From IMG/VR virus record IMGVR_UViG_3300021963_000022: 64,000 nucleotides of DNA. The stretch is one strand, 5' to 3'. Positions 1 to 64,000 of the stretch are shown piece by piece. The notes beneath the pieces were generated by a model, which saw only the letters and a list, made by a program, of their open reading frames with translations, was not told the origin of the DNA and searched no databases. Each line of letters opens with the position of its first letter. Positions within the stretch are counted from its first letter, which is position 1. This DNA comes from a virus (taxonomy: Duplodnaviria; Caudoviricetes). A program made the translations under genes and the position numbers.

Positions 1-1
1 A

Positions 2-3000
2 ATTATTTCAGAGCAACCATTGGACGTACGTGATATTGTATACGATAGTACAGCCGGTGCATATGTTATAACATCATACAATTCTACTACTCCTGTGTTG
101 ATTAGTTTTGACGCTATTACTTGGGCGTCAAGCGGCCCATTCACACCGTACGATATTGGTGGGTATGACGATGATCCTTTTGATAGAACATCTATTAACC
201 TATCTAATATGCAAATGGTCGGGGACACATATGGTAACGGCTTATATGTTAGTGTAGGTAATAGATATATTATTACCAGCGATAATGGAATAAGTTGGGA
301 GAAACGTTTCGACTTTGGTGATACAACTCGTACATTGAATGCAGTATCATATGCAAACTTAACTGCATTTGATGGCTTTGTTGCTGTGGGTGGACATACC
401 TCTACTAGTACTGGCTCTGGCACTATAACATACGGTGATATTGTAATCAGCTATGATGGTGTTAATTGGACTTATTTAACTCCTCCGTTAACTGGTTATA
501 AGCTGTATGGTGTGGCTGCTGATAGCACATATATTGTTGCTGTTGGTGAATCAGGTGTAACTTATTACACAACCAATGGTAGTAACTGGGTTACTGGACA
601 AGTATTATCTTCTGCTGACTTTTATGATTTAGTGTATGCTAATGGATTGTTTGTTGCTGTAGGTGAAGGTGGAGAAATCTATACTTCTACTGATGGACAA
701 GTATGGACAAGCAGTACATCTGGTGTCACTGATAACCTTAAAGGTGTATATTACAACGGTACTCAGTATGTAGCAGTAGGTGATAATTCTACTATATTGT
801 TTAGTTCGGATGCTATTACATGGACTAAGGTCGGATTGTTGCAACAGAATGCACCGTTCTATGACGTACAGGGTTCATCATTTGATTATGGTTATGCACC
901 GGAAGAAATGGTTGCAGGTGTAGTTAGTGATAATTTATCCATGTATGTAAAATCTAGACCAAGTGGGTCATGGGATTATCAAACATATCAGCATACTGGA
1001 TTCAGTATGGTGTCAAGAGTGGCATCACCTGATGTGAATAACACGGTAAGTTTTGATGGGTTAGTTGATATCCCTGCAACTGTATCTGTGTTTGTAGTAG
1101 ATCCTATTACGTTAATTGGAAATCGTATTTACGAAAGCACATCAGTTACTAATATCAACTACACTTATACAGTGGATTGGACTAACAAGACAATAACACT
1201 TGATAATGCATTAACTAGTAATGAAACTATCTTAATAGAAGTATATGAAGTTGGTGGCGGCAGTCAGCTTGCTAAAGATTCTACTGACAACGTTCCGTTA
1301 AGAATAAACAATATTAACGGATTTAGCGAGATACATTTGGGTTATAAATATGATAGTCAAATATATTTTACTCCTATATGTTTCTTAAATGGTGTTAAGT
1401 TAACATATATTTCTGATTTTTACTTAGATACTACAAGTCAAGGAACTACTAAGATTTCCTTCAATGATACATATGTACAAGGTGTTGACTACATCACCTA
1501 CACTATTTTTGGTAATACTGTTTCAACAGGACAACCTGAGCAATATGGTTTTAGTATCCCTGAAACACAAGTTATTGTAGCTGATGGTACTGCTACATCA
1601 TGGGCGTTAGATAATTTTGTATATTATATTTCACCGTTGGACACAGCATCACAGCTTTCAGTAAATGATACTGCTATTGTTGAAATCAATGGTATAAGAA
1701 AAACTACACCAGCAGATTTAACATATAACATTACACCTAATATCTCTGCAATTATAAGTGTGTCTGCAGCCAATGCATTCTCATTTGTTATAGCTACGTA
1801 TCCAGATATAGATAAAGTAGTTGCAGGAAGTAATATTACATTTGGATCTGATCCCACGTTGTATCCAATCACTGCAAGTAATGTAGACCCCGGTGACTCA
1901 TCATTATGGACATTAACAACTACAGGAGCACCTAGCGTATTGCCCGGTACTGGAGTAGTAGTTTCTGCTATTATCGTATTTGATACCGCACCTTCAGCAG
2001 ATGATATTGTAGCAGTAACAACTTTTAACGATACTCGTCAACAAGCATTAGTGCTAGATACTGATACTAATTTCGAAGTAAATCAAATTTATTATATCAA
2101 TAATAGTATTACACCTGTGCAACTTGTATTAGCAAATCCAATTGGATCCGGCGCTTGGGCTAATGGTACTATGATTAGAATTGATGGTATCGAAGGTAGT
2201 GTTCAGTTAAATAACAATATATTTTATGTAAAACAAAATACTACAAATACATATGCGTTATTTCTTGATCCTGCAACCACTACACCCTTGCAAAGTAAAT
2301 TAGTAAGCAAGTATGTGCGCGGTGGATATGCATGGAAAGACTCACAAGTGTTTACGGTTACACAGCCGTTGTTTACTGAGGAAGATAACAATAGAGTTTG
2401 GGTAGCTATAAACGGTGAACGTTTAAGCCCAAGTAGCTTACGTTATATAACCGGCAATGGGTTAAATTTATTGACACCTATTATATCAACAGACGTTATT
2501 ACTGTTACTAGTATGATACCTAGTGCAACACCAAATGAATTGGTATATAATCTTACAGTTGATAAGAATGCAGACACTGCAGTCTATCGTAGTAATAATA
2601 ATACTTCTACGTGGTTAACACAAGACCTACTAATAACGGATGATACTATCTATGTTAATGATGCATCACGTATGGTTGATACTTTAGTACAAACTATTCA
2701 AGTACTTAACAATGGTACTAGCTTAGTAGCTCCGGTACAAGCAGATTACGCTACAGTGCGTGAAGTCACAGTTTATAATCAAAATACATTGTCACAATTA
2801 AATCCTAGTTCATATGCATTAGTAATTATTAATACTGCTACGGTAATAGAATTTAATAGTGAAGTGTCATTAGGTGATAGAGTAATTGTAACATTGCGTG
2901 TGGGTGAAATTTTAGTAATCAATAGTGAACGAATTAGATTCAATCTAATTGACTACACAAATAATACAATATCAGGTTTGACACGTGGAATTCAGGGCAC

Positions 3001-3412
3001 AGGTGCTCAGAATGTACATTCTACTTATTCACAAGTATTCAGTTTGATTCCTACTAATGAATTGTTTAAACCTTACTATTATCAGGTATGGGATGATATT
3101 GTGTTCCAAGATATAACAACTACTGTTACCAGTACGACACCTGGTGAATTTAAGTTCTTAATAGCTACTACACCTGATATTGTAAATGTAAAAGCCGGTG
3201 CTTCTATTGTTTTTGGAACTGACCCAACCGCATTTGACATAGCAACTAGCATTAAGGATCCTAACTATCCTACATTATGGATAATAAGAACTACCGGATC
3301 TCCTGCAGTAGTTCCCGGAGATGACGCTGTGATAACATATGTATATTCGGGTAATCCGTTGCAATTAAGCACAACAGATCCTGCAAGATTCTTAAAATCC
3401 GGTAATATTTAA
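2..3412 (+). CDS. Large virion (baseplate/tail) structural protein, 5'-truncated, with N-terminal beta-propeller-like repeats
   Basis: Frame is open from position 2 to the TAA at 3410-3412. Repeats of the type VAVG..G.I..S.DG..WT in the first ~270 aa, then beta-rich sequence. Lies among tail genes. Confidence 0.75.
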   Translation: MISEQPLDVRDIVYDSTAGAYVITSYNSTTPVLISFDAITWASSGPFTPYDIGGYDDDPFDRTSINLSNMQMVGDTYGNGLYVSVGNRYIITSDNGISWEKRFDFGDTTRTLNAVSYANLTAFDGFVAVGGHTSTSTGSGTITYGDIVISYDGVNWTYLTPPLTGYKLYGVAADSTYIVAVGESGVTYYTTNGSNWVTGQVLSSADFYDLVYANGLFVAVGEGGEIYTSTDGQVWTSSTSGVTDNLKGVYYNGTQYVAVGDNSTILFSSDAITWTKVGLLQQNAPFYDVQGSSFDYGYAPEEMVAGVVSDNLSMYVKSRPSGSWDYQTYQHTGFSMVSRVASPDVNNTVSFDGLVDIPATVSVFVVDPITLIGNRIYESTSVTNINYTYTVDWTNKTITLDNALTSNETILIEVYEVGGGSQLAKDSTDNVPLRINNINGFSEIHLGYKYDSQIYFTPICFLNGVKLTYISDFYLDTTSQGTTKISFNDTYVQGVDYITYTIFGNTVSTGQPEQYGFSIPETQVIVADGTATSWALDNFVYYISPLDTASQLSVNDTAIVEINGIRKTTPADLTYNITPNISAIISVSAANAFSFVIATYPDIDKVVAGSNITFGSDPTLYPITASNVDPGDSSLWTLTTTGAPSVLPGTGVVVSAIIVFDTAPSADDIVAVTTFNDTRQQALVLDTDTNFEVNQIYYINNSITPVQLVLANPIGSGAWANGTMIRIDGIEGSVQLNNNIFYVKQNTTNTYALFLDPATTTPLQSKLVSKYVRGGYAWKDSQVFTVTQPLFTEEDNNRVWVAINGERLSPSSLRYITGNGLNLLTPIISTDVITVTSMIPSATPNELVYNLTVDKNADTAVYRSNNNTSTWLTQDLLITDDTIYVNDASRMVDTLVQTIQVLNNGTSLVAPVQADYATVREVTVYNQNTLSQLNPSSYALVIINTATVIEFNSEVSLGDRVIVTLRVGEILVINSERIRFNLIDYTNNTISGLTRGIQGTGAQNVHSTYSQVFSLIPTNELFKPYYYQVWDDIVFQDITTTVTSTTPGEFKFLIATTPDIVNVKAGASIVFGTDPTAFDIATSIKDPNYPTLWIIRTTGSPAVVPGDDAVITYVYSGNPLQLSTTDPARFLKSGNI

Positions 3413-3429
3413 AAGATAAATATATTATT

Positions 3430-3582
3430 ATGAATAACGATAAAACCGAAAATGTTGTTGAAGAAAAGGCTGAAATAGGGCCCAAACCTGATGAAACAGG
3501 TGGGTTTTACTTTAGCACCTTTATAAAGATAACCGACCCGGACACTAACGAAGTTTTACTTCAAGCACGAGGCGATAACTAA
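3430..3582 (+). CDS. Small hypothetical protein, 50 aa (MNNDKTENVV...LLQARGDN)
   Basis: Read by hand. Its TAA overlaps the next ATG (TAATG at 3580-3584). TAAATA late-promoter motif at 3417-3422. Confidence 0.7.
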   Translation: MNNDKTENVVEEKAEIGPKPDETGGFYFSTFIKITDPDTNEVLLQARGDN

Positions 3583-4202
3583 TGTCAAATATAATGATTC
3601 CAATGAAAATTGAGGGCTTTTTAAAAGTCTATGACCCCAACAGTAATGAGGTATTTGTAGACAAAAAGAATGCGATACACTATGAAAACATTAGTGAAGC
3701 TATTGCTTACACGTTGAGCAGTAGAGGTTTTGGTCAGATTTACAAGATGGCGTTCGGTAATGGTGGTGCAAGCGTAGATGAAACTGGTATTATTACATAC
3801 CTACCTCCTAATACAACTGGACAAAATGCCGCACTATATAATCAAACATACGCAAAAATAGTTGATGATACAAATGTTTTAAACACGGATCCTACAAGAA
3901 ATAAGATGACAGTAAGTCACGTGTCGGGAAAAGTATACTCAGATATCATAGTTCAATGTTTATTGGATTACGGTGAGCCTCCTGGTCAAAGCGCATTTGA
4001 CAATGGAAACCAATTAGAAAGTAGCTATACATTCGATGAAATCGGGTTATTAGCAGATTACGGTCGAGACAATACGGGAAATGAGCTAACTAAGTTACTT
4101 ACTCACGTAATATTTCACCCCGTACAAAAGAGTCTGAATAGACAAATTCAGATAGATTATACGATCAGAATCCAGAGCTTAACAAACCTGGTCACAATTT
4201 AA
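3582..4202 (+). CDS. Virion structural protein (baseplate/tail region), function unassigned
   Basis: 206-aa ORF translationally coupled within the tail gene run. Confidence 0.6.
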   Translation: MSNIMIPMKIEGFLKVYDPNSNEVFVDKKNAIHYENISEAIAYTLSSRGFGQIYKMAFGNGGASVDETGIITYLPPNTTGQNAALYNQTYAKIVDDTNVLNTDPTRNKMTVSHVSGKVYSDIIVQCLLDYGEPPGQSAFDNGNQLESSYTFDEIGLLADYGRDNTGNELTKLLTHVIFHPVQKSLNRQIQIDYTIRIQSLTNLVTI

Positions 4203-4233
4203 GATAAATACTTGCAATAGTCGGAGCAAATAA

Positions 4234-5466
4234 ATGGCATATACAATCATACGAAGCGATGGTAGCACACTAACAACAATAGCTGATGGTACCATAAACA
4301 CCAGTAGTAGTTCTATCGGTTTACCGGGCAGGAACTTCTCAGGTTACGGACAAACATTAGATACTAATATGGTTAGAATAGTGGAAAACTTTGCGGCAAA
4401 CACACCGCCATCAAACCCTATTCGAGGTCAACTATGGTACGATATTACTGGTACAGGGACATTAAAAGTTTGTCCAGCTGACGGTACAACAAATTCAGCG
4501 GCATGGTATACTCTTACTACTACTAGTTCAGGTGGTAATGCTACTTTTGCTAACTTAACAGTTACTGGTAATGTGATTGCTAATAATGCCAGTATAGCAG
4601 GTAATATTATAGGTGATACGATAACTGTACGTTTAGCAACGGTATCCGACACTTTATCAGCGGGCACAGCAGGAATCACAACTGCTACTATGGGTACTGC
4701 AGTTACTGGTTTAATAACAACATCAGCTAACTTAACATCGGCTCCGAGTACAGCAGGTTCTATGTATGGTAGATGGACAGTGTACGGCAATTCTACTGGT
4801 AATGCAATGTTCGTTTCTACCGGTAATATTACATTTTCACCTAGTAGTGTTAACGGTATCAAGTGTGATAACTATATGTACGCAAACGGTGTATCTTTTA
4901 ACCCATCAGGCTCATATACCAACTCTAACGTGTTTGACTATTTAACCGGTGCAAATGCCGTAACGCAGTTTACTGGAAACATCGCACCAACTAAAGTTAC
5001 TACTACTGCAATTGCAGGTGGCGGTACAGTTACTGGTACATGGACATTAGGCTCAGGCGCTCGTTGGCAAGCAACATTCGCTGACTTGGCAGAACGTTTT
5101 GAAGCTGATGCAGTTTATGCTCCAGGCACAGTCGTTGAGATTGGTGGAGAAAAAGAAATCACTGCAGTATCTTCTGATTTAAGTGAAGATGTATTCGGTG
5201 TTGTATCTAATACAGCGGCATACTTGATGAATCAAGGTGCAGGAAATGATGAAACTCACCCTCCTATCGCATTGAGTGGACGTGTTACTGTAAATGTGAC
5301 AGGTGTAGTTAAGAAGGGTGATAGATTGGTAAGTGCCGGTAAAGGTCTTGCTAGAGCAGGTAATAAGAGTGAATTAACCGCATTCAATGTAATTGGTCGT
5401 TCACTTACGACTAAAAATGATGAAGGTGTAGGAACAGTATTAGCTGTAGTGAACATAAGGGTATAA
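4234..5466 (+). CDS. Tail fibre/baseplate protein with C-terminal peptidase G2-like intramolecular chaperone domain
   Basis: Thr/Gly/Asn-rich body. C-terminal ADLAERFEAD...FGVVS...PIALSGRV...KKGDRLV pattern. SD GGAG, and TAAATA at 4205-4210. Confidence 0.65.
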   Translation: MAYTIIRSDGSTLTTIADGTINTSSSSIGLPGRNFSGYGQTLDTNMVRIVENFAANTPPSNPIRGQLWYDITGTGTLKVCPADGTTNSAAWYTLTTTSSGGNATFANLTVTGNVIANNASIAGNIIGDTITVRLATVSDTLSAGTAGITTATMGTAVTGLITTSANLTSAPSTAGSMYGRWTVYGNSTGNAMFVSTGNITFSPSSVNGIKCDNYMYANGVSFNPSGSYTNSNVFDYLTGANAVTQFTGNIAPTKVTTTAIAGGGTVTGTWTLGSGARWQATFADLAERFEADAVYAPGTVVEIGGEKEITAVSSDLSEDVFGVVSNTAAYLMNQGAGNDETHPPIALSGRVTVNVTGVVKKGDRLVSAGKGLARAGNKSELTAFNVIGRSLTTKNDEGVGTVLAVVNIRV

Positions 5467-5467
5467 C

Positions 5468-6421
5468 ATGGCTTTTAGTGCAAACGGTTTAATAGACGCA
5501 GCATCCTTTAATAATTTAGCAACTAACTCATCTTCGGGAGCTAGTGTTAATAGTCTGTATAACACTGGTACAGGGATGTATGGTTACGGGCAACTTAGCC
5601 CGATAGCTAATGTTGCACTAGGAGACATAGTAACTAGTTCACAATGGACTAGCTTAAATACTAGAATTACTGCGATGGGAAACCATCAAGGTACTGGATT
5701 AGGACTTCTTCCTAGCACTGCAGTGAATAGTCTTATTACATACGATGCAGATTATCCTAACAATATTGCATTATTAAAAACTAGGGCGTTATATGCCGTT
5801 GCACAAGGGACTACTTCTTCTGTAACAACTCAATGTACTTCTACTTGGAGTAATTCTTGTACATTTACTCAAACAATAACGTTCTCTTCAGGTGATGCCG
5901 CTAGATACTTTTTTAATAGTGGCGGACAACTTAAATTTACATTCTCATCACCTATAGGTCCTAGTTATACAGTTAATTACGTGATGAATAAGTTAGCAGA
6001 AGATGCGGGTACACTTGTATTAAGTGCACCAAGTAGCGGCAAGACTGTTATTGCAATTACTGACTATAACGGAATAACACAAAAGAATTCTCAAGCCCCT
6101 CCGGTTATATTAGATGCTAATAAAGGTTATTACGGTTTAACCACATCATACTCTACTGTATTCAAGCAATTAGCAAGATTTGGTATTGTTACATATACAG
6201 GTTCATTTATTAAAGTTGATATGAAAACAAACGGTCCTGTAGGTTCAAATCAGGACAACGGTAATATAATCACTGTAACAATTCTATGGGATGAAGTTCC
6301 TAATGGATTAACGGTAAATGCAGGAACTTCCGTAACTTGCATTGTTGTACCACCGTCTACTACTTACTTAAATAACGTTTGGGGAACACCTACAGTTACT
6401 GGAAGTTTTGTAGCGGTATAA
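5468..6421 (+). CDS. Tail-associated structural protein, paralog A
   Basis: Shares GYGQ, HQ.T.L, TF.SGD.AR.FFN.GGQL and NGN.IT motifs with 6723-7721. Confidence 0.6.
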   Translation: MAFSANGLIDAASFNNLATNSSSGASVNSLYNTGTGMYGYGQLSPIANVALGDIVTSSQWTSLNTRITAMGNHQGTGLGLLPSTAVNSLITYDADYPNNIALLKTRALYAVAQGTTSSVTTQCTSTWSNSCTFTQTITFSSGDAARYFFNSGGQLKFTFSSPIGPSYTVNYVMNKLAEDAGTLVLSAPSSGKTVIAITDYNGITQKNSQAPPVILDANKGYYGLTTSYSTVFKQLARFGIVTYTGSFIKVDMKTNGPVGSNQDNGNIITVTILWDEVPNGLTVNAGTSVTCIVVPPSTTYLNNVWGTPTVTGSFVAV

Positions 6422-6422
6422 T

Positions 6423-6722
6423 ATGCAACAGGTTGAATTTAGACTTTATTACGATGATAACGGTAGTGTGTTGTTTTACACATGTGAAAAGCCTGAGGGA
6501 AAATACATTGTAATTGATAGTTTGGTATATGCGGCATGTAGAATGGATATAAAAATTGTCGATGGTAATATTGTAAAAAAATCTCAAGCAGTTTTTTCAC
6601 AACTAGTTCAGACTATAGATGGTATTGCATGTACTAAAGAAGATATATCTATACTAGTATCTGATGATTATTCTAATATCAATAACTGGGATATACAAAT
6701 ACGTACTGTTAAGGGGGCATAA
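6423..6722 (+). CDS. Small hypothetical protein (FRLYYD family)
   Basis: 99 aa, homologous by eye to the first 100 aa of ORF 9647-10912. Confidence 0.7.
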   Translation: MQQVEFRLYYDDNGSVLFYTCEKPEGKYIVIDSLVYAACRMDIKIVDGNIVKKSQAVFSQLVQTIDGIACTKEDISILVSDDYSNINNWDIQIRTVKGA

Positions 6723-7721
6723 ATGGCTTACGAACAATCTGGTAAAATTGAAGCCGTCGATGTTGTAAATCAGTTAATAGGACCCGTACCTACAGCCCAA
6801 AGACTTAACACATTATGGGGTTACGGATTTGGAAACAGAGGGTACGGACAGTCACCATTATTACCAAACGTTAACGTAGGTGATCCGGTACTTGCATCAG
6901 ATTGGAATGGGATGAAAAATTTAACTAATACGATAGCCCAACATCAGGCTACTCTTTTAAGTTACAGTGTCCCTAAGGATACGTTTGCTCCTGGCATTAA
7001 CATATTATATAACCAAGGTCTTACTAAAACTTATATTGATAAAATAGACACAAATAGAATGTCTAGTGCGGTTCAAGGTAATTATTCTGTATATACAGTA
7101 GAAAATGCTTTTTCATGGACTAACAAGTTAACATATACAATGACTGCAACGTTTCCGACTGGTGACTCAGCTAGATTCTTTTTTAATTGCGGTGGCCAAC
7201 TAGCAGTCAGAACTTGGCAACCCGGATATCAGTCAGGAGTTCCGACACGATTGATGATTTCTAGATTGGCACAGGAAGCAGGCACTATATATTGGTCTGC
7301 TATGGCTGGCGGCTCTACTAAAACTAAAATAGCAGGTGTGGAATTTGCCGCTACTACTAAAATAGGCGGTTCAGGTACTCCTGGGTCTATTTCAGGATCA
7401 CAAGATTACTTTCAACCAACTACTTATACCTCTACCCCTGTCAGTATTTTTAAACAAACGGTAAGTAATGGGGTTCCTGGATACGATGCTTCTTTTATTG
7501 AAGTGTTGGTAAATACTAGCGGAGATAAAGGATCCTATGGAGCTAATGGTAATGTTATTACTTTGAAACTAGTAGTAGATGTGGCTCCTTATAGTACTTC
7601 AATAGCAGCCGGCGGTATTGGATACCTCTATGTCATCCCTCCGATCGTCAGTTCACAATCATACTTGACCCAAGAATCTTGGGGAATACCTTCAGTGGTT
7701 ATGTCTGTAACAGCACAGTAA
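6723..7721 (+). CDS. Tail-associated structural protein, paralog B
   Basis: Paralog of 5468-6421 (shared motifs). Confidence 0.6.
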   Translation: MAYEQSGKIEAVDVVNQLIGPVPTAQRLNTLWGYGFGNRGYGQSPLLPNVNVGDPVLASDWNGMKNLTNTIAQHQATLLSYSVPKDTFAPGINILYNQGLTKTYIDKIDTNRMSSAVQGNYSVYTVENAFSWTNKLTYTMTATFPTGDSARFFFNCGGQLAVRTWQPGYQSGVPTRLMISRLAQEAGTIYWSAMAGGSTKTKIAGVEFAATTKIGGSGTPGSISGSQDYFQPTTYTSTPVSIFKQTVSNGVPGYDASFIEVLVNTSGDKGSYGANGNVITLKLVVDVAPYSTSIAAGGIGYLYVIPPIVSSQSYLTQESWGIPSVVMSVTAQ

Positions 7722-7773
7722 TTAAATTTAATTAGGTAACTGTACTACTATCTAAATACTTTTAGGAGTATGT

Positions 7774-8079
7774 ATGGACACCAAACAATTATTGACTGAA
7801 GTTAAAGCACGGTTTAATCACAACTTAGCTAAAGAATATCTCAAAGACAAATACGAAAGCAAACTAATATTTGCTGAACAAGGTGGGTTGTGGAAAGCAT
7901 CTACTGACCTGTTAACTTTTCTAAATTCTTCAACAGATGAAACACTTATACTACTTGATAGTTACCAAAATCCAGTAAAAGTTACACGCATCACCATATT
8001 AGCCAAAACTAAAGAAGTATATAATACTGTTATGTTTGATTGGTTAGCTGAATGGAAACAATTAGAAAGTAAAAGATGA
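7774..8079 (+). CDS. Hypothetical protein, first gene of the glycan island
   Basis: 101-aa ORF with SD AGGAG and TAAATA at 7753-7758. Confidence 0.75.
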   Translation: MDTKQLLTEVKARFNHNLAKEYLKDKYESKLIFAEQGGLWKASTDLLTFLNSSTDETLILLDSYQNPVKVTRITILAKTKEVYNTVMFDWLAEWKQLESKR

Positions 8080-8867
8080 AGGGAGCTGTGTTATTTGCTT
8101 TCAACAATGAAACTACTGATTACGTTGAAATGGCAATCTTTACGGCTAAACGAGTTAATAGGTTCTTGAACTTACCGGTAACGTTAATAACTGATAGCAC
8201 CACTGACTTAACCAAATATGATTACACATTTGATAAAATAGTACACGTTGAAAGTGTTAGAGATAATAAACGAAACCATAGTACTTGGGTGAACAAAGGT
8301 AGATATCAAGCATTTGAACTTAGTCCATATGATGAGACATTAGTATTGGATGTTGACTACGTAGTCAACAGTGATCGTTTACTAAAAACGTTTGACATAT
8401 ATGATAACTTTATGTGTCATAAAGAAATTAACTTTCTGATGGCACCTAGTGACACACAAGAAAGAGTGGGCTACTCGGGAATAGATAGTGTGTGGGCAAC
8501 CACACTCACCTTTAATAAATCCAAATATGCAGAGCACATTTTTAATTGTGTAAAAATGGTACAAGATAACTACCAACACTATGTTCAATTGCACGGTATT
8601 ACTTTACCTTACTATAGAAATGATTATGCGTTTGCGATTGCATTACGTATTGTAAATGGGCACATAGATAACCAAAGATCATTCATGCCATGGAAGTTAT
8701 TACATGTTGGTCCTGGAACGCACGTGTACAAAGAATCAGATACTGAATACACCTTATTGCATGATACAATGAAGAATAACAAACTGAAGAAAGAATATAT
8801 TACAATCAAAGACTTAGACTTTCATATGCTAAACAAAAACAACTTTGCGGAGATTATTCATGAATAA
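8076..8867 (+). CDS. GT-A-fold glycosyltransferase-like protein
   Basis: SPYDETLVLDVDY (DxD motif). Paralog of the next gene. ATGA overlap. Confidence 0.6.
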   Translation: MKGAVLFAFNNETTDYVEMAIFTAKRVNRFLNLPVTLITDSTTDLTKYDYTFDKIVHVESVRDNKRNHSTWVNKGRYQAFELSPYDETLVLDVDYVVNSDRLLKTFDIYDNFMCHKEINFLMAPSDTQERVGYSGIDSVWATTLTFNKSKYAEHIFNCVKMVQDNYQHYVQLHGITLPYYRNDYAFAIALRIVNGHIDNQRSFMPWKLLHVGPGTHVYKESDTEYTLLHDTMKNNKLKKEYITIKDLDFHMLNKNNFAEIIHE

Positions 8868-9657
8868 AGGTTATGTTATATTAGCACAAAACACGCATGA
8901 GATAGACTATGTAGGATGTGCAGAAGCTTTAGCATTAAGTATAAAAAAAGCAATGCCCGAATCTAATATAACGTTGATTAGTGATAATCAAAGCGATTGT
9001 TCAGCCTTCGATAACATTGTTGCATTACCGTACGGAGATTTAGCACCAACTAGTAATTGGAAATTAATCAATGACTGGCAAGTATACGAAGCAAGCCCAT
9101 ATGACTATACAATCAAGTTAGAAGCTGATATGATTGTACCTAGTAATATTGACTATTATTGGGATGCCTTTAAGGATCGTGATTTAGTTGTATCAACTGA
9201 CATTCGAAACTACAGGGGAGACATTGTAAAAGATGTGTACTATCGACAGTTTATTATCAACAACAATTTACCTAACTGTTATAACGCACTTACGTATTTC
9301 AGAAAAAGTGAATTGGCAAAGCAATTCTTTGAACTTGTAAAAGATATTTTTAAAAACTGGGAACAATATAAACTAATACTAAAATGCAAGTCAACCGAAG
9401 AAGTATCTACTGATTGGGCTTATAGTATAGCATGTCATATACTGGGTATTGAAAATACAACTATGAATTCTTATGACAAGTTTACTATGGTTCATATGAA
9501 GCAAATGATTAATGACTTAGCAACTAATGATTGGACACAAGAACTAGTAACTGAGTTTACAGAGAATGGATTTAGAATTAACACCTTTGTACAAAAGCAC
9601 CCTTTTCACTATCATGTTAAGGATTTTAATAAAGTAGTGAAAAAGAATGTCAGATGA
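8860..9657 (+). CDS. GT-A-fold glycosyltransferase-like protein (paralog of 8076-8867)
   Basis: SPYDYTIKLEADM motif at the equivalent position. Start taken at the overlapping ATG 8860. Confidence 0.6.
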   Translation: MNKGYVILAQNTHEIDYVGCAEALALSIKKAMPESNITLISDNQSDCSAFDNIVALPYGDLAPTSNWKLINDWQVYEASPYDYTIKLEADMIVPSNIDYYWDAFKDRDLVVSTDIRNYRGDIVKDVYYRQFIINNNLPNCYNALTYFRKSELAKQFFELVKDIFKNWEQYKLILKCKSTEEVSTDWAYSIACHILGIENTTMNSYDKFTMVHMKQMINDLATNDWTQELVTEFTENGFRINTFVQKHPFHYHVKDFNKVVKKNVR

Positions 9658-10912
9658 ATATAGATTATACTACGATGAATATGGGTATCCTATAACTTAT
9701 GTATGTGTAGTTGATTCTATAGAGCCAACTAACATCAATGGAAAATATATAGTTGTAGACCATTTTGACTTCCTATGCAAGAATCATAGTATAAAAGTTA
9801 TTAACGGAAAAATAGTTAGTTTAGAAGAAGCTACAGCACCGCGCAAATTCATTAAGCACAGATCAGGTATAAAATGTGCAAAACAGGACATATCTATTGT
9901 AGTAGATGATGATTACAACAACATAATAAGATGGGGAATAAATGATATGACAGATAACGTAATAGACGCAGATGATATAATTGATATAGCAGACTTAGAT
10001 TGTGTCTATCTCAGCTATGACGAACCACAAAAAGAAGAATTCTGGTTAAAGATTAAAAACATGGTGCCTTGGGCTAAACGTGTTGATGGCATTAAAGGCA
10101 GTGACGCCGCACACAAAGCCGCAGGTGAAGCAAGTGACACCGAACGTTTTATCTTAATTGATGGTGATAACATGCCGAATGAATCTTTCTTCAATATGCA
10201 ATTAGACTTTTCAGACAAAGATCCAATCTATAAACAAGCACAGTTCAGATGGAGAGCAATCAATAGTATTAACGGCTTGCGATACGGCAATGGTGGAATG
10301 AGTTCATGGACAAAAACATATGTACGTGAAATGCAAACACACGAACACAGCGACGGCAATGATACAACTACAGTTGATTTCTGTTTGGATTCTTCTGATA
10401 ACTTATACTGGGCAATGTACGATTGCTATAGTACAACTTATCCAAATTACTCACCATTTCAAGCATGGAGAGCAGGCTTTCGTGAAGGTGTTAAGATGTG
10501 TTTAGCTGGTGGCAAGAGACCTAGTGTAGACGAGTTCAAACAAAGTGTAGCTAGTAGAAACTTCAATAATTTAACCATATGGCATAACATTGGTCGTGAC
10601 GTAGAGAACGGTGAATGGGCTATATACGGAGCACGATTAGGTACATACATGACTATGCTTACAGAATGGGATCCAAAGAATGTTCAATGGTTTGATAATT
10701 ATACTGTACTATGGGAAGAACATATAAATAGAGATCCAGACCGTGAGTCAGCATTGCTCGGAGCCGCATTACACGATAAGCTAAGCCTGCCGATGCTTCA
10801 TTTTGATGGGTCACAGAGTAAATTTTTTAAACGTCATTATAACGCAGACAAACACAATCTAGGTCCTCTAGTTCGTGAGATGGATGTAATTCGTAGAATA
10901 GAAGGATGGTAA
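9647..10912 (+). CDS. FRLYYD-family domain fused in frame to a glycosyltransferase-like domain
   Basis: aa 1-100 match ORF 6423. From Met at 9947: DCVYLSYDEP...FILIDGDN (DxD)...WRAGFREG. Confidence 0.6.
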   Translation: MSDEYRLYYDEYGYPITYVCVVDSIEPTNINGKYIVVDHFDFLCKNHSIKVINGKIVSLEEATAPRKFIKHRSGIKCAKQDISIVVDDDYNNIIRWGINDMTDNVIDADDIIDIADLDCVYLSYDEPQKEEFWLKIKNMVPWAKRVDGIKGSDAAHKAAGEASDTERFILIDGDNMPNESFFNMQLDFSDKDPIYKQAQFRWRAINSINGLRYGNGGMSSWTKTYVREMQTHEHSDGNDTTTVDFCLDSSDNLYWAMYDCYSTTYPNYSPFQAWRAGFREGVKMCLAGGKRPSVDEFKQSVASRNFNNLTIWHNIGRDVENGEWAIYGARLGTYMTMLTEWDPKNVQWFDNYTVLWEEHINRDPDRESALLGAALHDKLSLPMLHFDGSQSKFFKRHYNADKHNLGPLVREMDVIRRIEGW

Positions 10913-12291
10913 TGTCAGATAATCATATAGACAAAGTTCATAAAGAGATTAACGAAATTAGTCCTAGTTTCTGTGTAGCTAAGTGGAAGCAAGTAACAAT
11001 GCATCTGCAAAATGGTCACACACATAGCTGTCATCACCCGTCATCACATCATGTGCCTGTAAGTGAAATTAAAATTAACTCTACAGCATTACACAATAGT
11101 GAATATAAAAAGCAACAACGAAAGTTAATGCTTGAAGGTGTTCGCCCGCGGGAATGTGATTACTGTTGGAATGTAGAAGACACTAATCAACATTATAGTG
11201 ATAGAACTTTTAAGAGTGCGGATCAATCATGGGCATATCCTTATATTGATGAGATTGTTAACAAGCCTTGGAACGCTAACATTGATCCTAGCTACGTAGA
11301 AGTAAGCTTTGGTAACGTATGTAACTTCAAATGCAGTTACTGTGCTCCTCAGATAAGCAGTCAGTGGATGGAAGAAGTTGAAAGATACGGTGCATACCCG
11401 ACAAGCAATCAATTCAACAATTTAGAATGGTTAAAAGCTACTGATGCAATGCCTATTCCAAATAACAAAGAGAATCCTTATGTTGATGCTTTTTGGAATT
11501 GGTTTCCTGATATGTACAAGAGTCTTAAGTACTTTAGAATCACAGGTGGTGAGCCATTACTAAACAAAAACACATTCAAAGTATTAGATTACATTATTGA
11601 AAATCCTAACACAGATTTGGAAGTTGCAATCAATACTAATATGAATGCACCAGACGAGTTGATGGATAAGTTTATTGAAAAAGTAAAAATCATTATCAAT
11701 GAGAAGAAACTAAAACGATTTAAATTGTTTACTTCTGCTGAAGCACACGGTAAAGCAAGCGAGTATATTCGTTATGGTATGAATTACAATGACTGGATTG
11801 CTAACATGCACAAGATGTATCAAGCTATCCCGGGCATTCAGTTTACTATAATGAGTACATATAACTTGTTAAGCGTCACTACATATACTGACTTCTTAAA
11901 AGATATACTATCATTCAAACAACAGTATGGTACTACAACACACTATCCAATGCTATTAGATATACCTTATCTACGCTATCCTTTGCACCAAAGTGTGTTT
12001 ATCATGGAACAAGAACAATTGGACCTAATGCAAAGTCAAATAGATTTTATGGATAGTAATGTAGTTGCTAACAATATGTCACATCAAGCATTTTATCCAG
12101 AAGAAGTTGAACGTCTTAAACGTATTCAAACATTGATTAAATCTCATATTGATGATCCTAAGCCGTGGTTTGATACCAGTCGTAAAGACTTCATCATATT
12201 TGTTAATGAACATGACCGTAGAAGAAAAACAAACTTTTTAAAGACATTCCCTAAACTTACTAACATGTACAACAGGTGGTCTAAACTATGA
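10912..12291 (+). CDS. Radical SAM protein
   Basis: CNFKCSYC (CxxxCxxC) and ITGGEPLL motifs. TAATG overlap with the upstream gene. Confidence 0.9.
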   Translation: MSDNHIDKVHKEINEISPSFCVAKWKQVTMHLQNGHTHSCHHPSSHHVPVSEIKINSTALHNSEYKKQQRKLMLEGVRPRECDYCWNVEDTNQHYSDRTFKSADQSWAYPYIDEIVNKPWNANIDPSYVEVSFGNVCNFKCSYCAPQISSQWMEEVERYGAYPTSNQFNNLEWLKATDAMPIPNNKENPYVDAFWNWFPDMYKSLKYFRITGGEPLLNKNTFKVLDYIIENPNTDLEVAINTNMNAPDELMDKFIEKVKIIINEKKLKRFKLFTSAEAHGKASEYIRYGMNYNDWIANMHKMYQAIPGIQFTIMSTYNLLSVTTYTDFLKDILSFKQQYGTTTHYPMLLDIPYLRYPLHQSVFIMEQEQLDLMQSQIDFMDSNVVANNMSHQAFYPEEVERLKRIQTLIKSHIDDPKPWFDTSRKDFIIFVNEHDRRRKTNFLKTFPKLTNMYNRWSKL

Positions 12292-13103
12292 AGATAGCAG
12301 TATTGATAAGTGGGGAGTATAGAACATTTGGACATTGTAGAAGAACAATGGATTTTCTGTATGATCCACGTGTTGATATATACGTAAGTACATGGGATAG
12401 CTCATCTTACGTTAGCCCTAAAATTAATCTAGACCATACAGAATTGGTTAATTATGACCGTGTTGTTAATGATTTACACAAAGATGCTACAGTACTAATT
12501 GAACCACAAAGTTTAATTAAGGAAGTAAAATATAGCACTAAGATGATGCATCGTTGGATATCAGGGTTTAATCTTATAAAAGAAAGCAATAATCACTATG
12601 ACTATGTGATTGTAATGCGACCTGATTTGTTCTTTAATTACAGTTGCCCAATCGACTTAAACAGTATAGAACAATATGAAAACTCATTAGGAGTAGCATG
12701 GGCTACTGACGAATACATTACTAATAGAAAACTACAAGATGTTTTGTTTCTTTCAACCTATAGCAATATGAATAAGTTGTTTAGTACATTAGACATTAAC
12801 AAATGGATTATCGGTGGTGAGGGTGATTGGCATACGTGGTGGTTTAATCATTGCAATAATACATTACCAATTGCGTATGCTAAAAATTTTAGTAATTGCA
12901 CTTTCTATCGCTATCTAACTGATAACAATAACCCTACTTTTGATGATGTAATGAATGCACAACATAATTGGCGTGATTTACAGTTACTCAATCAGATAGA
13001 TATTATGGGAAGAGATGCACTCAAAACTGCATGGCCGGAGAATGTGATTCAAAATGCAGAAGATAAGTGGAACAACGGGTATTTTAATAAGTTTATCAAA
13101 TGA
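12288..13103 (+). CDS. Glycosyltransferase-like protein
   Basis: MKIAVLISGEYR...YDYVIVMRPDL. Paralog of the N-half of 13100-14533. Confidence 0.5.
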   Translation: MKIAVLISGEYRTFGHCRRTMDFLYDPRVDIYVSTWDSSSYVSPKINLDHTELVNYDRVVNDLHKDATVLIEPQSLIKEVKYSTKMMHRWISGFNLIKESNNHYDYVIVMRPDLFFNYSCPIDLNSIEQYENSLGVAWATDEYITNRKLQDVLFLSTYSNMNKLFSTLDINKWIIGGEGDWHTWWFNHCNNTLPIAYAKNFSNCTFYRYLTDNNNPTFDDVMNAQHNWRDLQLLNQIDIMGRDALKTAWPENVIQNAEDKWNNGYFNKFIK

Positions 13104-14533
13104 ACATAGCAGTGTTAATTTCTGGTGAGTACAGAGAATTTGAAATAGCGCATCCAAGTTGGGAATTCGATAAATGCGGCAAAGTGGATTACTATTTTTC
13201 AACATGGGCAGAGACCTCTGAGGTTAACGATAACTTAAACATCAATATACATGAGACTGTAACAATCGATAGGATACAAAAATATTTACCGATCACTGAC
13301 TACGTTATCTCTCAGCCACTGTATTACTTATATAACCAGCAAAAAATGATTAATCGTTGGCATGAAGGTTTAAAACTAATACATAAAAGTAACAAAACAT
13401 ACGATGTAATCATTCTTATACGACCTGACTTATATATTGAATATAGTGATTTGTTACAAGACTTCATATCCAAAATGAACTCTAATACCATGTATTGTTA
13501 CGGTGACTTTCACCGTAATGGAATTGGTAACGTCATGGATCAAATATTCATCGGAGATAGCAATACGATTCTAAAGTTGTTAGACATAGATTATACAACC
13601 CCTAAGTTAATTGAGACAACTAACATACATGAATTTTTAGCAGAACATTTTAATCGATTGTTTAACTCTATCCAATTAATACCGTTTAATAAGTTCTACA
13701 TAGCTAGAAGTAATAGTAGAGGTTTAGCTTCATACTCATATGAAATTATAAAAACAAACTCCGAAATATGGTATCAGCAAAAACATCTACGAGAAACTGT
13801 TGTAACTAAATTTAAAGGGTTTTCTAAATCACACGTGATGTTGATAGAAAATTCATTCAGCAAACGCTTTGTTAGAAAACGCAAAAACGTTCAACGTAAC
13901 CATGACAAGATGAAAGAGTTGGCATCACATGGCTTCAACGTACCTAAAATTATAAACATGCGTAACGATACGCTAGATATGGAATACATATCGGGTATTG
14001 ATATGAAAACGTTTATATTACGGCACGATGTAAAGCTGTTAGCAAACTCTATCATAGAAACAGTTGATAGGTTTAAGTACACCAGTAAGTCTAAAAACTA
14101 TGCAAACACATATCAAGAACAGTTAGCATTGATTGATTGTAGTGAGTTGCCATTTACATCCGATGAATTATATATTAGATTACCAAAAGACTTACCACAA
14201 AGTCTATGTCATGGTGATTTCACATTAGAGAATCTACTATACAGTAATGGTAAGTTTTATATGATAGATACTGTAACCGGCCCATATGATAGTTGGGTAT
14301 TTGATATTGCTAAGATGAGACAAGACATAGATGGTCACTGGTTTCTTAGAGACGGTAAGACTGAACTTACGGTTCAATTAAAGATTTTACACGATATATT
14401 AGAATCAGCTTTTGCTATTGCATTTGACAATAATTTATACATATTGATGCTACTCAGAGTGTACAGACATTGTAAAGTAGGTACAACAGAGCATAGATTG
14501 ATATTAGAGGAGATAAAGAGATTATGGAAGTAA
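13100..14533 (+). CDS. Fusion of a glycosyltransferase-like N-half and an APH/choline-kinase-like phosphotransferase C-half
   Basis: N-half MNIAVLISGEYR...IILIRPDL. C-half CHGDFTLENLL and MIDT (kinase catalytic and metal-binding motifs). Confidence 0.75.
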   Translation: MNIAVLISGEYREFEIAHPSWEFDKCGKVDYYFSTWAETSEVNDNLNINIHETVTIDRIQKYLPITDYVISQPLYYLYNQQKMINRWHEGLKLIHKSNKTYDVIILIRPDLYIEYSDLLQDFISKMNSNTMYCYGDFHRNGIGNVMDQIFIGDSNTILKLLDIDYTTPKLIETTNIHEFLAEHFNRLFNSIQLIPFNKFYIARSNSRGLASYSYEIIKTNSEIWYQQKHLRETVVTKFKGFSKSHVMLIENSFSKRFVRKRKNVQRNHDKMKELASHGFNVPKIINMRNDTLDMEYISGIDMKTFILRHDVKLLANSIIETVDRFKYTSKSKNYANTYQEQLALIDCSELPFTSDELYIRLPKDLPQSLCHGDFTLENLLYSNGKFYMIDTVTGPYDSWVFDIAKMRQDIDGHWFLRDGKTELTVQLKILHDILESAFAIAFDNNLYILMLLRVYRHCKVGTTEHRLILEEIKRLWK

Positions 14534-15201
14534 TTGTACCTGCCGCCGGATTATCTACCCGTTTTCCGGGTACTGTACCAAAATACTTGCTTACTGATAA
14601 CAATGGTAAGATAATGTTACACAATGCTATAGAACCTTATATAGGTAAATATAATGTTACTGTTGGTATACTTAAACAACATGATGAGTTGTACAACAGC
14701 GGAGATATTATCAGAGAGCTAGGTGTTAACGTTGTAGTGTTACCTGAAGTAACTAGGGGTCCAGCTGATACTGTATATCAGATTATAAATCTAGCACAAA
14801 TACATATTGACCATTCTTTTTTCATTAAAGATTGTGATAGTTACTTTGACCATGAAGTTTCAGATGGTAATTATATTTGCATATCTACGGTAAGTGAGCA
14901 TGATGTTCTATATAAGATAGCAAACAAGAGTTTTGTTATAGCAAATGAACATGGTATAGTTCAAAGTATAGTAGAAAAGTCTATTGTTAGTAATGAGTTT
15001 TGTGTGGGCGGATATAAGTTTAATAGAATTTATGATTTTGTATCAGCGTATGAAAAGTTGATACATAGTATGACAAATGAATTCTTTGTCAGTCATATCA
15101 TTCAGTATAATATTAGTAATGGTAAAACATTCTTAACTAAGAAAGTTACTGAGTATGTTGATGTAGGAACTATTAAAGAATGGCAAGAACAAAATGTTTA
15201 A
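14524..15201 (+). CDS. Sugar-phosphate nucleotidyltransferase (NTP transferase family)
   Basis: IVPAAGLSTRFPG..PKYLL N-terminal motif, DVGT near the C-terminus. Confidence 0.8.
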   Translation: MEVIVPAAGLSTRFPGTVPKYLLTDNNGKIMLHNAIEPYIGKYNVTVGILKQHDELYNSGDIIRELGVNVVVLPEVTRGPADTVYQIINLAQIHIDHSFFIKDCDSYFDHEVSDGNYICISTVSEHDVLYKIANKSFVIANEHGIVQSIVEKSIVSNEFCVGGYKFNRIYDFVSAYEKLIHSMTNEFFVSHIIQYNISNGKTFLTKKVTEYVDVGTIKEWQEQNV

Positions 15202-15295
15202 TCTTATTAAGAATATATACTTAAAGATGGTACGAGAGTACAAATATCGCAAAAGGTTAAAGGCAATGAAGAAACGTGATCCCTTTATTTATTAA
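15194..15295 (+). CDS. Small basic protein, 33 aa (MFNLIK...KKRDPFIY)
   Basis: Read by hand. Fills the gap between two coupled genes and ends 3 nt before the carbamoyltransferase ATG. Confidence 0.55.
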   Translation: MFNLIKNIYLKMVREYKYRKRLKAMKKRDPFIY

Positions 15296-15298
15296 ACC

Positions 15299-16795
15299 AT
15301 GAACTACATAGGAATATCAGCAGGGTTTCACGATGCCGCATTGAGTATTGTAGATAATAGTGGTAATATTCTATTTGCTGGACATAGTGAACGTTACAAT
15401 AAACACAAGCACACTAAACACTTAGGCATTGACATTATAGAAGATGCCAAACCATACCTAACATCTAGTGATATCGAGGTTCATTATTACGAAAGGCCGC
15501 TAATTAAATATTTACGGCAATTGCGTAGCGGAGAAAAAACTATGATATCTAGTTTATCTGCAAGAGAGATCATAGGTACAGGCTTACTTCACCGTTTAGA
15601 AGATGGACGCAAGAGTAAGATTCATACACATAATCATCATTTAAGTCATGCGGCAGCAGGGTTCCAAACTAGTCCATACACTGATGCCACAGTGGTTGTT
15701 ATTGATGCTATTGGTGAATTTGATACTATTACTATTTGGAATGCTTACTATGATAAGAACGGTGTAGCGCAATATAAGAAACTATGGGGACAACAGTACC
15801 CAGATAGTATAGGGTTATTTTACTCCGCAATGACTAAGAGAGCAGGATTAAGCCCGATGGATGAAGAGTACATTTTAATGGGTATGTCTGCTTACGGAAA
15901 CATTCTTCCGTTGAAAGAAATGTCTACATCATTAATTAAGTCATACAAAAATATAGTGTTCAATGATAACTTACATATAGGTGTGCCTGATGATTTTATA
16001 AAGGATGCTAATGTAATGGATATCGCATATAGTACACAACTAATAGCAGAACAGTTGATTACTTCAGTGATTAGTAAAGCAAGAATGCTAAGTAGTAGTA
16101 AGAATTTAGTATATGGCGGAGGAGTAGCATTAAATTGTTTAGCAAATCGATTATTAGGGGATTATTATGATAACATTTGGATTATGCCTAATCCTGGCGA
16201 TGCTGGTTCTAGTCTTGGTGCATGTGCGCTCGGTTACGGTAAACAGCTTAATTGGACTAGTGCTTATTTGGGTCATACTATACCTGGTGATTACCCTGTT
16301 AATCGTCTACTTGATAATCTTATTACCACTGGCATTGTTGGTGTGGCTAGTGGTCGTGCTGAGTTTGGACCTAGAGCCCTTGGACATAGAAGCTTACTTG
16401 CAGACCCAAGAGGAAAAGAAATAAAGGATAAAGTAAATGAAATTAAACATAGACAAAAATTTAGACCCTTTGCGCCAGTTATTTTGGAGGAGTATACTGA
16501 TATGTATTTTGATATCCCTTGTGGCTGGAGTAACAGTAGGTATATGCAAGTCATCAGTCGTTGTCGGGTTCCTGACTTATTTCCTGCTATTATTCATTAT
16601 GACAACACTAGTAGGGTACAGACTGTTCCAAAGGATGGCTCCGGAATACGAGAACTACTAGAAAAATGGTATGTTATGACCGGTTGCCCTATGCTACTTA
16701 ACACTAGCTTGAATGTACGAGGTGAACCAATGGTCAATGACAGAGCGGATGCAGATCGATTTGAAAAACTATATGGTATAAAAGTACTATCATAA
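15299..16795 (+). CDS. Carbamoyltransferase (NodU/CmcH/TobZ family)
   Basis: GFHDAA, HHLSHAA, DAIGE, GGVALNC, EFGPRALGHRSLLADPR and LLNTSLN motifs. Confidence 0.93.
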   Translation: MNYIGISAGFHDAALSIVDNSGNILFAGHSERYNKHKHTKHLGIDIIEDAKPYLTSSDIEVHYYERPLIKYLRQLRSGEKTMISSLSAREIIGTGLLHRLEDGRKSKIHTHNHHLSHAAAGFQTSPYTDATVVVIDAIGEFDTITIWNAYYDKNGVAQYKKLWGQQYPDSIGLFYSAMTKRAGLSPMDEEYILMGMSAYGNILPLKEMSTSLIKSYKNIVFNDNLHIGVPDDFIKDANVMDIAYSTQLIAEQLITSVISKARMLSSSKNLVYGGGVALNCLANRLLGDYYDNIWIMPNPGDAGSSLGACALGYGKQLNWTSAYLGHTIPGDYPVNRLLDNLITTGIVGVASGRAEFGPRALGHRSLLADPRGKEIKDKVNEIKHRQKFRPFAPVILEEYTDMYFDIPCGWSNSRYMQVISRCRVPDLFPAIIHYDNTSRVQTVPKDGSGIRELLEKWYVMTGCPMLLNTSLNVRGEPMVNDRADADRFEKLYGIKVLS

Positions 16796-16803
16796 GTATC
16801 TTT

Positions 16804-19500
16804 ATGCTACGAGATGTGTTTTATTACGGGGACAAACCCAATGTACATCCCCGAGAACGTTACGCCAAAGACTTTGATACAGCTAAACAACTAGCTACAA
16901 CTGAACACTTTTGGATTGTTAACGAGTTCTGTGATTACAAAAATATTGATTGGGATTTTGATTTTGAATTCTTACCCGATGAAGATGTATGGGCAACAGA
17001 CCATATCAATATCTGGCCTAGTCAATGGCAGAGTGATAGTGGTACATGGTTATGCTCAGTAAAAGCTGACAATGTAAAAATATATCGCACAGACGTAGAA
17101 CCTGTACATAGAAAAAACGTCATTTCAAGACACTGGGTGAATACTGAAAAGTTTGATACTACTCAGTTTGACTATAGCTGGCATCCTGATCCCGATGAAC
17201 CACCGTTCATATTTCAATTTGGCACTCAATGGGCAAAAACACATGGTCCTAAATACGTATCAGATGGTGCAACTAATATTAAGTATATAACTGAGCCTAA
17301 TGCTAAAATTAAAGCAGATATGACACATTGGGAAAATGCTGTAATTAAAGATTTTGATTATAGCTGGCATCCAGACGCAACTAGTCCACCGTACATATAT
17401 CAGTTTAATACGTTGCTTGATCTAGACCCCGGCCCTAGATATGTTGTACCGGGTCATAATAATAAAGTAGTTAACATTGACCGTGATATAAGCAGTCTTA
17501 ATTTCCCGGTATACTATATTCAATCATCATTAGATGAGTTGATTGAACAGCACCCTGATGAAGTCTTCTGGGCATTGCGTGATAACATTGACTATGATAA
17601 GTTTGATTTTACATGGCGTCCGACTATTGCTAACTTTAAGTATATAAATGTGTTTGGTTCTACTGATAGTGAATCGACACAAAGTTACTTTGTCAATACT
17701 AAAATGATAAAGAAAGGATACAAAGATTTTAACTATATTGAGAACAAACAGTTAGATGATGAGTATCTCGCTAGGTTGTTTAAACCAATTGATATGTTCT
17801 ACATTGATAGAGGAAACCCGCAATCACAAACACAATTTAATGCACTTAAAGAACGTTTCCCTAATATTAAAAAGACACGTTACATAGGATCATGGACTGA
17901 TACTATTGCAAGATGTATTAATCATTGTAGCACAGAACTATTTTGGGTATTGAATAGCGAACTAGATTACAGCGAGTTTGACTTCATATATTATCCTAAT
18001 CCATGGCAAATGCGAATGATACATATATTTGGAACACAATGGACTCATTGGGGTAACACATATGTTATTAATAAAGAACTCTTTTTAGAGAGTACAAAGT
18101 ATGTTAAGGTCATTGAACATTTAAACGGTCTTAACTTTGTAAAAACTAAACGGGCTAAAGCATCAAATGTATTATATGATATTGTTTACATTGACCATGG
18201 CAATACTGATATGTCACACTTAGTAGAGCAGGGTAAGATAGTTGTTAAGTATAGAAATAGTTATATTGACACATTCAAAGACTTGTTACCGTTGCTCCCT
18301 GAAAAGAAAGAACATTATGTTTGGGTAGCTAGTTCTATATGTGATTACAGTTCATTTGATTTCACATACATATGTGATCCTTTTACTAGAGAACAACTAC
18401 ATGTATTCCCTAGTGATAGTCAGAAGTTTGGTGATACGTTCTTAATCAATGTTAATAAACTGCGTGAAGTTATTAATGATGTAGAGTTACTTGAAGATAC
18501 TGAAGTAAATTATAACAAGCAACAGCAAGTATCTAGATTACCTGCACCAACATTCACTAATACAGATTCACATGCAAATAGTATTAATGTTGACTATAAC
18601 TTTCCCTATGCTGTGTTTATGACTGCTGATAACATTGTAGAGTACAAAGATACTGAAACAATCAATCTATGGAGTAATAAAGATAAGAACATATTGATTA
18701 CACACGAAGGCGGGACACGCATCATTGTACCCAAAGAAGCTAGTAAAACAGTTACTAATGAATTGTATGAATATCCATATATAAAAACTATATCAAAGAC
18801 TAATACTAGTAAGCCATTAGATATTGTATTCTTTAGTAACGGTGAAACTGTTGCCGATCAAAACTATGAACATCTGTTGAATGTTACTAAAGGTATGCCC
18901 AACAATGTTAAACGCATTGATAAAGTATCTGGTCGTGTAGCTAGTCAACATGCGGCAGCTAACATATCAGATACTAATTGGTATTTTCTTGTTAATGCTA
19001 AGTTGAAAGTGTCAGATAAATTTGATTGGCAATGGCAACCTGATAGATTACAAGAACCAAAACATTATATATTCAACGCATTGAACCCAGTTAATCAATT
19101 AGAGTACGGTCATATGGCTATTGTTGCTAACAACAAGAAACTTACATTGAATACAGAAGTAAATGGGTTAGACTTTACTTTGGCTAGTAAGCATCAGTCG
19201 CTAAATATTCTGTCAGGTGTTGCTCTGTTCAATACTAGTGAGTTAGAAACATGGCGTACCGCATTCCGTGAGACACTAAAGATTAAAGACAGTGTAGTAA
19301 AGAACAATGACACCGCAAGCAAATATAGATTGCGTAATTGGTTAAACGTTGCAGAGGGCGATTATGCCCAAACATGTATACAAGGTGCTAATGATGCTGT
19401 AAAGTATTATGAATCAGTAGATGGTAACATGGACAAGTTAATGCTCAGTTATGATTGGGCATGGTTGAGTGAATATTATAAACAGCTTTATGGAAAATAA
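16804..19500 (+). CDS. Large multi-repeat glycosyltransferase-like protein
   Basis: 898 aa with repeated FDYSWHPD/FDFTW.P units. C-terminal domain is paralogous to the GT-like part of 9647 (WRTAFRE vs WRAGFRE). Confidence 0.55.
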   Translation: MLRDVFYYGDKPNVHPRERYAKDFDTAKQLATTEHFWIVNEFCDYKNIDWDFDFEFLPDEDVWATDHINIWPSQWQSDSGTWLCSVKADNVKIYRTDVEPVHRKNVISRHWVNTEKFDTTQFDYSWHPDPDEPPFIFQFGTQWAKTHGPKYVSDGATNIKYITEPNAKIKADMTHWENAVIKDFDYSWHPDATSPPYIYQFNTLLDLDPGPRYVVPGHNNKVVNIDRDISSLNFPVYYIQSSLDELIEQHPDEVFWALRDNIDYDKFDFTWRPTIANFKYINVFGSTDSESTQSYFVNTKMIKKGYKDFNYIENKQLDDEYLARLFKPIDMFYIDRGNPQSQTQFNALKERFPNIKKTRYIGSWTDTIARCINHCSTELFWVLNSELDYSEFDFIYYPNPWQMRMIHIFGTQWTHWGNTYVINKELFLESTKYVKVIEHLNGLNFVKTKRAKASNVLYDIVYIDHGNTDMSHLVEQGKIVVKYRNSYIDTFKDLLPLLPEKKEHYVWVASSICDYSSFDFTYICDPFTREQLHVFPSDSQKFGDTFLINVNKLREVINDVELLEDTEVNYNKQQQVSRLPAPTFTNTDSHANSINVDYNFPYAVFMTADNIVEYKDTETINLWSNKDKNILITHEGGTRIIVPKEASKTVTNELYEYPYIKTISKTNTSKPLDIVFFSNGETVADQNYEHLLNVTKGMPNNVKRIDKVSGRVASQHAAANISDTNWYFLVNAKLKVSDKFDWQWQPDRLQEPKHYIFNALNPVNQLEYGHMAIVANNKKLTLNTEVNGLDFTLASKHQSLNILSGVALFNTSELETWRTAFRETLKIKDSVVKNNDTASKYRLRNWLNVAEGDYAQTCIQGANDAVKYYESVDGNMDKLMLSYDWAWLSEYYKQLYGK

Positions 19501-19502
19501 GA

Positions 19503-20111
19503 ATGCCGTATAAAACAGATATATTGGGATGGATGGTTGAGTCCGAGTTAAAAGTCTTAGAGACTATTGCAAAACAAGTTCCTGTCAATGGAAATATTGT
19601 AGAAGTAGGATCAATGTTTGGTAGAAGTGCTGTTTGCTTTGCAATGTCAGCAGATCCCAGTGTTACCATCAATTGTATTGACTATTTTCCTACTGATATG
19701 AGACAACAGCATGGTTGTTCAGATGAGGATTCAATTAAAAACAGTTTCCCTATTGCTGATAAACTGTATAATGTTGAGCAAGACTTTATAGAGAATACCA
19801 AAGAGTTTAAGAATATCAATATGATAAAGGGTGATAGTCCGCATATATTAGTATATACTCCTGATCCTATTGATTTGTTTTTCTTAGATGCAGGGCATGC
19901 CAATCCTAATGATTGGGACAATTTATGTCACTTCATACCCTATATGAAATTGAATGGTATTATTGCAGGACATGATTATCACCCTACACAGTTCCCTGAT
20001 GTATGTGAGAATGTTAGACGATTAGAAGAATTATTTGATATTAAAGCGGAATTATATCCCGGCTCAAGTATTTGGTCTATAAAAGTGACTAAATTAATAA
20101 ATAAAGTATGA
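19503..20111 (+). CDS. Class I SAM-dependent methyltransferase
   Basis: VEVGSMFGRSA (motif I), LFFLDAGH and AGHDY. Confidence 0.85.
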   Translation: MPYKTDILGWMVESELKVLETIAKQVPVNGNIVEVGSMFGRSAVCFAMSADPSVTINCIDYFPTDMRQQHGCSDEDSIKNSFPIADKLYNVEQDFIENTKEFKNINMIKGDSPHILVYTPDPIDLFFLDAGHANPNDWDNLCHFIPYMKLNGIIAGHDYHPTQFPDVCENVRRLEELFDIKAELYPGSSIWSIKVTKLINKV

Positions 20112-20203
20112 AAACTTTTGTTTTGTTAGTTATAGGAGTCTGTATTGCTGTATGTATATACTGGCTAATGGACTGGCAAAGTCACCATGAAGATGGTGAG
20201 TAA
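20108..20203 (+). CDS. Small membrane peptide, 31 aa (MKTFVLLVIGVCIAVCIYWLMDWQSHHEDGE)
   Basis: ATGA overlap with the upstream stop and one hydrophobic segment. Ends where the tmRNA acceptor piece begins. Confidence 0.45.
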   Translation: MKTFVLLVIGVCIAVCIYWLMDWQSHHEDGE

Positions 20204-20552
20204 AGTTATTGCTGTACGAAGCAAAGAGAAAAGTGTCTTGGAAGGGGGTGCGAATCCCCCCAGGTCCACCATAAGGAAGTTTATGAATATTGAATGGTAT
20301 CACGTATTGTTATGTTTAGCAGTTCCGCTAAACTACTTTTACTGGATAGTATTACATAGATTCTTTATGAAGGGCCTGATATAGATTCGACAGGGCAACA
20401 AGTAAATTAGTGGACAGCTCGGCAAAGCAGAAGCCGTTAGGGTTGGGGGAACTCGGCCGTAGAAGCAAAAAAGTAATCGCAAACGATTCACAATTCCTAT
20501 TGGCAGCAAACGCCTAATAGCGAGGTAGTTATACCTTGTAACCAAAAATAGC
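20204..20552 (+). ncRNA. ssrA: Circularly permuted (two-piece) tmRNA: acceptor piece ~20204-20271, intervening segment 20272-20371, coding piece 20372-~20552
   Basis: T-arm GGGGG-TGCGAAT-CCCCC (20244-20260) is followed by CAGGTCC-ACCA (20261-20271). This pairs 7/7 with GGGCCTG (20372-20378) and includes G3:U70. GATTCGAC motif follows. Tag frame GCA AAC GAT...GCC TAA TAG at 20479-20520. Piece ends are approximate. Confidence 0.93.
20283..20384 (+). CDS. Putative 33-aa hydrophobic peptide inside the tmRNA intervening segment
   Basis: AAGGAAG SD at 20273-20279, ATG 20283. Stop TAG lies inside the 5' end of the tRNA-like domain. Confidence 0.45.
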   Translation: MNIEWYHVLLCLAVPLNYFYWIVLHRFFMKGLI

Positions 20553-20576
20553 ATAGGGACTTCGGTCCCTATTTTT
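20553..20576 (+). terminator. Intrinsic terminator after tmRNA
   Basis: ATAGGGAC-TTCG-GTCCCTAT followed by a T run. Confidence 0.85.
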
Positions 20577-20721
20577 CTGGGTATTGCCATGTCCAAGTAC
20601 CGTCTTTTCTGTATAAGCGTTTTCTTCCTGTGACGGTAGCAGATAATTTTCCTGCGCTTTTTCTTCCATTTTCGGCAGCAGTAGGCAAAGAGGATTATGA
20701 AACAATTTAATTGTTTCACGG

Positions 20722-20749
20722 AAAGGTCACTAAGGTGACCTTTTATTTT
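20722..20749 (+). terminator. Intrinsic terminator
   Basis: AAAGGTCAC-TAAG-GTGACCTTT followed by TATTTT. Confidence 0.75.
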
Positions 20750-20776
20750 GGCTTTAACTACACAATGATATATAAT
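20748..20776 (+). promoter_or_regulatory. Sigma70-type promoter giving a leaderless mRNA for ORF 20783
   Basis: TTGGCT-17 nt-TATAAT, with ATG 6 nt after the -10 box. Confidence 0.6.
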
Positions 20777-20782
20777 CATACT

Positions 20783-21085
20783 ATGAGCAATGAACTAGCA
20801 AAATATATAAATTCTCGTCGCCGTTTCCGTGATGAAACTGCAGTCAAAAAACAAGTTAAGATTGCAAAAGCGCATGGTCTTACTAATAAAGATAAAGCTA
20901 TAAAAGAACCACATCGTTTAGCTAAACATCATGCAATGGATTGTGGTCAACCAGGATGTATGCTTTGCGGTAACCCTCGCAAAACACATAAAGATAAACT
21001 AACTGCACAAGAAAAACGTATGTATCAGGATGTAGATAAAACTAACGATAAACATAGCAATGGAATTAAACCGGAAGATATATGA
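20783..21085 (+). CDS. Basic hypothetical protein with a Cys cluster (CGQPGCMLCGNPR)
   Basis: Start moved from 20711 to ATG 20783 because the longer version would cross the terminator and promoter. Confidence 0.75.
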   Translation: MSNELAKYINSRRRFRDETAVKKQVKIAKAHGLTNKDKAIKEPHRLAKHHAMDCGQPGCMLCGNPRKTHKDKLTAQEKRMYQDVDKTNDKHSNGIKPEDI

Positions 21086-21477
21086 CAACAGTATTTGTTA
21101 ACGGAACATTTGACATTCTTCATTTAGGTCATATCGGCCTACTTGAACACGCTAAAAGCTTAGGTGATGAACTTATTGTCGGTATCGATAGTGATGCTAG
21201 AGTAAAAGTATTGAAGGGTGAAAATAGACCCATCAATACTGAAAGAGAACGAGGATTAATGCTACTTGCAACCAAGTATGTAGACAAGGTATTTGTATTT
21301 GATACAGATGTAGAACTAACTGAATTAGTTAGTACATGTGATATTATGGTTAAAGGCAGTGATTATGTAGGTAAACGTATCATTGGTAGCGAAGTATGCC
21401 CTCAGCTTGTATTTTTTGATCGAATAGATGAATACTCAACCACACAAAAAATTCAAAATATTATTGATCGGGGATAA
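21082..21477 (+). CDS. Cytidylyltransferase-like nucleotidyltransferase (HldE/RfaE domain II, heptose-1-P adenylyltransferase-like)
   Basis: NGTFDILHLGH (HxGH), KG..RPIN and KGSDY motifs. Confidence 0.85.
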   Translation: MTTVFVNGTFDILHLGHIGLLEHAKSLGDELIVGIDSDARVKVLKGENRPINTERERGLMLLATKYVDKVFVFDTDVELTELVSTCDIMVKGSDYVGKRIIGSEVCPQLVFFDRIDEYSTTQKIQNIIDRG

Positions 21478-22192
21478 TTGTTTAGATGTATATCAATTTG
21501 GAATAGTTGATAGACTAAGCCCCGAAGCTCCTGTACCTATATTTGTTCCTCTTTACAAAGAAGAACGCAGTGGTATGGTTGGCAACGTATATAACAACTT
21601 AGTTAACTTAGATTGTGACGTAACATTATATTCAGGTAGCACAAGTGTTAAGACCAGAATGATTGATGCTAGAAGCAAACAACAAATCATTCGGGTAGAT
21701 AATGATATAATATCTGAACCATTGACGATTGATGATATCAATATTGAGCATGATGCTATTGTAATCAGTGACTACAATAAAGGGTTAGTATCATATGAAT
21801 TGATTGAAAACATATTAGCAGTAGCTAAATGCCCCGTGTTCATTGATACTAAATTAACTGATTTAGAACGTATGCAAGGTGCATGGGTTAAAATTAACAA
21901 CCTAGAATACAGTAGGATTAAAAGTGAATGTTCAGGTCTAATCGTAACTAATGGTGCACGTGGTGCTAGTGTAATATATCACGATATACAATGTCCTGCT
22001 ACTAAAGTAGAAGTTGTTGACGTTACTGGTGCGGGAGATACTTTCTTATCAGCATTAACATATCAATATCTAGTTACTAAAGATATAAAATCAGCAGTTG
22101 AATTTGCCATCAATGCATCAAGTATAACTGTACAACACTTGGGCGTTTATGCACCAACACTAAATGAAATAGAAATAGAGGGACTTAGATGA
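21428..22192 (+). CDS. PfkB-family kinase (HldE/RfaE domain I, heptose-7-P kinase-like)
   Basis: RLSPEAPVP, ISDYNKG and DVTGAGDTF motifs. Confidence 0.88.
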   Translation: MNTQPHKKFKILLIGDNCLDVYQFGIVDRLSPEAPVPIFVPLYKEERSGMVGNVYNNLVNLDCDVTLYSGSTSVKTRMIDARSKQQIIRVDNDIISEPLTIDDINIEHDAIVISDYNKGLVSYELIENILAVAKCPVFIDTKLTDLERMQGAWVKINNLEYSRIKSECSGLIVTNGARGASVIYHDIQCPATKVEVVDVTGAGDTFLSALTYQYLVTKDIKSAVEFAINASSITVQHLGVYAPTLNEIEIEGLR

Positions 22193-22545
22193 GATTAGAA
22201 GGGTTTGTAGAAAAAGGTTGGGGACATGAATTTATCTTTGCTACTAATGATAAGTATTGCGGTAAAATTCTATCCTTCAATAAAGATGCAAAATTCAGTA
22301 TGCATTTTCATGGTGAAAAAGATGAAACATGGTATGTGTTAACTGGGGAATTTATCGTAAGACACATTGATACTACTAATGCAGAAATTAATGAAACAAA
22401 GTTAACTACAGGGGATACATGGCGTAATCTTCCTTTATTCCCACATCAAATTATATGCATAGAAGAAGGTGTTATAGTTGAAGTTAGTACACCGGATAGT
22501 GTAGAAGATAATTACAGAGTCATGCCCGGAGATAGTCAAAAATGA
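22189..22545 (+). CDS. Cupin-fold sugar isomerase-like protein
   Basis: KGWGHE, SMHFH..K.ETWYV, PHQ and EVST cupin motifs. Confidence 0.75.
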   Translation: MRLEGFVEKGWGHEFIFATNDKYCGKILSFNKDAKFSMHFHGEKDETWYVLTGEFIVRHIDTTNAEINETKLTTGDTWRNLPLFPHQIICIEEGVIVEVSTPDSVEDNYRVMPGDSQK

Positions 22546-22835
22546 AATACATAGTAGATATAGATGGTACAATATGTACTGTAACCAACGGTGATTATTC
22601 AAACGCGGAGCCTTATCTATCACGCATAGCACATTTTAATATGTTATATGATGCGGGAAATGAGATACATTATTGGACAGCACGTGGTGCTAATACTGGA
22701 AAGAATTGGGATGATATTACATTAATGCAGTTAGCCGATTGGGGCGCAAAATACACCACTGCTAAAACAGGTAAGCCTGCATATGATATATGGATTGATG
22801 ATAAAGCATTTAACATAGGAACATATTTCAAATGA
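22542..22835 (+). CDS. Small HAD-family phosphatase
   Basis: VDIDGTI (DxDGT), WTARG, GKP.YDIWIDDK. Confidence 0.8.
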   Translation: MKYIVDIDGTICTVTNGDYSNAEPYLSRIAHFNMLYDAGNEIHYWTARGANTGKNWDDITLMQLADWGAKYTTAKTGKPAYDIWIDDKAFNIGTYFK

Positions 22836-23584
22836 AAATATTATTAACAGGATATAAAGGATTCATTGGCTCTAACATGCTCAAAATGTTAGACGGTCAT
22901 GAAGTTGTAACATATAACTGGGGTGATGCATTACCTTCAGTTGCAGGATTAGATTGGGTCGTCCACATGGGCGCTATCAGTAGCACTATTGAACGCAACA
23001 TTGAAAAGATTATGTTACAGAATTACGATTTTAGCTGTTGGCTATTGAATGAGTGCATTGCAAACAACGTAAACTTTCAGTATAGTAGTTCAGCAAGCAT
23101 ATATGGATTGAGTACAGAGTTTGTTGAAACTAGTCCAGTCGATCCTCGCACACCTTATGCTTGGACAAAGTACTTGTTTGAACGTTTTGCTAATAGAGAA
23201 TGCAATATACGTATACAGGGTTTTAGATACTTCAATGTGTATGGTTCAGGTGAAGAAGAAAAGGGAGATCAAGCTAGTCCTTTCTATAAGTTTAAAAAAC
23301 AAGCAGAAGAAAACGGATTTGTTAAATTATTTGAAAACAGTCAGCACTATAGACGAGACTTTGTCCCAGTAAAACAAGTATGTCAAACACATATTGATTT
23401 CTTTAATGTAAAAGAATCAGGTGTATGGAACGTAGGTACAGGAACACCTATGAGTTTTTATGATGTCGCTAAACAATTTACTGATAACATCATAGAGATA
23501 CCCTTACCTGATATACTAAAAGATAGTTATCAAGAATTCACATGTGCAGATATGACTAAAACCAATACATCATTGGGTAGATAA
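22832..23584 (+). CDS. hldD: ADP-L-glycero-D-manno-heptose 6-epimerase-like SDR
   Basis: TGYKGFIGS, HMGAISST, YSSSASIYG, Y.WTK, GFRYFNVYG.GE..KG.QAS and RDFV motifs. Confidence 0.85.
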   Translation: MKILLTGYKGFIGSNMLKMLDGHEVVTYNWGDALPSVAGLDWVVHMGAISSTIERNIEKIMLQNYDFSCWLLNECIANNVNFQYSSSASIYGLSTEFVETSPVDPRTPYAWTKYLFERFANRECNIRIQGFRYFNVYGSGEEEKGDQASPFYKFKKQAEENGFVKLFENSQHYRRDFVPVKQVCQTHIDFFNVKESGVWNVGTGTPMSFYDVAKQFTDNIIEIPLPDILKDSYQEFTCADMTKTNTSLGR

Positions 23585-23838
23585 TGTCAATCACTACATC
23601 ATTAGATTGGGAAAAAGAGAGTGACAGGCTTATGAATTTTATGTCTAGTTCCGGTTACAACCCTGATCTTAAAAAAGTGTACAATAACATTAATGGTATG
23701 ATAACTGACTTGAGCAAACTAGAGGTTGAAGCACGTAGAACGCACAACAACCTCAAAGTAGAAGAATGTTTAATAAAAATTAATGAAGCAATTGATAGAT
23801 TAGAAAAATTACTATTGATTGCTAAATTAATTAGCTAG
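23584..23838 (+). CDS. Hypothetical helical protein
   Basis: 84-aa ORF, TAATG-coupled to hldD. Confidence 0.7.
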   Translation: MSITTSLDWEKESDRLMNFMSSSGYNPDLKKVYNNINGMITDLSKLEVEARRTHNNLKVEECLIKINEAIDRLEKLLLIAKLIS

Positions 23839-24345
23839 TGGATCAATAGGCCAAGTAACGTTTTCACTTGGTGTATCTTTTGGATACGTATTAGTTAAAT
23901 CCCTAAGCTGTTGTTTATATGTTAACACAGCCATATATTGTTCATCTGTTAGTTTATGAGGAATATTCAGTAATGTTTCTTCTTGGTGTCTTTGTACTAT
24001 CCAGTCTAATTCGTATAATTTTTGAACCCTACTCATTTCTAAAGTAATTACAGGAACCGCAGCCTGAATCAGTTGTTCTAAGATAGGGATTAAACGCTGT
24101 TTGTTTTCAACAAACCAATTAATTTCCTCTAATTCTTGACCCGCAAACCCCTCTGGACCAACACGCTCTACATGATAAATATTTCTATCAGGTTCGTAGG
24201 ATAGTAAGAGGGTAGAATCAGCATAGGGATAATTAGTATCAGCAATAAATTTTGCTGAATTATCCCAATGATATTCTTTATTTTCAAACTTTATATAAAA
24301 ATGAGAGTTATAAAAGTTTAGGCTAGCCATATTGTTAATCATCAT
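23827..24345 (-). CDS. Tail fibre assembly chaperone-like protein
   Basis: C-terminal YKQQLRDLT...VTWP motif, directly downstream of fibre genes. Confidence 0.7.
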   Translation of the reverse strand: MMINNMASLNFYNSHFYIKFENKEYHWDNSAKFIADTNYPYADSTLLLSYEPDRNIYHVERVGPEGFAGQELEEINWFVENKQRLIPILEQLIQAAVPVITLEMSRVQKLYELDWIVQRHQEETLLNIPHKLTDEQYMAVLTYKQQLRDLTNTYPKDTPSENVTWPIDPLAN

Positions 24346-25473
24346 TTATCCTTTATATTGTATAAATGCAACGCCGATGCGTTGCGGAAAGTAGCTGAAG
24401 GTAGATCCACTTAAAGTATGGCTGTGACTCCAACCATAATTACTGTGAAATGCTGACGGGCCACTTACATTTGTGGTGTACAATTGATAACTGGCACTGT
24501 GATAGTGGGGAGTATAAGGAGCATCTGTACTACTTAAAGCACCGACAGCATTGCTAGCAGTAGTGACATCCCATTGATTATCACTATACCCAATAATATA
24601 TCCGCCTAAATTAGGTGTACCGTTTAACCCATTACATAATTTCCAATATGTCGGTAATGCTGTTAAAATGCCAACATACATAATAATTATATCAGATTCT
24701 GGAAGACTGGGTGAAGTTAGTTTCCATAAGTTAACTAATTTACTTCGAATAGTTGATTGTGAGAAAGTTCCAAAAGCAGTATGGCTATGTGCTCCAGCAT
24801 AAGCCATATTATAGTTACGTATAGCTGATCCAGTGCCCATAGGTCTATAAGCACTACTGGCTGAAGCGTGATAGTGACCACTATCTGAACTTAAACTAAC
24901 TGGTATTGTAAAACTATAACCAGTACCTGTAGTACGAGTTAAATTGTCATTAGCACCATGCAAATAGTTATATCCTGTATCTACAAAAGGTGTCGAATTA
25001 GCCGCTGCATTTTGTTTTGTTACTAAAGTATTGGTGGGGAAATAAGTAGTAGCTCTAATGGATCGTAATAAATTAATTTTTTGTTTATTAAGCATTGTAT
25101 CGGTATTATCTGTTCTTCCGCCGGAAAAGGAGTGATTATGTGAAGAGGCGCCCGCACTCGCAGATGGTGCAATAGAACCTCCTGTATTACTAGTAACATT
25201 TTGAGTTACTGTTGATCCGCTGTGAGAACCTGCAAAACTTGTGGAACCATTGGCACTCATTCCTCCACTGACAGAGCTATAAGTAATATCTATTTGACTC
25301 TGATCTTGAGCTGACCAGATATAATAGCCATCTGCCTTACTATAACGAGTCCAGTCACCTGATGTCATATTTGCCATGGTATCATAATATGGTACTACAG
25401 CATTAGCTGGGATATGGATTGGCGGACTTGGCGGACCTGGATTAGTAAAAAAACCTGCTCTGGCTGCAAACAT
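24346..25473 (-). CDS. Distal/short tail fibre protein
   Basis: Ser/Gly/His-rich HxH motifs (HNHS, HYH, HSH) and a tail-collar-like WKLCNG.NGTPNL segment. Confidence 0.7.
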   Translation of the reverse strand: MFAARAGFFTNPGPPSPPIHIPANAVVPYYDTMANMTSGDWTRYSKADGYYIWSAQDQSQIDITYSSVSGGMSANGSTSFAGSHSGSTVTQNVTSNTGGSIAPSASAGASSHNHSFSGGRTDNTDTMLNKQKINLLRSIRATTYFPTNTLVTKQNAAANSTPFVDTGYNYLHGANDNLTRTTGTGYSFTIPVSLSSDSGHYHASASSAYRPMGTGSAIRNYNMAYAGAHSHTAFGTFSQSTIRSKLVNLWKLTSPSLPESDIIIMYVGILTALPTYWKLCNGLNGTPNLGGYIIGYSDNQWDVTTASNAVGALSSTDAPYTPHYHSASYQLYTTNVSGPSAFHSNYGWSHSHTLSGSTFSYFPQRIGVAFIQYKG

Positions 25474-28400
25474 TATTCGTATCCTTTACTCAATGTAGCA
25501 TAGTATGCACTACCGTCGTAGAATACTGAAATAATATCTATTGATTCTGCCGCTGTACTCAACGTCTTACTATTAGCGGCAAACTTTATATTTGAAGTCA
25601 TTACTCTACTTCCCGTTGCATCTTGTTTAATAATAATTGTTGCTGAACTACCTGTAGTAGCACCGGTTAACCCATTAAATGTAAAGTTAGCATTTGCAAT
25701 AAAGTTAAAGATTGTCCCGTTAGCTACGTTAGGAGAAATAGCTGCACCTGTATTAACAGGTGATAACACTGTTTCAGTATATGATTTAAGTGTTATAAGA
25801 TTGGCTCCTATATTATTGGCAACCAAATTACCAGACACACCTAAACCAGTTAACGTACCAACACTTGTAATACTAGTTTGAGCACCATTTGTTACTGTGG
25901 CTGCAGATGTTGCTGCCCCAGTTAAGTTTCCGACAAAAGTCTTAGCGGTAATAGAAGTATTACTTAAGTTAGCAGTAATATTTGTATTAATAACTGCCGA
26001 TGCATTTCCATTACTGCTTGAAGTACTAAATGTTAAATATGCTGTAGTACTAGTTGATGTGTTTTGTAATAATGCCGCGGCATTTGTTGCGCTTACTGCA
26101 GTTGTTGCACTAACACCGGTTAACAAACTTCCGTTACCGCTAAAGAAATTAGCAGCCACATGATTACCTAAGTTAGCATTACCTGCAAACAGATTACCAC
26201 TGAGATCCACGTCAGTAAATGATGCAATATTAGGTGTTGATCCACCAATAATACCTTGAACAGGTCCAAATATTGATCCATTAATATTACCTGCGTCTAT
26301 ATTACCGGTTACGGTCAATGTACTCAAATTACCTACACTAGTAATGTTAGGTTGAGCCGCAGTAGTTAATGTACCACCTAGATAATTTGCTGTTGCAAGA
26401 TTTCCTAAGTTAGCATTTTTTGCTAAAATATTACCTGCTGATGAGACACTAAATTGAGAAGTGCCGCCAACCTTTGCATCAATTAATAATGAGGAAGCAA
26501 GTGACTTTGTGTTAGTAATACTAAGCTCAACTGCAGTAAATCCAATGTTAGCATTATTCCATGTCTGACTAAAACTTATTGGTGCAGTATCAGTAAGTGA
26601 TCCTGAAGCAACAATTAACTTAGTTAAGTTACCGGTGCTTGTAATATTAGGTTGAGCATTAGTTGTTACTGTATTTGCATTGATAGCTGTAACACCAGAT
26701 AATAAATGACCATTACCGCTAAAGAAATTAGCGGCTACATAATTACCTAAGCTAGCATTACCAGCAGTAAGATTACCAGTAACGACTAGACTTGTTAAGT
26801 TACCAACACTTGTAATGTTGCCTTGTGCTGCCGTTGTTACTGTACCTGCTGTTGTTGCACTAGTTGCGGTTGTTGCACTAGTTGCGGTTGTTGCACTAGT
26901 TGCGGTTGTTGCACTACCTGCACTAGTTGCATAATTCGCATTAGCTACTGTACCGGTTACTCTATTACCTAATATATTAGTTAAGAACGCACCGTTACCA
27001 GTAAAGAAATTAGCTGATACATTATTACCTAAACTAGCATTACCTGCTGTAACCGTTCCAGTCACACCCAAACTAGTCAGTGTACCTACACTAGTAATAT
27101 TAGGTTGAGCATTATTGCTTACTGTGGTTGCTGTTAAATTACCAACAGTTAGTGTACCTACGTTTGCAACATCAAAATATCCAGTAACAGTAGTACTTGA
27201 AGATTCTATTACCCTTCGTTGTGCTATAACAGAAATAGATGATACGTTAGCACCGCCGCCTGCACTAGTAACTAGATCCGGAGTAACAGTTAATATCACG
27301 TTGCTACTAGGATTTGCAGTTACATTAGTGATAGAATATGTTTTGTTAAGTGATATACTGTCACCTATTGCGCCTGAAATAATTAATTGATCACCTGTTT
27401 TTAACTTACTAGCTACGTTGTATTGTCCTAAAGTCAATGATGTTGGTGAACCCAATGTAATTGTAGCAGCACCTGCATTATCAGCGGCACTAATAAATGC
27501 AACTTTATTGCTGTTAGATAATTCATTTTGCTGGATATAAACATTACCACTAGTGAATACATTAGCTAATGTACCTACACTAGTAATGTTAGGTTGTGCA
27601 TTTGTATATACTGTACCTGAAATTGAAGCGTTAGGTACTTGTCCAGTTAGTTCACCGGCTGATATATTAGTTAGACCTGCTCCATTACCTACAAAATAGT
27701 TAGCACTGACCACATTACCTAAATTAGCATTTAGAGTTGTAAGATTACCTGTAATGTTTGCGTCACCGGCAACTGTTAATGAAGTTAAATTACCTACAGA
27801 CGTAATATTAGGTTGAGAGTTTACAGTTATGTTGCCTGCATAGTTTGCATAATTTGAAAATGCACCTGTAGGGATATTAGATAGTAGACTACCGTCACCT
27901 AAGAAGTACGTACCAGTTACGTTACCTGATTTAGTTACTTTGAATTTAGAAGTACCACCTACCTTCATGTCAATCAATGTAGAATTAACACTGCTAGTAG
28001 TATCTGTTATAGAAGCACTGATAGTATTGAATGTAACAGCACCGTTCTGCCAAGTCTGTACAATTGATAATGGTTTATCTGCAGTCAATGATCCGGACGC
28101 AATAGACAATCCTGTTAGATTACCAACAGATGTAATATTTGGTTGAGCATTAGTTGTTACTGTATTAGCAATATTTGCATTACCGGTGCTGTTAGAATAC
28201 GTGCTGTATGTTGCAAAGTTTGCATTAGGTATCTCACCTACTAAATTGCTTGCTTGTAAGTTAGATAGATTACCACCCTCACCTATGAATACGTTAGAAA
28301 CAACTACACCCGTTTTGTCTACTGAGAATGTTGATGAGCCGTCTACTTGTAAATCTAATAATAATGAGCTTGGATCACTTGCACTATCTACTATATTTTG

Positions 28401-31400
28401 ACGTATACCTGTAAATACCTCAGTACCATTACTCCAAGTTTGTATAAACGTATACGGTGCATTTGATGATATAGTACCTGTATTAGCTCTTAGGTTAACT
28501 AAGTTACCTACGCTAGTAATATTTGGTTGAGCGTTAGTAGTAACCGTAATAGCTGTATTAGCTACATTAGTATTTCCCGAATAAGCCGCATAGTTTGCAT
28601 TAGCAATTAATCCAGTGATATTACCTGCAGGAATGTTAGTCAATCCTGCACCTGAACCGGAATAAGATGTTCCGGTAACTCCACCTAACTTGTCAACTTT
28701 GAATTTAGTTGTGTTATTTACTTGTAAGTCTAATAATAAACTATTAATATTACTAAAGGTATCCGTTATGTTTGTTCTTAAATGTGTAAATGTAACACCA
28801 GAGTTATTCCATGTTTGTGTAAAATATACAGGAGTATTAATTGTCACTGGACCAGTGGTAATGTTAGCTAGCTTAACTGTTAATGTTCCTGAAGCCTCGT
28901 TAAATGTAAAATTAGAATTGGTACCAAGCACTCCACTATCATTATAAATAATTTCTCTGTTACTACCCGGGGCAAGAACATTACCACTAAAGTTACCTAT
29001 CAAATTACCTATGAAGTTAGTAGCAGATACGTTACCACTCTTTTCTACAGTAAACACGCTTGAAGTGTTTACTATCATGTCAATCAATTTGCTATCTACT
29101 ACACTAGCGTCGTCAGTAACATTAGCCTCTAATAATGTAAACAGTCTATTAGCATTATTCCAATGTTGTGTTAAACGTACCGGGTTGCTTCCCGTTATCT
29201 CACCTGTATTCACTGTCAATGTAGTTAAATTCCCTACACGGGTGATGTTAGGTTGATATGCATTACTTACTGTATCGGCTCCACCGGTATACTGGGCATA
29301 ATTTGCATTTGGCACATAACCAACTAAGTTGGCTGCAGGAATATTGGTTAACTGACTACCGTTACCAATATACTGATTAGCAGTTACTATACCTGTTTTG
29401 TCAACTTTAAACTTGCTTGTGCCACCTACTTGCAAATCTAGTAATAATGATTCTCCTGCACTGTTAGTATCAACAATATTTTCTTTAATACCAGTGAATA
29501 CTGCGCTAGCATTATTCCATGTTTGTGTAAACGTTAAAGGAGCACTATTAGTAACTGTCCCGTTAGCTATATTTAAACTGGTTAGTGTTCCGACACTTGT
29601 AATATTGGGTTGTGCGTTAATTGTAACAGTACCAGCCGTTAGTGCAGACGTAGAATTACCTATTATGTTACCTAAGAAATAGTTAGCACGAACATTACCA
29701 TAAGATACAAAAGTCACTACATCACTAGTTACACTAACGTTACTACCGAATGCAAATTCACTATTGCTATTATCCCAACCCATGAATGCATCAACTGCTG
29801 AGTCTTTAAAGTAATGTAATAATGATCCTCTATCTTTGCCGTCATCACCGCTTAATGGCGTACCATTAGGATTTCCACCCATCTCAATGATAGGATCTTT
29901 GATGTTAAATGTAGTTACATTAGCATATTGTGTACTACCGGTCACAATCAAGTTACCATTAATTGTTAATCCAGTTAATGATCCTACTGAAGTAATATTG
30001 GGTTGAGCGTTAGAAGTAACAGTACCTGCAGTATCGGTAGAACCGGCAGATCCATCGATGCTCACACCAGATAATGATAGAGATCCTGATGCCCTACCTA
30101 ACGAAACTGCAGTGGTACCTAAATATACATTAGTATTTGCTAATACATCAGTAGATAAAGTACCTACTAATGCATTGCCGGGTATACCAGTTAGTAATGA
30201 ACCATTACCTCTATAAAAGTTTGCAGATACATTACCTGCAAAGTTTGCATTAGCATTTCCTGATATACTACCGGATAAGTTTAGACTTGTTAATGTACCT
30301 ATACTAGTAATATTAGGTTGAGCATTAGTAATTACAGTACCTGCAGTATTAGATTGTCCATATAGTCTAGCTTGAACAATGTTTGCGCTAAAGTTTCTGT
30401 TAGTATCACGTGATACTATTGTACTAGCAACGTTGCTAGGAGTAGCTGATAAACCATTTAACAATGATGCATTTAAATTAGCTACTAGCGTGTTACTATA
30501 AACAACAATAGGTGCTGTGCCGGTAGCAAGTGTGCTGATAAATTGACCAACAATGGATACATTATCACCTGTTAAGTTACCATTTGTTGTAATATTTCCG
30601 TTACTACTGCTAAGTGTAGTACCACCTAAGTCAATAGTGTTTGCAGAAATATATAAAGTTCTCCAACGTGCATTGGGTGTACCGATATCAAATGCCTGAT
30701 CCTCAGATGGTATTAGGTGACCTGTTATTTGACCATTAATGCTAAGTGAACTTAGTGTTCCTAAACTAGTGATATTAGGTTGACTAGGCGTAGTTAATGT
30801 ACCCGTAAGTCTGTTTGCAATAATAACATTGCTTATGTTTAGATTTCCTGCACTAACGTTACCGGTAACGTTAGCATTACCTAACATTGTAACATTAGTA
30901 AATGTAGCTAAGTTTGGTGTTGTTGCACCGATTAAACCGTTGTATGGTCCAAATGTAGATGCATTAATGTTACCGGCATTGATATTACCGCTTACTACTA
31001 AGTTAGAGATCGTACCTAAACTAGTGATGTTAGGTTGTGCGGCAGTTGTTACAGTACCTGCTTTGTTAGCTGTATTTGAAAAACTTGCGTAATTTGCAGT
31101 TAGTGAATCACCTGCAAAGTTAGAATAATTAGCGTTAGTTGCATAATTTGCATTGGCAACACTACCTGCAACATTGCCACCCGAAATATTAGTTAATCCA
31201 GCACCATTACCTGAAAAATTAGTAGCAATAAGCGTATCCGTAGCAGTGTTAAATGTTAAATTTGCACTACCTTCAAAATATCCTGCATTGTTAAATTGTA
31301 CTTGTGTGTTAATGCCACCGGGAACTACTGCCCCTCCAATAGCTGTCCATGATAGATTTCCGTTACCGTCAGTAGTAAGTGAGTAGTTTGCCCCACCCCC

Positions 31401-31598
31401 TGTAATAATTACATCACCAACATTGCCTAGATGTACTTGATTAGTTACAGATAAATTTGCTGTAGTAAATGAATCAACTGCAACACTACTGGCTCCGGAT
31501 CCAACACGATTCCATACTCCCGGAGTACTGTCGTATTCGTATATTACACCATTGATTGTTACTTGCTGTCCGTTTGTGGGGTTTGCTGGCCAACTCAT
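25473..31598 (-). CDS. Long tail fibre protein, 2041 aa, repeat-built
   Basis: 15 copies of a QPNITSVG-type repeat and 6 copies of an FTQTWNN...SLL.DL.V...F.V.K.G repeat. SD AAGGA, and TAAATA on the minus strand at 31620-31625. Confidence 0.85.
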   Translation of the reverse strand: MSWPANPTNGQQVTINGVIYEYDSTPGVWNRVGSGASSVAVDSFTTANLSVTNQVHLGNVGDVIITGGGANYSLTTDGNGNLSWTAIGGAVVPGGINTQVQFNNAGYFEGSANLTFNTATDTLIATNFSGNGAGLTNISGGNVAGSVANANYATNANYSNFAGDSLTANYASFSNTANKAGTVTTAAQPNITSLGTISNLVVSGNINAGNINASTFGPYNGLIGATTPNLATFTNVTMLGNANVTGNVSAGNLNISNVIIANRLTGTLTTPSQPNITSLGTLSSLSINGQITGHLIPSEDQAFDIGTPNARWRTLYISANTIDLGGTTLSSSNGNITTNGNLTGDNVSIVGQFISTLATGTAPIVVYSNTLVANLNASLLNGLSATPSNVASTIVSRDTNRNFSANIVQARLYGQSNTAGTVITNAQPNITSIGTLTSLNLSGSISGNANANFAGNVSANFYRGNGSLLTGIPGNALVGTLSTDVLANTNVYLGTTAVSLGRASGSLSLSGVSIDGSAGSTDTAGTVTSNAQPNITSVGSLTGLTINGNLIVTGSTQYANVTTFNIKDPIIEMGGNPNGTPLSGDDGKDRGSLLHYFKDSAVDAFMGWDNSNSEFAFGSNVSVTSDVVTFVSYGNVRANYFLGNIIGNSTSALTAGTVTINAQPNITSVGTLTSLNIANGTVTNSAPLTFTQTWNNASAVFTGIKENIVDTNSAGESLLLDLQVGGTSKFKVDKTGIVTANQYIGNGSQLTNIPAANLVGYVPNANYAQYTGGADTVSNAYQPNITRVGNLTTLTVNTGEITGSNPVRLTQHWNNANRLFTLLEANVTDDASVVDSKLIDMIVNTSSVFTVEKSGNVSATNFIGNLIGNFSGNVLAPGSNREIIYNDSGVLGTNSNFTFNEASGTLTVKLANITTGPVTINTPVYFTQTWNNSGVTFTHLRTNITDTFSNINSLLLDLQVNNTTKFKVDKLGGVTGTSYSGSGAGLTNIPAGNITGLIANANYAAYSGNTNVANTAITVTTNAQPNITSVGNLVNLRANTGTISSNAPYTFIQTWSNGTEVFTGIRQNIVDSASDPSSLLLDLQVDGSSTFSVDKTGVVVSNVFIGEGGNLSNLQASNLVGEIPNANFATYSTYSNSTGNANIANTVTTNAQPNITSVGNLTGLSIASGSLTADKPLSIVQTWQNGAVTFNTISASITDTTSSVNSTLIDMKVGGTSKFKVTKSGNVTGTYFLGDGSLLSNIPTGAFSNYANYAGNITVNSQPNITSVGNLTSLTVAGDANITGNLTTLNANLGNVVSANYFVGNGAGLTNISAGELTGQVPNASISGTVYTNAQPNITSVGTLANVFTSGNVYIQQNELSNSNKVAFISAADNAGAATITLGSPTSLTLGQYNVASKLKTGDQLIISGAIGDSISLNKTYSITNVTANPSSNVILTVTPDLVTSAGGGANVSSISVIAQRRVIESSSTTVTGYFDVANVGTLTVGNLTATTVSNNAQPNITSVGTLTSLGVTGTVTAGNASLGNNVSANFFTGNGAFLTNILGNRVTGTVANANYATSAGSATTATSATTATSATTATSATTAGTVTTAAQGNITSVGNLTSLVVTGNLTAGNASLGNYVAANFFSGNGHLLSGVTAINANTVTTNAQPNITSTGNLTKLIVASGSLTDTAPISFSQTWNNANIGFTAVELSITNTKSLASSLLIDAKVGGTSQFSVSSAGNILAKNANLGNLATANYLGGTLTTAAQPNITSVGNLSTLTVTGNIDAGNINGSIFGPVQGIIGGSTPNIASFTDVDLSGNLFAGNANLGNHVAANFFSGNGSLLTGVSATTAVSATNAAALLQNTSTSTTAYLTFSTSSSNGNASAVINTNITANLSNTSITAKTFVGNLTGAATSAATVTNGAQTSITSVGTLTGLGVSGNLVANNIGANLITLKSYTETVLSPVNTGAAISPNVANGTIFNFIANANFTFNGLTGATTGSSATIIIKQDATGSRVMTSNIKFAANSKTLSTAAESIDIISVFYDGSAYYATLSKGYE
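26851..26916. repeat. 18-nt tandem repeat (GTTGTTGCACTAGTTGCG x3.7) encoding (SATTAT)n in the tail fibre
   Basis: Exact copies start at 26851, 26869 and 26887, with a partial copy at 26905. Confidence 0.95.
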
Positions 31599-31635
31599 TT
31601 ATTATTCCTTAATACTTAGTATTTAGCTTTTTAAT

Positions 31636-31664
31636 TTGACATTAAATGGACCTTGTGCTACAAT
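31636..31664 (+). promoter_or_regulatory. Early sigma70-type promoter (TTGACA-wTAAAT class)
   Basis: TTGACA-17 nt-TACAAT with extended -10 TG. Confidence 0.85.
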
Positions 31665-31696
31665 ACATCTATTAAAATTGTAATAGAGGGTGTTAA

Positions 31697-32101
31697 ATGG
31701 AGTACAAAGTAGAAGGTTCTGTAAGGAATCGTAAGTTCATTGAAGCTATCTTGCCCTCAATGTTTAAGCAATTAGGGCTTGAAAACAGCCGCAAGGCCGT
31801 TGTAATCCGAGTAGCGGACGAATGCGGTGAAGACAAGGGTATTACAGTTGACTTATCAAAACTGACAGGTTGCTACATGGTTGTCATTAAACCACACCGC
31901 AATCTGAAAGAAATCGGTATAACACTAGCACATGAGATGGTTCATGTACGTCAGTTAGCCAAAGGTATTCTAAAACAACACAAATCCTGCAATATTTGGG
32001 CAGGTAAAAAGTACGGTAAAAAAACAGCATATTTAGATATGCCGTGGGAAATTGATGCTTTTTCTCGTCAGGAGTTGATTCTCCGTCGTGCTTTTGAATA
32101 A
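31697..32101 (+). CDS. Zincin-like (HExxH) metallopeptidase
   Basis: TLAHEMVHVRQ and PWEIDA motifs. Confidence 0.75.
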   Translation: MEYKVEGSVRNRKFIEAILPSMFKQLGLENSRKAVVIRVADECGEDKGITVDLSKLTGCYMVVIKPHRNLKEIGITLAHEMVHVRQLAKGILKQHKSCNIWAGKKYGKKTAYLDMPWEIDAFSRQELILRRAFE

Positions 32102-32128
32102 TGTTGTGTAAATACAACACAACATTAT

Positions 32129-32157
32129 TTGACAATAAATCCAACATCATATACAAT
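32129..32157 (+). promoter_or_regulatory. Early promoter, TTGACAATAAAT class
   Basis: TTGACA-17 nt-TACAAT. Confidence 0.85.
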
Positions 32158-32199
32158 AGAGTTTCGTTAGTAAATCAGTCATTTTTATAGGAGCAACAA

Positions 32200-33300
32200 A
32201 TGGCATCAGTATCAGACAGTCTCACTATTACTAGTGTACAATCACGCAAAGCAATTTTGCAAGCGTTTAAAACTAAACGTCCCGTTTTCTTGTGGGGTCC
32301 GCCCGGAATCGGTAAATCAGAAGTTGTTGCAGAAATTGCACATGAATTAGGTGGTGCTATCATTGACTTGCGTATGGCACAAATGGAACCAACTGATATT
32401 CGTGGTATCCCGTATTTTAATAAAGATAACGGTAAGATGGACTGGGCTCCCCCAGTTGATTTGCCTGACGAGGAATTTGCTAGCAAATACCCAATTGTTG
32501 TATTGTTCTTAGATGAAATGAATTCGGCTCCTCCTTCTGTACAGGCAGCAGGATATCAGTTGATTCTGAACCGCCGAGTAGGTAAGTATTTCTTGCCCGA
32601 TAACGTTGTTATCGTAGCGGCAGGTAATCGTGACTCTGACAAAGGTGTTACATATCGTATGCCGATGCCCCTCGCTAATCGTTTCATTCACTTGGAAATG
32701 CGCCCTGACTTTACATCATGGCAACAATGGGCTGTGAACAAAGGCATTCACAAAGACGTTGTAGGTTACTTATCGTTTGCTAAACAAGATTTATATGACT
32801 TTGATTCAAAGTCTAGCAGTCGTGCATTTGCTACACCCCGTTCATGGTGTTTCGTTAGTGACTTGTTGAACGATGAAGATAACATGGATAGTGATACTCA
32901 GTTTAACCTAGTATCAGGTGCAGTAGGTGAGGGTCTTGCAGTTAAGTTTGCGGCACACCGTCGAATTGCAGGTAAAATGCCTGAGCCAAGCGATATCTTG
33001 TCAGGTAAGATCAAAGATTTGACTGTTAAAGAAATCTCTGCAATGTATTCGTTGACTATTGCTATGTGCTACGAATTGAAGGATGCTATTGATAACAAGA
33101 AAGTGTCCAACAAAGAGTTTCACATTATGGCAGATAACTTCTTTAATTACATGATGAGTAACTTTGAGACAGAATTGGTTGTTATGGGTGCTAAGATTGC
33201 ATTGAAAACATATAGTCTGCCAATCGAACCAAGTCAGTTGAAAAACTTTGATGATTTCCACAAGAAGTACGGCAAATACATTGTTGAAGCAGGCAACTAA
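32200..33300 (+). CDS. MoxR-like AAA+ ATPase
   Basis: Walker A GPPGIGKS, Walker B LFLDE, AAGN sensor and arginine finger NRF. Confidence 0.9.
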   Translation: MASVSDSLTITSVQSRKAILQAFKTKRPVFLWGPPGIGKSEVVAEIAHELGGAIIDLRMAQMEPTDIRGIPYFNKDNGKMDWAPPVDLPDEEFASKYPIVVLFLDEMNSAPPSVQAAGYQLILNRRVGKYFLPDNVVIVAAGNRDSDKGVTYRMPMPLANRFIHLEMRPDFTSWQQWAVNKGIHKDVVGYLSFAKQDLYDFDSKSSSRAFATPRSWCFVSDLLNDEDNMDSDTQFNLVSGAVGEGLAVKFAAHRRIAGKMPEPSDILSGKIKDLTVKEISAMYSLTIAMCYELKDAIDNKKVSNKEFHIMADNFFNYMMSNFETELVVMGAKIALKTYSLPIEPSQLKNFDDFHKKYGKYIVEAGN

Positions 33301-33302
33301 AC

Positions 33303-33327
33303 AAAAGGGTGCTGGTCACCCTTTTTT
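33303..33327 (+). terminator. Intrinsic terminator
   Basis: AAAAGGGTG-CTGGT-CACCCTTTT(TT). Confidence 0.75.
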
Positions 33328-33343
33328 AATCTAAGGAAATAAA

Positions 33344-33493
33344 ATGAAAGCAAAAGTTTATTTTTACGCAAAAGGGGAAAGTGCCCGAGCAAAAGGTTTA
33401 AGTAGAGTTCAAGCAGAGGAAAAGTACCTTAAAGGTGCACCGGATTTTGCTAGGATTTACTTTGACAAAGGATATCGTGGATTGTCACTTTGA
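33344..33493 (+). CDS. Small hypothetical protein, 49 aa
   Basis: SD AAGGA. MKAKVYFYAKG...KGYRGLSL, read by hand. Confidence 0.65.
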   Translation: MKAKVYFYAKGESARAKGLSRVQAEEKYLKGAPDFARIYFDKGYRGLSL

Positions 33494-33495
33494 GT

Positions 33496-33524
33496 TTGAC
33501 AATAAATCCAACCAGTGCTATAAT
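33496..33524 (+). promoter_or_regulatory. Early promoter, TTGACAATAAAT class
   Basis: TTGACA-17 nt-TG-C-TATAAT. Confidence 0.88.
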
Positions 33525-33549
33525 ATACATATTCTAAAGGAGTATATAA

Positions 33550-34833
33550 ATGTCAGACGTAATCAGCCCTACAAAGAAAAAACGTAGCTCAAAATTTGAT
33601 AATCTTATCGGTCCATTGGATACGAAAATTGATGCACAAGCACGTGAACGTCTTGTAACAGCCCGAGTGGGTTTGCTACTACGTCATTCATTCTTTGGCA
33701 ATCTTGCTACTCGCATGAAGTTAGTTAACGCCGATTTGTGGTGTAGTACAGCGGCAACTGATGGCAGCACATTCTACTATAACAGTCGTTTCATTATGAT
33801 GTTGAAAACTAAAGAGGTAGAATTTTTGTTTGGACATGAAGTGCTACACGTTGTGTATGACCATATGGATCGTAGAGGATCACGTGATCCACAGATCTGG
33901 AACATTGCTGATGACTATGCAGTCAATGCAGATTTGAAACGGCACAAAGTGGGTCAATTCATTACTACAGTACCTTGCTTGTATGAGCAGAAGTATGACG
34001 GTAAGCCTGCAGAAGAAATCTATGATGACTTGATGAAGAATGTTCAGAAGATTGACATTAATTCATTGATTGACCAAATGATTGACGATCACATGGATGG
34101 TGATGACGGTGAAAGCGACGGTGACGGAGATCAAGAAGGTAAAGCTAAAGGCAAACGTCCTTCAATGAGTCCTGAAGAACGTGAACGTATTAGACAAGAA
34201 GTTAAACAAGCAATTATTTCTGCCGCACAAAGTGCAGAAGCAGGTACACTACCTAAAGGTGTTGAACGTCTTGTTAGACAAGCTACAAACCCAATCATGC
34301 CCTGGCGTGAACTATTGCAAGTCAATTTAACTAGTGCAATTCGTAACGATTATTCTTGGACTCGTCCTAGCCGTCGTAGCTGGCACATGGATGCTATTAT
34401 GCCCGGCATGACGCCCGGTGAAGAGATTGATGTTACTATTGCTATTGACATGTCAGGTTCTATCAGTAACACACAAGCACAACAATTCTTAGGTGAGATT
34501 GGTGGCATGATGGATTCGTTTGATGGTTACAAGGTCCATGTATTCTGTTTTGATACAGACACGTACAATCCTAAAGACTTTGACCATGAGAATATGGAAA
34601 GTATTGAAAACTACGAACCAATGGGCGGTGGTGGTACTGACTTTGATTGTATCTTTACTTACTTGAAAGAAAATGCAATTAGTCCGAAACGTTTAGTTGT
34701 ATTCACTGATGGATATCCCTATGGTAGCTGGGGAGATAAAGATTATTGTGACACTACATGGATTATTCATGGTGACCCTGATCCTAACCCCCCATTCGGT
34801 ACATGGGCAATCTACAACGATCACAAGAAGTAA
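33550..34833 (+). CDS. Metallopeptidase-like N-domain plus VWA domain protein (DUF2201-like), partner of the AAA ATPase
   Basis: GHEVLH (HExxH), acidic linker, MIDAS DMSGS, GGGGTDF and VFTDG. Confidence 0.88.
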   Translation: MSDVISPTKKKRSSKFDNLIGPLDTKIDAQARERLVTARVGLLLRHSFFGNLATRMKLVNADLWCSTAATDGSTFYYNSRFIMMLKTKEVEFLFGHEVLHVVYDHMDRRGSRDPQIWNIADDYAVNADLKRHKVGQFITTVPCLYEQKYDGKPAEEIYDDLMKNVQKIDINSLIDQMIDDHMDGDDGESDGDGDQEGKAKGKRPSMSPEERERIRQEVKQAIISAAQSAEAGTLPKGVERLVRQATNPIMPWRELLQVNLTSAIRNDYSWTRPSRRSWHMDAIMPGMTPGEEIDVTIAIDMSGSISNTQAQQFLGEIGGMMDSFDGYKVHVFCFDTDTYNPKDFDHENMESIENYEPMGGGGTDFDCIFTYLKENAISPKRLVVFTDGYPYGSWGDKDYCDTTWIIHGDPDPNPPFGTWAIYNDHKK

Positions 34834-34842
34834 GAAGAAATT

Positions 34843-34965
34843 ATGGATTTGATTTTACAAATTGTAGGCTATGCATTTATATTTGGTATACTTGCTGGAG
34901 TGTTCTATGTTTTTATTAGATTACTATCAGCAGGGCTTGAGGCATTGAGTAAAAACAATGACTAA
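34843..34965 (+). CDS. Small membrane protein, 40 aa
   Basis: MDLILQIVGYAFIFGILAGVFYVFIRLL..., one TM segment, overlaps the next start. Confidence 0.55.
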   Translation: MDLILQIVGYAFIFGILAGVFYVFIRLLSAGLEALSKNND

Positions 34966-35323
34966 GAAAAAGACTAAGCATTATCTTGCAATGTGGGATG
35001 TACAAGGTCTTGAAAGTCTGCATGATGTTGACTTGCACATGAAAAAATACAATGAATGGGAAAAACAAAAAGTTGTTGCTATTCTAAAAGAAGAACGAAT
35101 TCCTAGTCAACCATCAGGTATCCCATTGCAAATGATGCTACTACGTGCAAAGGTAAACAGTCAACGTGCGTATGAGATTTATGAATTCAATAGCACAATG
35201 GCTTATGATGATCTCAAAGAAGCATTTGAAATTGATCCACAACCCATTGTAGAATGGATTAGAAGTAACGGTAAAAAAGTTTATAGTGATTATGTTAAAC
35301 AAGATAGGAAGACGATTGTATGA
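34958..35323 (+). CDS. Hypothetical protein
   Basis: 121-aa ORF, coupled to its neighbours. Confidence 0.75.
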   Translation: MTKKKTKHYLAMWDVQGLESLHDVDLHMKKYNEWEKQKVVAILKEERIPSQPSGIPLQMMLLRAKVNSQRAYEIYEFNSTMAYDDLKEAFEIDPQPIVEWIRSNGKKVYSDYVKQDRKTIV

Positions 35324-35751
35324 TGTATATTGGTACAAGCCTCGGTGGATGCTTACTTAGTCTTATGAATAATGAAGTGTCCGAGGATGAGGTTATGTTC
35401 ATCGTAACACGTACGTTGTGTCCTACATATGATACTTTTATGCAAGTAGTAGAACAATATTACGCAGAGGGTAATCCTCATTCCCGTAATCCTGCACAAT
35501 ATGGTTTAGGTGATTATGATTTGAACGAAGTAAAAAATCTAGCTACTAGATTATACTACTCAGGTAGAATACATCAACCTAGAGTATTTGATGATGTTGG
35601 ACGCAGAGCCGGACATTATTACCCGTATAATCATCCAGCAAGGCTAGGTCAAGGATTATGGATGCAAGTTGTTCCAACTAATGATAACTCAACACCCTCA
35701 GTAATTGAAGCATATGAAAAATATAAAATGTTGGACGCATTAACTAAATGA
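35320..35751 (+). CDS. Hypothetical protein
   Basis: 143-aa ORF with ATGA overlaps on both sides. Confidence 0.75.
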   Translation: MMYIGTSLGGCLLSLMNNEVSEDEVMFIVTRTLCPTYDTFMQVVEQYYAEGNPHSRNPAQYGLGDYDLNEVKNLATRLYYSGRIHQPRVFDDVGRRAGHYYPYNHPARLGQGLWMQVVPTNDNSTPSVIEAYEKYKMLDALTK

Positions 35752-36023
35752 GAGAGTTTAATCCTTTGCTTTGGTACGGGACTAGAAAGCTAGAAATAGT
35801 CCCTAAACATTTTGTGAAGGGTAATACCTTATTGACTGGTGAATCTAAACAGTGGATTGAAGATAAATTGATTGGTAGATATTCTACGACAATTGCTACA
35901 ACTCTTGTGCCGCATGATATTTTAACAATAGTCACTCATTCAGTTTCAGAAGTAGTGTACTTTGAAGATCCTAAAGAACTTACTTTATACGAGTTATATT
36001 GGGCAGGTAGAAATAATTTTTAG
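35748..36023 (+). CDS. Small protein, F-x-L-x-W family member
   Basis: Ends VYFEDPKELTLYELYWAG... Confidence 0.7.
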   Translation: MREFNPLLWYGTRKLEIVPKHFVKGNTLLTGESKQWIEDKLIGRYSTTIATTLVPHDILTIVTHSVSEVVYFEDPKELTLYELYWAGRNNF

Positions 36024-36076
36024 ACATATTAAAAAACAGTTAAATAATCTAGCTAGAATAGCACAAGGAGATTAAT

Positions 36077-36757
36077 ATGAGTTTTTTAAGGCATGTCGGT
36101 AAAATGGGTGATCGTAAAGTTGCTATTGTGTTTAGACAACTACCCAACGAAGAACATATGTGTTTAGTTACCTTTACGGAAACACTCAACATGCATGTAC
36201 ATGATCCTATGATGAAATGTATTGAAAGCGATATCGGACAAAATAGTTCGAATTTAGCTGATGCATTGAACCGTTCCTATACCAAAGACGGCAAAATCAT
36301 TTTGCAAGTTTTGCATAGTGAAGGATTATTAAAGAAGGTTCAAACATCACAAATTACAGTGACTCCTTCTTCTAACACTAGAATTCGTTTAGATGAACTA
36401 AACAAGATTCTGACAGAAATGGAACAGGGCGAACAAGCAGTTAAACGTTTAGCTGAAATTGATGCAAGTCGTGGAATTCAAGATCCAAATGATTTAGCAC
36501 GTAGAATGCGGAACAATAAAGCACCAGTCCCATCAGCACCTGATATTTTGGGTGATTCTACATTGGCTCAACAACGTTTGCAACAAGCACAACGAATGGA
36601 AGTTGAAGCTAAAGGTTTGCTAGCAGAAGCTAAAAGATTAACAGAAGAAGCAACAGCTATGGATCCTAGCCTTGCACCTGCAATGCCTAGTCTAAGTACT
36701 GAAGCTCCGGCAAAGAAACGAGGTCGTCCTGCAAAGGCAAAAGTTTTAACTCAGTAA
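36077..36757 (+). CDS. Hypothetical protein
   Basis: 226 aa. SD AAGGAG, and TAAATA at 36041-36046. Confidence 0.8.
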   Translation: MSFLRHVGKMGDRKVAIVFRQLPNEEHMCLVTFTETLNMHVHDPMMKCIESDIGQNSSNLADALNRSYTKDGKIILQVLHSEGLLKKVQTSQITVTPSSNTRIRLDELNKILTEMEQGEQAVKRLAEIDASRGIQDPNDLARRMRNNKAPVPSAPDILGDSTLAQQRLQQAQRMEVEAKGLLAEAKRLTEEATAMDPSLAPAMPSLSTEAPAKKRGRPAKAKVLTQ

Positions 36758-36758
36758 T

Positions 36759-37055
36759 ATGACACCTGAATACATTAGGAAATGGGAAAACATCTTAGAA
36801 GATGTTGAAAAAAGTAAGGTGCCAATCCAGTTCTTAAAGAAAATAGTTGTAAGACTAACTGGCAAAAAACAACACACTATTAATATTCAAACCCTATTGA
36901 AACAGGGGCTTGAACCAGATGAAATAGAAGGTATTGTTTCACGTAAGTTATATGAGCTGGACCCACTAATCACAAGTTTTGAATTTGTGTTAAATGTAGA
37001 AACAATTGCAGAGACAGTACAACCAGAAACAGATAGATTATTAAGTAAACTATGA
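36759..37055 (+). CDS. Hypothetical protein
   Basis: 98-aa ORF following the previous gene by 1 nt. Confidence 0.75.
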   Translation: MTPEYIRKWENILEDVEKSKVPIQFLKKIVVRLTGKKQHTINIQTLLKQGLEPDEIEGIVSRKLYELDPLITSFEFVLNVETIAETVQPETDRLLSKL

Positions 37056-37061
37056 AACTAA

Positions 37062-37088
37062 CAAATTGCCCTGAATCAGGGCAATTTG
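37062..37088. terminator. 27-bp near-perfect palindrome (terminator or operator)
   Basis: CAAATTGCCCTGA-A-TCAGGGCAATTTG. Confidence 0.55.
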
Positions 37089-37097
37089 CCATATTGT

Positions 37098-37126
37098 TTG
37101 ATTTACTAATCAAAAACTGATACACT
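37098..37126 (+). promoter_or_regulatory. Sigma70-type promoter, leaderless for thyA
   Basis: TTGATT-17 nt-TG-A-TACACT, with ATG 6 nt later and no SD. Confidence 0.6.
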
Positions 37127-37132
37127 CATAAC

Positions 37133-38032
37133 ATGAAACAATATTTAAATTTACTACAAGATATATTAGATAACGGTGAACAAAAGGGTGATAGAACCGG
37201 CATCGGCACTATTAGCGTCTTTGGTCGTTCATTACGTTTTGATTTACGTAAAGGTTTTCCTGCAGTCACTACTAAGAAATTAGCATGGAAAGCTTGTTGC
37301 GGAGAACTATTATGGTTTATTGAAGGCAGTGGAGATGAACGTAGGCTAGCGGAAATCACACACGGTGATAAAGAAGATACTGTTACTATCTGGACACCTA
37401 ACGCACTTGCACCCTATTGGAAAAACAAAGCAAAGTTCGAAGGCGATCTCGGCCGTATATACGGAGTACAATGGCGTCATTGGAACAAATATCGTACAGA
37501 AAAAGATATGGGACCTGCACATAAAGGTGGCACACGCCTTGCTGTAGATAAAATGGAAGTTGACCAACTAACAACTCTTATCGAAGGATTAAAGAATGAT
37601 CCTAACAGTCGCAGACATATTCTAAGTGCATGGAATGTAGGCGAATTAGATGAGATGGCTTTACCACCATGTCATGTTATGAGTCAATTCCACGTTAACA
37701 GTAGCGGTGAACTAAGCTGTCAAATGTATCAGAGAAGCGTAGATGTATTTTTAGGTCTACCCTTTAACATTGCTAGCTATGCATTGCTTACTCATATGAT
37801 TGCACAAGTATGTGGCTTAACAGTGGGTGACTTGATTATCACTATGGGTGATACTCATATCTATAACAATCACATTGAACAAGTTAAAGAACAATTATTG
37901 CGTAGACCGTTTGGTCACCCAGCATTGATCTTGAATCCGGAAGTAACTGACATTACTAAATTTACAATGAATGATATTCACTTAGAAGGATACGAAAGTC
38001 ATGGCCCTATCAAAGCAACAATGGCAGTCTGA
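37133..38032 (+). CDS. thyA: Thymidylate synthase
   Basis: DRTG.GT, ELLWF, MALPPCH (catalytic Cys) and YQRS.D.FLGLPFNIASY. Asn is retained, so it is dUMP-type. Confidence 0.96.
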   Translation: MKQYLNLLQDILDNGEQKGDRTGIGTISVFGRSLRFDLRKGFPAVTTKKLAWKACCGELLWFIEGSGDERRLAEITHGDKEDTVTIWTPNALAPYWKNKAKFEGDLGRIYGVQWRHWNKYRTEKDMGPAHKGGTRLAVDKMEVDQLTTLIEGLKNDPNSRRHILSAWNVGELDEMALPPCHVMSQFHVNSSGELSCQMYQRSVDVFLGLPFNIASYALLTHMIAQVCGLTVGDLIITMGDTHIYNNHIEQVKEQLLRRPFGHPALILNPEVTDITKFTMNDIHLEGYESHGPIKATMAV

Positions 38033-38330
38033 CGAATTTACTAGACCCAAGTATCAGCTACATTTATCTGATACAGGTGAAGAAACTGTGAGTATTGAAA
38101 CAGTAGTACATACCATTCGAATGGGTGACGTTGAAGATCCTGACTTGTTTGTAGCACAACCTATATATGACTGGCAACAAACAGAAGCCGGTAAATGGGT
38201 AATGAAAAACTCCAACCCTACACCAAGCTGGCATCGTCAAGTAGATTATACTACTTATGGACAACTATATCTGATTAAAGCATATCTAACACCTGACCAA
38301 TTAACTTATTGGAAATTAAAATATGAGTAA
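38001..38330 (+). CDS. Small hypothetical protein, possible distant F-x-L-x-W family member
   Basis: Ends AYLTPDQLTYWKLKYE. Confidence 0.65.
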   Translation: MALSKQQWQSDEFTRPKYQLHLSDTGEETVSIETVVHTIRMGDVEDPDLFVAQPIYDWQQTEAGKWVMKNSNPTPSWHRQVDYTTYGQLYLIKAYLTPDQLTYWKLKYE

Positions 38331-39285
38331 TATATTAGTAACAGGTGGTCTGGGACTCATAGGACATAATGTAGTTAAACGTTTACAAGACATGGGTCAT
38401 CAAGTATCTATTATGGATACTCAGACAAACTACGGTATTATCCCTCAGTCTGAAATTGATTACTTGATCGGGGAACGTATTGCAGAACTTGACTTGAGTG
38501 GATATTACAAGAGTAATATTTGTGATAGTGAAACAGTTGGTCAAGTTTTCAACATCAAAAAGCCAGAGATCGTAATTCATATGGCTAGTTTCCCAAGACA
38601 GAAAGTGGTTAATGCTAATCCTGCACTGGGTAGTAGAACAATGAGTGAAGGGTTACTCAACTTATTAGAAGCTAGTGCAAAATATGAAGTATGTAAATTT
38701 ATTTACATCAGTAGTTCAATGGTGTACGGTGACTTCAATAATAATGTTACAGAAGATTATAATTGTAAGCCACAGGGTCAATATGGTATTATGAAACTAG
38801 CAGGTGAGTGGTTAGTTAAAGATTACGCACGTAAAGGTAATATGGTTTACACAATTATTCGTCCTAGTGCCGTATACGGTCCGTTAGACGTAGAAGATAG
38901 GGTTGTTGCTAAGTTTATGCTTACAGCAATGCGAGGAGGAACGTTGAATGTTAATGGTGCGAGTGAGACATTAGACTTCACGTATGTTGATGATGCGGCA
39001 GACGGTATCGTTGCGGCAGCATTAAGTAAGAATACAAATAATAAGACTTATAATATAACAAAAAGTCATAGCTACAGTTTGCTAGATGCGGCAAATCTAG
39101 CAGTTAGTATTGCTGGGTCAGGGACGGTAAATGTCCGTGATAAAGACCCGGACTTCCCTAGTAGGGGAGCATTGAATATTGATGCCGCAAGAAAAGACTT
39201 TGGATTCGACCCCAAAGTTGACGTAGAAGAAGGTTTCCGTAATTATCACAAATGGTTATCTAATTCTACATATTTTAATAAATAA
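38323..39285 (+). CDS. NAD-dependent epimerase/dehydratase (extended SDR)
   Basis: VTGGLGLIG, SSSMVYG, YGIMK (YxxxK) and DFTYVDD motifs. Confidence 0.9.
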   Translation: MSNILVTGGLGLIGHNVVKRLQDMGHQVSIMDTQTNYGIIPQSEIDYLIGERIAELDLSGYYKSNICDSETVGQVFNIKKPEIVIHMASFPRQKVVNANPALGSRTMSEGLLNLLEASAKYEVCKFIYISSSMVYGDFNNNVTEDYNCKPQGQYGIMKLAGEWLVKDYARKGNMVYTIIRPSAVYGPLDVEDRVVAKFMLTAMRGGTLNVNGASETLDFTYVDDAADGIVAAALSKNTNNKTYNITKSHSYSLLDAANLAVSIAGSGTVNVRDKDPDFPSRGALNIDAARKDFGFDPKVDVEEGFRNYHKWLSNSTYFNK

Positions 39286-39289
39286 CATT

Positions 39290-39760
39290 ATGTGGATAAT
39301 ATCTATTTTACCCGAATGGGCTTTTCATCTAATTCTCACAGTGGGAATTATAGGCACGGTTGCTGGATTTGCTTTGGGCATGATTCCTGCAATCAAACAA
39401 TATAAAATACCAATTCAAGTCATTAGTTTACTTGTACTTTCTTTGGGATTATATCTAGAGGGCGGATTAGCTGACTATAAAGAATGGGAAGCTAGAGTCA
39501 AAGAGATGGAAGCCAAAGTAGCCGTAGCTGAAGAAAAAGCTAAAACTGTGAATGTGGAAGTACAAGAAAAGATTGTTACGCAGACTAAAGTTATTAGAGA
39601 AAAAGGTAAAGACATAATCAAGTACATTGATAAAGAAGTTGTAAAAACTGAAGAAGTTATCAAGTATGTTGAGAATTGTCCTGTACCTAAAGCAATCATT
39701 GATATACACAATGACGCCGCAATACTAAACAAAGCCGCTGAACCAAAGGACAAGAAATGA
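39290..39760 (+). CDS. Inner-membrane spanin-like (Rz-like) protein
   Basis: N-terminal TM segments, then coiled coil and a C-terminal Cys. Overlaps a lipoprotein gene. Confidence 0.6.
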   Translation: MWIISILPEWAFHLILTVGIIGTVAGFALGMIPAIKQYKIPIQVISLLVLSLGLYLEGGLADYKEWEARVKEMEAKVAVAEEKAKTVNVEVQEKIVTQTKVIREKGKDIIKYIDKEVVKTEEVIKYVENCPVPKAIIDIHNDAAILNKAAEPKDKK

Positions 39761-40023
39761 AAGCATTGATTATATCATTAGCAATTGTTCTTGCAGGATG
39801 CAGTACCACTGTACCTGTTGCTAGAAAGTTTCCTGAAGCACCTCAAGTTCTTAAAGAAAAGTGCGAAAGACTTAAACTCATAGAGGGTGACAAAGTAGCA
39901 ATTACAGAAATGTTAAAAGTTATCGTACACAACTATTCGTTATACCACGAATGTTCTACAAAAGTAGAAGGTTGGCAAGAGTGGTATGAAACACAAAAGA
40001 AAATCTTCAACGAAGTCAAATGA
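39757..40023 (+). CDS. Outer-membrane lipoprotein, o-spanin-like (Rz1-like)
   Basis: Signal peptide with lipobox LAGC, Pro-rich segment and further Cys. Confidence 0.65.
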   Translation: MKALIISLAIVLAGCSTTVPVARKFPEAPQVLKEKCERLKLIEGDKVAITEMLKVIVHNYSLYHECSTKVEGWQEWYETQKKIFNEVK

Positions 40024-40277
40024 AATATACCATACTACTCGTATCTTTAATGATTTCGGGATGTGCTAGTAAGGATTATTCTGTGTATGTAGAAGCACAG
40101 AAAGCTATATCCAGAGACATTACTGTCACCGAAACTACTCGTATGCTAGCCATATCGGAGATGTTAAAAAGTCCCGATCCTAGTGTTAGACAGAACGGGA
40201 CTTTATTACTACAACAGTTACAGCAATCTAGACAACCTGTTGTAATTGAATTACCTAAGAATATATTTGGATTTTAA
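40020..40277 (+). CDS. Second small lipoprotein
   Basis: Signal peptide with lipobox ISGC. Confidence 0.65.
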   Translation: MKYTILLVSLMISGCASKDYSVYVEAQKAISRDITVTETTRMLAISEMLKSPDPSVRQNGTLLLQQLQQSRQPVVIELPKNIFGF

Positions 40278-40714
40278 TTACACCAAGAAGTCTTAGCTTC
40301 TCCGTAGTACTCACGTGCAAAACCCTGCTGGATAAGCATTCCTCTAAGACTTTTGCCGTCTAAAATAACATCACCCAAAACACGTCCGCCGTACTTATCC
40401 CAGTCTATTAGTATAATTTGCTTCTTTTGTGCATTAGCAATTTGTTGTTTTGTGAATGCACTAGCAGCCTCTCCGCGCTGTGCTTCACTTGGACATTGTG
40501 CTCTATGACCCTTCTCAGGAGTATCAACACCAAATACACGAATACTTAGTTCGGGTTTTAACGGCGCCGGCAAGAACGGTGCTTGAAATGCAATTGTGTC
40601 TCCATCGATAACTCTAGTAATCAATGCATCATATGTCACCCCTGCTTTTTGTTTTTGAGCAAACGCAGTAGTTGTCAAAGTGGATAATAGTAGTATAGAT
40701 ATAAGTTTTTTCAT
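40274..40714 (-). CDS. Thermonuclease (SNase-like) with signal peptide
   Basis: RVIDGDT, RVFGVDTPE and DKYGGRVL motifs. N-terminal MKKL...TAFA signal. Confidence 0.88.
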   Translation of the reverse strand: MKKLISILLLSTLTTTAFAQKQKAGVTYDALITRVIDGDTIAFQAPFLPAPLKPELSIRVFGVDTPEKGHRAQCPSEAQRGEAASAFTKQQIANAQKKQIILIDWDKYGGRVLGDVILDGKSLRGMLIQQGFAREYYGEAKTSWCN

Positions 40715-40765
40715 AGTGAAGTATTTATTAATTTGTCATAAATACTCTATAAGTGGAATAGAAAC

Positions 40766-41563
40766 ATGACCCAAGAAATCATTGACATAGGCGAATTAGC
40801 TAATGACGGTACAGGTGACCCGTTACGTGTTGCCTTCGACAAAATCAATAACAACTTTACTCAATTATATAATACTGCTTCAGTAGATGGACCCAACGGT
40901 TCAGTACAATTTGCATTAGCAAATACAGTAGGAAATGTCACTACCTATTCTTTATCATCAAGTGCTAATTTGGTATTTAATTCTAGTACTAATCGACTTG
41001 ATATTAAAGGAACAATTGTTCCTTTAGTCCCAAACAATTTAAATATTGGTTCTACTGCTAATACAGTAGGCAACTTATACCTGAGTAATACAGGGTTAAA
41101 GTTAGGAAATGTATCATTTTCTGAATCTGCCAATACAGTAAGAATATTCAACACAAATGCTAATATTGATGCTAATATACAAGTTAATACAATAACCGCA
41201 TCTACTGTAGATGTAGCACAGATTGTTATTGCTAACACGCAATTTGATGGTAGTATTGCGACCAGTGAAGGGTCAGATCCCAATCAAGTGATATATCAGC
41301 TCCCTGAAACAAGTATACTTTCTGGTAAATTTGATATTAAATCAGTATCAGATACTTCTGCTAATAATCAATCAGTAACAATAACGATTAATAAATCTAC
41401 TTCGGGTGGAAGTGTTAAATATGTTGTATATGGAACAACATTTAACGGTGACCCTGTAACTAGATATGATGTAGATGTGGCATTCGGTAATGTTCGTATC
41501 AAAGTTAACCCATTGGTTAATGATCTTATTACGCATACTATATCTTATCAAGTAACAAACTAA
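40766..41563 (+). CDS. Baseplate/tail protein with T4 gp9/gp10-like N-terminus
   Basis: IDIGELANDGTGDPLRVAFDKINNNF resembles the gp10 N-terminal motif. Confidence 0.7.
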   Translation: MTQEIIDIGELANDGTGDPLRVAFDKINNNFTQLYNTASVDGPNGSVQFALANTVGNVTTYSLSSSANLVFNSSTNRLDIKGTIVPLVPNNLNIGSTANTVGNLYLSNTGLKLGNVSFSESANTVRIFNTNANIDANIQVNTITASTVDVAQIVIANTQFDGSIATSEGSDPNQVIYQLPETSILSGKFDIKSVSDTSANNQSVTITINKSTSGGSVKYVVYGTTFNGDPVTRYDVDVAFGNVRIKVNPLVNDLITHTISYQVTN

Positions 41564-41564
41564 C

Positions 41565-41948
41565 ATGAGAGCTAAAGAATTTATTAACGAGGGTCGTACT
41601 GGCTCTATACAGGATGATGTAGCTAGAGCACTGCCCTCCACATATGCCATTCCTGAGTTAAAAGGTCAAGATCCATATATTCAATATAGATTTGGTGTAG
41701 CAATTGCAGGCGCTAAAGGTTCTAAGAAACGTGCGGAAGACGGTGTACCTAATTTTAGCAAAGAAAGTGCTTGGGGACAAAATCAAATTGTTGTAAGTTT
41801 TGACCCTTCTATTGATGAATGGTTGACCGATGCATTAAAAATCATGGGCATCAAAGGTAAGAAAAGATTAAGTACCATACACAGCGAAGAAGCTGATGAT
41901 GTGTCTACAAAAAGCCCTGTACAGGGGTTTAAAGGGTTTAAAAAATGA
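41565..41948 (+). CDS. Putative internal head protein, paralog 1
   Basis: Starts MRAKEFINE and ends SPVQGFKGFKK. Confidence 0.55.
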   Translation: MRAKEFINEGRTGSIQDDVARALPSTYAIPELKGQDPYIQYRFGVAIAGAKGSKKRAEDGVPNFSKESAWGQNQIVVSFDPSIDEWLTDALKIMGIKGKKRLSTIHSEEADDVSTKSPVQGFKGFKK

Positions 41949-42313
41949 GGGCTTCCGAATTTATATTCGAAAATAGTAAGGGTAAAATATCTAAACGTCA
42001 ACAAGAGTCTTCACGTGGACTAAACATATTTGCCGATAATCAATTTGATAGAACATATGATTTGAATCGTGTAATGATGGCAGTTGCCTGTAGTGATGGC
42101 ATCAATCCTATTGATATGAACTCTGAAAGCTGGTTTGGTAAAAATAATACAGCACATCCTTATACCAAAGAAGAACAAGATATGCTAAAATTAGCATACA
42201 AAGCTGCCGGTATAACTTATAAAGATTTAAATAAGGCTGATCTAAGAAGTAAAGAACTAGACAGTACATACAAAACAAGCCCAATAATTGGGTTTAAAGG
42301 CTTTAAAAAATAA
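41945..42313 (+). CDS. Putative internal head protein, paralog 2
   Basis: Starts MRASEFIFE and ends SPIIGFKGFKK. Confidence 0.55.
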   Translation: MRASEFIFENSKGKISKRQQESSRGLNIFADNQFDRTYDLNRVMMAVACSDGINPIDMNSESWFGKNNTAHPYTKEEQDMLKLAYKAAGITYKDLNKADLRSKELDSTYKTSPIIGFKGFKK

Positions 42314-42364
42314 TTCTATCATCAATATCTTGTATAAGTAGATTTATAACTTTTCAGGATATGC

Positions 42365-43057
42365 ATGATCGATATTAACAACACCCTAGACCTCGTCAAA
42401 CTTAAATTCTATAATGAATGGCTATATACAGCACACATTTATGATGAGGGTGAATCTACGTTCCATAAACAACTAACAACTAAAGTTGTAATCGATTATA
42501 TAGATCCAATTAAATTAAAAAAAGATGCACTTATTTTAGACTTAGGTTGTGGTCCGGGTTATTTCTTAGATGAAATGAAAGAAAGAGGGTACACTAACTT
42601 AGTCGGTGTAACTCTTAGTCCAAATGACATTGACCTATGTAAGAGTAAAGGGCATAAAGTTAAAGAATACGATTTAAGCTTCTTACCACAGAAAGAAGGG
42701 TATTATGACGAATCGGTTGATTTTATCTTTTTGCGACATGCATTAGAACATAGTCCATATCCTATCTTTAGTTTAATGGAATATAATCGTATATTAAAAC
42801 AAGGTAGTAAGATTTATATTGAAGTGCCCGCCCCTGATCAGGAACGTAAGCATGAATATAACTTAAATCATTATAGTATTTTAGGTACTGCACAGCTAGC
42901 GGCATTACTTGAAAGAACTGGATTTACTATTGATACGTTTAATACAATGGATTTTACGTTAAATGTTGGTAAAAACGATGAAGATAAAGATATTGAAATT
43001 TCAGAAAGATATTTCTGTATTGTAGCTACAAAGCAACGTCCGCTGGATATTAAGTAA
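42365..43057 (+). CDS. Class I SAM-dependent methyltransferase
   Basis: ILDLGCGPG (motif I), RHALEH and LKQG..IYIEVP. Confidence 0.88.
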   Translation: MIDINNTLDLVKLKFYNEWLYTAHIYDEGESTFHKQLTTKVVIDYIDPIKLKKDALILDLGCGPGYFLDEMKERGYTNLVGVTLSPNDIDLCKSKGHKVKEYDLSFLPQKEGYYDESVDFIFLRHALEHSPYPIFSLMEYNRILKQGSKIYIEVPAPDQERKHEYNLNHYSILGTAQLAALLERTGFTIDTFNTMDFTLNVGKNDEDKDIEISERYFCIVATKQRPLDIK

Positions 43058-43075
43058 AATTCTACTAAATATATC

Positions 43076-43354
43076 ATGACCTTTGATATATGGAAACAAT
43101 CTAAAATACAAAATGGTCTTGAAAATATCAAGACCGTTTCCTTACCCGCTGTTGCCTCTGACAATATTGATGAGATGAAACGTTTAGCAGGGATACCCTC
43201 TACTCAATCCGATGTAGGAATGAACATGAGTGTAACTGGCACCCAAAAGGGCGAATTAATGAAGAAGAATAACATTCAGCCGGGAACACCTGAATGGTTC
43301 AAGTTATGGTTTAGTTTACCATATATGACTGGCGAAAAGCCTATAGGAAAATAA
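43076..43354 (+). CDS. Hypothetical late protein
   Basis: 92 aa with a DEMKRLAGI motif. TAAATA at 43066-43071. Confidence 0.7.
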   Translation: MTFDIWKQSKIQNGLENIKTVSLPAVASDNIDEMKRLAGIPSTQSDVGMNMSVTGTQKGELMKKNNIQPGTPEWFKLWFSLPYMTGEKPIGK

Positions 43355-43355
43355 C

Positions 43356-43784
43356 ATGGCCACTATAAACATAACGGTACAGAGTTTGCTCAATGCCGCA
43401 CAATATGATAGTTATGCAGTAGATAATGCAGGAACTATCGGTGAACTTAAAAATTCTATTGATGCTACTACAGGTTGCTTAATAGGTTGGTTTGATTTAG
43501 TATTCAATAATGAAGTATTAGATACCGCACAAACAATCAGTTCTTACGGTATAGTAGAAGGTTCAAGATTAAGAACTCATAATAAAATTTCACGATTATC
43601 TACACTACAAGATAGACAAGTTGCAAAACTTAGTTTGGCACAATTAGAAAGACTAGACCTTTCAAATACTAGACCATACTATAATATAGATGAACTGCCT
43701 ACCAAATATAGTGGTAACAGTGTTGTAGATAATTCTCATCCTACTGGATTGATTGAAGGTCGTCCGTGGAATAGCACTCCATAG
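43356..43784 (+). CDS. Ubiquitin-like (beta-grasp) N-terminal domain fused to a ~65-aa C-terminal domain
   Basis: aa 22-72 align without gaps to ubiquitin 17-67 with 15 identities counted by hand. No C-terminal Gly-Gly. Confidence 0.7.
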   Translation: MATINITVQSLLNAAQYDSYAVDNAGTIGELKNSIDATTGCLIGWFDLVFNNEVLDTAQTISSYGIVEGSRLRTHNKISRLSTLQDRQVAKLSLAQLERLDLSNTRPYYNIDELPTKYSGNSVVDNSHPTGLIEGRPWNSTP

Positions 43785-43824
43785 TAAATTCTATATCGTA
43801 ACCAAAATTTTATAAATACGCAAT

Positions 43825-45372
43825 ATGAGCGGAACCCCTACCTTAATCAAAACACCTTATACAAAGACAAAGTTTAATTCTGATAAAGAGCTAGAAGATT
43901 TTGTTAAATGTTGTGATCCTGAAATGGGTTATCTATACTTTATGGATAACTTTTTTTACATACAACATCCTACAAAAGGTTCTATGCTGTATCACCCCTG
44001 GGATTATCAAAAACGGTTAATACATACATATCATACCTATCGCTATTCAATTAGCTTGATGCCACGACAAACAGGTAAGTCAACATCAGCCGCAGGGTAT
44101 CTACTTTGGTATGCTATGTTTGTACCGGATAGTACTATTCTTATTGCGGCACACAAATACACAGGTGCACAAGAGATTATGCAACGTATTCGTTATGCGT
44201 ATGAGAACTGTCCCGATCACATTAAAGCAGGTGTAACAACATACAACAAAGGCTCACTAGACTTTGAGAACGGATCACGTATTGTTAGTGCTACAACTAC
44301 AGAAAATACAGGTCGCGGTATGTCTATTACACTATTATACTTGGATGAGTTTGCGTTTGTTCGACCTACAATTGCTACAGAATTCTGGACATCTATTACT
44401 CCTACATTAGCAACAGGTGGTAAAGCGATTATCACTAGTACTCCTAATAGTGATGAGGATCAATTTGCTTTGATTTGGAAGGGTGCTAATAAAACAGAAG
44501 ATGAGTTTGGTGATACCACCGAGCTCGGTGTTAACGGTTTTAAATCATACAGAGCATTCTGGCAAGAGCATCCTGATCGTAATCAAGAATGGGCTGACCA
44601 GATGAAGGCCCAGTTAGGTGAAGACAGATTTAGACGAGAGATTGGTTGCGAGTTCATTATTGCAGATGAGACATTAATTGCCCCTACTAGGTTAATTGAT
44701 TTAGATGGTATCGAACCTGTATTCCGTCAGGGACAGATACGTTGGTATAAGAAACCTGAAAAGGGGAATATCTATATAGTTGCACTAGATCCTGCTGTCG
44801 GTACAGGTGGTGACAATGCCGCAATACAGATTTATGAAGCAAATACTACGACACAAATCGGTGAATGGAAACATAATAGAACAGATATACCGTCACAAAT
44901 TAAACTGATAGCACAGATTAACAAATACATTGTTGAATGTACTACTCAACCAGACAATTTATACTATAGTGTAGAAGTCAACGGAGTAGGCGAGGCCGCC
45001 CTAGTATCATTGAACGAATATGGTCTAGCTAACATACCTGGATCTTTCTTAAGCGAGCCGGGCAAAAAGAAACGAGGGTTCAATACAACTAATAAGAGTA
45101 AACTAGCAGCCTGTTCTAAGTTTAAAACATTAGTTGAGAGTAATAAGTTGACTATTAACAGTCGTAGTTTGGTAACAGAACTTAAAAGTTTTGTAGCCTC
45201 AGGTGGTAGTTATGCCGCAAAAATAGGTGAATCAGACGATTTGGTAACGTCTTCATTGTTAGTTGTGCGTATGTTACAGAACTTAAGTGAATATAACTAT
45301 GATTTAGATAACTATATTCGTGACCATGATGAAGTAATTATGCCCTTACCTTTCTATGCCATAATGGGATAA
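43825..45372 (+). CDS. terL: Terminase large subunit (T4 gp17-like)
   Basis: PRQTGKS (Walker A), LYLDEFAF (Walker B), ITSTPN, F.REIGCEF, ALDPA and DD.V nuclease motifs. Confidence 0.95.
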   Translation: MSGTPTLIKTPYTKTKFNSDKELEDFVKCCDPEMGYLYFMDNFFYIQHPTKGSMLYHPWDYQKRLIHTYHTYRYSISLMPRQTGKSTSAAGYLLWYAMFVPDSTILIAAHKYTGAQEIMQRIRYAYENCPDHIKAGVTTYNKGSLDFENGSRIVSATTTENTGRGMSITLLYLDEFAFVRPTIATEFWTSITPTLATGGKAIITSTPNSDEDQFALIWKGANKTEDEFGDTTELGVNGFKSYRAFWQEHPDRNQEWADQMKAQLGEDRFRREIGCEFIIADETLIAPTRLIDLDGIEPVFRQGQIRWYKKPEKGNIYIVALDPAVGTGGDNAAIQIYEANTTTQIGEWKHNRTDIPSQIKLIAQINKYIVECTTQPDNLYYSVEVNGVGEAALVSLNEYGLANIPGSFLSEPGKKKRGFNTTNKSKLAACSKFKTLVESNKLTINSRSLVTELKSFVASGGSYAAKIGESDDLVTSSLLVVRMLQNLSEYNYDLDNYIRDHDEVIMPLPFYAIMG

Positions 45373-45389
45373 TCTTTGATAAATACAAT

Positions 45390-46772
45390 ATGCCTAAAAA
45401 CGCCGACTCATTAAATTCAGAATTATTCGATTTTCTACAAAGCCGTGGGTTTAAACCTACGCTACTAGACACCTCAGGTAAAGAAATTCCTGTACCAGAA
45501 GAAGCAGAAGTCTTTCAATTTGACTTTGAAATTGATGGGGAAAACTACGGAACTGCCACTATCAGTATTGATGGACTGCATAAATTAGTAGTATACTTTG
45601 GTGAGGGAATCGCAAACAGCCCCAAAACTAGTAAGGATGATAGCGAATCATGGTATAGTTTATTGAGACAGTTTAAGTATTTTTCTCAAAAGCATCAACT
45701 AAGCTTTGAGACCAAGAACATTGATAGATTGAAGCACGATATGGCTAAAAGAGAACACACTAAACAGTTAGATGAGGGTTATTACCCAATGGGTAATAAA
45801 GCTAGTTACAGCGACAATATCCCTACAACTAAGATGATTATTAAACATAAAAGAAAGATGGAAGAGGGTGAACAACGTTTCCGTCAAATCGATAGAATAT
45901 TCATTGAAAATGCAATTGGTGAACGTGTATTAGCTCCTAGTAATAAGCCTGGATTAGCTAGGACATTTGCAAGACATATCGCTGAAGGTGGTAGACCATA
46001 TGATGAAAGATGGAATCACCTTATGGAATTATGTGAAGAATATGATAAGATGGCAGGATTTGTTCGTGCCACTCGCAACAACCAATTTAATGAAGCCGCA
46101 CAACCTTTAGTCTCGGAGGGTGTCAATCATTATATGAAATTACGTGAGACATTACACAAGATGTCAGGACGTAAAGGATATTCTAACTACTTTGAATCTT
46201 GGACTCCTGCAGTAATGGAACAAGACCAAGAAGACGGACTAGACGAAATGTTTATGAATTCAAGTCTTGATCCTAGAATTGAATGTGCAATGCCTATATT
46301 GAATAGATTAAAGAAAAATCTTAGCTCTCCACCTATGTTGCCACAAGTACAAGAATTAGAAGAATGGGCTGATAGTGTAATCGATATGGATAAAGATGCT
46401 ATGCCTATGGACATGAAACCGGCCGAGCTCGGTGAAGAAGAAAAGATTGCAGGGCGACATGATCCAGCAGACTTTGACGATATGGTAAAACGTGTTGGTG
46501 TTAAAGCTAAAAAGAAGCCAGTTGATATGACTGACCTAGCACGTAGACTACATGCGGCAATGGCTAAAGACAAGAAAAAAGAAGAAAAAACTGATGAAAG
46601 TTTGGCAGGAGCAACAATGGGTGGCATTGCTGGAGCAGTATTAACTAAATCACCTTCTGGAGCAATGACCGGAGCTAGCATGGGAAGTGATATTGAAGAC
46701 GTTATCAAAAATGAAAGCCTAGAATTAATTGCTGACCCGCTATTAAGATTTAAGAAATTGTCAGGACTATAA
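45390..46772 (+). CDS. Putative prohead core/scaffold-like protein
   Basis: Follows terL. Acidic, with many L/I-x-E sites, ELEEWADSVI and a C-terminal KKLSGL. Confidence 0.5.
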   Translation: MPKNADSLNSELFDFLQSRGFKPTLLDTSGKEIPVPEEAEVFQFDFEIDGENYGTATISIDGLHKLVVYFGEGIANSPKTSKDDSESWYSLLRQFKYFSQKHQLSFETKNIDRLKHDMAKREHTKQLDEGYYPMGNKASYSDNIPTTKMIIKHKRKMEEGEQRFRQIDRIFIENAIGERVLAPSNKPGLARTFARHIAEGGRPYDERWNHLMELCEEYDKMAGFVRATRNNQFNEAAQPLVSEGVNHYMKLRETLHKMSGRKGYSNYFESWTPAVMEQDQEDGLDEMFMNSSLDPRIECAMPILNRLKKNLSSPPMLPQVQELEEWADSVIDMDKDAMPMDMKPAELGEEEKIAGRHDPADFDDMVKRVGVKAKKKPVDMTDLARRLHAAMAKDKKKEEKTDESLAGATMGGIAGAVLTKSPSGAMTGASMGSDIEDVIKNESLELIADPLLRFKKLSGL

Positions 46773-46773
46773 A

Positions 46774-48285
46774 ATGAAAGAACTTCAACTATTAGAGTCT
46801 TGGGCAGATAGTATTATTGCTAATGAAGCAGTACAAGATCGTCCACTAACAAGAGATCAGGATATTCAATATCAGGCATCCAGAAAGTATTCCGATCGTA
46901 GTCCAGAGCAAGCATTACAAATGTATGTAGCTGATAAATTAGCTAGCTCTGAACAAATGGATTATGAACAGAACAAACTTATCAATGCACAGAAACGTGA
47001 AAATGAAAAGTTACGTAGAAGCTTACAAGATTTGGGTCAAGAACTAACTGACCATGAGCGTGTAGCACAAGATACTGAACAACAAGTTCAACGATTAAAA
47101 GATTTAAGTGCCAAATTACGTCCTGCAGGTGAAATACAACAGGCTACTACAAAAGCAAGTGCTGATAAAGTAGAAGCTATGTTAGCCGATGTAGAGAAAT
47201 TAAAAACATTACCTGGTATGGATGAAAAGAAATACAAAGAACTTGCTGATAAGGTTAACCAAATCAAACAAGGTGCAGGTGATGAAGAAGTGCAGAAAGT
47301 TCAATTGGCACTGGCTGTATTGTCACAGAAACAACAGGTTGATGACCAGATGTTTAACACCGTAATGGCTAGACTAGATGATACACAGACTAAACTGGAT
47401 GCTAAAGAATTACGTTTTAGAAAATATATTACCAAAAAGAGCGGAGATATTGAAGCTCAAACAAGAACACACGGTGATGAACTTAAAAAATATTCACAAA
47501 TAGTTAACAAATATAAAGAAGAACTTGATGGCTTCAGTGACTACATGAATACTACAAAAAAAGAAGTTGACAACTCTAAAAAAGAGGTAGAACAAGCTAA
47601 ACTAGAAGTAGGACAAGCTAAACTAGAAGTTGAAAAAACTAAACAAGAAGCAATTGCATTGACTAATGAACTTGAATTTAGATTCTCACCTGAAGTAAGA
47701 AAATCAACAACACGTACTAAGAAGAAACGTGTACCCTCAGTAGATGATATGTTTAAAGCATCATCTAAAGAAATTAACAAATTAAAACCTAATGCTAGTC
47801 CATCTGATGTAGCTGCTGCCACAAAAGCTGGAATAGCTAAACCTGCTAAAGCAGGACCTGATATATCTAAACTAGATACTGACTTTGAGAGACAACGTAG
47901 TTTTGGTATGCAAGCAAAAGATGACGAAAAAGAACCTAAAGACCCTACACAAATGAACGAAGATTTACGACAATATGATGATGCAGACTTCTTAGAATGG
48001 GCTATGGAAAACGTTCCAATTATCATTAGACATTTCTATAGTCGTTACCCAGAGTTAGAAGATACTATACCAAAAGAACAAGTACGTGATATGGTTGAAA
48101 AATACCTTCCTTACTTGTATCAATACGATGATGTGGATGTTGAATTGATGAACACCTTCTTAGATATTGTAAATAGTAAAATTAAAAAACAAGGTAAGAT
48201 CCCAGTTCAGAAAGACTTGTTTAGTTTGGAAGAACAGTTTGAACAACAATTGGACAAACTAATTGGGTTAGAATACATAAAATAA
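46774..48285 (+). CDS. Coiled-coil protein, putative prohead core/scaffold-like
   Basis: N-terminal LLESWADSII and long heptad repeats, including a 21-nt near-tandem repeat encoding QAKLEV x2. Confidence 0.5.
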   Translation: MKELQLLESWADSIIANEAVQDRPLTRDQDIQYQASRKYSDRSPEQALQMYVADKLASSEQMDYEQNKLINAQKRENEKLRRSLQDLGQELTDHERVAQDTEQQVQRLKDLSAKLRPAGEIQQATTKASADKVEAMLADVEKLKTLPGMDEKKYKELADKVNQIKQGAGDEEVQKVQLALAVLSQKQQVDDQMFNTVMARLDDTQTKLDAKELRFRKYITKKSGDIEAQTRTHGDELKKYSQIVNKYKEELDGFSDYMNTTKKEVDNSKKEVEQAKLEVGQAKLEVEKTKQEAIALTNELEFRFSPEVRKSTTRTKKKRVPSVDDMFKASSKEINKLKPNASPSDVAAATKAGIAKPAKAGPDISKLDTDFERQRSFGMQAKDDEKEPKDPTQMNEDLRQYDDADFLEWAMENVPIIIRHFYSRYPELEDTIPKEQVRDMVEKYLPYLYQYDDVDVELMNTFLDIVNSKIKKQGKIPVQKDLFSLEEQFEQQLDKLIGLEYIK

Positions 48286-48318
48286 ATTTATATTTTCCCT
48301 TAATCGGGATAAATACTA

Positions 48319-48347
48319 TTGACAGGAGAGTAAAGTACTGCTATACT
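48319..48347 (+). promoter_or_regulatory. Sigma70-type promoter for the SSB gene
   Basis: TTGACA-17 nt-TG-C-TATACT. Confidence 0.8.
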
Positions 48348-48423
48348 TACTCTTGTGTTAGTCACTAATAGGTAGTGGCGAATATTAAACAGAGACCATC
48401 TCAATTTTATAAGGAAAAATATC

Positions 48424-49419
48424 ATGGCTTCATTAGCAGAAATTCGTGCCCGTATCTCGGCACAAGAAAACAAATCAAACAACAAGGGTTCTAACACCCA
48501 ATCTGACAACTCAGTATACGCACATTGGAATATGGATGAAGGCACAACTGCTACCATTCGTTTCTTACCTGATGGCAATACAAAGAACGATTTCTTCTGG
48601 GTTGAAAAGCAAATCATCAAACTCCCATTCAATGGTGTTAAGGGTGATCCTAATGTAAAACAAATTGTAGTACAAGTACCCTGCGTAGAGATGTATGGGG
48701 ACAGTTGTCCTGTCTTGGCAGAAGTTCGTCCTTGGTACAAAGACGAAAGTTTGAAAGAACTAGCAAACAAATATTGGAAGAAACGCAGTTATATCTTTCA
48801 AGGTTTTGTACGTCAGAACCCACTAGGTGATGACAAAACACCAGCGAATCCTATTCGCAGATTCATTATCAGTCCACAAATTATTCCAATTATTAAAGCT
48901 GGATTGATGGACCCAGAGATTGAAGAATTACCAACAGACTATTTGCGTGGTCTTGACTTTAACGTTAAGAAAACAAGCAAAGGTGGTTATGCTGATTATT
49001 CAACAAGCAATTGGGCACGTAAAGAATCAACACTAACAGAAGCAGAACAAGCGGCAATCGAAGCACATGGTTTATTTGATTTGTCTGAGTTCTTACCTAA
49101 GAAGCCAACAGCGGCTGAGTTAAACATTATCAAAGAAATGTTTGAAGCATCGGTTGATGGTCGTCCTTATGATAATGAACGTTGGGGCAATTACTATCGT
49201 CCATATGGACTTGAAGCACCTGCAGGGTCGACAGCGGATCAACATTCAGCTCCTACTGAAAATAGGGCACCCGCAACAGCACCAGTAGCAGAATCTTCAG
49301 CTCCTTGGGATGATGCACCAGTTACAACTTCTGCACCAATTGAAGTACCTAAGACAGCTCCGGCAAGTGACAAAGCACAAGACATTCTAGCAATGATTCG
49401 TGCCAGAAAAACTGCTTAA
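48424..49419 (+). CDS. Single-stranded DNA-binding protein (T4 gp32-like)
   Basis: ATIRFLP...FFW, VPC.EMYGDSCPV, YWKKRSY.FQ, GGYADYSTS.W and a low-complexity tail. Confidence 0.88.
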   Translation: MASLAEIRARISAQENKSNNKGSNTQSDNSVYAHWNMDEGTTATIRFLPDGNTKNDFFWVEKQIIKLPFNGVKGDPNVKQIVVQVPCVEMYGDSCPVLAEVRPWYKDESLKELANKYWKKRSYIFQGFVRQNPLGDDKTPANPIRRFIISPQIIPIIKAGLMDPEIEELPTDYLRGLDFNVKKTSKGGYADYSTSNWARKESTLTEAEQAAIEAHGLFDLSEFLPKKPTAAELNIIKEMFEASVDGRPYDNERWGNYYRPYGLEAPAGSTADQHSAPTENRAPATAPVAESSAPWDDAPVTTSAPIEVPKTAPASDKAQDILAMIRARKTA

Positions 49420-49425
49420 AAGAAA

Positions 49426-49447
49426 ATGGGGGAGTTACCTCCCTCAT
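49426..49447 (+). terminator. Hairpin after the SSB gene
   Basis: ATGGGGGAG-TTAC-CTCCCTCAT, with a weak U tail. Confidence 0.5.
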
Positions 49448-49461
49448 CTTAAGGAGAACAT

Positions 49462-49698
49462 ATGACATTACCAGATGAAAGATACCGTGCTTTAAAGCAA
49501 GGTAAAAAACTACTGGAAGAGTTATGCGATCCGGGCAAGACTCCTAGAGTACCAAGTATTGTAAGAGACCGTGCCCGTGCCGCACTAAGACACTTCCCGA
49601 ACGAACATGAGTTAGATAGAATTGCGGATCAATGCCCAGACTACCTTGACAAAATTTCGTTTAGTGATAAACTAATACATAGACAACTAGGAGATTAA
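49462..49698 (+). CDS. BPSL0761-like small protein
   Basis: MTLPDERYRAL...RDRARAALRHFP pattern. SD AAGGAG. Confidence 0.6.
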   Translation: MTLPDERYRALKQGKKLLEELCDPGKTPRVPSIVRDRARAALRHFPNEHELDRIADQCPDYLDKISFSDKLIHRQLGD

Positions 49699-49699
49699 A

Positions 49700-50773
49700 T
49701 TGGTAAAACCATTCGATGTTAGTAAATTTAGAAAAGATATAACAAAAAGTATTGAAGGATTAAGTATTGGATTCAACGACCCAACTGACTGGATTAGCAC
49801 AGGAAATTACGCACTTAACTATCTTATTAGTGGTGATTTTAACAAAGGGGTTCCTTTGGGCAAGGTTACTGTATTTGCTGGTGAAAGCGGTGCAGGCAAG
49901 TCCTTTATTTGCTCCGGGAACCTTATACGACACGCACAACAACAAGGAATCTTTGTTGTTCTCATTGATTCGGAGAATGCGTTAGACGAAGCATGGTTAC
50001 ACGCATTAGAGGTATCTACTGCTGAAGATAAGTTATTAAAACTCAACATGGCAATGATTGATGATGTGGGTAAGACTATTTCAACATTCGTTAAAGACTA
50101 TAAAAATTTATCAGAGGCTGATAGACCAAAAGTCTTGTTTGTACTTGATTCATTGGGAATGTTGTTGACCCCCACAGACGTAAATCAGTTTGAAGCAGGT
50201 GATATGAAAGGTGACATGGGTCGTAAGCCTAAAGCACTAACAGCACTTGTTCGTAACTGTGTTAATATGTTTGGTTCATTGAACATTGGCTTAGTTGCTA
50301 CTAATCACACATATGCTAGTCAAGATATGTTTGATCCAGATGATAAAATCTCAGGTGGTCAAGGTTTTGTTTACGCATCAAGTATCGTTGTTGCTATGAA
50401 GAAACTTAAACTTAAAGAAGATGAAGATGGTAATAAGATTAGTGATGTGCGAGGTATTCGTGCGGCATGTAAGATTATGAAAACTCGCTATGCGAAACCA
50501 TTTGAATCAGTGCAAGTTAAGATTCCATATGAAACAGGTATGAGCCCTTACTCAGGCTTATTAGATATGATTGAGAAGGCTGAACTTGTTAAGAAAGAAG
50601 GTAACAGTCTTGTGTATACGACACTTGATGGTGAAATCATTAAGAAGTTTCGTAAAGCATGGGAAGCAAATACTGATGGTTGCTTAGATAAAGTAATGAA
50701 TGAGTATAGTCAAAAATCAACGTCAACGTCAAAGATAAGTAATGTACAACCTGAGGAGGAGGGTACAGAATGA
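49700..50773 (+). CDS. uvsX: RecA/UvsX recombinase
   Basis: GESGAGKS (Walker A), IDSENALD, VLDSLG, KGDMGRK, TNHTY and ISGG.G motifs. TTG start with SD GGAG. Confidence 0.93.
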   Translation: MVKPFDVSKFRKDITKSIEGLSIGFNDPTDWISTGNYALNYLISGDFNKGVPLGKVTVFAGESGAGKSFICSGNLIRHAQQQGIFVVLIDSENALDEAWLHALEVSTAEDKLLKLNMAMIDDVGKTISTFVKDYKNLSEADRPKVLFVLDSLGMLLTPTDVNQFEAGDMKGDMGRKPKALTALVRNCVNMFGSLNIGLVATNHTYASQDMFDPDDKISGGQGFVYASSIVVAMKKLKLKEDEDGNKISDVRGIRAACKIMKTRYAKPFESVQVKIPYETGMSPYSGLLDMIEKAELVKKEGNSLVYTTLDGEIIKKFRKAWEANTDGCLDKVMNEYSQKSTSTSKISNVQPEEEGTE

Positions 50774-51021
50774 GTTTAGATTTTGTTGCTGAAGTTTGGG
50801 ATGCACTACGTTCACATATTGATTTTAATGAACGTAGTGATGCCGCAGACACATTAATCAATTTATTGATTGATAACAACTACGAAGCTGACGATATCAA
50901 AAGTGCGTTCAGAGGTGACAAGGAGATGCTAGGTGCATTGAAAGGTTACGCTGAACAACATGATATTGAGGAAGACTACGAAGAATTTGAAGAAGATGAA
51001 GACCAAGACGAAGATTGGTAA
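50770..51021 (+). CDS. Small acidic hypothetical protein
   Basis: 83 aa with a Glu/Asp-rich tail. Confidence 0.75.
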   Translation: MSLDFVAEVWDALRSHIDFNERSDAADTLINLLIDNNYEADDIKSAFRGDKEMLGALKGYAEQHDIEEDYEEFEEDEDQDEDW

Positions 51022-51024
51022 TCA

Positions 51025-51483
51025 ATGAATTGGTACACCAGAGTAAGCGCAAGTATATCAGTAATTCCTGATTTTATCTCGCATTATGAAAACGAGTTAT
51101 TATCTGCAAAGCAAGATGTTAAAATCTATGGTAACGTAGAAAAGAACATTGCGGCATTGCCCGGAGTTACTGAACATCGATTCAACCAGCTTCAAGAAAT
51201 TGAAGCTGTGTTGGGTTATCTAAATTTACAATTACGAAAAATCCGACGTAAACACTTTCAAAAATATTTGGAAGCATATAATCGTGCATTAACAAGTCGT
51301 GATGCTGAAAAATATGTTGACGGCGAAGATGAAGTCATTGACTATGAAACCATTATCAACGAAGTTGCATTACTACGTAATCGTTGGTTAGGTGTGCTTA
51401 AAGGCATTGAAGCAAAACAATGGCAACTAGGTCACATTGTACGATTGCGTACAGCTGGAATGGAAGATATTACAATCGGGTAA
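51025..51483 (+). CDS. uvsY: Recombination mediator UvsY-like
   Basis: Helical. LTSRDAEKYVDGE...LKGIEAKQWQL...LR..G pattern, located next to uvsX. Confidence 0.75.
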   Translation: MNWYTRVSASISVIPDFISHYENELLSAKQDVKIYGNVEKNIAALPGVTEHRFNQLQEIEAVLGYLNLQLRKIRRKHFQKYLEAYNRALTSRDAEKYVDGEDEVIDYETIINEVALLRNRWLGVLKGIEAKQWQLGHIVRLRTAGMEDITIG

Positions 51484-51545
51484 GATGTGATTGTAGTTTA
51501 ATCAACACCGTGATATAATATATCATAAACATAGGAATAAATTAA

Positions 51546-52385
51546 ATGTCTACAACATCTTGTCCTTCAATAACAGGGTACGGTGCATCAGGTATATCTG
51601 CAGGTACAAATTCTCTAGGTAACATTAACTTGAGTAGTTTAAACAGCACTATCAATTTGTCATCCGCTCAAATTTCTGGCATACAAGCAGATGATTTATT
51701 TACCTTTGATTATAGAATTAATCCTAATGTAAAAAAATATGAAATTTACGAATTTACAGAAGATGTACTAGCATTGAGTGTAACTTGGAATAGAATGCGG
51801 GCAAATAGTGTTAGTACTGTAACTAAACTTACTGATAATGAATTGTTTAGAAACATAACCGCAGACGACAGAACATTAGCAGATACTATTGCTAACTACT
51901 ACAGCAAAAAAATTATGATGATGAAACTAGTAAACACCAGGTTTACTAGTTATAGAACAGACCTTAATGAGTTTGTTCACGGTGATCGTAAAAAAATTGT
52001 AGATAAGATGTTTGGATTGGCTTATTACTTGCCATCATTCTATGACTATGATGTAAAACTTGATGCGGTTAAATCAGAACTTGTACTTAAACAAGAATGG
52101 TCTACAAATAATAAGATGAACGGTAAACAGCAGTCAATAGTTCTTACGCCATTAAGACGTTTACGTAGGAAAACTAAATCATTGGATGCATATCATTATT
52201 GGTTAAAAACTACAAACGGAACCGGAGTATTGATTGCGTTGCAACCTAACAACACTTTATTGAAGCTTTGGGAGCATTTTTTCAATAAAAATGAGCAAAT
52301 TGTAATCTCAGGAACAACTTTTTGTAAGACTTTAGACGGATTTGAATACTTGAGTATTAAAAATTGGGAAATAGTACACGGTTGA
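51546..52385 (+). CDS. Hypothetical protein
   Basis: 279-aa ORF. Promoter TTGTAG-17 nt-TATAAT at 51491-51519, SD AGGA. Confidence 0.7.
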   Translation: MSTTSCPSITGYGASGISAGTNSLGNINLSSLNSTINLSSAQISGIQADDLFTFDYRINPNVKKYEIYEFTEDVLALSVTWNRMRANSVSTVTKLTDNELFRNITADDRTLADTIANYYSKKIMMMKLVNTRFTSYRTDLNEFVHGDRKKIVDKMFGLAYYLPSFYDYDVKLDAVKSELVLKQEWSTNNKMNGKQQSIVLTPLRRLRRKTKSLDAYHYWLKTTNGTGVLIALQPNNTLLKLWEHFFNKNEQIVISGTTFCKTLDGFEYLSIKNWEIVHG

Positions 52386-52410
52386 CAATAAATGGGTCCC
52401 GTGATACAAT
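52382..52410 (+). promoter_or_regulatory. Early promoter, TTGACAATAAAT class
   Basis: TTGACA-17 nt-TG-A-TACAAT followed by ACTTGTA. Confidence 0.88.
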
Positions 52411-52442
52411 ACTTGTATTGAAACTGATAAAGAGGACTACAA

Positions 52443-52820
52443 ATGACTACAGAATTCAAATCTTGGGAAGAGTTGACTCAGTTGGAACAAGCCCAATCTA
52501 TATATTGGGATATGTATAAGGACGCTTATGGTGTTCGTCCTCGTGGTGTTGATACTTCGGGTTGGACTCTGGCAGATTTTGATGCAGAATTTGAAGGACT
52601 CCGTGTGGCTATTGAAGCCGAAGACAAGGCCCGTAAAGAGGCAGAGTCTACTGCAACTGTTGTTTTTGAGCAACGGATTCAATCATTGATTGATGCTGGT
52701 GCTAATGACCGTGCTACTGCCATGCGCTGGATCCACGAAGCTGAGGACACTCAGGGTGATGATGAGTACTTGTGCTATACATTGGGCTTGCCCTATCAGT
52801 ATTTTCGTAAGGTAGCATAA
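52443..52820 (+). CDS. Early hypothetical protein
   Basis: 125 aa with its own promoter and SD GAGG. Confidence 0.8.
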   Translation: MTTEFKSWEELTQLEQAQSIYWDMYKDAYGVRPRGVDTSGWTLADFDAEFEGLRVAIEAEDKARKEAESTATVVFEQRIQSLIDAGANDRATAMRWIHEAEDTQGDDEYLCYTLGLPYQYFRKVA

Positions 52821-52821
52821 T

Positions 52822-52850
52822 TTGACAATAAATGGGCATTGTGCTACAAT
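52822..52850 (+). promoter_or_regulatory. Early promoter, TTGACAATAAAT class
   Basis: TTGACA-17 nt-TG-C-TACAAT followed by ACTTGTA. Confidence 0.88.
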
Positions 52851-52879
52851 ACTTGTATAGATTGATTAAAGGAGCTTAT

Positions 52880-53227
52880 ATGTCTTATTTCAACGTTGAT
52901 GAAGATTCACGCACTAGCACAACTGCTTGGTACGCCCGGCAAGATTGTGAACAGTACAATAGTGATCACAAGCATTTATATACTAAAGATCAAATTTTAT
53001 CAGGTGAATTATTGAAAAAAGCGGCTGAAACTGCATACTTTCGTAGTCGTGTGTTTTTGAATTTCCGTGAAAAATTTATGACTGTCAAAGTTGAGGCACC
53101 GCAACTTGCTGATAAAATTAGTAATGAAGTAGAACAGTTACTAATTCATGCAGGAAAGACTGGTGTATATGTTAAACACGGTAAAGCTAGTATAATTTTT
53201 GAATTCGCACATCGTAAAATTTGCTAA
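52880..53227 (+). CDS. Early hypothetical protein
   Basis: Start placed at ATG 52880 behind SD AAGGAG. The longer ORF would begin inside the promoter. Confidence 0.75.
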   Translation: MSYFNVDEDSRTSTTAWYARQDCEQYNSDHKHLYTKDQILSGELLKKAAETAYFRSRVFLNFREKFMTVKVEAPQLADKISNEVEQLLIHAGKTGVYVKHGKASIIFEFAHRKIC

Positions 53228-53249
53228 TAAATGGCATTCGTGCTATAAT
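53221..53249 (+). promoter_or_regulatory. Early promoter, TTGCTAATAAAT variant
   Basis: TTGCTA-17 nt-TG-C-TATAAT followed by ACTTGTA. Confidence 0.82.
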
Positions 53250-53283
53250 ACTTGTATTGATTGATTAACACACAGGAGAAGCT

Positions 53284-54312
53284 ATGTCTACAGTTCGCAT
53301 TTTGTCAGGTTCTTATCGCAATGAAGCAGTTAAAGGTGAAGTGTTTACACTTGTCAAGGGTTTTCAGACAAGTAAAAAAGGTAGTTATGTGACTGTTAAA
53401 AATGATGGTCAATTCCCGGGTCGTAGTGCTGAAATTAAAGTTTTAGTAGATACGATTGATAATATTGAATTTTTAAATGGAGATAAAGTTATGGCTAATG
53501 CTGTAGTAGAGTTTAAAAAAGAAGTTGTGAAAGAAACAGAACAAGAAGCAATGGACCGTATTGCTACTCGTTTTGAGGTCCTTGATGAAATGTCACGTGC
53601 ATGTATCAATGGTGATATTCGTGCTATGATTGTTTCAGGCCCGCCCGGTGTCGGCAAATCTCATGGCGTTGAGACACAAATGGAGAAAGCAAGCATGTTT
53701 GACAAGCTTGCAGGCAAACGTGTGCGTTTTCAGATTGTTAAAGGTGCTATGACAGCATTGGGTTTGTATACTCAACTGTACAAGTATTCTGACACAAAGA
53801 ATGTGTTAATTTTTGATGATTGCGATTCAGTTTTTACTGATGACTTGAGTTTGAACATTCTAAAGGCCGCACTTGATTCAGGCAAGACACGTAGAATTTG
53901 CTGGAACTCTGACAGTCGGTTGTTGCGTGAAGAAGGTATCCCGAATACTTTCAACTTCAATGGTAGTGCTATCTTTATCACTAACTTGAAATTCGGCAAC
54001 TTGAAGTCTAAGAAATTGCAGGATCACTTAGAGGCATTGCAGTCACGTTGTCACTTTCTTGACTTGACTATTGATGGTGATCGTGACAAGATGTTGCGTA
54101 TCAAGCAAGTACATCGTGACGCTGATGGTGGTTTGTTCAAAGATTATGATTTTACTGAAGAACAATCACAAACCGTGATTAGCTTTATGTGGGACAATCA
54201 CACTAAATTGCGTGAAGTGTCCTTGCGTATGTGTTTGAAGATTGCAGACTTAGTTAAGATTAGCCCCAACAACTGGCAGAATCTTGCTAAGACAACTTGT
54301 ATGAAAGCATAA
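53284..54312 (+). CDS. AAA+ ATPase (second, early)
   Basis: GPPGVGKS (Walker A), LIFDDCD (Walker B), FITN and ALQSR (arginine finger). Confidence 0.88.
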   Translation: MSTVRILSGSYRNEAVKGEVFTLVKGFQTSKKGSYVTVKNDGQFPGRSAEIKVLVDTIDNIEFLNGDKVMANAVVEFKKEVVKETEQEAMDRIATRFEVLDEMSRACINGDIRAMIVSGPPGVGKSHGVETQMEKASMFDKLAGKRVRFQIVKGAMTALGLYTQLYKYSDTKNVLIFDDCDSVFTDDLSLNILKAALDSGKTRRICWNSDSRLLREEGIPNTFNFNGSAIFITNLKFGNLKSKKLQDHLEALQSRCHFLDLTIDGDRDKMLRIKQVHRDADGGLFKDYDFTEEQSQTVISFMWDNHTKLREVSLRMCLKIADLVKISPNNWQNLAKTTCMKA

Positions 54313-54386
54313 CCCTGCAGTGTGCGTAACGGCAATGTCAATAAGTCCGTTTCGATAATTTTTTCATCTCCTTAAGTTAATTTTAT

Positions 54387-54410
54387 AGAGGACTTCGGTC
54401 CTCTTTTTTT
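54387..54410 (+). terminator. Intrinsic terminator
   Basis: AGAGGAC-TTCG-GTCCTCT plus a T run. Same GAC-TTCG-GTC core as the tmRNA terminator. Confidence 0.88.
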
Positions 54411-54455
54411 GCCTATTCACTTGCTTTCTACTATCATAAGTACTATAATATTAAT

Positions 54456-55457
54456 ATGTCAAAAGTGAAACCTACTACAAAAGAACAACTGATACATTAT
54501 CTATTGCATAATGTTAGTTTAGGTTCCTATGACAATCGATTCTTATCTAACATTGAAATTAATTTCATAGGTGCCGGCAAACCTGTAACTACTAATCAAG
54601 CAGAGTTATTGAATAAGATAACAATTAGATATGCTAGACAATTAGCCAAACAAGAACTAGATGCTAATATGTTAGTAAACCTTTCATGGAAAAAGGAACC
54701 TATTAATAGTTCACCTGAATATACTACAGCATATGCACAATTAGATAATGGTAAGATAGTCATACGTACTCCCTATAAAACAAACTTTATCAAAGAACTT
54801 AGAAACATTAATACCAGTGATTGGGATAAAGATAAACGAGAGTGGACTGTAAACTATAATGAACCCAATTTGAAAAAAATAGTAACACTCATTGCAGATA
54901 ACTATAAGCTAATTAATTTCTGTGATGACATTAAACACATGTTAATTGTGGCTGAACAGTTTGAACATATTAAAGTATGGAATCCTACATTATGTGAAGT
55001 GTCCGGTAATTTGTTAATTGCTGGTATAAACGAATACTTACATGAATCAATTATAGACATTCCATTAGAAAAGACGCCTTTATGCTTTTCTAAGTTAGCT
55101 ACGTATGGTGTAGAAATAGATAAATCATTATACATAGATGATGTATTAAAGTTTGCCGCTAATACACGTCCCGAAATAGAAAAATCTCAATTAACAGACC
55201 TAGTAGAACTACTACCATTGATTGGTTGTGAAGCTGTAGTGTTATCCGTAACACATAGTTTTTCTAGCTTATTGATGGATTTGGTTATAGGATTAAAAGA
55301 AAAGAATATAGAGATAGTTACAAAAAGTAATGTGAGTAATAACACATTAAAAAACTATGTAGTAATCTGCCCAGCACATACCATCAATACTGCAATAGAA
55401 ATAAGTGCAGACAAAGTGATACAAGTTGTAAATAGTACCCCGGTAACAATAAAATGA
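54456..55457 (+). CDS. Hypothetical protein upstream of UvsW
   Basis: 333 aa. Leaderless promoter TTGCTT-17 nt-TATAAT at 54421-54449. Confidence 0.75.
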   Translation: MSKVKPTTKEQLIHYLLHNVSLGSYDNRFLSNIEINFIGAGKPVTTNQAELLNKITIRYARQLAKQELDANMLVNLSWKKEPINSSPEYTTAYAQLDNGKIVIRTPYKTNFIKELRNINTSDWDKDKREWTVNYNEPNLKKIVTLIADNYKLINFCDDIKHMLIVAEQFEHIKVWNPTLCEVSGNLLIAGINEYLHESIIDIPLEKTPLCFSKLATYGVEIDKSLYIDDVLKFAANTRPEIEKSQLTDLVELLPLIGCEAVVLSVTHSFSSLLMDLVIGLKEKNIEIVTKSNVSNNTLKNYVVICPAHTINTAIEISADKVIQVVNSTPVTIK

Positions 55458-56911
55458 AACAATGTAAAATAATTGTCAAAGACGAAGTTAATGTAAAAAT
55501 AGAAGGACTTGATTTATCGGAACGAAAAACTCTGATGAAGATGTTTGAATATGAAATACCCGGAGCAAGGTATCTACCTGCAGTCAGACTAGGTAGATGG
55601 AATGGTAAGGTTAGTTACTTCAGTTTAGCCGGAAGTACATACATTAACCTGTTACCAGAAATATTACCAGTACTGGATCGTATTGGATATGATATTGACT
55701 TAGAAGACCTAAGAGACTATACTACAACCTTTACTTTTGACAAAGTTTCAGAGGATACATTCAAACATAAGAACTGGCCTAAAGGTCATCCACAAGAAGG
55801 TAAGCCAGTAGTACTACGTGACTATCAAATTGAAATTGTTAATAACTTCCTAGAGAACCCACAGTCATTGCAAGAGATTGCTACAGGTGCAGGTAAGACA
55901 TTGATGACTGCCGCACTAAGCTATAGTATTGAGAAGTATGGACGTAGTATTGTTATCGTTCCAAACAAATCATTAGTAACACAGACAGAGGCAGACTACA
56001 TTAATCTAGGATTAGATGTTGGTGTATACTTTGGTGATCGTAAAGAATACAACAAGACACATACCATATGCACTTGGCAGAGTTTAAATAACATGCTTAA
56101 GAAAACAAAGAGTGGTGAAGCTGAAGTAGAGATCGGTGACTTCATTGAAGATGTAGTTTGTGTTATGGTCGATGAAGTTCACATGGCTAAAGCTGACGCA
56201 CTCAAAACATTACTTACAAGTGTATTTGCTAAAGTGCCCATTCGTTGGGGCTTAACAGGAACTATCCCTAAAGCTAAGTTTGAAGCACAAAGTATCTTTG
56301 TTAGTTTGGGCAATGTGATTGGTAAACTATCAGCAAGTGAATTGCAAGATCAGGGTGTATTAGCACGTTGTCACGTTAATATTATGCAATTACAAGATGG
56401 GAAAGAGTTTACTAACTATCAGAGTGAATTGAAACACTTACTAGAAGATAGTGAACGATTAGATAAGATTGCTAGTTTAATCAGTGGTATCAATAATACA
56501 GGCAATACATTGATCCTTGTTGATAGGGTTAATGCAGGAAAAGAGATTGTTAATAGATTACCCGGTAGTGTATTTGTTAGCGGTGCTACCAATATGAATG
56601 AAAGGAAAGAAGAATATGACGAAGTTGCAACCTCAAGTAATAAAATTATTGTGGCAACATATGGTGTGGCTGCTGTTGGTATCAACATACCTAGGATTTT
56701 TAATCTGGTTCTCATTGAACCTGGAAAATCATTCGTCCGTGTTATCCAAAGCATCGGTCGAGGAATTCGTAAAGCAGAAGATAAAGACCATGTACAAATC
56801 TACGACATAACCAGTAGTTGTAAGTTTGCTAAACGGCACTTGACCCAACGTAAGACTTTTTATAAAGAAGCTAATTACCCTTTCGACTTAGAAAAGTTGA
56901 CATACAGATAA
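55454..56911 (+). CDS. uvsW: SF2 DNA helicase, UvsW-like
   Basis: LRDYQ, ATGAGKT, VDEVH, GLTGT, G.NIP and QSIGRGIR motifs. Confidence 0.92.
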   Translation: MKQCKIIVKDEVNVKIEGLDLSERKTLMKMFEYEIPGARYLPAVRLGRWNGKVSYFSLAGSTYINLLPEILPVLDRIGYDIDLEDLRDYTTTFTFDKVSEDTFKHKNWPKGHPQEGKPVVLRDYQIEIVNNFLENPQSLQEIATGAGKTLMTAALSYSIEKYGRSIVIVPNKSLVTQTEADYINLGLDVGVYFGDRKEYNKTHTICTWQSLNNMLKKTKSGEAEVEIGDFIEDVVCVMVDEVHMAKADALKTLLTSVFAKVPIRWGLTGTIPKAKFEAQSIFVSLGNVIGKLSASELQDQGVLARCHVNIMQLQDGKEFTNYQSELKHLLEDSERLDKIASLISGINNTGNTLILVDRVNAGKEIVNRLPGSVFVSGATNMNERKEEYDEVATSSNKIIVATYGVAAVGINIPRIFNLVLIEPGKSFVRVIQSIGRGIRKAEDKDHVQIYDITSSCKFAKRHLTQRKTFYKEANYPFDLEKLTYR

Positions 56912-56931
56912 GATTGTGATAGAATAACAAC

Positions 56932-57432
56932 ATGAGAATTTTAACATTAGAAGACCGTTTTTATAACTTAGAAACATTACCCGAAGAAGTAGACGATTTG
57001 CGTTTTGCTATACTAGACAATAGTAATCCACAAAACGTTGACTATCATTACATACCATTAATATTCTTAGAATCATTTAATAGTCCTGCATTAGTATTAC
57101 GAATTGGTGATAAACAAATTAAGATGCCGGTAGATTGGCAAATACTTATCGGTGAACCTGACATGGGTGACTTAGAAACATTACCTTTAACTAGTATCAA
57201 TGACAGAGGATTCAAAGCATTTGAATTCAACCCATTGAGTGCATTCAGACCTAGCTTTCAGGATATTGACATTGTAGATATTTACCAAGATGTAACATGG
57301 TATGCACCTCGATTAAAGAACGGACAATTCTTATGTGTGCCTATTGATGATGGCCCAAAACCACGATGTGTATTTTTTGTAAAAGAAATTAGTCGAAACT
57401 GTGAAATAGTAGACTATTCAATGGCTTTCTGA
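56932..57432 (+). CDS. Hypothetical beta-rich protein (possible degenerate Hint fold)
   Basis: 166 aa. Leaderless promoter TTGACA-17 nt-TAGAAT at 56897-56925. Fold call is speculative. Confidence 0.7.
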   Translation: MRILTLEDRFYNLETLPEEVDDLRFAILDNSNPQNVDYHYIPLIFLESFNSPALVLRIGDKQIKMPVDWQILIGEPDMGDLETLPLTSINDRGFKAFEFNPLSAFRPSFQDIDIVDIYQDVTWYAPRLKNGQFLCVPIDDGPKPRCVFFVKEISRNCEIVDYSMAF

Positions 57433-57489
57433 TGATAGACTGGGAATTTGTTCAAGTTAGTTCATTGGAGTCAAAGCGTAGAAGAAATA

Positions 57490-58080
57490 ATGGCAACTAA
57501 AAAGAGTACCCCTATTGATGAAAAATTTGTAGCACAAGACTTTGACTTGTTTGATGCACTTACAGCTATGGACAAGAAAGACTATGGTTATTATGATAGG
57601 CTAACAGAAGAACAACAAAAAAAGTTTGTTCCCTATATGATGACACATTGGATGAGTGCTATAAAAGCATCAGGTGAGTTGGGTGCATATTATGTAATGA
57701 GTACAGAGTGTGCGGCAAACAAACATCTGTTCAATGAATATGTACAGAGGCATCCTAAACTACAATGGATGATGTTATGTGCGGCCAGCCCTGGCATGGG
57801 TAAGCAATTCCATCAGTGGATACCTCACATGTCTGGCAAAGTTTCATCGTTAAAAGAACCAGCTAAAGCAAAAGACATTAAAGAATACTACAGTAAAGTA
57901 TACAAAGGTGCATCTAGTGATGATCTATCTGCCATCACAGAAGCATTTATAGATGACAACAAAAAAAAATGTTATCTAGCACAAATTTATCCTCATCTCA
58001 AACTATCTGACATAGAATTATTAAGCCAATTAATTACACATGCCGACATTGAAAAGTACGAAAGAAGCCGAGGAAACTAA
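57490..58080 (+). CDS. Possible clamp-loader small subunit (T4 gp62-like)
   Basis: Helical pattern with HPKLQW..LC...GKQFHQW, in a replication context. Start set at ATG 57490. Confidence 0.45.
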   Translation: MATKKSTPIDEKFVAQDFDLFDALTAMDKKDYGYYDRLTEEQQKKFVPYMMTHWMSAIKASGELGAYYVMSTECAANKHLFNEYVQRHPKLQWMMLCAASPGMGKQFHQWIPHMSGKVSSLKEPAKAKDIKEYYSKVYKGASSDDLSAITEAFIDDNKKKCYLAQIYPHLKLSDIELLSQLITHADIEKYERSRGN

Positions 58081-58759
58081 ATCGGTTAAGCACAGTTGTG
58101 AGTTTTGTAGCAGGGAGTTTATAAAAGAACGGACTCTGCTTACTCATATATGTGAGACTAAACATCGTTGGTTAGAAAAAGACAAGCAAAGCAATCGTAT
58201 TGCATATCAGTCCTTTGTACAGTTCTATACCAAACACACCGCAACTAAAAAGACAAAGACTCAGCTAGAGTTTATTAAGAGTCCATACTATATTGCATTT
58301 GCAAAGTTTGGAACATATTGTGTAGATACAAATTGCATCAACATCAGCAGGTATGTTGATTGGTTATTGCGAGACCAAATCAAGCTTGATAATTGGGCAA
58401 CTGACACTAACTATACTAAATTTTTGCAAGAGTATGTTAGAGTTGAGGATGCGTATGATGCAATTACTCGTAGTGTTCAGTATACAATTGAATTAGCACA
58501 AGCAGAACATATACTACCTCATGATATTCTAAGATATGGTAACGTAAATAAGATTTGTTATGCAATTACAACTGGTAAGATTAGTCCTTGGATGTTGTAT
58601 CAGAGTGACAGTGGTGTACATTTCTTAGACACATTAAATTCGGATCATGTTAAAATGATTATTGATTATATTAATCCAGAACAATGGACGTTAAAGTTTA
58701 GACGTGAGCCAGAACTTGTTACACAAATCAAGGAGTTATTGAATGCAGGCGGGTACTAG
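58040..58759 (+). CDS. Protein with N-terminal zinc finger
   Basis: CEFCSREF...LLTHIC (C2H2/C2HC-like). Confidence 0.7.
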   Translation: MPTLKSTKEAEETKSVKHSCEFCSREFIKERTLLTHICETKHRWLEKDKQSNRIAYQSFVQFYTKHTATKKTKTQLEFIKSPYYIAFAKFGTYCVDTNCINISRYVDWLLRDQIKLDNWATDTNYTKFLQEYVRVEDAYDAITRSVQYTIELAQAEHILPHDILRYGNVNKICYAITTGKISPWMLYQSDSGVHFLDTLNSDHVKMIIDYINPEQWTLKFRREPELVTQIKELLNAGGY

Positions 58760-58940
58760 GGTTCGCATTCCATGGCAAACAAATCATGACATTCCTACAT
58801 GGAATCAAAAATGTGCATGGGCGGTAGAGACATTTGGTTTGCCCGGAGATAAGTTTGATACACATGCAACAGAAGATTATATGGATTTTTACTTTAAGGA
58901 TGAGCGTGATGCTATTCATTTTGAGTTAAGATGGGGATAA
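58743..58940 (+). CDS. F-x-L-x-W family small protein
   Basis: Ends FYFKDERDAIHFELRWG. Confidence 0.75.
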   Translation: MQAGTRVRIPWQTNHDIPTWNQKCAWAVETFGLPGDKFDTHATEDYMDFYFKDERDAIHFELRWG

Positions 58941-58941
58941 T

Positions 58942-59157
58942 ATGGCTGATGTTATCCTATACATTACTGCTAAAAGAACTATGGAAATAGGCCATGAGTT
59001 ACGAAACATGGGTTGGATACAGGGTGTTGATTTTGATTATGCTTACTACCAAGAGAAGTATGACAACTTTAGCCATGACCCTATTGTAAAACGACATGCA
59101 AGATTTACCTTTTACAATGATAGCAATGCTAGTTATTTTGCATTGAGGTGGACATAG
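58942..59157 (+). CDS. F-x-L-x-W family small protein
   Basis: Ends FTFYNDSNASYFALRWT. Confidence 0.75.
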   Translation: MADVILYITAKRTMEIGHELRNMGWIQGVDFDYAYYQEKYDNFSHDPIVKRHARFTFYNDSNASYFALRWT

Positions 59158-59420
59158 TGGAGTTAATATTAGAAGAAGGTTTGATATTTGGGTCAAAATA
59201 TTATACTGCTTATCCTAGTTTTGATTGGGTATTAAATAATAAAAAGTCCAATCAATATTGGATACTAATGGAAGATTGGTGTATTGACACCTTTGGTCGC
59301 AGTGGCACCGATAATATGCCCGGAGTATATACTCCTAACGCACGATGGTATATTAACAACAGCAAGTTTTGGTTTAAAGAACAAAAAGATTTAGAATGGT
59401 TTCTACTAAAATGGCAGTGA
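59148..59420 (+). CDS. F-x-L-x-W family small protein
   Basis: Ends FWFKEQKDLEWFLLKWQ. GTG start. Confidence 0.75.
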   Translation: MDIVELILEEGLIFGSKYYTAYPSFDWVLNNKKSNQYWILMEDWCIDTFGRSGTDNMPGVYTPNARWYINNSKFWFKEQKDLEWFLLKWQ

Positions 59421-59632
59421 TCATAAAGGTTTACAAACCATGGGCATTAGTGTTACATTTACTGATAGAGAATGTAGGACCTATGTTACATAGTAACCCT
59501 ATAATCTTTTGGCATGGTAAAGGGTGGCATATGACATTTCATCCCGAGGTTGTTACTCAAGGTGAATCATATTGTAACATTCAATTTGATAGAGAAGCAG
59601 ACGCAATATGGTTTTCATTACGATGGGTTTAG
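59411..59632 (+). CDS. F-x-L-x-W family small protein
   Basis: Ends IQFDREADAIWFSLRWV. Confidence 0.7.
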   Translation: MAVIIKVYKPWALVLHLLIENVGPMLHSNPIIFWHGKGWHMTFHPEVVTQGESYCNIQFDREADAIWFSLRWV

Positions 59633-60493
59633 ATGATTATGAATAAGATTGGTGTTGATATTGGTAAAACAAAAATTGAGTGTTGTGTGTTATCAACTAC
59701 AAATGAGGTATTGTTTAGAGAACGTCTTCCTACAGGTTCTGTATACGAAGAAATAGAAGTTCTTTATAATAAAGCTATACTGTATACTAATACAACAGAA
59801 CATACATTGGGAGTATGTATGCCGGGATCCATAAGCAATAGAACCGGTTTAATGATAAATTCTAGCATAGGATTTTTAAACGATACAGATTTTGTAGGTA
59901 TGTTGGAAACTAGATTAAATCGTAAGATACAAATTGCCAACGATAGTCAATGTTTTGCTTTAGCAGAATCATTGTTAGGGGTAGGCAATGGATATAATAC
60001 TGTATTCGGAATGATATTAGGTACGGGTGTGGGAGGCGGCATAGTGATTAATGGAATGCTACATAAAGGATTTCATAACATAAGTTGTGAATGGGGACAT
60101 ACAACATTAGACCCTAGTAACAATATAATGTGTCGTTGCGGTAGAATTGGATGTGTAGAAACTTGGTTAAGCGGATCAGGAATTGACACATGGGCATACA
60201 ATCTTACAAATAAAAAACTATCCACAAAAGAATATATGGAAATGACAGAGATACAAGAATGTTTTTTAAATAAGTTTGGGTTGGCAGTTTCTAATTTAGT
60301 TCAAGTATTAGACCCGGATTGTATTGTAATTGGCGGAGGAATCAGTAATAATGATATATTATTCACTCAAGGCATTGAATCTGTTAAAAAGAATATATTC
60401 AATGATGAATTCAACACACCTATATATAGAGCAAAATTAGGTGACAGTGCAGGTGTAATTGGAGCGGCATTATTATGGCAAATGACATTATGA
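59633..60493 (+). CDS. ROK-family sugar kinase (fructokinase-like)
   Basis: GVDIGKTK, ANDSQCFALAE, LGTGVGGG, EWGH, C.CGR.GC.E and GDSAGVIGAA motifs. Confidence 0.92.
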   Translation: MIMNKIGVDIGKTKIECCVLSTTNEVLFRERLPTGSVYEEIEVLYNKAILYTNTTEHTLGVCMPGSISNRTGLMINSSIGFLNDTDFVGMLETRLNRKIQIANDSQCFALAESLLGVGNGYNTVFGMILGTGVGGGIVINGMLHKGFHNISCEWGHTTLDPSNNIMCRCGRIGCVETWLSGSGIDTWAYNLTNKKLSTKEYMEMTEIQECFLNKFGLAVSNLVQVLDPDCIVIGGGISNNDILFTQGIESVKKNIFNDEFNTPIYRAKLGDSAGVIGAALLWQMTL

Positions 60494-61038
60494 TTGACAT
60501 TGAAAGTTTAGATACAACACCTAACTGTGTTATCTTAACCATCGGTGCGGTACGATTCGATCCTAAAGGTAGTGGCGTAGTTGAACGATTAGAACTACGT
60601 CCTACAGTAGAGGATCAAACAGAAATATATAACAGGAGTATCAATGAAGATACATTACGATGGTGGAGTGAGCAGAGCCCTGAAGCACTTGAAGAAGCTA
60701 TGGGAGACGGGGGACGTTTGCCATTTAGCGAGTGCATGGAGACTCTTTATAAGTTCTGTTGGAACCGTCGTGCTGTTTGGAGTAATGGTGCATCATTTGA
60801 TTGTGTAGTTATGGAGTCTGCTTGGAGACAAACATCAGACAAACCTAATCCTATCCCCTGGCCTTTCTGGACAGTTAGAGATACACGTACATTATATGAA
60901 ATTGCAGGTGTTAGTCTTAAAGACGGTGGGCATTCTACTAGTCACAAAGCAGTAGAAGATGCTGAACGTCAGGCTATTGTTGTACAAAAAGCGTATACTA
61001 AATTAATTAAAGCAGGCCTAGTTGCACCACCTAAATGA
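60475..61038 (+). CDS. DEDDh 3'-5' exonuclease (stand-alone)
   Basis: MIDIESL (ExoI), SNGASFD (ExoII), RDTRT and HKAVEDA (ExoIII). Confidence 0.88.
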   Translation: MANDIMIDIESLDTTPNCVILTIGAVRFDPKGSGVVERLELRPTVEDQTEIYNRSINEDTLRWWSEQSPEALEEAMGDGGRLPFSECMETLYKFCWNRRAVWSNGASFDCVVMESAWRQTSDKPNPIPWPFWTVRDTRTLYEIAGVSLKDGGHSTSHKAVEDAERQAIVVQKAYTKLIKAGLVAPPK

Positions 61039-61640
61039 AATTTAATTCAGACATTGATATTGACTTTGGTGACCGAGATAAGATATTAAGTCTTATCAAG
61101 CATACGCCTGCGGCAATGCGTAAGGTTAATCCTATTCGTAAACATGCAACAGGTGTTCACGTGACTAATATACCCTACGATGCTATCAATGATATGGCTA
61201 ACATCGATTATTCTGAGGCAGAACAACGTGGATATCTCAAATTAGATATGTTAAATGTTTATGTTTATAACTATGTTAGAAGTGAAGAACATCTAAAGTG
61301 CTTAATGTGTGAACCTGATTGGGATAAGTTAAAGGATGCAAAGTTTGTAGAAAACTTGATTCACTTAAACAATCACTACAATAGCATTAAGAAAATGAAA
61401 GAACCTATAGATAGCATCCCTAGACTAGCTATGTTCTTGTCTATCATTCGTCCTGCAAAGAAACACTTAATTGGTTTAACGTGGGCTGAAGTTGCAAAAA
61501 CTGTATGGGATAAAGGCACTGATGGGTATAGTTTTAAGAAAAGTCACGCAATTGCATATGCTCATTTAGTTGTCGTACATATGAATTTGATTGATGAATT
61601 AGGGTATCCTCTTGACCAGGGTAATACTTTTACGCTTTGA
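61035..61640 (+). CDS. Miniature DnaE-like (family C DNA polymerase catalytic core) protein
   Basis: DIDIDF, RKHATGV, GYLKLDML, IIRPA and GYSFKKSHAIAYA occur in the DnaE order within 201 aa. Confidence 0.8.
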   Translation: MKFNSDIDIDFGDRDKILSLIKHTPAAMRKVNPIRKHATGVHVTNIPYDAINDMANIDYSEAEQRGYLKLDMLNVYVYNYVRSEEHLKCLMCEPDWDKLKDAKFVENLIHLNNHYNSIKKMKEPIDSIPRLAMFLSIIRPAKKHLIGLTWAEVAKTVWDKGTDGYSFKKSHAIAYAHLVVVHMNLIDELGYPLDQGNTFTL

Positions 61641-61979
61641 CTTACGTTTGCTTAGTTCTAACATGCTACATATAGGACCATGTAATATAGTCAGACTCTT
61701 ATTGTTAAATGTTCTTAGATAGGGTTTAAAGATCATCCAATCTTCTTTTAAGAACATATTAATGGGCACTAATCTATTAGATTCCCACCACCATATATCC
61801 CCTAGTTCTAAGAATTTTTCTCGTATTACTTGGTCTATAATAGATCCATAGTCGTAGATGGTAGTTACTACATCATCTCTATTTTGAACTATGCCTACAT
61901 AATCTTGGCCTGCGTATGAGCAGACCGTTATAAAGGGGTGGTTCTCGGTTAGTCGTTTGAAAAAGTCGTTATGAAGCAT
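61599..61979 (-). CDS. Hypothetical protein
   Basis: 126 aa. Minus-strand TAAATA at 61981-61986 and 61998-62003. Converges on the mini-DnaE gene. Confidence 0.75.
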   Translation of the reverse strand: MLHNDFFKRLTENHPFITVCSYAGQDYVGIVQNRDDVVTTIYDYGSIIDQVIREKFLELGDIWWWESNRLVPINMFLKEDWMIFKPYLRTFNNKSLTILHGPICSMLELSKRKSKRKSITLVKRIP

Positions 61980-62059
61980 TTATTTAGTTCTCGGAAGTAT
62001 TTATTCGGGCAAAAATGTCTTTATATTATTTGTCATAAATATGATAAAGGAGTCTCATT

Positions 62060-62821
62060 TTGTATTCAACAAATGTTTATTATTACACACAACGTCAAAC
62101 AGTAGTGTTGTATTCCGGCTCTAGCAATAGGAGATATGATATCGTGTATGCAAAAGATTTAACCCTAAACAAGGGCGTGGAAAACAAGATTCAGTTTCAG
62201 TTCCTAAACCAAGAACAGAAACCAGTAAATATTACCGGTAAAACTATCTCTTTTAGACTTATCAAATATGATGGTTCTATGGTATATTTTAGTAAGCAAT
62301 TAACCAATTTATTGCCATTGACTGGTATAACTCAATTAGAGCTAGATGCTACTGATATTGTAGATGTAGAACCTCAAATGTGTTTCTATTCACTAGAGGT
62401 AGTAGAGGGAACTGCACATACAGCTGCCTTTGTTAGTCCCGATGCAAATGCACGTGGTACAGTAAAAGTTATTGATAGTGTATTACCAGGATATATTAAT
62501 ACTATTCCTGTAACTATCCCAAGTCACGCACCCATAAGCAATGTAGGTGTAACATTCTACAGCAGTGTATTCAGCACATACGACAATCCATTATTCACAG
62601 ATATATTGGGTGTGCAAATGTCATTGGACAACTTTACCGGCGATGTAGTAATACAAGGATCTACTATCCCAAATGGTGATTGGTATAACATACACGAAGC
62701 AAATACATTTGCAAACGCAACCGAAAGTTTATATTTCTTATGTGAGGGATACCATCCTTACGTAAGGGCACAATATGCTAACGTAACAACTGGTGATATT
62801 ACTAGTCTGGTTGTCCGTTAA
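62060..62821 (+). CDS. Late, beta-rich (probably virion) protein
   Basis: TTG start behind AAGGAG, and TAAATA at 62036-62041. Confidence 0.6.
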   Translation: MYSTNVYYYTQRQTVVLYSGSSNRRYDIVYAKDLTLNKGVENKIQFQFLNQEQKPVNITGKTISFRLIKYDGSMVYFSKQLTNLLPLTGITQLELDATDIVDVEPQMCFYSLEVVEGTAHTAAFVSPDANARGTVKVIDSVLPGYINTIPVTIPSHAPISNVGVTFYSSVFSTYDNPLFTDILGVQMSLDNFTGDVVIQGSTIPNGDWYNIHEANTFANATESLYFLCEGYHPYVRAQYANVTTGDITSLVVR

Positions 62822-62859
62822 AAATTGACTTACATCTAAAAACATGCTACAATACTAGT

Positions 62860-63834
62860 ATGTTTGATATTCTATCTCTGATACCGGGTAAACGTAAACT
62901 AACACACAGTGGTTGGTACAGCTTCAATGCGGCGTGTTGTAGTCATCGTGGTCATAAACAAGATAAACGTCATAGGGGCGGAATTAAATTCGATGGCCCT
63001 ACTAATTGGACCTATCATTGTTTTAACTGTAGCTTTAGCTGTAACTTTACATTAGGTAAAACAATTACCCCTAAAGCAAAACAACTACTAACATGGTTAG
63101 GTGTTGATACTGACCAAATACAAAAGTGGAGCTTAGAAAGTCTAGCACATAAAGACATATTAGATTTCACTCAGCCCAAACGAATAAATTTCAAAATGAA
63201 ATTCAAGGATCATCAATTGCCTGATGGTGATTTGATTGATCCTAATAATCCAGCGCACAAAGTATACATAGACTATCTAAGTAAACGCAAGATAAATTAT
63301 AATGACTACCCCTTCTTAGTAACTCCTCGTGAGTTTGGTAGAATGTCACAACGTATTGTTATCCCTTATACATATAAGAATAAAATCGTTGGTCACACTA
63401 GTAGATTCTTAGACAACAAAATCCCCAAATACATTAACGAACAACAACCCGGTTACGTATTCAATATTGATATACAGAAGAATCAATGGAGTGTGTGTAT
63501 ATTGACAGAAGGTATATTTGACGCATTAAGCATTGACGGTATCGCAGTTATGCACGATGACATTAGCAATGACCAAGCACAATTAATATCAACATTAAAT
63601 AAACAAATTATTGTAGTTCCTGACAGAGATAAGACAGGACTAAAGATGTGTGACAGAGCATTAGAATTGGGTTATCAAGTTAGCTTACCTAATTGGGAAG
63701 CTGATATCAAAGATGTTAATGATGCTGTAGTAAGATATGGGAAGTTACCAACCCTAATGAGTATACTACAGAGTGCAACAAATAGTAAAATTAAAATAGA
63801 AATGAACAGGAAGAAAATTGCTAAAGGACTATAA
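62860..63834 (+). CDS. DNA primase (zinc-binding plus TOPRIM)
   Basis: Cys cluster (ACC...YHCFNC), LTEGIFDAL and PDRDKTG (DxD). Leaderless promoter TTGACT-17 nt-TACAAT at 62825-62853. Confidence 0.9.
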   Translation: MFDILSLIPGKRKLTHSGWYSFNAACCSHRGHKQDKRHRGGIKFDGPTNWTYHCFNCSFSCNFTLGKTITPKAKQLLTWLGVDTDQIQKWSLESLAHKDILDFTQPKRINFKMKFKDHQLPDGDLIDPNNPAHKVYIDYLSKRKINYNDYPFLVTPREFGRMSQRIVIPYTYKNKIVGHTSRFLDNKIPKYINEQQPGYVFNIDIQKNQWSVCILTEGIFDALSIDGIAVMHDDISNDQAQLISTLNKQIIVVPDRDKTGLKMCDRALELGYQVSLPNWEADIKDVNDAVVRYGKLPTLMSILQSATNSKIKIEMNRKKIAKGL

Positions 63835-64000
63835 CGTAGACGTACAAAGATTGTTTTTGCAGATGATGTTAACTAATTCGGAATTGTATACCCGAGTTAT
63901 GAACATTATGAACGCTGACAACTTTGATAAATCGATAAGACCAGTCGCTGAGTTTATGAAAGAATACAGCGAGAAGTATAGTATACTTCCGGATATATCA
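63818..64000 (+). CDS. Probable replicative DnaB/gp41-like helicase, 3'-truncated
   Basis: TTG start behind AGGAAG, overlapping the primase stop. (M)LKDYNVDVQRLFLQMML... is open to the window end. Only the N-terminus is visible, so the call rests on position. Confidence 0.6.
   Translation, partial: MLKDYNVDVQRLFLQMMLTNSELYTRVMNIMNADNFDKSIRPVAEFMKEYSEKYSILPDIS

Follow-up and report, generated by a model that had tools for sequence, protein, structure and literature searches.

A circularly permuted tmRNA gene of a giant T4-like phage lineage, with a spacer that may double as a message

Is the two-piece tmRNA-like element in this virus a genuine gene of the phage, and if so, what would it do during infection? 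We addressed this question in the window, by which we mean the whole stretch of 64,000 nucleotides analysed here. The window comes from an IMG/VR virus contig of 180,035 bases that CheckV rates as ~52% complete, with a GC content of ~36% and tightly packed, mostly co-directional genes. Taken together, the evidence makes us fairly confident that the element is a genuine permuted tmRNA (ssrA) gene, inherited within an uncultured lineage of ~350 kb giant T4-like phages. Judged by analogy with cellular tmRNA, its most likely function would be to supply the phage with its own ribosome-rescue RNA.

ARAGORN called a permuted tmRNA at 20179-20608 on the + strand, the strand of all features of the gene described below, and this was the sole RNA gene called, both within the 64 kb window and over the full 180 kb of the contig. 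The Rfam covariance model RF04321 (tmRNA_permuted) matched from end to end (model positions 1-213 of 213) with a score of 101 bits (E = 1.6e-18), compared to a curated gathering threshold of 47 bits. Scores across the phage tmRNA family range from 63 to 122 bits, and the window copy falls inside this range. An earlier, sequence-only reading of this DNA had proposed a phage-encoded circularly permuted tmRNA and had named ARAGORN and covariance models as the check; these two independent detectors, together with the covariation and phage context described below, all agree with that proposal. The gene is real, far beyond what chance would produce.

The permutation is seen in the order of the parts. 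ARAGORN places the 3' domain (20233-20271) upstream of the 5' domain (20372-20398). The acceptor piece (20205-20271), delimited by ARAGORN, the Rfam alignment and an alignment of 65 genes, contains helix-2 strands, the T-arm, the 3' acceptor strand, the discriminator A and an encoded CCA. Its 5' end is predicted from the alignment, where conservation among relatives starts at ~20205-20210. The coding piece (20372-20576), as outlined by ARAGORN and the Rfam model RF01850, comprises the 5' acceptor strand, a D-loop-like region, helix-2 strands, the PK1 region, the tag frame, a 3' hairpin and an intrinsic terminator (20553-20576) with an 8-bp stem followed by a T run. In the acceptor stem, the 3' strand CAGGTCC, which is followed by ACCA (20261-20271), pairs with the 5' strand GGGCCTG (20372-20378) to give seven perfect base pairs (20261-67 : 20372-78), one of which, G20374:T20265, represents the G3:U70 pair. 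The sequence-only reading had all of these coordinates right, including the ACCA at 20268-20271. The T-arm (20244-20260) has a perfect 5-bp stem, GGGGG (20244-48) paired with CCCCC (20256-60), and the loop UGCGAAU. Here a G occupies the position of the near-universal U55, compared to canonical UUCGAnU and the Rfam consensus GGGUUCGAUUCCC. At least 119 viral contigs have this G form, compared to only three with a non-G form. G at T-loop position 55 is unusual for a tRNA-like domain and counts against our preferred explanation.

To assess structure, we aligned 65 distinct genes (the window copy and 64 relatives) and counted base pairs against slid-register controls. Both strands of the acceptor stem, including the ACCA, are invariant in 65/65 genes, as is the T-arm stem, and neither helix shows compensatory pairs. 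Helix P2a (20234-40 : 20391-97) is 100% canonical, with compensatory change in three of its seven pairs. Helix P2c (20210-15 : 20414-19) is 94% canonical, versus 25-53% for the slid controls, and four of its six pairs show compensatory change; this bears out the cross-piece pairing of GCTGT (20211-15) with ACAGC (20414-18) that had been noticed from the sequence. The PK1 hairpin (20420-23 : 20433-36) is likewise 100% canonical (compensatory change in 3/4 pairs), and an optional hairpin that is absent from many relatives (20441-47 : 20452-58) is 98% canonical (1/7 pairs). From this comparison, the two predicted pieces are joined by the 7-bp acceptor stem, as shown by its strict conservation, and by P2a and P2c, as shown by covariation.

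A second proposed cross-piece pairing, GTTATT (20205-10) with AATAGC (20547-52), did not hold up. The two segments are complementary in the window, but across the alignment the pairing is 43% canonical versus 34-59% for slid controls, and in an alignment-free test the longest stem averages 4.4 bp compared to 4.0 for shuffled sequences. Instead, AATAGC closes a local 3' hairpin (20528-20552), in which GTTAT (20528-32) pairs with ATAGC (20548-52) around the loop ACCTTGTAACCAAAA. This hairpin covaries in the alignment-free stem test, with a mean stem of 6.2 bp versus 4.0 bp for shuffled sequences and with 33 of 54 relatives having 8-9 bp stems of differing sequence. Its loop is conserved in the family and also matches the consensus loop of the beta_tmRNA model RF01850 (CCUUGuuACcAAA in the model, CCUUGUAACCAAA in the window; the two are similar). 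Two other candidates were discarded. A possible 3' pseudoknot stem, CGAGG:CCUUG, showed no covariation in the alignment-free test, and a local hairpin of the acceptor piece, UUGCU/AGCAA, was favoured by the energy model in a register that is not kept in relatives.

When the two predicted pieces were folded together, the acceptor stem, P2a and the T-arm and PK1 hairpins all emerged. A caveat is that the energy gain on co-folding was no better than that obtained with a shuffled partner, which counts against our preferred explanation. The case for structure hence rests on covariation.

How widely is this gene distributed, and in what kind of genome? The 28-base word that spans T-arm, acceptor strand and ACCA occurs exactly in at least 119 viral contigs, among them records of 342-364 kb that are 95-100% complete, two with terminal repeats. 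ARAGORN makes a permuted tmRNA call in 91 of the 119 listed loci. Among 185,579 species genomes, the same word was found in just two, in both cases on ~20-kb contigs of Bacteroidota MAGs (L169, Crocinitomicaceae; L170, Haliscomenobacter). A standard tmRNA (134 bits) is encoded on a different contig of the Haliscomenobacter MAG, and the permuted copy in that MAG is therefore an extra one. These two contigs may be binned phage DNA or may offer a hint to the host; the ORFs of L170 gave no PHROG match. In the window, the tmRNA gene lies downstream of a gene at 16804-19500 (+) for an 898-residue protein that has no Pfam or PHROG match, and in seven relatives the tmRNA likewise sits just downstream of a homologue of this gene. 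The spread over at least 119 viral contigs, the synteny in seven relatives and the near-absence from species genomes argue for inheritance within a phage lineage. At the sequence level, then, this version of the tmRNA makes up a large phage-only lineage that strong selection has maintained, as opposed to a gene recently acquired from a host.

These observations also bear on the idea that this part of the contig is host DNA, left as a remnant of an ssrA attachment site or introduced by a chimeric assembly. Phage integration into ssrA is common and leaves fragments of the gene in the phage (PMC9004378), and the same word does turn up in two MAGs. Here, though, neither piece is missing and the gene has its tag and terminator; the locus is flanked left and right by phage genes and lies well inside a 180-kb contig; this gene recurs with synteny across the viral contigs; one of the MAGs has a separate standard tmRNA; and the word is missing from the other 185,577 species genomes. 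We regard the host-DNA explanation as highly improbable and effectively refuted.

The window copy itself departs from its relatives in several respects. The tag reading frame (20479-20520; 12 codons by ARAGORN) starts with the resume codon GCA, encodes the tag ANDSQFLLAANA and closes with TAA TAG. This tag ends in ...LLAANA rather than the ...ALAA of most relatives, and it is seen once among 93 family tags. The commonest family tag is ANDSQFALAA; others include ANDEQFALAA and ANDERFLMAA, all of which we take to resemble proteobacterial tags, and there are also 27-residue tags ending in LAV. According to the alignment, a 2-base deletion in the window copy has removed the usual family stop and extended the tag by Asn-Ala, and the helix that surrounds the stop codon in relatives is weakened. 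Position 20243, inside a conserved GGAC, is A in the window and C in 64/64 relatives and in every aligned RNA-library contig. Because position 20243 and the tag stop are otherwise fixed features, we count both changes against our preferred explanation. The deviations may reflect a real variant, early decay or assembly error.

One reading of these differences is that the family is functional and the window copy is decaying or inactive, through relaxed selection or through errors of assembly. The substitution at 20243, the singular tag and the weakened helix at the stop codon all point in this direction. On the other hand, every helix remains intact in the window copy, as do the G3:U70 pair, the CCA, the resume codon and the terminator; the RF04321 score lies well within the family range; and the tag frame is still closed by two stops. 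We judge decay of this copy to be unlikely. Another reading is that the phage RNA alters the outcome of rescue, either by competing with the host tmRNA for SmpB or by adding a tag that host proteases read poorly. The ...AANA ending lacks the C-terminal LAA that, from background knowledge, ClpXP of E. coli recognises; tags have been swapped within the lineage, including the 27-residue ones ending in LAV; and a phage that encodes no SmpB must draw on the host's supply. In addition, a phage tmRNA consisting of the tRNA-like domain only has been reported as an inhibitor of host tmRNA (PMC4131195). Against this, most family members have ordinary degradation tags (ANDSQFALAA, ANDEQFALAA) and the odd ending occurs in a single copy, and we rate an altered rescue outcome as decidedly unlikely. 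Ribosome rescue by a phage-borne tmRNA that works in the standard way remains the reading we prefer.

Under that preferred reading, and with the processing, charging and SmpB-dependent rescue steps taken from established tmRNA biology (PMC11915505), the gene would be transcribed as one precursor running from ~20205 to the terminator at 20553-20576. A single precursor is suggested by the spacers that separate the two pieces, since terminator-like hairpins occur in only 5 of 85 and four spacers measure no more than 25-28 nt; for the same reasons we rejected two separate transcripts as a general rule. The window spacer is one of those with such a hairpin (20314-20333). Host RNase P would cut 5' of G20372, and host 3'-end enzymes would trim the upstream product to the encoded CCA at 20271. 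This would release the 100-base spacer and leave an acceptor piece of ~65 nt and a coding piece of ~205 nt. Host alanyl-tRNA synthetase would charge the RNA by way of G3:U70, and host SmpB and EF-Tu would carry it to stalled ribosomes, where translation would resume at the GCA at 20479 and add the tag ANDSQFLLAANA. The likely benefit would be that ribosomes are kept free in infection, as host RNA synthesis fails and broken mRNAs build up.

Reliance on host SmpB follows the gene content of the phage. The sequence-only reading had seen no smpB in the window, and this observation extends further: no SmpB domain is encoded in the window, in the 180-kb contig as a whole or in five relatives, three of which are at least 95% complete. 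An RNA that travels without SmpB provides a natural test of a foreign tmRNA working with the protein partner of the host.

Which host this might be is a separate matter. It had been suggested that the gene form hints at the host group. The RF01850 (beta_tmRNA) model matches end to end over 20160-20575 (model positions 1-331) with 82 bits (E = 3e-25), the best score within its Rfam clan and 2 bits below the curated cut-off of 84 bits, and for this reason we call the window tmRNA beta-like by sequence rather than a member of the family. As a guide to the host, however, gene form is poor. The T-arm/acceptor version of this lineage is found in no cellular genome except the two MAG contigs, and the tmRNA of phage Melnitz is alpha-type and mismatched to its host (PMC9004378). 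A further case bearing on this point is the cultured Xanthomonas phage X1 (L182, OQ427096.1, 200 kb), which carries an unannotated permuted tmRNA at ~120978-121428 with the tag VAANDADYSVARYA; it scores 76.6 bits with RF04321 and 56.5 bits with RF01850, and is thus beta-leaning. The hint to the host group is therefore weak, and a phage-only lineage of this kind serves as a warning against inferring host identity from gene form. Other genes in the window include those for a large terminase, a UvsX-like recombinase, a helicase and virion proteins. The nearest cultured relatives of the terminase are jumbo phages of Proteobacteria, with PA5oct at 49% identity followed by Phosso, Atu_ph07, XaC1 and the Rak2 group, which is a weak sign that the host is proteobacterial. 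When 20 kb of the window was compared to GenBank phages by Megablast, no match was returned.

The spacer is the least ordinary part of the window tmRNA gene. It spans 100 bases (20272-20371), begins with TAAGGAAGTTTATG directly after the CCA, and is unconserved except for its last ~15 bases; its removal on maturation is predicted. Among relatives, spacer length varies from 25 to 491 nt. In the window, the spacer contains an ORF of 33 codons (20283-20384) for a hydrophobic product, MNIEWYHVLLCLAVPLNYFYWIVLHRFFMKGLI, with its ATG 11 nt past the CCA, the sequence AAGGAAG 4 nt before the ATG, and a TAG stop that falls inside the coding piece. Its peptide is kept in two relatives (L010, L025), and homologous ORFs are found in three others (L004, L084, L183). 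The frame is open in 6/6 distinct variants, and synonymous changes are about as frequent as non-synonymous ones (e.g. 7:7).

Analysis of the family revealed a broader pattern. Among 83 distinct spacers, 25 contain an ATG-initiated ORF that has a Shine-Dalgarno-like motif and fills at least 70% of the spacer, compared to 0.4 on average, and 3 at most, in shuffled sequences. Nearly all spacers of 84 nt or more hold such an ORF, with most starts located 11-14 nt after the CCA, and among the products are many unrelated proteins of up to 151 residues. Support for spacer ORFs, as read from sequence comparison, is modest for the window's own ORF and strong for the family pattern. By these data, the window spacer is probably a message for a 33-residue membrane-type peptide. 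That the tmRNA precursor has two jobs, with the discarded spacer serving also as mRNA for this small membrane peptide (20283-20384), is a more tentative proposal, which we would place a little short of an even call. With the putative ribosome-binding site of the ORF starting 3 bases past the CCA end, spacer translation and the tRNA-type processing of the same transcript would either compete or be coupled. If the proposal is true, the spacer would act across the lineage as a slot for unrelated small genes. We found no description of such a spacer-as-message layout in the literature searched.

The last 15 bases of the spacer before G1 (20357-20371 in the window) follow the pattern TAGTnT..YTTTWTGAT, which is strongly conserved in 85 genes. 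It may serve as a leader for processing or as a -10-like element. The T at -1 would be favourable for RNase P, and spacer ORFs often end at the TAG or TGA within this stretch. The idea that stops close all three reading frames around G1 was dropped, as this is true in only 13 of 83 genes.

We also looked for the gene in RNA libraries. A search of RNA-library runs with 9 kb of window sequence listed no match, and with the tmRNA gene alone as query, runs contained at most one-quarter of its words. Assembled RNA-library contigs from four studies, derived from relatives, align to 20189-20296 and 20351-20566 and not to the middle of the spacer. Three of these contigs bridge both pieces at low depth, and assembled contigs of this kind cannot show RNA ends.

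How does the gene compare to known systems? Two-piece tmRNAs of phages have already been published: Buchholz et al. (2022, PMC9004378) report 53 in phage genomes, of which 50 stem from aquatic samples, and the window gene is a well-supported, ordinary addition to this set. It resembles those of Melnitz (a Methylophilales phage), pelagimyophages and cyanophages in being a permuted tmRNA identified by ARAGORN in an aquatic T4-like phage, in having no integrase context and in belonging to a tmRNA lineage that need not match the host (PMC9004378). It differs in that the Melnitz tmRNA is alpha-type with a glutamine riboswitch in the 3' domain (PMC9004378), whereas that of the window is beta-like with an ORF in the spacer; no Rfam riboswitch family matched the window tmRNA. 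The window phage also differs from the Melnitz group in being freshwater-type and ~350 kb in size. The locus is hence a further documented case of a large aquatic phage with a two-piece tmRNA gene.

The comparison with cellular genes is similarly mixed. Like cellular tmRNAs of the RF01850 type, the window gene has an end-to-end model match, the helix-2 layout and a tag of the ANDxxFAxAA type. Unlike them, it scores 82 bits, under the 84-bit cut-off of the model, has the T-loop UGCGAAU in place of UUCGAUU, is phage-borne with an ORF in its spacer, and has an exact T-arm/acceptor sequence that is absent from cellular genomes save the two MAG contigs. The order of acceptor piece, spacer and coding piece is that of Caulobacter, as far as the work of Keiler, Shapiro and Williams (2000) is described in the papers that cite it (PMC9004378, PMC11915505). 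According to the same two citing papers, tRNA-processing enzymes cut a single Caulobacter precursor to yield two base-paired RNAs. The Caulobacter tmRNA is alpha-type and its processing and tagging have been proven experimentally, by these accounts, whereas those of the window tmRNA are predicted.

Other phages carry tmRNAs of different form. One-piece tmRNAs occur in mycobacteriophages of the Bxz1 group and in Bacillus phage G, and a domain-only form occurs in DS6A (Hudson et al. 2014, PMC4131195); tmRNA and SmpB have been described in huge phages (Al-Shayeb et al. 2020, PMC7162821). The window phage is like the Bxz1 group, phage G and the huge phages in that all are large phages that carry their own rescue RNA beside tRNA genes. 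The genes of the Bxz1 group, phage G and DS6A have standard or truncated forms, while the window form is permuted, and some huge phages encode SmpB (PMC7162821), while the window lineage, as judged from the contig and five relatives, does not.

Within the lineage, tags are swapped, and the non-canonical ending of the window copy is one example of that variation. Comparison of the window (20197-20571) with contig L010 (5075-5449, - strand) showed that the acceptor piece and 100-base spacer are nearly identical. From the PK1 region onward, L010 has a different coding piece and a 27-residue tag, ANVNKTVTVSGKNLKFSARSAKEALAV. This mosaic, in which a window-like acceptor piece and spacer are joined to another tag type, points to recombination within the tmRNA gene and suggests that parts of the gene are exchanged between phages. 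In three other contigs (L171, L172, L173), the same acceptor stem is accompanied by a non-G T-loop, odd short tags (VVDYTGLKEAA, ACVQWVGA) and RF04321 scores of 63-64 bits, and these may represent a divergent or degenerate branch.

The immediate surroundings of the gene offer some further observations. Upstream is a methyltransferase-domain gene (19503-20111), and downstream is a small gene of an unknown phage family (20783-21085). Between the methyltransferase-domain gene and the tmRNA lies a hydrophobic ORF of 31 codons, MKTFVLLVIGVCIAVCIYWLMDWQSHHEDGE (20108-20203, + strand), whose ATG overlaps the upstream stop codon (ATGA) and whose TAA is 2 nt before the conserved start of the acceptor piece; a perfect 7-bp hairpin lies inside it at 20182-20199. 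Because this ORF abuts both of its neighbours, the tmRNA may be co-transcribed with the upstream genes. No sigma-70 consensus promoter was found just upstream of the tmRNA gene, a result that counts against our preferred explanation. An antisense ORF of 146 codons across the tmRNA (20339-20779) has no family match and was taken as spurious. The stretch at 20577-20749 is gene-poor, lies between terminator-like hairpins at 20553-72 and 20721-44, and holds a 13-codon mini-ORF with a GAGG motif (~20699-20740). Finally, contigs with homology to the synteny partner at 16804-19500 contain several tandem paralogous copies of that gene, with 25-37% identity.

Follow-up and report, generated by a model that had tools for sequence, protein, structure and literature searches.

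Permuted tmRNA genes are well established, including in aquatic phages such as the OM43 phage Melnitz (PMC9004378; PMC11915505). The intervening segments (IVSs) that separate the two pieces of such genes have been found to hold a tRNA-Ala gene or a repeat element in a 2025 tmRNA database paper, which also describes group I introns with homing-endonuclease genes in tmRNA and in which protein genes of the IVS are unmentioned (PMC11915505). The nearest precedent for an ORF in the excised spacer of a stable RNA is the IVS of the Coxiella burnetii 23S rRNA, the S23p ORF of which lacks a good ribosome binding site (RBS), appears to be untranslated in vivo and is decaying (PMC4990558). A published description of a protein gene in the IVS of a tmRNA was not found in full-text literature searches. 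The IVS of two-piece tmRNA has been treated so far as a throw-away linker; our finding is that approximately one quarter of the sampled distinct phage spacers encode small proteins under selection.

The locus lies in a window of 64,000 nucleotides from an IMG/VR virus record (IMGVR_UViG_3300021963_000022). The record spans 180 kb and is 52% complete according to CheckV, so the window is a fragment of a large uncultured phage. It has a GC content of ~36%, and the majority of its genes are on the + strand, as are the tmRNA pieces, the IVS and the two small genes described here. A whole permuted (two-piece) tmRNA gene occupies positions 20204-20576, based upon Rfam, ARAGORN and reading of the sequence. 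The Rfam model RF04321 (tmRNA_permuted) matches 20210-20517 over model positions 1-213 with 101 bits against a cut-off of 47, and ARAGORN reports a "Permuted" tmRNA at 20179-20608 with the tag ANDSQFLLAANA. The acceptor piece (20204-20271; RF04321, ARAGORN and fold) contains the T arm (20244-20260), the acceptor 3' strand CAGGTCC (20261-20267) and an encoded ACCA (20268-20271), which places the CCA end at 20271. It is followed by an IVS of 100 nt (20272-20371; ARAGORN domain limits and predicted fold) that is removed on maturation and is predicted to form a long, imperfect hairpin. The coding piece (20372-20576; Rfam, ARAGORN and terminator scan) opens with the acceptor 5' strand GGGCCTG (20372-20378), which pairs with 20261-20267 in a 7-bp acceptor stem, GGGCCTG/CAGGTCC, with a G:T pair at position 3 (G3:U70). 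The tag reading frame (20479-20514; GCA...GCC) opens with the alanine resume codon GCA and closes with the stops TAA TAG (to 20520), and the terminator scan places a hairpin at 20553-20572. Compared with ANDSQFALAA, the form typical of the clade, the tag has two additional residues and a final NA instead of AA. Downstream, ~170 nt (20577-20749) between this terminator and a second terminator-like hairpin (20721-20744) hold no convincing ORF. No SmpB gene was found in the 180-kb record, so host SmpB would be needed for trans-translation. A group I intron or homing-endonuclease insertion was considered and rejected: tmRNA_permuted was the only Rfam match in the window, with no match to a ribozyme core, and Pfam and PHROGs gave no family for the IVS ORFs and no endonuclease domain.

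Within the IVS is a gene of 33 codons (20283-20384) for an aromatic-rich, single-helix membrane peptide, which we assign to family A, subfamily A1, on the basis of conservation and pN/pS. Its ATG (20283-20285) stands 11 nt after the CCA, its codons run to 20381, and its TAG (20382-20384) lies 13 nt inside the mature coding piece, in the acceptor 5' strand. A Shine-Dalgarno (SD)-like AAGGAAG (20273-20279) is located 3 nt 5' of the ATG in the 5' strand of the helix that closes the IVS, as judged from the sequence, the duplex with 16S rRNA and the fold; the duplex of AAGGAAG-N3-ATG with the 16S 3' end is calculated at -6.2 kcal/mol. An earlier note on this DNA had described an AAGGAAG after the CCA, an ATG at 20283, 33 codons and a TAG overlapping the tRNA 5' strand, and it was exact on each of these.

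With the SD and ATG held fixed and the interior shuffled, the probability of the frame staying open across the window's IVS is 0.16; thus, the window sequence alone is not significant, and comparison with relatives decides. Any argument from a single sequence is further weakened by the nature of the IVS peptides, which are short, hydrophobic and encoded by AT-rich DNA. A terminator-like hairpin inside the ORF (20314-20333) was rejected as a functional terminator, as it is not conserved and is broken in the relative L190. Since the changes that break it are conservative or silent in the protein, the constraint on the interior appears to act on the protein and not on RNA structure. For ten IVS ORFs, neither Pfam nor PHROGs yielded a significant family, and the ESM Atlas gave no usable match. 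Among GenBank phages, in which sequence searches found almost no relatives, blastn of the locus returned just a 72-nt match to the acceptor piece of Xanthomonas phage X1, and tblastn of both peptide subfamilies (A1 and A2) returned nothing. In a comparison with hok-like type I toxin-antitoxin systems, the window peptide is hydrophobic and its mRNA has a 5'-3' fold-back; several other IVS ORF families are soluble, and a scan of the IVS turned up neither an antisense promoter nor a terminator.

Relatives were collected from IMG/VR by pattern searches. A pattern for the T arm and acceptor strand matched at least 119 loci, and a second pattern with a variable gap matched at least 119 more. Among the matches listed, ARAGORN recognized 135 permuted tmRNAs with 111 distinct IVSs of 20-254 nt. 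These were grouped by shared 9-mers into 75 clusters, 46 of them of 80 nt or longer; clustering by global identity was discarded because it lumped unrelated AT-rich spacers. When 185,579 species genomes were scanned with the same pattern, the phage-type tmRNA was present, among the matches listed, on just two Bacteroidota MAG contigs of 20-23 kb, one from Crocinitomicaceae (L234) and one from Haliscomenobacter (L239), both of which are probably binned phage DNA. The spacer of L239 carries a homologue of the 23-aa peptide gene of L069. Permuted tmRNAs of Rhodobacter that were matched by the pattern have a 24-nt hairpin as IVS. Cellular matches being nearly absent, this clade of permuted tmRNA is essentially viral. 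The same clade occurs, unannotated in GenBank, in the cultured phages Xanthomonas X1 (L338; OQ427096.1, ~120979-121428), Pseudomonas PA_L9 (L339; PP869205.1) and Xanthomonas XacN1 (L340; AP018399.1), and the spacers of these three are of 112-126 nt and of the hairpin type, with neither SD nor ORF.

The spacers fall into two types. Approximately three quarters of the distinct spacers are plain hairpins, NAAGCATATT...AATATGCTTNTGAT, which open with NAAGNA, a sequence resembling an SD. The remaining quarter begin with [T/A]AAGGAnnnTTT-ATG and are filled by an ORF. An ORF spans the IVS in 25 of the 46 clusters of at least 80 nt, against 10.6 +/- 2.6 in dinucleotide shuffles of the whole IVS (maximum of 21 in 300 shuffles), and the antisense strand of the 46 clusters has six spanning ORFs. 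Where an SD (duplex of -4 kcal/mol or stronger) is accompanied by a start codon at a distance of 8-16 nt from the CCA, the spanning ORF is almost the rule: 15 of 17 such clusters have one, against 1.6 expected from interior shuffles (Poisson-binomial P=3.7e-17), and the two exceptions also hold ORFs, one over the first half of the spacer only and the other from an ATG further on. As a group, the spacer ORFs bear no relation to one another. Hydrophobic peptides of 23-41 aa predominate among their products; some are soluble proteins of 50-60 aa, and one is Cys-rich. Outside family A the ORFs mostly stop inside the IVS, eight at the conserved TGA of TGAT and three at -12 nt. Taken together, six of these further families have variable sites of 13/8/29 by codon position (P=7e-4).

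Family A provides the evidence for selection on the window's own gene. Subfamily A1 comprises the window, L019, L053 and L190, as well as L331, L332, L334 and L337 from metagenomes, where it was searched with a pattern covering the 3' end of the IVS and the acceptor strand only and hence blind to the ORF; a further metagenome match (L336) was dismissed as a chance match in GC-rich DNA. The ORF is intact in every complete IVS of A1 retrieved. Copies diverge by up to 18% at the nucleotide level, and the sole indel is in the SD-ATG spacer. Among the seven distinct A1 sequences, variable sites number 10/2/12 by codon position (binomial P=0.005 for the deficit at second positions), and pN/pS is 0.27 in frame, with a value of 0.46, also low, in the first off-frame. 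Subfamily A2, with 19 distinct sequences and the consensus MFENWHWVYMWGIL..NY.FWI.KSLFD, has a pN/pS of 0.39-0.48 in frame against 0.82-1.09 off frame when the codons fixed by the search pattern are left out; its variable sites (14/14/18) are saturated rather than periodic, so that coding support in A2 comes from pN/pS only. M1, W5, N17 and Y18 are conserved in the alignment of A1 with A2, the homology of which is moderate (hhalign probability of 70%, E=4e-5). The earlier note had proposed a comparison of ORF conservation and dN/dS in the spacers of related phage tmRNAs; in the comparison as carried out, the frame is kept and pN/pS is 0.27-0.48. Its claim of a protein-coding ORF hidden in the IVS is borne out by this purifying selection, by the recurrence of ORFs across non-homologous spacers and by stand-alone copies of the gene beside the tmRNA, which are described below.

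In none of 16 IVS variants does family A have a stop inside the IVS; termination comes 12-66 nt past the start of the mature coding piece. As this is beyond the RNase P site, the complete product could come only from unprocessed RNA. The C-terminal tail varies with the tmRNA frame, and part of the product is thus probably unconstrained. A profile search of 1.84 billion representative proteins gave 13 matches at E<=0.001, and the nine that were inspected are short (35-83 aa), most with C-terminal tails resembling translated tmRNA 5' sequence, so family A appears to be confined to a tmRNA context. In one metagenome gene call (protein P0013), the family-A frame is open from the IVS through the body of the tmRNA to the tag's own stop (...NDEVFALAA), and the gene caller had therefore reported a 75-aa "protein" in which peptide and tag are fused.

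The gene also exists outside the IVS. In six other phages (L042/L288, L320, L308, L319, L313 and L322), A2 is a stand-alone gene directly before the acceptor piece. It has an SD of its own there and also a stop of its own, which abuts the tmRNA gene, and the IVS of these phages is another ORF or a hairpin. Between an IVS copy of A2 (L107) and an upstream copy (L042) there are five synonymous and two conservative non-synonymous changes. The linkage is to the tmRNA and not to the neighbours, as upstream genes differ in every phage with family A. Family G likewise uses both positions, with a 52-aa IVS protein in L025 and an upstream homologue in L023 (56% identity, E=3e-18), and the upstream copy in L023 still ends in the sequence of the helix 3' strand, ...TCTTTATGAT. 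A third candidate for a family in both positions (L176 and L151) was rejected, as no significant alignment was obtained. Being so tightly linked to tmRNA, whether inside the IVS or in front of the acceptor piece, family A may have some connection with ribosome rescue.

The position directly upstream of the acceptor piece is itself a recurrent site of small genes. In the window it holds a gene for a 31-aa hydrophobic peptide (20108-20203), the ATG of which overlaps the stop of the preceding gene (ATGA) and the stop of which abuts the 5' end of the acceptor piece. A second small hydrophobic ORF ending at the start of the acceptor piece, as the earlier note had it, is indeed present, and since a homologue occupies the same position in L215 (55% identity, E=1e-13), this ORF appears to be a real gene too. 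Other families of small genes fill the slot in relatives, among them a recurrent 28-aa TM family (L015/L074/L082) and a recurrent 43-aa basic family (L041/L052/L063). In L218, L151 and L234, the slot holds a gene for a 67-aa CspA-like cold-shock protein (RNA chaperone) with its end ~68 nt before the CCA. A search for related loci by way of the upstream 202-aa protein gave none. In the relatives L331, L332, L190 and L019, TATAAT- or TATAAATA-like boxes are present ~60-75 nt before the CCA, just 5' of the acceptor piece, which suggests a dedicated promoter at this position; in relatives with the TATAAT-like box, the acceptor piece would then effectively serve the peptide message as its 5' UTR. 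In the window, the upstream small gene occupies that place and a search there for a sigma-70-like promoter gave none, so transcription from upstream probably reads through the whole unit.

Spacers turn over rapidly relative to the tmRNA that surrounds them. ORF-type spacers are dispersed over a tree built from the tmRNA parts: 15 changes are needed, at least nine of which are forced by well-supported branches, and ORF-type spacers cluster no more tightly than in shuffles. Near-identical tmRNAs, such as those of L039 and L069, carry unrelated spacers, and identical helix ends, TAAGGAAGTTT...AGTTTCTTTATGAT, surround unrelated ORFs in the window, L042, L098 and L065. As judged from these comparisons, the IVS of this virus-specific tmRNA clade is a stem-closed, exchangeable slot, the content of which is a plain hairpin in some phages and, in others, a small gene from any of numerous unrelated families. 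In L019 (5000-5500), the acceptor piece and IVS are almost identical to those of the window and the mRNA-like domain is different, with a tag of 27 residues, ANVNKTVTVSGKNLKFSARSAKEALAV, called by ARAGORN in place of ANDSQF..LAA; L083, L106 and L107, and protein P0012, are further cases. The observation suggests modular exchange of the two tmRNA halves, or a second tag type in the clade.

The helix that closes the slot is common to all IVSs; it stacks beneath the acceptor stem, and a conserved TGAT separates it from G+1. Of 70 independent types, 96-100% have IVS positions 2-8 paired with positions -6 to -12, and 81-87% of the same 70 have positions 9-11 paired with -13 to -15. The helix covaries, with up to six pair types per position, and shifted registers pair mostly at 20-60%. 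In the window, fold and covariation place the 5' strand of the helix at 20270-20292, where it takes in the SD and AUG together with the first codons, and the 3' strand at 20347-20369, where it also codes for the last IVS-encoded codons. The two strands pair in the predicted fold of the window's precursor (MFE of -51.3 kcal/mol, z=-3.1), and the SD and AUG are paired in both the MFE and the centroid folds, so initiation would be hindered. The closing helices of ORF-type IVSs are weaker than those of the hairpin type (-6.9 against -10.4 kcal/mol, P=3e-5); that they are weaker but kept would fit a compromise between a structure for processing and access for the ribosome. With the SD and AUG in the closing helix and the stop in the acceptor 5' strand, a ribosome on the ORF and a folded tRNA-like domain would be mutually exclusive on any one molecule. 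The physical part of the earlier note's premise, that translation of the precursor competes with its folding and processing, stands on this geometry: the SD and AUG are in a conserved closing helix, and the stop is in the acceptor 5' strand beside the RNase P site.

We consider it probable, at roughly 0.78, that the IVS of the window is a real gene for a single-pass, aromatic-rich membrane peptide of ~30 residues (family A) that is translated from the unprocessed transcript. The disposable spacer of a stable RNA would thus very probably also serve as a messenger RNA. Dual use of the tmRNA precursor, which the earlier note had also put forward, is supported at the level of the genes, as the excised spacer holds a real ORF with an RBS. 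In the mechanism that we propose, the peptide would be made from the tmRNA transcript before processing. The SD and AUG would be the first bases made after the CCA and would later pair with the ORF's own 3' end, so that initiation would most likely be co-transcriptional or occur by breathing of the weakened closing helix. A ribosome on the ORF would melt this helix and, at termination, also the acceptor stem and the RNase P site, and the tRNA-like domain and the RNase P site could not form while it was there. Once the ribosome had gone, folding and cleavage of the RNA would give the two pieces of the tmRNA. A single molecule would then serve for making the peptide and for maturing into tmRNA either one after the other or one to the exclusion of the other.

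That the frame is a chance opening in an AT-rich, structured spacer, with AAGGA being only a strand of the processing helix and no protein made, is the explanation we find hardest to credit. The frame is open in 16% of shuffles, hairpin-type IVSs begin with a similar NAAGNA, and the SD and AUG are paired, all of which would be expected of such a spacer. It would leave without explanation the 15 of 17 spanning ORFs where 1.6 are expected, the purifying selection confined to the ORF frame, the hairpin within the ORF (20314-20333) that is broken in L190 by conservative or synonymous changes, and the occurrence of the same protein outside the IVS with its own stop. We think it very improbable that the ORF is a cis-acting leader, in which the act of translation matters (for instance, by delaying folding or processing) and the sequence of the peptide does not. 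The fixed position of the ORF relative to the helix, the variable C-terminal tails and the many unrelated ORFs in the same place would suit a leader, but amino-acid sequence is conserved within families (pN/pS of 0.27-0.48, and five synonymous against two non-synonymous changes between slots), and the same proteins persist where their genes lie outside the IVS.

Other readings accept the gene and concern what the arrangement is for. A regulatory switch between peptide and tmRNA, as inferred in the earlier note, is plausible and unproven. In the form in which translation of the IVS ORF sets the ratio of peptide to mature tmRNA, or in which processing yields a stop-less message whose product is tagged so that the level of peptide reports on tmRNA maturation or activity, we regard it as doubtful. 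It would account for the SD and AUG in the closing helix, for a stop at or beyond the RNase P site, for helices that are weakened yet kept in ORF-type IVSs, and for family A lacking an IVS-internal stop in 16 IVS variants and having its own stop when outside the IVS. If the arrangement were a tuned regulator, one would not expect the majority of the other ORF families to have their stop within the IVS, unrelated ORFs and plain hairpins to swap among close tmRNAs, or the same proteins to work from outside the IVS. A still more specific circuit, which we consider improbable, would be self-referential: the excised family-A spacer would be a stop-less mRNA, the ribosomes stalled on it would be rescued and the peptide tagged by the tmRNA of the same precursor. 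If this were true, untagged peptide would accumulate only while precursor processing or trans-translation capacity was limiting, and the phage would have, built in, a sensor of how active ribosome rescue is in the infected cell, or a feedback on that activity. For the rapid replacement of unrelated ORFs and hairpins by one another, a switch would be no better an account than a passive cassette slot. To that last possibility, in which the gene is real and the IVS and upstream slots are tolerated landing sites filled by recombination between co-infecting phages, with no functional link to trans-translation, we give slightly less than an even chance. The nine or more gains and losses on the tmRNA tree, the near-identical tmRNAs with unrelated IVSs, the same helix ends around different ORFs (L001, L042, L098 and L065), the use of both slots by many unrelated families and the hairpin-only IVSs of cultured relatives would all be accounted for; the apparent restriction of family A to positions beside or inside tmRNA genes, despite its changing neighbours, is not what a mere passenger would lead one to expect. 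As this reading addresses the purpose of the arrangement, it is compatible with our preferred explanation of a real gene expressed from the unprocessed precursor.

Genes in the spacer make the tmRNA precursor bifunctional, as both a messenger and the precursor of a stable RNA. With them, the IVS becomes a new place, and one that is simple to search, in which small phage genes escape annotation pipelines. They also provide a natural setting in which to study how ribosomes and tRNA-processing enzymes compete for a single transcript. Furthermore, conserved tmRNA arms together with the closing helix constitute a defined recombination slot, by which the exchange of cassettes can be traced among uncultured aquatic phages.

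Several features of regulatory and processed RNAs bear comparison with this locus. SgrS/SgrT and RNAIII/delta-haemolysin each combine a functional RNA and a small peptide in one transcript, with the coding part within the mature riboregulator; here, the coding part is a discarded spacer and the RNA product is tmRNA. The release of mRNAs in mitochondria is punctuated by tRNAs, and the window's message similarly lies between sites for RNase P and for tRNA 3'-end processing. The mRNAs of hok-type type I toxins are subject to fold-back inhibition, and the IVS message likewise has an SD-bearing 5' end that pairs with the 3' end of a short message for a hydrophobic peptide; both resemblances are structural only. 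Group I introns of tmRNA also place an ORF in a segment that is removed from the precursor (PMC11915505), although the window has no ribozyme or self-splicing, its segment lies between permuted halves, and its class of ORFs encodes tiny, non-enzymatic peptides rather than mobility enzymes. The 23S rRNA IVS with S23p shares with the tmRNA spacer a stem-closed segment excised from the precursor of a stable RNA, an ORF inside it and the behaviour of an acquired element; it is cut by RNase III, whereas the ORFs of tmRNA IVSs have an SD, purifying selection and high diversity (PMC4990558). The closest likeness is to other permuted tmRNA genes (RF04321, Melnitz), which have the same order of acceptor piece with CCA, IVS, 5' acceptor strand and tag frame, an aquatic phage as host and an IVS removed by tRNA-processing enzymes. 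The IVSs described for them are hairpins that encode no protein, or contain a tRNA-Ala gene or a repeat element, whereas the IVS of the window would be a protein gene under selection with its own SD.

Follow-up and report, generated by a model that had tools for sequence, protein, structure and literature searches.

What does a ubiquitin-like domain do in a late gene of a tailed phage? The question is raised by a short gene directly upstream of the large terminase gene (TerL) in a 64,000-nucleotide stretch of viral DNA, in the following called the window, which is part of a 180-kb IMG/VR record with an estimated completeness of about 52%. From the nucleotide sequence, the product of this gene had been predicted to contain a eukaryote-type ubiquitin fold that is displayed on or packaged in the virion and serves either against host defense, as its decoy or inhibitor, or as a protease-targeting or assembly module. 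Ubiquitin-like conjugation has lately emerged as a bacterial anti-phage weapon against tail proteins, and ubiquitin-like domains of tailed phages are known mainly from lambda gpI.

The gene and its neighborhood

The reading frame and its 142-aa product, here termed P0001, were confirmed by translation (Table 1). Numerous stops interrupt the opposite strand, and an AGGA ribosome-binding site precedes the start, which lies 1 nt past the stop of an upstream 92-aa ORF (p92); the TerL gene begins 40 nt 3′ of the P0001 gene. The surrounding genes are all co-directional and follow the order gp9/gp10-N-like gene, two genes for small paralogous proteins, methyltransferase, p92, P0001, TerL, and the genes for a 460-aa and a 503-aa protein. 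In the 265-aa product of the first gene, the match to T4_gp9_10_N (E = 4.5e-4) was under the Pfam cut-off; this domain type belongs to baseplate wedges and tail-fiber connectors. The TerL protein is 49% identical to that of the Pseudomonas jumbo phage PA5oct and more remotely related to the TerL proteins of Atu_ph07, GAP32, and T4-like phages. The genes for the 460-aa and 503-aa proteins have syntenic counterparts in PA5oct, gp279 and gp278, both annotated as "structural protein, ESI-MS/MS", and phrog_13484 ("virion structural protein") was matched by the 460-aa product as well as by PA5oct gp278. The proposed role as an assembly or virion display module fits this late structural gene context. 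Genes near that of P0001 also encode small proteins with capsid-targeting-like N-termini.

Table 1. Features in the conserved gene block around the P0001 gene, with positions in the window.
Feature	Position	Strand	Basis
265-aa protein with T4 gp9/gp10-like N-terminal domain, first in conserved block	40766..41563	+	phrog_677, E = 6e-13
SAM-dependent methyltransferase	42365..43057	+	Pfam Methyltransf_23/11; same co-directional block
p92, 92-aa product, no assigned function	43076..43354	+	ORF; without Pfam or PHROG family
P0001, 142-aa ubiquitin-fold module protein, short headless form	43356..43784	+	ORF and translation
Ubiquitin-type β-grasp, residues 1–77	43356..43586	+	Pfam PF00240, AF2, Foldseek, VIA-align
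Conserved tail, residues 78–142	43587..43781	+	AF2, invariant residues
Large terminase (TerL), T4 type, downstream neighbor	43825..45372	+	Terminase_6N, E = 4e-17; Terminase_6C; phrog_36964, E = 1e-111
Two genes (460 and 503 aa) 3′ of TerL	45390..48285	+	Synteny with two PA5oct structural proteins

A candidate T4-type late promoter, TATAAATA, at positions 43811–43818 between the P0001 and TerL genes was rejected, since this sequence occurs four times in the 64 kb compared to 12.6 copies expected by chance. Sigma-70-like and terminator-like sites were no more frequent than at chance level.

P0001 contains a ubiquitin-type β-grasp domain

The original prediction was based on a gapless alignment with ubiquitin containing 15 identities, and it placed the domain closer to ubiquitin than to ThiS/MoaD. 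Both points were upheld. Recounting of the ungapped alignment of P0001 residues 21–73 with ubiquitin residues 16–68 again gave 15 identities, comprising the positions named in that prediction plus S57 and S65, and the residues in common are mostly fold-determining (T22, K27, I30, L43, F45, L50, T55, Y59, I61, and L67). The Pfam family PF00240 matched residues 20–72 with an E-value of 1.2e-5 and 25.4 bits, which is exactly the gathering cut-off and therefore borderline for P0001 itself; its relatives scored 34–38.5 bits. When a profile of 27 family sequences was compared to the PDB, mono-ubiquitin was found at an E-value of about 4.5e-4, and solely ubiquitin-type UBLs were listed. No match to ThiS/MoaD was obtained for P0001 in Pfam or for the family profile in the PDB.

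The AF2 model of P0001 calculated from the 27-sequence alignment (pLDDT 89.9, pTM 0.79) is a compact monomer, whose ubiquitin-like domain (UBL) is composed of strands 3–9, 17–23, 46–50, and 71–76 and helix 28–39. Using Foldseek and VIA-align, residues 1–78 were superposed on ubiquitin and ISG15, i.e., on a β-grasp fold. These results confirmed that the domain is a genuine ubiquitin-family β-grasp, which is nearer to ubiquitin proper than to ThiS/MoaD. The motif VQSLLN in the β1–β2 loop is invariant in the 27-sequence alignment, and this loop is two residues longer than in ubiquitin. The hydrophobic patch of the L8/I44 type is partly kept, with L11 being invariant and V49 mostly conserved.

Translation and alignment also agree with the predicted absence of a Gly-Gly motif and with the continuation of the domain into a tail of about 65 residues. 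Gly-Gly is missing from the whole of P0001, there is no conserved Gly at the end of the UBL, and the equivalent of ubiquitin R74-G75-G76 is S79-R80-L81, which runs on into a conserved helix. Of the seven lysines of ubiquitin, P0001 retains only K27. P0001 therefore has a genuine ubiquitin-family domain, yet is not a conjugatable modifier. An E1 or JAB gene had not been seen in the window, and this holds true even across the 180 kb of the record (about 52% complete), in which neither PF00899 (ThiF/E1) nor PF14464 (Prok-JAB) was found. PF14464 was likewise not found in five relatives, one of which is a 100%-complete genome of 360 kb.

The domain and its tail form a single module

The tail consists of a helix (residues 84–101), a β-hairpin (116–125), an ELPT.Y motif, and an invariant GRPW (135–138), which closes the module. 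It equals the UBL in its number of invariant positions, among them L114, P115, G135, R136, P137, and W138, and was modeled confidently together with the UBL in one AF2 model. W138 takes part in a short β-bridge at the C-terminus of the module (strand 138–139), with a pLDDT of about 66–81 over residues 131–142. Searches of fold libraries with the full-length model revealed no fold match for the tail beyond the phage relatives of the family itself.

More than 150 homologs of 138–146 aa were identified. The short forms stop 0–8 residues past GRPW, and long forms run on from the same point. In an exhaustive profile search of 1.84 billion representatives, positions 1–139 of the module were always matched as one block. 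It had been suggested that a fusion event might become apparent from relatives encoding the C-terminal domain alone. The candidates for natural tail-only or UBL-only proteins turned out to be GTG-started fragments, frameshifts, or internal deletions. Since all half-length hits are such defective fragments, the C-terminal domain does not occur alone; the UBL and the tail are never found apart, and what varies in the family proteins is added C-terminally to the tail or, in a single case, N-terminally to the UBL. The UBL, helix, hairpin, and GRPW form one compact module of 140 aa.

In each of the five relatives' contigs, including the 100%-complete 360-kb genome, the module is present as a single copy. 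No homolog of the module was revealed when 50,697 GenBank phage records (INPHARED) were searched at the nucleotide and protein levels, and long-form queries matched INPHARED entries solely via their LamG heads. There is no family for P0001 in PHROGs, neither an annotation of the module nor a description of it in the literature library searched was found, and a feature search of the ESM-Atlas gave only unrelated matches below the threshold. The sequence LIE|G within GLIEGRPW was considered as a site for a T4-type prohead protease, which recognizes L/I-x-E, and was rejected because the Glu varies in the family (LVLGRPW, LTTGRPW, AIPGRPW).

Long forms carry exchangeable heads

The profile search also retrieved phage proteins of 214–536 aa that carry the whole module (positions 1–139) at their N-terminus. 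Their C-terminal parts belong to the classes ConA-like/Laminin_G_3, GLEYA/PA14, ILEI, and Gly_rich_2 or are unassigned extensions. An ESM-Atlas cluster with the combination "ILEI + ubiquitin" is 100% viral, in agreement with BFVD. Homologs of the LamG heads occur among the annotated virion structural proteins of two cyanophages, S-PM2 and S-RSM4, and a Flavobacterium phage, and the heads also match baseplate and virion-structural PHROGs. Among 80 IMG/VR loci, 61 encode short and 19 long forms. The long forms are positional orthologs of P0001, as seen at the loci L018 and L019 with the gene order methyltransferase, 91-aa gene, 88-aa gene, and UBL-GLEYA gene. A reverse fusion, in which a 315-aa repeat-rich part is placed N-terminal to the module, is present on four contigs.

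Short and long forms are interleaved in a maximum-likelihood tree of the module, which requires nine changes, at least five of them forced by well-supported branches. As reconstructed from these sequences, heads have been gained or lost at least 5–9 times. The closest relatives of P0001 in this tree (L020, L021, and L025) are long forms, and the similarity between P0001 and the 230-aa L021 product breaks off precisely at residue 141. For these two reasons the copy in the window looks like a head-loss derivative.

Genomic context of the module gene

The survey of the 80 IMG/VR loci distinguished two settings. Type 1 comprises the TerL lineage of the window and its relatives as well as loci in which an L2_547-like gene replaces TerL as the next gene. 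Its core cassette is formed by the genes for an acidic protein of about 90 aa, the module, and a variable protein of 319–771 aa. In the TerL lineage, the order is gp9/10N-like gene, genes for small proteins, methyltransferase, p92, acidic protein, module, variable protein, and TerL. The acidic protein is encoded 5′ of the module in 54 of the 80 loci and the variable protein 3′ of it in 49. The gp9/gp10-N-like gene, the methyltransferase gene (also syntenic in L100 and L101), and p92, which is kept 5′ of the module gene, are further conserved elements of type-1 loci; in L020, two copies of p92 bracket the cassette.

The variable protein has a conserved N-terminal motif of about 45 residues and in some cases GNV...VTQGT.PW repeats. 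Its C-terminal domain corresponds to phrog_1645 ("virion structural protein") and is 50–54% identical to structural proteins that podovirus HMO-2011 and numerous cyanomyoviruses encode. According to AF2, the N-terminal 86 residues are disordered and are followed by lectin-like jelly rolls. The best match in the PDB was the receptor-binding domain of mycobacteriophage TM4 gp23; further matches were ConA-type lectins, glucanases, and receptor-binding domains of clostridial neurotoxins. When the module was co-folded with the 90 conserved residues at the N-terminus of the variable protein, the score was 0.01 (mark, 0.32), which allows no verdict either way.

In type-2 loci (lineage 2), the start of the module gene overlaps or directly adjoins the stop of a tail-fiber gene encoding 447–1299 aa, and a gene for a gp15-type sheath stabilizer is located nearby. 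In types 1 and 2 alike, the module gene lies amid genes of the host-recognition apparatus. The type-2 fiber matches a tail-fiber PHROG and contains a weak Mtd_N match, a Peptidase_G2 intramolecular-chaperone (IMC) domain, and an E1_FCCH-like barrel.

The location next to the terminase, which had been emphasized in the original prediction, is true of the TerL gene in the window; as a trait of the family it did not stand. In most relatives a gene for 443–771 aa separates the module gene from TerL, and in other lineages the module gene is nowhere near TerL. The adjacency is a derived state of the sub-lineage to which the window belongs.

A bare copy under purifying selection

The window shares the reduced order p92-module-TerL with L100, L101, L021, and L037; in all five, the gene for the protein of about 90 aa and the receptor-binding gene are absent between p92 and TerL. 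Within the 180 kb of the window's record (about 52% complete), no partner of about 90 aa and no phrog_1645 protein was found, and no fiber gene is adjacent. P0001 is 95% identical to the copy of L100 and 87% identical to that of L101. The dN/dS values in comparison to these copies are 0.19–0.37 and alike in both halves of the protein, showing that it is under purifying selection, and the bare module therefore has a function of its own. Taken on its own, the finding in the window is a headless, orphan copy of the module and thus more modest than the finding on the family.

Proposed function of the module

Since relatives of P0001 fuse the module to sugar-binding heads and place it beside receptor-binding genes, a structural adaptor is the most likely function, rather than a decoy. 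Based on this context we infer, with a probability of roughly 55%, that the module acts as a structural adaptor within the apparatus for host recognition on the virion surface. The ubiquitin fold packed with the helix-hairpin-GRPW tail would be the constant docking unit of an adhesin or fiber assembly, which in many relatives would carry an exchangeable sugar-binding head. It would be present in the virion and probably assemble non-covalently with a neighboring protein on the virion surface, the candidate partners being the receptor-binding protein or the tail fiber. In the lineage of the window, the locus would have lost the head together with the small acidic partner and the adjoining receptor-binding gene, while the module may have been retained in its bare form as a plug or adaptor. 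The ubiquitin fold would thereby be used as a non-conjugated structural domain.

A slot right after the fiber gene is the classic position of fiber chaperones, and in lineage 2 the module gene is translationally coupled directly 3′ of a tail-fiber gene. It is conceivable, if rather unlikely, that the module is an assembly chaperone or checkpoint for the adjoining fiber or adhesin, which is later released or removed from the virion. The point near GRPW at which short forms end and long forms continue could then mark a processing site, and a precedent is provided by lambda gpI/gpK with an N-terminal UBL on a tail protein (PMC12908700). However, the involvement of W138 in the modeled β-bridge suggests a structural role of this segment rather than an exposed cleavage site, and both a Prok-JAB (in the 180 kb of the window's record and the five relatives) and a Gly-Gly or conserved Gly at the UBL end are missing. 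Moreover, the fibers of lineage 2 already bear an IMC chaperone domain of their own, and the lineage of the window keeps the gene under purifying selection without an adjacent fiber gene.

We regard it as distinctly unlikely that the module is a Hoc-like decoration protein, which would sit on the capsid surface instead of the tail and display lectin heads there. Hoc indeed follows the logic of a small anchor that bears lectin or Ig heads, the P0001 gene lies beside TerL in a head and packaging neighborhood, and small proteins with capsid-targeting-like N-termini are encoded nearby. Both phrog_1645 and phrog_13484 are assigned to the category "head and packaging", but PHROG category labels are coarse. 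A position on the tail is favored by lineage 2, in which coupling to a bona fide tail-fiber gene is seen and the gene for a gp15-type sheath stabilizer is close by. It is also favored by the downstream partner, whose fold is of the receptor-binding type and whose disordered N-terminal anchor is as in typical fibers.

Still less probable is an anti-defense function, in which the module as a ubiquitin mimic would block E1, E2, or DUB components of Bil/Bub/CBASS-Cap2-type systems or mask the fiber from Ubl conjugation. Bacterial defense pathways that resemble ubiquitination are reported to exist (bioRxiv 10.1101/2023.09.26.559546), and the fold of the domain is truly that of the ubiquitin family, its L8/I44-type patch being partly kept. 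Nevertheless, nothing ties the module to any defense system; it lacks a C-terminal Gly-Gly, and its chain runs on into a packed tail. Typical anti-defense genes are small, early, and accessory, whereas the module is fused to lectin heads and present as a single copy in structural cassettes across lineages. The decoy or inhibitor of host E1/E2/DUB-type defense put forward originally is therefore not borne out, given the lectin-head fusions, the fiber cassettes, the absence of Gly-Gly, and the retention of K27 only.

A small terminase (TerS) or packaging accessory, as brought to mind by the position directly before TerL in the window, L100, L101, L021, and L037 and by gp16 preceding TerL in T4-like phages, is very improbable, because most relatives have a receptor-binding-type gene for 443–771 aa in between, other lineages carry the module gene far from TerL, the lectin heads fused to orthologs would be senseless on a TerS, neither an HTH nor a TerS family was matched in Pfam and PHROGs, and the AF2 model is a compact monomer and not an oligomerization core.

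Fibers of lineage 2, encoded directly 5′ of the module, carry a barrel resembling the FCCH of ubiquitin E1. In 7 of the 10 fibers tested, a match to E1_FCCH was found at a fixed position (residues ~145–197), and two of these matches were above the Pfam cut-off. As a sign of an E1 enzyme they were rejected, since they represent barrels of about 50 residues inside fibers or giant structural proteins. Such matches also occurred far from the UBL gene and in E. coli and Caulobacter controls, and were absent from the complete relative possessing the module; the barrel is thus not specific to UBL neighbors. It is a speculative and doubtful extension of the structural adaptor that a non-covalent ubiquitin-type docking plug pairs with the FCCH-like barrel on the fibers and/or caps the apparatus against Bil-type conjugation. 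If true, this would represent a structural ubiquitin/FCCH recognition pair within a virion.

The module family appears to be a second, independent use of the ubiquitin-like fold in tailed phages, in which uncultured jumbo phages employ a domain recognizably related to ubiquitin proper as the constant module to which lectin/adhesin parts are swapped. It has hundreds of metagenomic members, which are without a PHROG family or annotation, and none in a cultured phage (INPHARED). If the docking role is true, the structural adaptor would be a new type of module by which receptor-binding proteins of phages are attached, and an example from prokaryotic viruses of ubiquitin as a pure structural adaptor. 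It would also be useful for annotating and engineering the host range of jumbo phages and provide a handle on the exchange of heads upon a fixed anchor.

Comparison with known systems

Among known systems, the lambda tail tip protein gpI (TAPI family) comes closest; its N-terminal ubiquitin-like domain was reportedly predicted by Iyer and Aravind in 2006. In gpI, this domain is located at the N-terminus of a tail protein and is cleaved off by gpK (PMC12908700). Both P0001 and gpI are late structural proteins of tailed phages in which an N-terminal ubiquitin-like β-grasp is followed by a structural part, and in both cases the UBL would serve virion assembly and not conjugation signaling. In contrast to gpI, P0001 gave no Pfam match to Lambda_tail_I at E ≤ 1, is without Gly-Gly, and is nearer to ubiquitin proper (PF00240). 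Neither the 180 kb of the window's record nor the complete relative yielded a JAB/gpK-like protease; the neighbors of P0001 are p92 and TerL instead of a gpK-like JAB+NlpC/P60 protein. The family also differs by its fused helix-hairpin-GRPW tail, its swappable lectin heads, and its occurrence in jumbo myoviruses rather than siphophages.

Compared to ubiquitin, ISG15, and viral ubiquitins, P0001 lacks Gly-Gly, keeps K27 alone, and has an insertion of two residues between β1 and β2, and its domain is permanently fused to the 65-aa tail. Functional analogs are gp38 of the T2/S16 type, the T4 hinge proteins gp35/gp36, and Hoc. The likeness, which is one of function alone, consists in a small constant module beside fiber genes with hypervariable or swappable distal binding domains, whose heads have been exchanged repeatedly. 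To our knowledge, none of these proteins uses a ubiquitin fold for attachment.

The Bil/Bub and CBASS Cap2/Cap3 systems resemble the present case in that ubiquitin-like proteins are found at the phage-host interface, and Bil is said to attach its Ubl to a phage tail fiber protein. The Ubls of these systems are host-encoded, have a conjugatable Gly end, and are part of operons with E1, E2, and DUB genes, whereas P0001 is phage-encoded and non-conjugatable and belongs to a family that is fused to structural or lectin domains.

Genes around the structural block

The structural block is bordered by auxiliary and replication genes on either side (window 37133-39285 and 48424-50773). The adjoining region at window 39290-40714 is possibly a lysis/spanin-like cassette followed by a secreted nuclease; the start of the staphylococcal-nuclease homologue encoded there resembles a signal peptide. 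In the related locus L005, a gene that matches LysC weakly occupies this position together with an Endonuclease_NS gene.

Features of the window and of lineage-2 relatives
Feature	Location	Strand	Remarks
Thymidylate synthase	within window 37133-39285 / 48424-50773		E=3e-107
NAD-dependent sugar epimerase/dehydratase	within window 37133-39285 / 48424-50773		E=2.5e-42
gp32-like ssDNA-binding protein	within window 37133-39285 / 48424-50773		E=1.3e-4, below cut-off
RecA/UvsX-like recombinase	within window 37133-39285 / 48424-50773		E=2e-12
Membrane-like protein, 156 aa	within window 39290-40714		precedes the two lipoprotein-type ORFs
Pair of short ORFs of 88 and 85 aa	within window 39290-40714		lipoprotein-type N-termini (...LAGCSTT, ...ISGCASK)
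Staphylococcal-nuclease homologue, 146 aa	within window 39290-40714, after the lipoprotein-type ORFs	opposite	SNase E=5.5e-12
Small protein, 127 aa	window 41565-41948	+	N-terminus MRAKEFINE, C-terminus GFKGFKK
Small protein, 122 aa	window 41945-42313	+	N-terminus MRASEFIFE, C-terminus GFKGFKK
2041-aa ORF	window 25473-31598	-	no Pfam family in a Pfam search
Tail fibre with E1_FCCH match	L088:3921-6980		directly upstream of UBL gene
Tail fibre with E1_FCCH match	L065:1493-2836		36.5 bits
Tail fibre with E1_FCCH match	L059:1860-4892		30.5 bits
Tail fibre with E1_FCCH match	L078:3698-5893		directly upstream of UBL gene
Tail fibre with E1_FCCH match	L084:4452-6761		directly upstream of UBL gene
Tail fibre with E1_FCCH match	L067:5216-6982		directly upstream of UBL gene
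Tail fibre with E1_FCCH match	L055:3102-7001		directly upstream of UBL gene

Fibre proteins

The 2041-aa ORF has repeated segments in common with a 338-aa fibre-like protein of L005, whose gene precedes the UBL gene, and such segments are likewise found in ORFs of 759, 1052 and 2213 aa elsewhere in the phage record. All four ORFs probably encode giant fibre or structural proteins.

In lineage 2, where the UBL gene begins at the stop of a tail-fibre gene, seven of the ten fibres directly upstream (six of nine in one test set, plus L088) showed a Pfam match to E1_FCCH, the FCCH domain of ubiquitin-activating enzyme, at a fixed position (residues ~145-197). The matches in L065 and L059 exceeded the Pfam cut-off of 29.5 bits. 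The barrel is also present in giant proteins elsewhere (5696 and 6462 aa); it was found neither in the window's genome nor in one complete relative.

Small proteins with capsid-targeting-like N-termini

The capsid-targeting sequence of the T4 internal head proteins is MKTYQEFIAE. The 127-aa and 122-aa proteins are paralogues with similar N-termini, including an I-x-E protease-type site, and neither matched a Pfam or PHROG family in searches of these databases. In relatives, the ~90-aa acidic proteins whose genes precede the UBL gene begin with MRATEFIRGLLDLID, and in cyanophage S-RIM12 a 108-aa gene product upstream of the homologous structural protein starts with MKSYNEFISE. The concept of a capsid-targeting sequence of internal head proteins is treated in PMC9026906. 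Small proteins of this kind may be head proteins that are packaged or ejected.

Possible gain or loss of the cassette upstream of TerL

The closest relative with the full cassette, L020 (L020:6454-10100), encodes the ~90-aa protein, a UBL protein of 230 aa and a receptor-binding-type protein of 699 aa, flanked on both sides by copies (86 and 91 aa) of a gene like that of p92, the 92-aa protein encoded just upstream of the UBL gene in the window. In the window and L021, p92 is present once and most of the cassette is missing. This hints at cassette gain or loss through recombination between the p92 copies. In a more distant module-bearing jumbo-phage lineage (L002:10818-12420 and the P0130 contig), the cassette is followed, at a distance of a few genes or 1.6-2.4 kb, by genes for ribosomal protein S21, HSP20, ClpS and a cytidylyltransferase. 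The T4-like cyanophage S-RIM12 (NC_047715.1, 94148-105353) carries a homologue of the receptor-binding-type protein in an inserted island that separates the gene for the small terminase subunit (gp16) from that for the large one (gp17). This is the same hot spot, just upstream of TerL, as in the jumbo phages.

Follow-up and report, generated by a model that had tools for sequence, protein, structure and literature searches.

The 201-aa protein encoded at positions 61035-61640 of the window is, at a probability of about 0.88, the C-terminal unit (C-unit) of a two-polypeptide minimal Pol III α, with putative activity, of the type carried by group 2.2 jumbo phages (Rak2/PA5oct/Atu_ph07-like). The split-enzyme reading is based on homology, an exact break point relative to DnaE, the conservation of residues, the co-occurrence of the two units and the existence of natural fusions. 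The window, by which we mean the whole stretch of 64,000 nucleotides analysed, corresponds to C1:50739-114738, minus strand, of a 180,035-bp IMG/VR contig that CheckV rates as 52% complete. The genes of interest are as follows.

58040..58759, plus strand: C2H2 zinc-finger protein, 239 aa (phrog_11058, E 1.5e-53), a conserved neighbour
60475..61038, plus strand: stand-alone DEDDh 3'-5' exonuclease (Rv2179c-like), 187 aa (PF16473, phrog_255)
61035..61640, plus strand: probable C-unit of a split minimal Pol III α, 201 aa (phrog_11778, profile, AF2, VIA)
61599..61979, minus strand: conserved convergent gene, 126 aa (phrog_11637), overlapping the C-unit gene by 42 bp, 3' end to 3' end
103228-103749 in window-relative numbering, outside the window, plus strand: probable N-terminal, NTP-binding unit (N-unit), 173 aa (G000:C1:10990-11511, minus strand of the contig)

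A phage-specific minimal Pol III α that is split in two proteins was described for group 2.2 jumbo phages by Iyer et al. (2021, Viruses 13:63, PMC7824862). In their account, the N-terminal protein binds NTP and the C-terminal protein binds Mg2+ and the template; the genes for the two are far apart, neither protein has other Pol III domains, and both are found alongside a family-B polymerase (PolB). The same authors proposed the split enzyme as a model for the ancestral one (PMC7824862). This was the sole paper found in our literature search, which returned no experimental or biochemical work on any split mini Pol III member.

The C-unit ORF has its own stop, and its ATG is shared with the TGA of the exonuclease ORF (60475-61038) as an ATGA overlap, both as described in the earlier note on this DNA. 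Single-sequence searches with the 201-aa protein (Pfam, NCBIfam and phmmer against the PDB) returned nothing, and in a blastn search the locus matched no cultured phage. The protein matched the PHROGs family phrog_11778, annotated as 'DNA polymerase' (E 2.7e-57, profile length 197), and its FKKSH region gave weak PHROGs matches to full-length DnaE-type phrogs. When a profile built from 84 diverse relatives was run against the PDB, the only chains matched were those of DnaE (E 7e-5 to 4e-4), in three colinear blocks: relative to E. coli DnaE, the DIDID block aligned with residues 401-405, KLD with K553 and D555, IRP with residues ~639-640, and FKKSH with residues 757-760. The DnaE motifs reported earlier are thus all present and in DnaE order. 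Homology of the C-unit was visible to profiles, PHROGs and folds only.

The fold gave the same answer. The AF2 model of the C-unit had a pLDDT of 94, and its top 16 Foldseek matches were all C-family polymerases. Exhaustive alignment of residues 1-200 with VIA-align gave Z scores of 9.7 for PolC, 9.3 for Mtb DnaE1 and 9.1 for Taq DnaE; E. coli DnaE was matched at Z 7.6 over residues 398-793, and the next unrelated match had a Z of 3.7. The comparison with DnaE that the earlier note had suggested therefore leads to C-family polymerases only, and its assignment of the protein to the C family, as a Pol-β-like nucleotidyltransferase, agrees with both profile and fold, which match DnaE/PolC and nothing else. 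We conclude that the 201 residues make up a palm and fingers core resembling that of DnaE (Pol III α), the metal-binding half of the enzyme.

The residues expected of such a core are in place. On alignment with E. coli DnaE, D6 corresponds to D401, D8 to D403, D10 to D405, K69 to K553 and D71 to D555; further on, R139-P140 corresponds approximately to residues 639-640, and K169-S170-H171 to K758-S759-H760. All 84 C-unit sequences aligned have D6, D8, K69 and D71; R139 and P140 are invariant in the same alignment, D10 is kept in 83/84 and H171 in 82/84. D401, D403 and D555 are universal in C-family polymerases and D405 is DnaE-specific (Timinskas et al., PMC3919608). Since the universal residues are matched by D6, D8 and D71, these form the catalytic triad, and D10 is the DnaE-specific position. 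The earlier statement that all three catalytic Asp residues are kept is therefore correct, but the triad had been given as D8/D10/D71, with a numbering off by two. H760 of E. coli DnaE is a proposed steric gate against ribonucleotides (PMC8485763). Because this His is kept as H171, use of dNTPs is favoured, and the synthesis of signal nucleotides from NTPs, one of the roles suggested earlier, is disfavoured.

Approximately 200 C-unit residues span ~400 aa of DnaE, so that about 200 residues are deleted. This confirms that the protein was shortened by internal deletions, which removed the thumb and much of the fingers, as had been proposed. No Pfam match to PHP, HhH (HHH_6) or finger domains was found in the 201-aa protein, in the 173-aa N-unit or in the 180-kb contig (approximately half of the genome), in line with the earlier view that the PHP and HhH regions are lacking. 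The 201-aa protein begins only a few residues ahead of the DxD strand, and the GS triphosphate-binding loop is also absent from it. This changes one main point of the earlier note, which had described a minimal polymerase working with the adjacent nuclease: the GRGS half of the palm is missing, and is encoded by a 173-aa gene located 41.6 kb downstream. Its fallback proposal, of a polymerase divided among several small genes of which this would be one, is the one that holds, with the N-unit gene present in the same contig and on the same strand.

The N-unit was the one further match in a search of the window's contig with Pfam DNA_pol3_alpha (PF07733). The PF07733 match covers positions 16-97 of the 173-aa protein (E 3.7e-10 to 6e-9), and the C-terminal part of the protein (...GVGRGSS...DEFLK) aligns to residues 383-454 of Taq DnaE and 346-392 of E. 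coli DnaE. Its AF2 model had a pLDDT of 82. A Foldseek search with this model was weak (best E 0.04), while VIA-align was clear: residues 74-173 matched DnaE/PolC only, with Z scores of 6.8-10.5 (9-10.5 for the match to DnaE residues 279-393) compared to 3.2 for the next unrelated match. GRGSS is present in 43/43 N-unit sequences. Like the C-unit, the N-unit forms >7,500 protein clusters at 90% identity and is of stable length.

The two matches meet on the DnaE sequence. The N-unit match ends at residue 393 in E. coli, 413 in Mtb, 965 in PolC and 455 in Taq, and the C-unit match starts at 397/398, 416, 968 and 458, respectively; the 201-aa protein itself begins at ~396-398 of E. coli DnaE. In all four structures, therefore, the two genes abut on the DnaE sequence within a few residues.

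The two units also occur together. Full-length relatives of the C-unit (tblastn; 40-47% identity, ~190-200 aa) are present in 96 cultured jumbo phage records. Among these are PA5oct, Atu_ph07 and Rak2/GAP32/121Q-like phages, which carry the same homologues as the system of Iyer et al., and also Phosso; 90 cultured-phage records have an N-unit, and the genus tallies match. All five of the large related IMG/VR contigs tested hold both units, 36-47 kb apart and on the same strand, with the N-unit downstream. Two of the five have a family-B polymerase 25-30 kb past the N-unit, and PAC2, a PA5oct-type phage, has the same order of C-unit, N-unit and PolB. No family-B polymerase was found in the 180-kb contig, either with Pfam or by tblastn with a PA5oct-type PolB, this contig being a fragment, 52% complete. 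Given its position in relatives, PolB is expected here beyond the contig end. A search of the genome for missing DnaE parts or another polymerase, as suggested in the earlier note, thus yielded the N-unit, but no PolB in the 180-kb fragment. In having two separate, far-apart genes and no other Pol III domain in approximately half a genome, the present phage resembles those of Iyer et al.; it differs in being an uncultured aquatic phage, and in belonging to a subclade with a DEDDh exonuclease just upstream of the C-unit.

In three metagenomic ORFs from different assemblies (P0289, P0391 and P0392; 375-376 aa) the N-part and the C-part are fused in frame. The N-part is 35% identical to the N-unit (E 2e-14), and the C-part is about 40% identical to the C-unit. 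These ORFs are uninterrupted, and Pfam PF07733 spans the junction. Their modules and the order of these are those of the split form, but where the split form has a stop and a start they have a 10-residue linker. Such fusions are rare (3 clusters compared to >7,500 split ones) and known from short contigs only. As sequences, they are strong evidence that the two units would make up one functional enzyme.

In the large protein collections, C-unit proteins form >7,500 clusters when grouped at 90% identity and 386 when grouped at 50%, with lengths that nearly always lie between 180 and 230 aa. A dozen metagenome studies, of lake, freshwater, drinking-water, estuary and "marine" samples, contain DNA nearly identical to that of the window. 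In metatranscriptome libraries from two studies, three short contigs lie inside the C-unit gene and are identical to it, and one contig lies inside the 126-aa gene. We take this as a weak hint of expression of the C-unit, with DNA carry-over possible; that the exonuclease gene is not covered is without meaning.

These numbers bear on the idea that the two genes are pseudogene pieces, the decaying remnant of a full-length phage or host dnaE. Both are in keeping with that idea in being far shorter than DnaE and in two pieces. However, the homologues number in the thousands and are stable in length, at ~190-216 aa for the C-unit and ~168-174 aa for the N-unit; the family comprises 386 clusters at 50% identity and has invariant catalytic residues; phages ranging from those of Pseudomonas to those of Sinorhizobium share the break point and the gene order; and no full-length relative emerged among the homologues of the C-unit. 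Decay is thus extremely improbable. The view taken earlier, that this is not a simple or decaying fragment, agrees with the stable lengths and the invariant catalytic residues, and length conservation, put forward then as a check, extends across thousands of homologues.

Both units are encoded in replication modules: the C-unit gene is near genes for a UvsW-type helicase, a primase and DnaB, and an RFC-like clamp-loader gene adjoins the N-unit gene. The order UvsW-type helicase, 166-aa gene, 210-aa gene, C2H2 gene (239 aa), C-unit, convergent 126-aa gene, 253-aa gene, primase and DnaB is common to the window, the PA5oct-type phage and Phosso; in the window, the helicase is a UvsW-like SF2 helicase and the primase is of Toprim type. 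We examined 80 related IMG/VR loci (C-unit identity 53-77%), 75 of which were assessable for the exonuclease. The 126-aa gene lies just downstream, on the opposite strand, in 78/80 loci, and is also present in the PA5oct-type phage and Phosso; it had no Pfam match, and an Atlas look-up returned nothing usable. The C2H2 gene is upstream of the C-unit in 58/80 loci, and directly precedes it in PAC2 and the P0397 lineage. In the window these two genes are separated by four small tandem ORFs, the gene of a ROK sugar kinase and that of the exonuclease, all of which we read as insertions. In the P0397 lineage, a 200-aa gene immediately preceding the C-unit was considered as an adjacent N-unit and rejected, as it is the C2H2 zinc-finger neighbour.

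The exonuclease scored 115.9 bits with PF16473 (E 2.1e-33), for which the gathering score is 27, and matched phrog_255 'exonuclease' (E 6e-42). Its DEDDh set is intact, with D8, E10, D109, H157 and D162 invariant in 42 sequences. The ATGA overlap with so complete a nuclease had suggested that the 201-aa protein is a self-sufficient polymerase, forming a two-gene module in which the coupled exonuclease is the proofreader. The linkage persists in relatives: the exonuclease abuts the C-unit in 28/75 loci and lies 190-1250 bp upstream in a further 19/75, 47/75 together, despite differing upstream genes, and two metagenomic relatives keep the 4-bp overlap while their remaining upstream genes differ. 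However, the exonuclease was not found within 5 kb upstream in the other 28/75 assessable loci, and it is nearly confined to close relatives, being linked in 45/54 assessable loci with at least 62% C-unit identity compared to 2/21 below. PAC2 (PA5oct-type) has no member of the Rv2179c-like family, and the one member in Phosso is 107 kb away from the C-unit. The family occurs in 551 phage records, and the best matches listed are from genomes of 35-70 kb, none of them a jumbo phage. Moreover, the GS/triphosphate-binding element is always encoded by a separate gene or fused to the C-unit. We therefore consider a self-sufficient two-gene module very unlikely. The clade-limited counts, together with PAC2 and Phosso, indicate that the coupling is real in one aquatic subclade and is not a general property of the mini-polymerase. 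Of the earlier description of the exonuclease, the intact DEDDh enzyme adjoining the C-unit stands; a general partnership with the mini-polymerase is not supported.

From the gene arrangement, a proofreading partnership between exonuclease and mini-polymerase is possible. As in the E. coli Pol III core, where α works with ε, a C-family polymerase gene is beside a separate DEDDh 3'-5' exonuclease gene. In contrast to α-ε, the exonuclease is Rv2179c-like (a family named as exoribonuclease) and not DnaQ, and the linkage is clade-specific. The ε subunit docks on the PHP domain of α; the mini Pol III, unlike E. coli α, has no PHP domain. A complex prediction with N-unit, C-unit and exonuclease, in which the exonuclease was the scored partner, gave a score of 0.00 and so no verdict. 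It is conceivable, though doubtful, that the aquatic subclade recruited the exonuclease as a trans-acting proofreader, giving a PHP-less, three-polypeptide core resembling α-ε, and, on a wider view, that the near-universal C2H2 and 126-aa neighbours are additional subunits in place of the thumb or other DNA-binding parts.

How would a split minimal Pol III α work? From the data above we infer its assembly from two chains, its catalytic activity and its biological role. The two chains would associate non-covalently as a heterodimer, rebuilding a single Pol-β-like active site. The N-unit would contribute a helix-GRGS-helix element, whose R142-G143-S144 loop is predicted to hold the triphosphate of the incoming dNTP. 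The C-unit would contribute the palm β-sheet with the ligands of the two metals (D6, D8 and D71), along with K69 and R139, and a cut-down fingers module including the helix with K169-S170-H171, in which H171 would exclude ribonucleotides.

Such an enzyme would be similar to DnaE/PolC (E. coli, 2HNH and 5M1S; Taq, 2HPI; G. kaustophilus PolC, 3F2B) in its Pol-β-like palm and catalytic Asp set. It also shares with DnaE the lysine equivalent to K553, the GS loop, the DnaE-type D405 and the fingers helix with K758-S759-H760, and both halves match with Z scores of 7-10. In contrast to DnaE, it comprises 374 aa in two chains rather than ~1160 aa in one, with the GS loop on a separate polypeptide, and would be without the PHP domain, the thumb, the 642-739 finger segment (E. 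coli numbering), the β-clamp-binding motif, and the HhH, OB and tau-binding domains. The position of E. coli R390 and Taq R452, an Arg that presumably contacts the dNTP triphosphate in DnaE, is occupied in phage N-units by an invariant Glu (E170, 43/43 sequences). Nucleotide binding may therefore differ from that of cellular DnaE.

The most likely activity would be distributive addition of dNTPs to a primed template, accessory to the phage family-B replicase; distributive synthesis in support of PolB is what would be expected of an enzyme with no thumb, clamp motif or 642-739 finger segment. As the thumb and ~90 aa of the fingers are missing, stable binding to a primer-template is not assured. 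Candidate jobs are gap filling, primer extension and repair. The same features can be read differently: the chains may assemble into another type of nucleotidyltransferase, for example one that adds tails without a template, carries out primer-like synthesis or takes part in DNA modification. The absence of thumb and clamp-binding motif, the shortened fingers, the invariant Glu in place of Arg at the R390 position, and a complete family-B replicase that is present or expected in the phage would all be consistent with this. Against it, the family has conserved the steric-gate His along with the KSH helix, R139-P140 (E. coli ~639-640) does not vary, and the genes are located among replication genes. 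On balance we regard another type of nucleotidyltransferase as unlikely, and favour a two-chain, dNTP-using minimal Pol III α.

The split arrangement was already described from sequence in 2021, and the window adds nothing categorically new to it. What the present analysis adds is the exact break point, the natural fusions, the conservation of a steric-gate His that predicts use of dNTPs, and a subclade linked to an exonuclease. No version of the bacterial replicase core smaller than the split mini Pol III is known, and the family is very abundant in aquatic metagenomes, each half forming >7,500 clusters at 90% identity.

The two halves of the split mini Pol III alpha, namely the 201-aa DnaE-like C-unit encoded in the window and its 173-aa partner, the N-unit, also occur joined in nature. 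Three metagenomic protein clusters (P0289, P0391 and P0392) contain mini Pol III proteins whose N and C parts are fused into a single chain of 375-376 aa. Residue 170 of the N-unit, which aligns with R390 of E. coli DnaE and R452 of the Taq enzyme, is Glu in all 43 sequences, comprising phage N-units and fused forms (43/43), and K173, the C-terminal Lys of the N-unit, is likewise invariant. One related 150-kb contig carries, alongside the split mini version and near PolB, a gene for a larger DnaE-like protein of 559 aa, which has no PHP domain and in which a finger domain (E 1e-16) accompanies the full DNA_pol3_alpha domain (E 1e-42).

Polymerase features outside the window:
L003:1507-2025, (-), N-unit ORF carrying residue 170
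L014:1066-2193 and L099:519-1649, fused mini Pol III ORFs
L098:1890-3566 (G002:C1:54889-56565), 559-aa PHP-less DnaE-like protein

Features flanking the C-unit gene in the window:
58040-58759, (+), C2H2 zinc-finger protein (phrog_11058), conserved, upstream of the C-unit
58743-59632, (+), four small ORFs in tandem (65, 71, 90 and 78 aa)
59633-60493, (+), ROK-family sugar kinase (Pfam ROK, E 9e-60)
61599-61979, (-), 126-aa gene (phrog_11637), converging on the C-unit gene with overlapping 3' ends

The most constant neighbour of the C-unit is the 126-aa gene, as it was found at 78 of the 80 related loci, in a PA5oct-type phage and in Phosso. DNA nearly identical to the region spanning the exonuclease, C-unit and 126-aa genes (60475-61979), sharing 83-97% of sampled words with it, is present in the metagenomes of about a dozen studies, which are of lake, freshwater, drinking-water, estuary and marine-labelled origin, and metatranscriptome libraries of two studies contained short contigs identical to the C-unit gene.

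The ROK kinase, for which the top NCBIfam model was fructokinase, at a score under that model's cut-off, lies within the replication module. Only one of the 80 related loci has such a gene, which suggests that it was acquired recently, as an auxiliary metabolic gene. The four small ORFs share a similar C-terminal tail (aromatic-x-L-[RK]-W). They appear to be paralogues that entered as an array between the C2H2 and ROK kinase genes. In PA5oct-type phages and the P0397 lineage (L100:627-1226) the C2H2 gene abuts the C-unit gene, and its product is a possible DNA-binding accessory protein.
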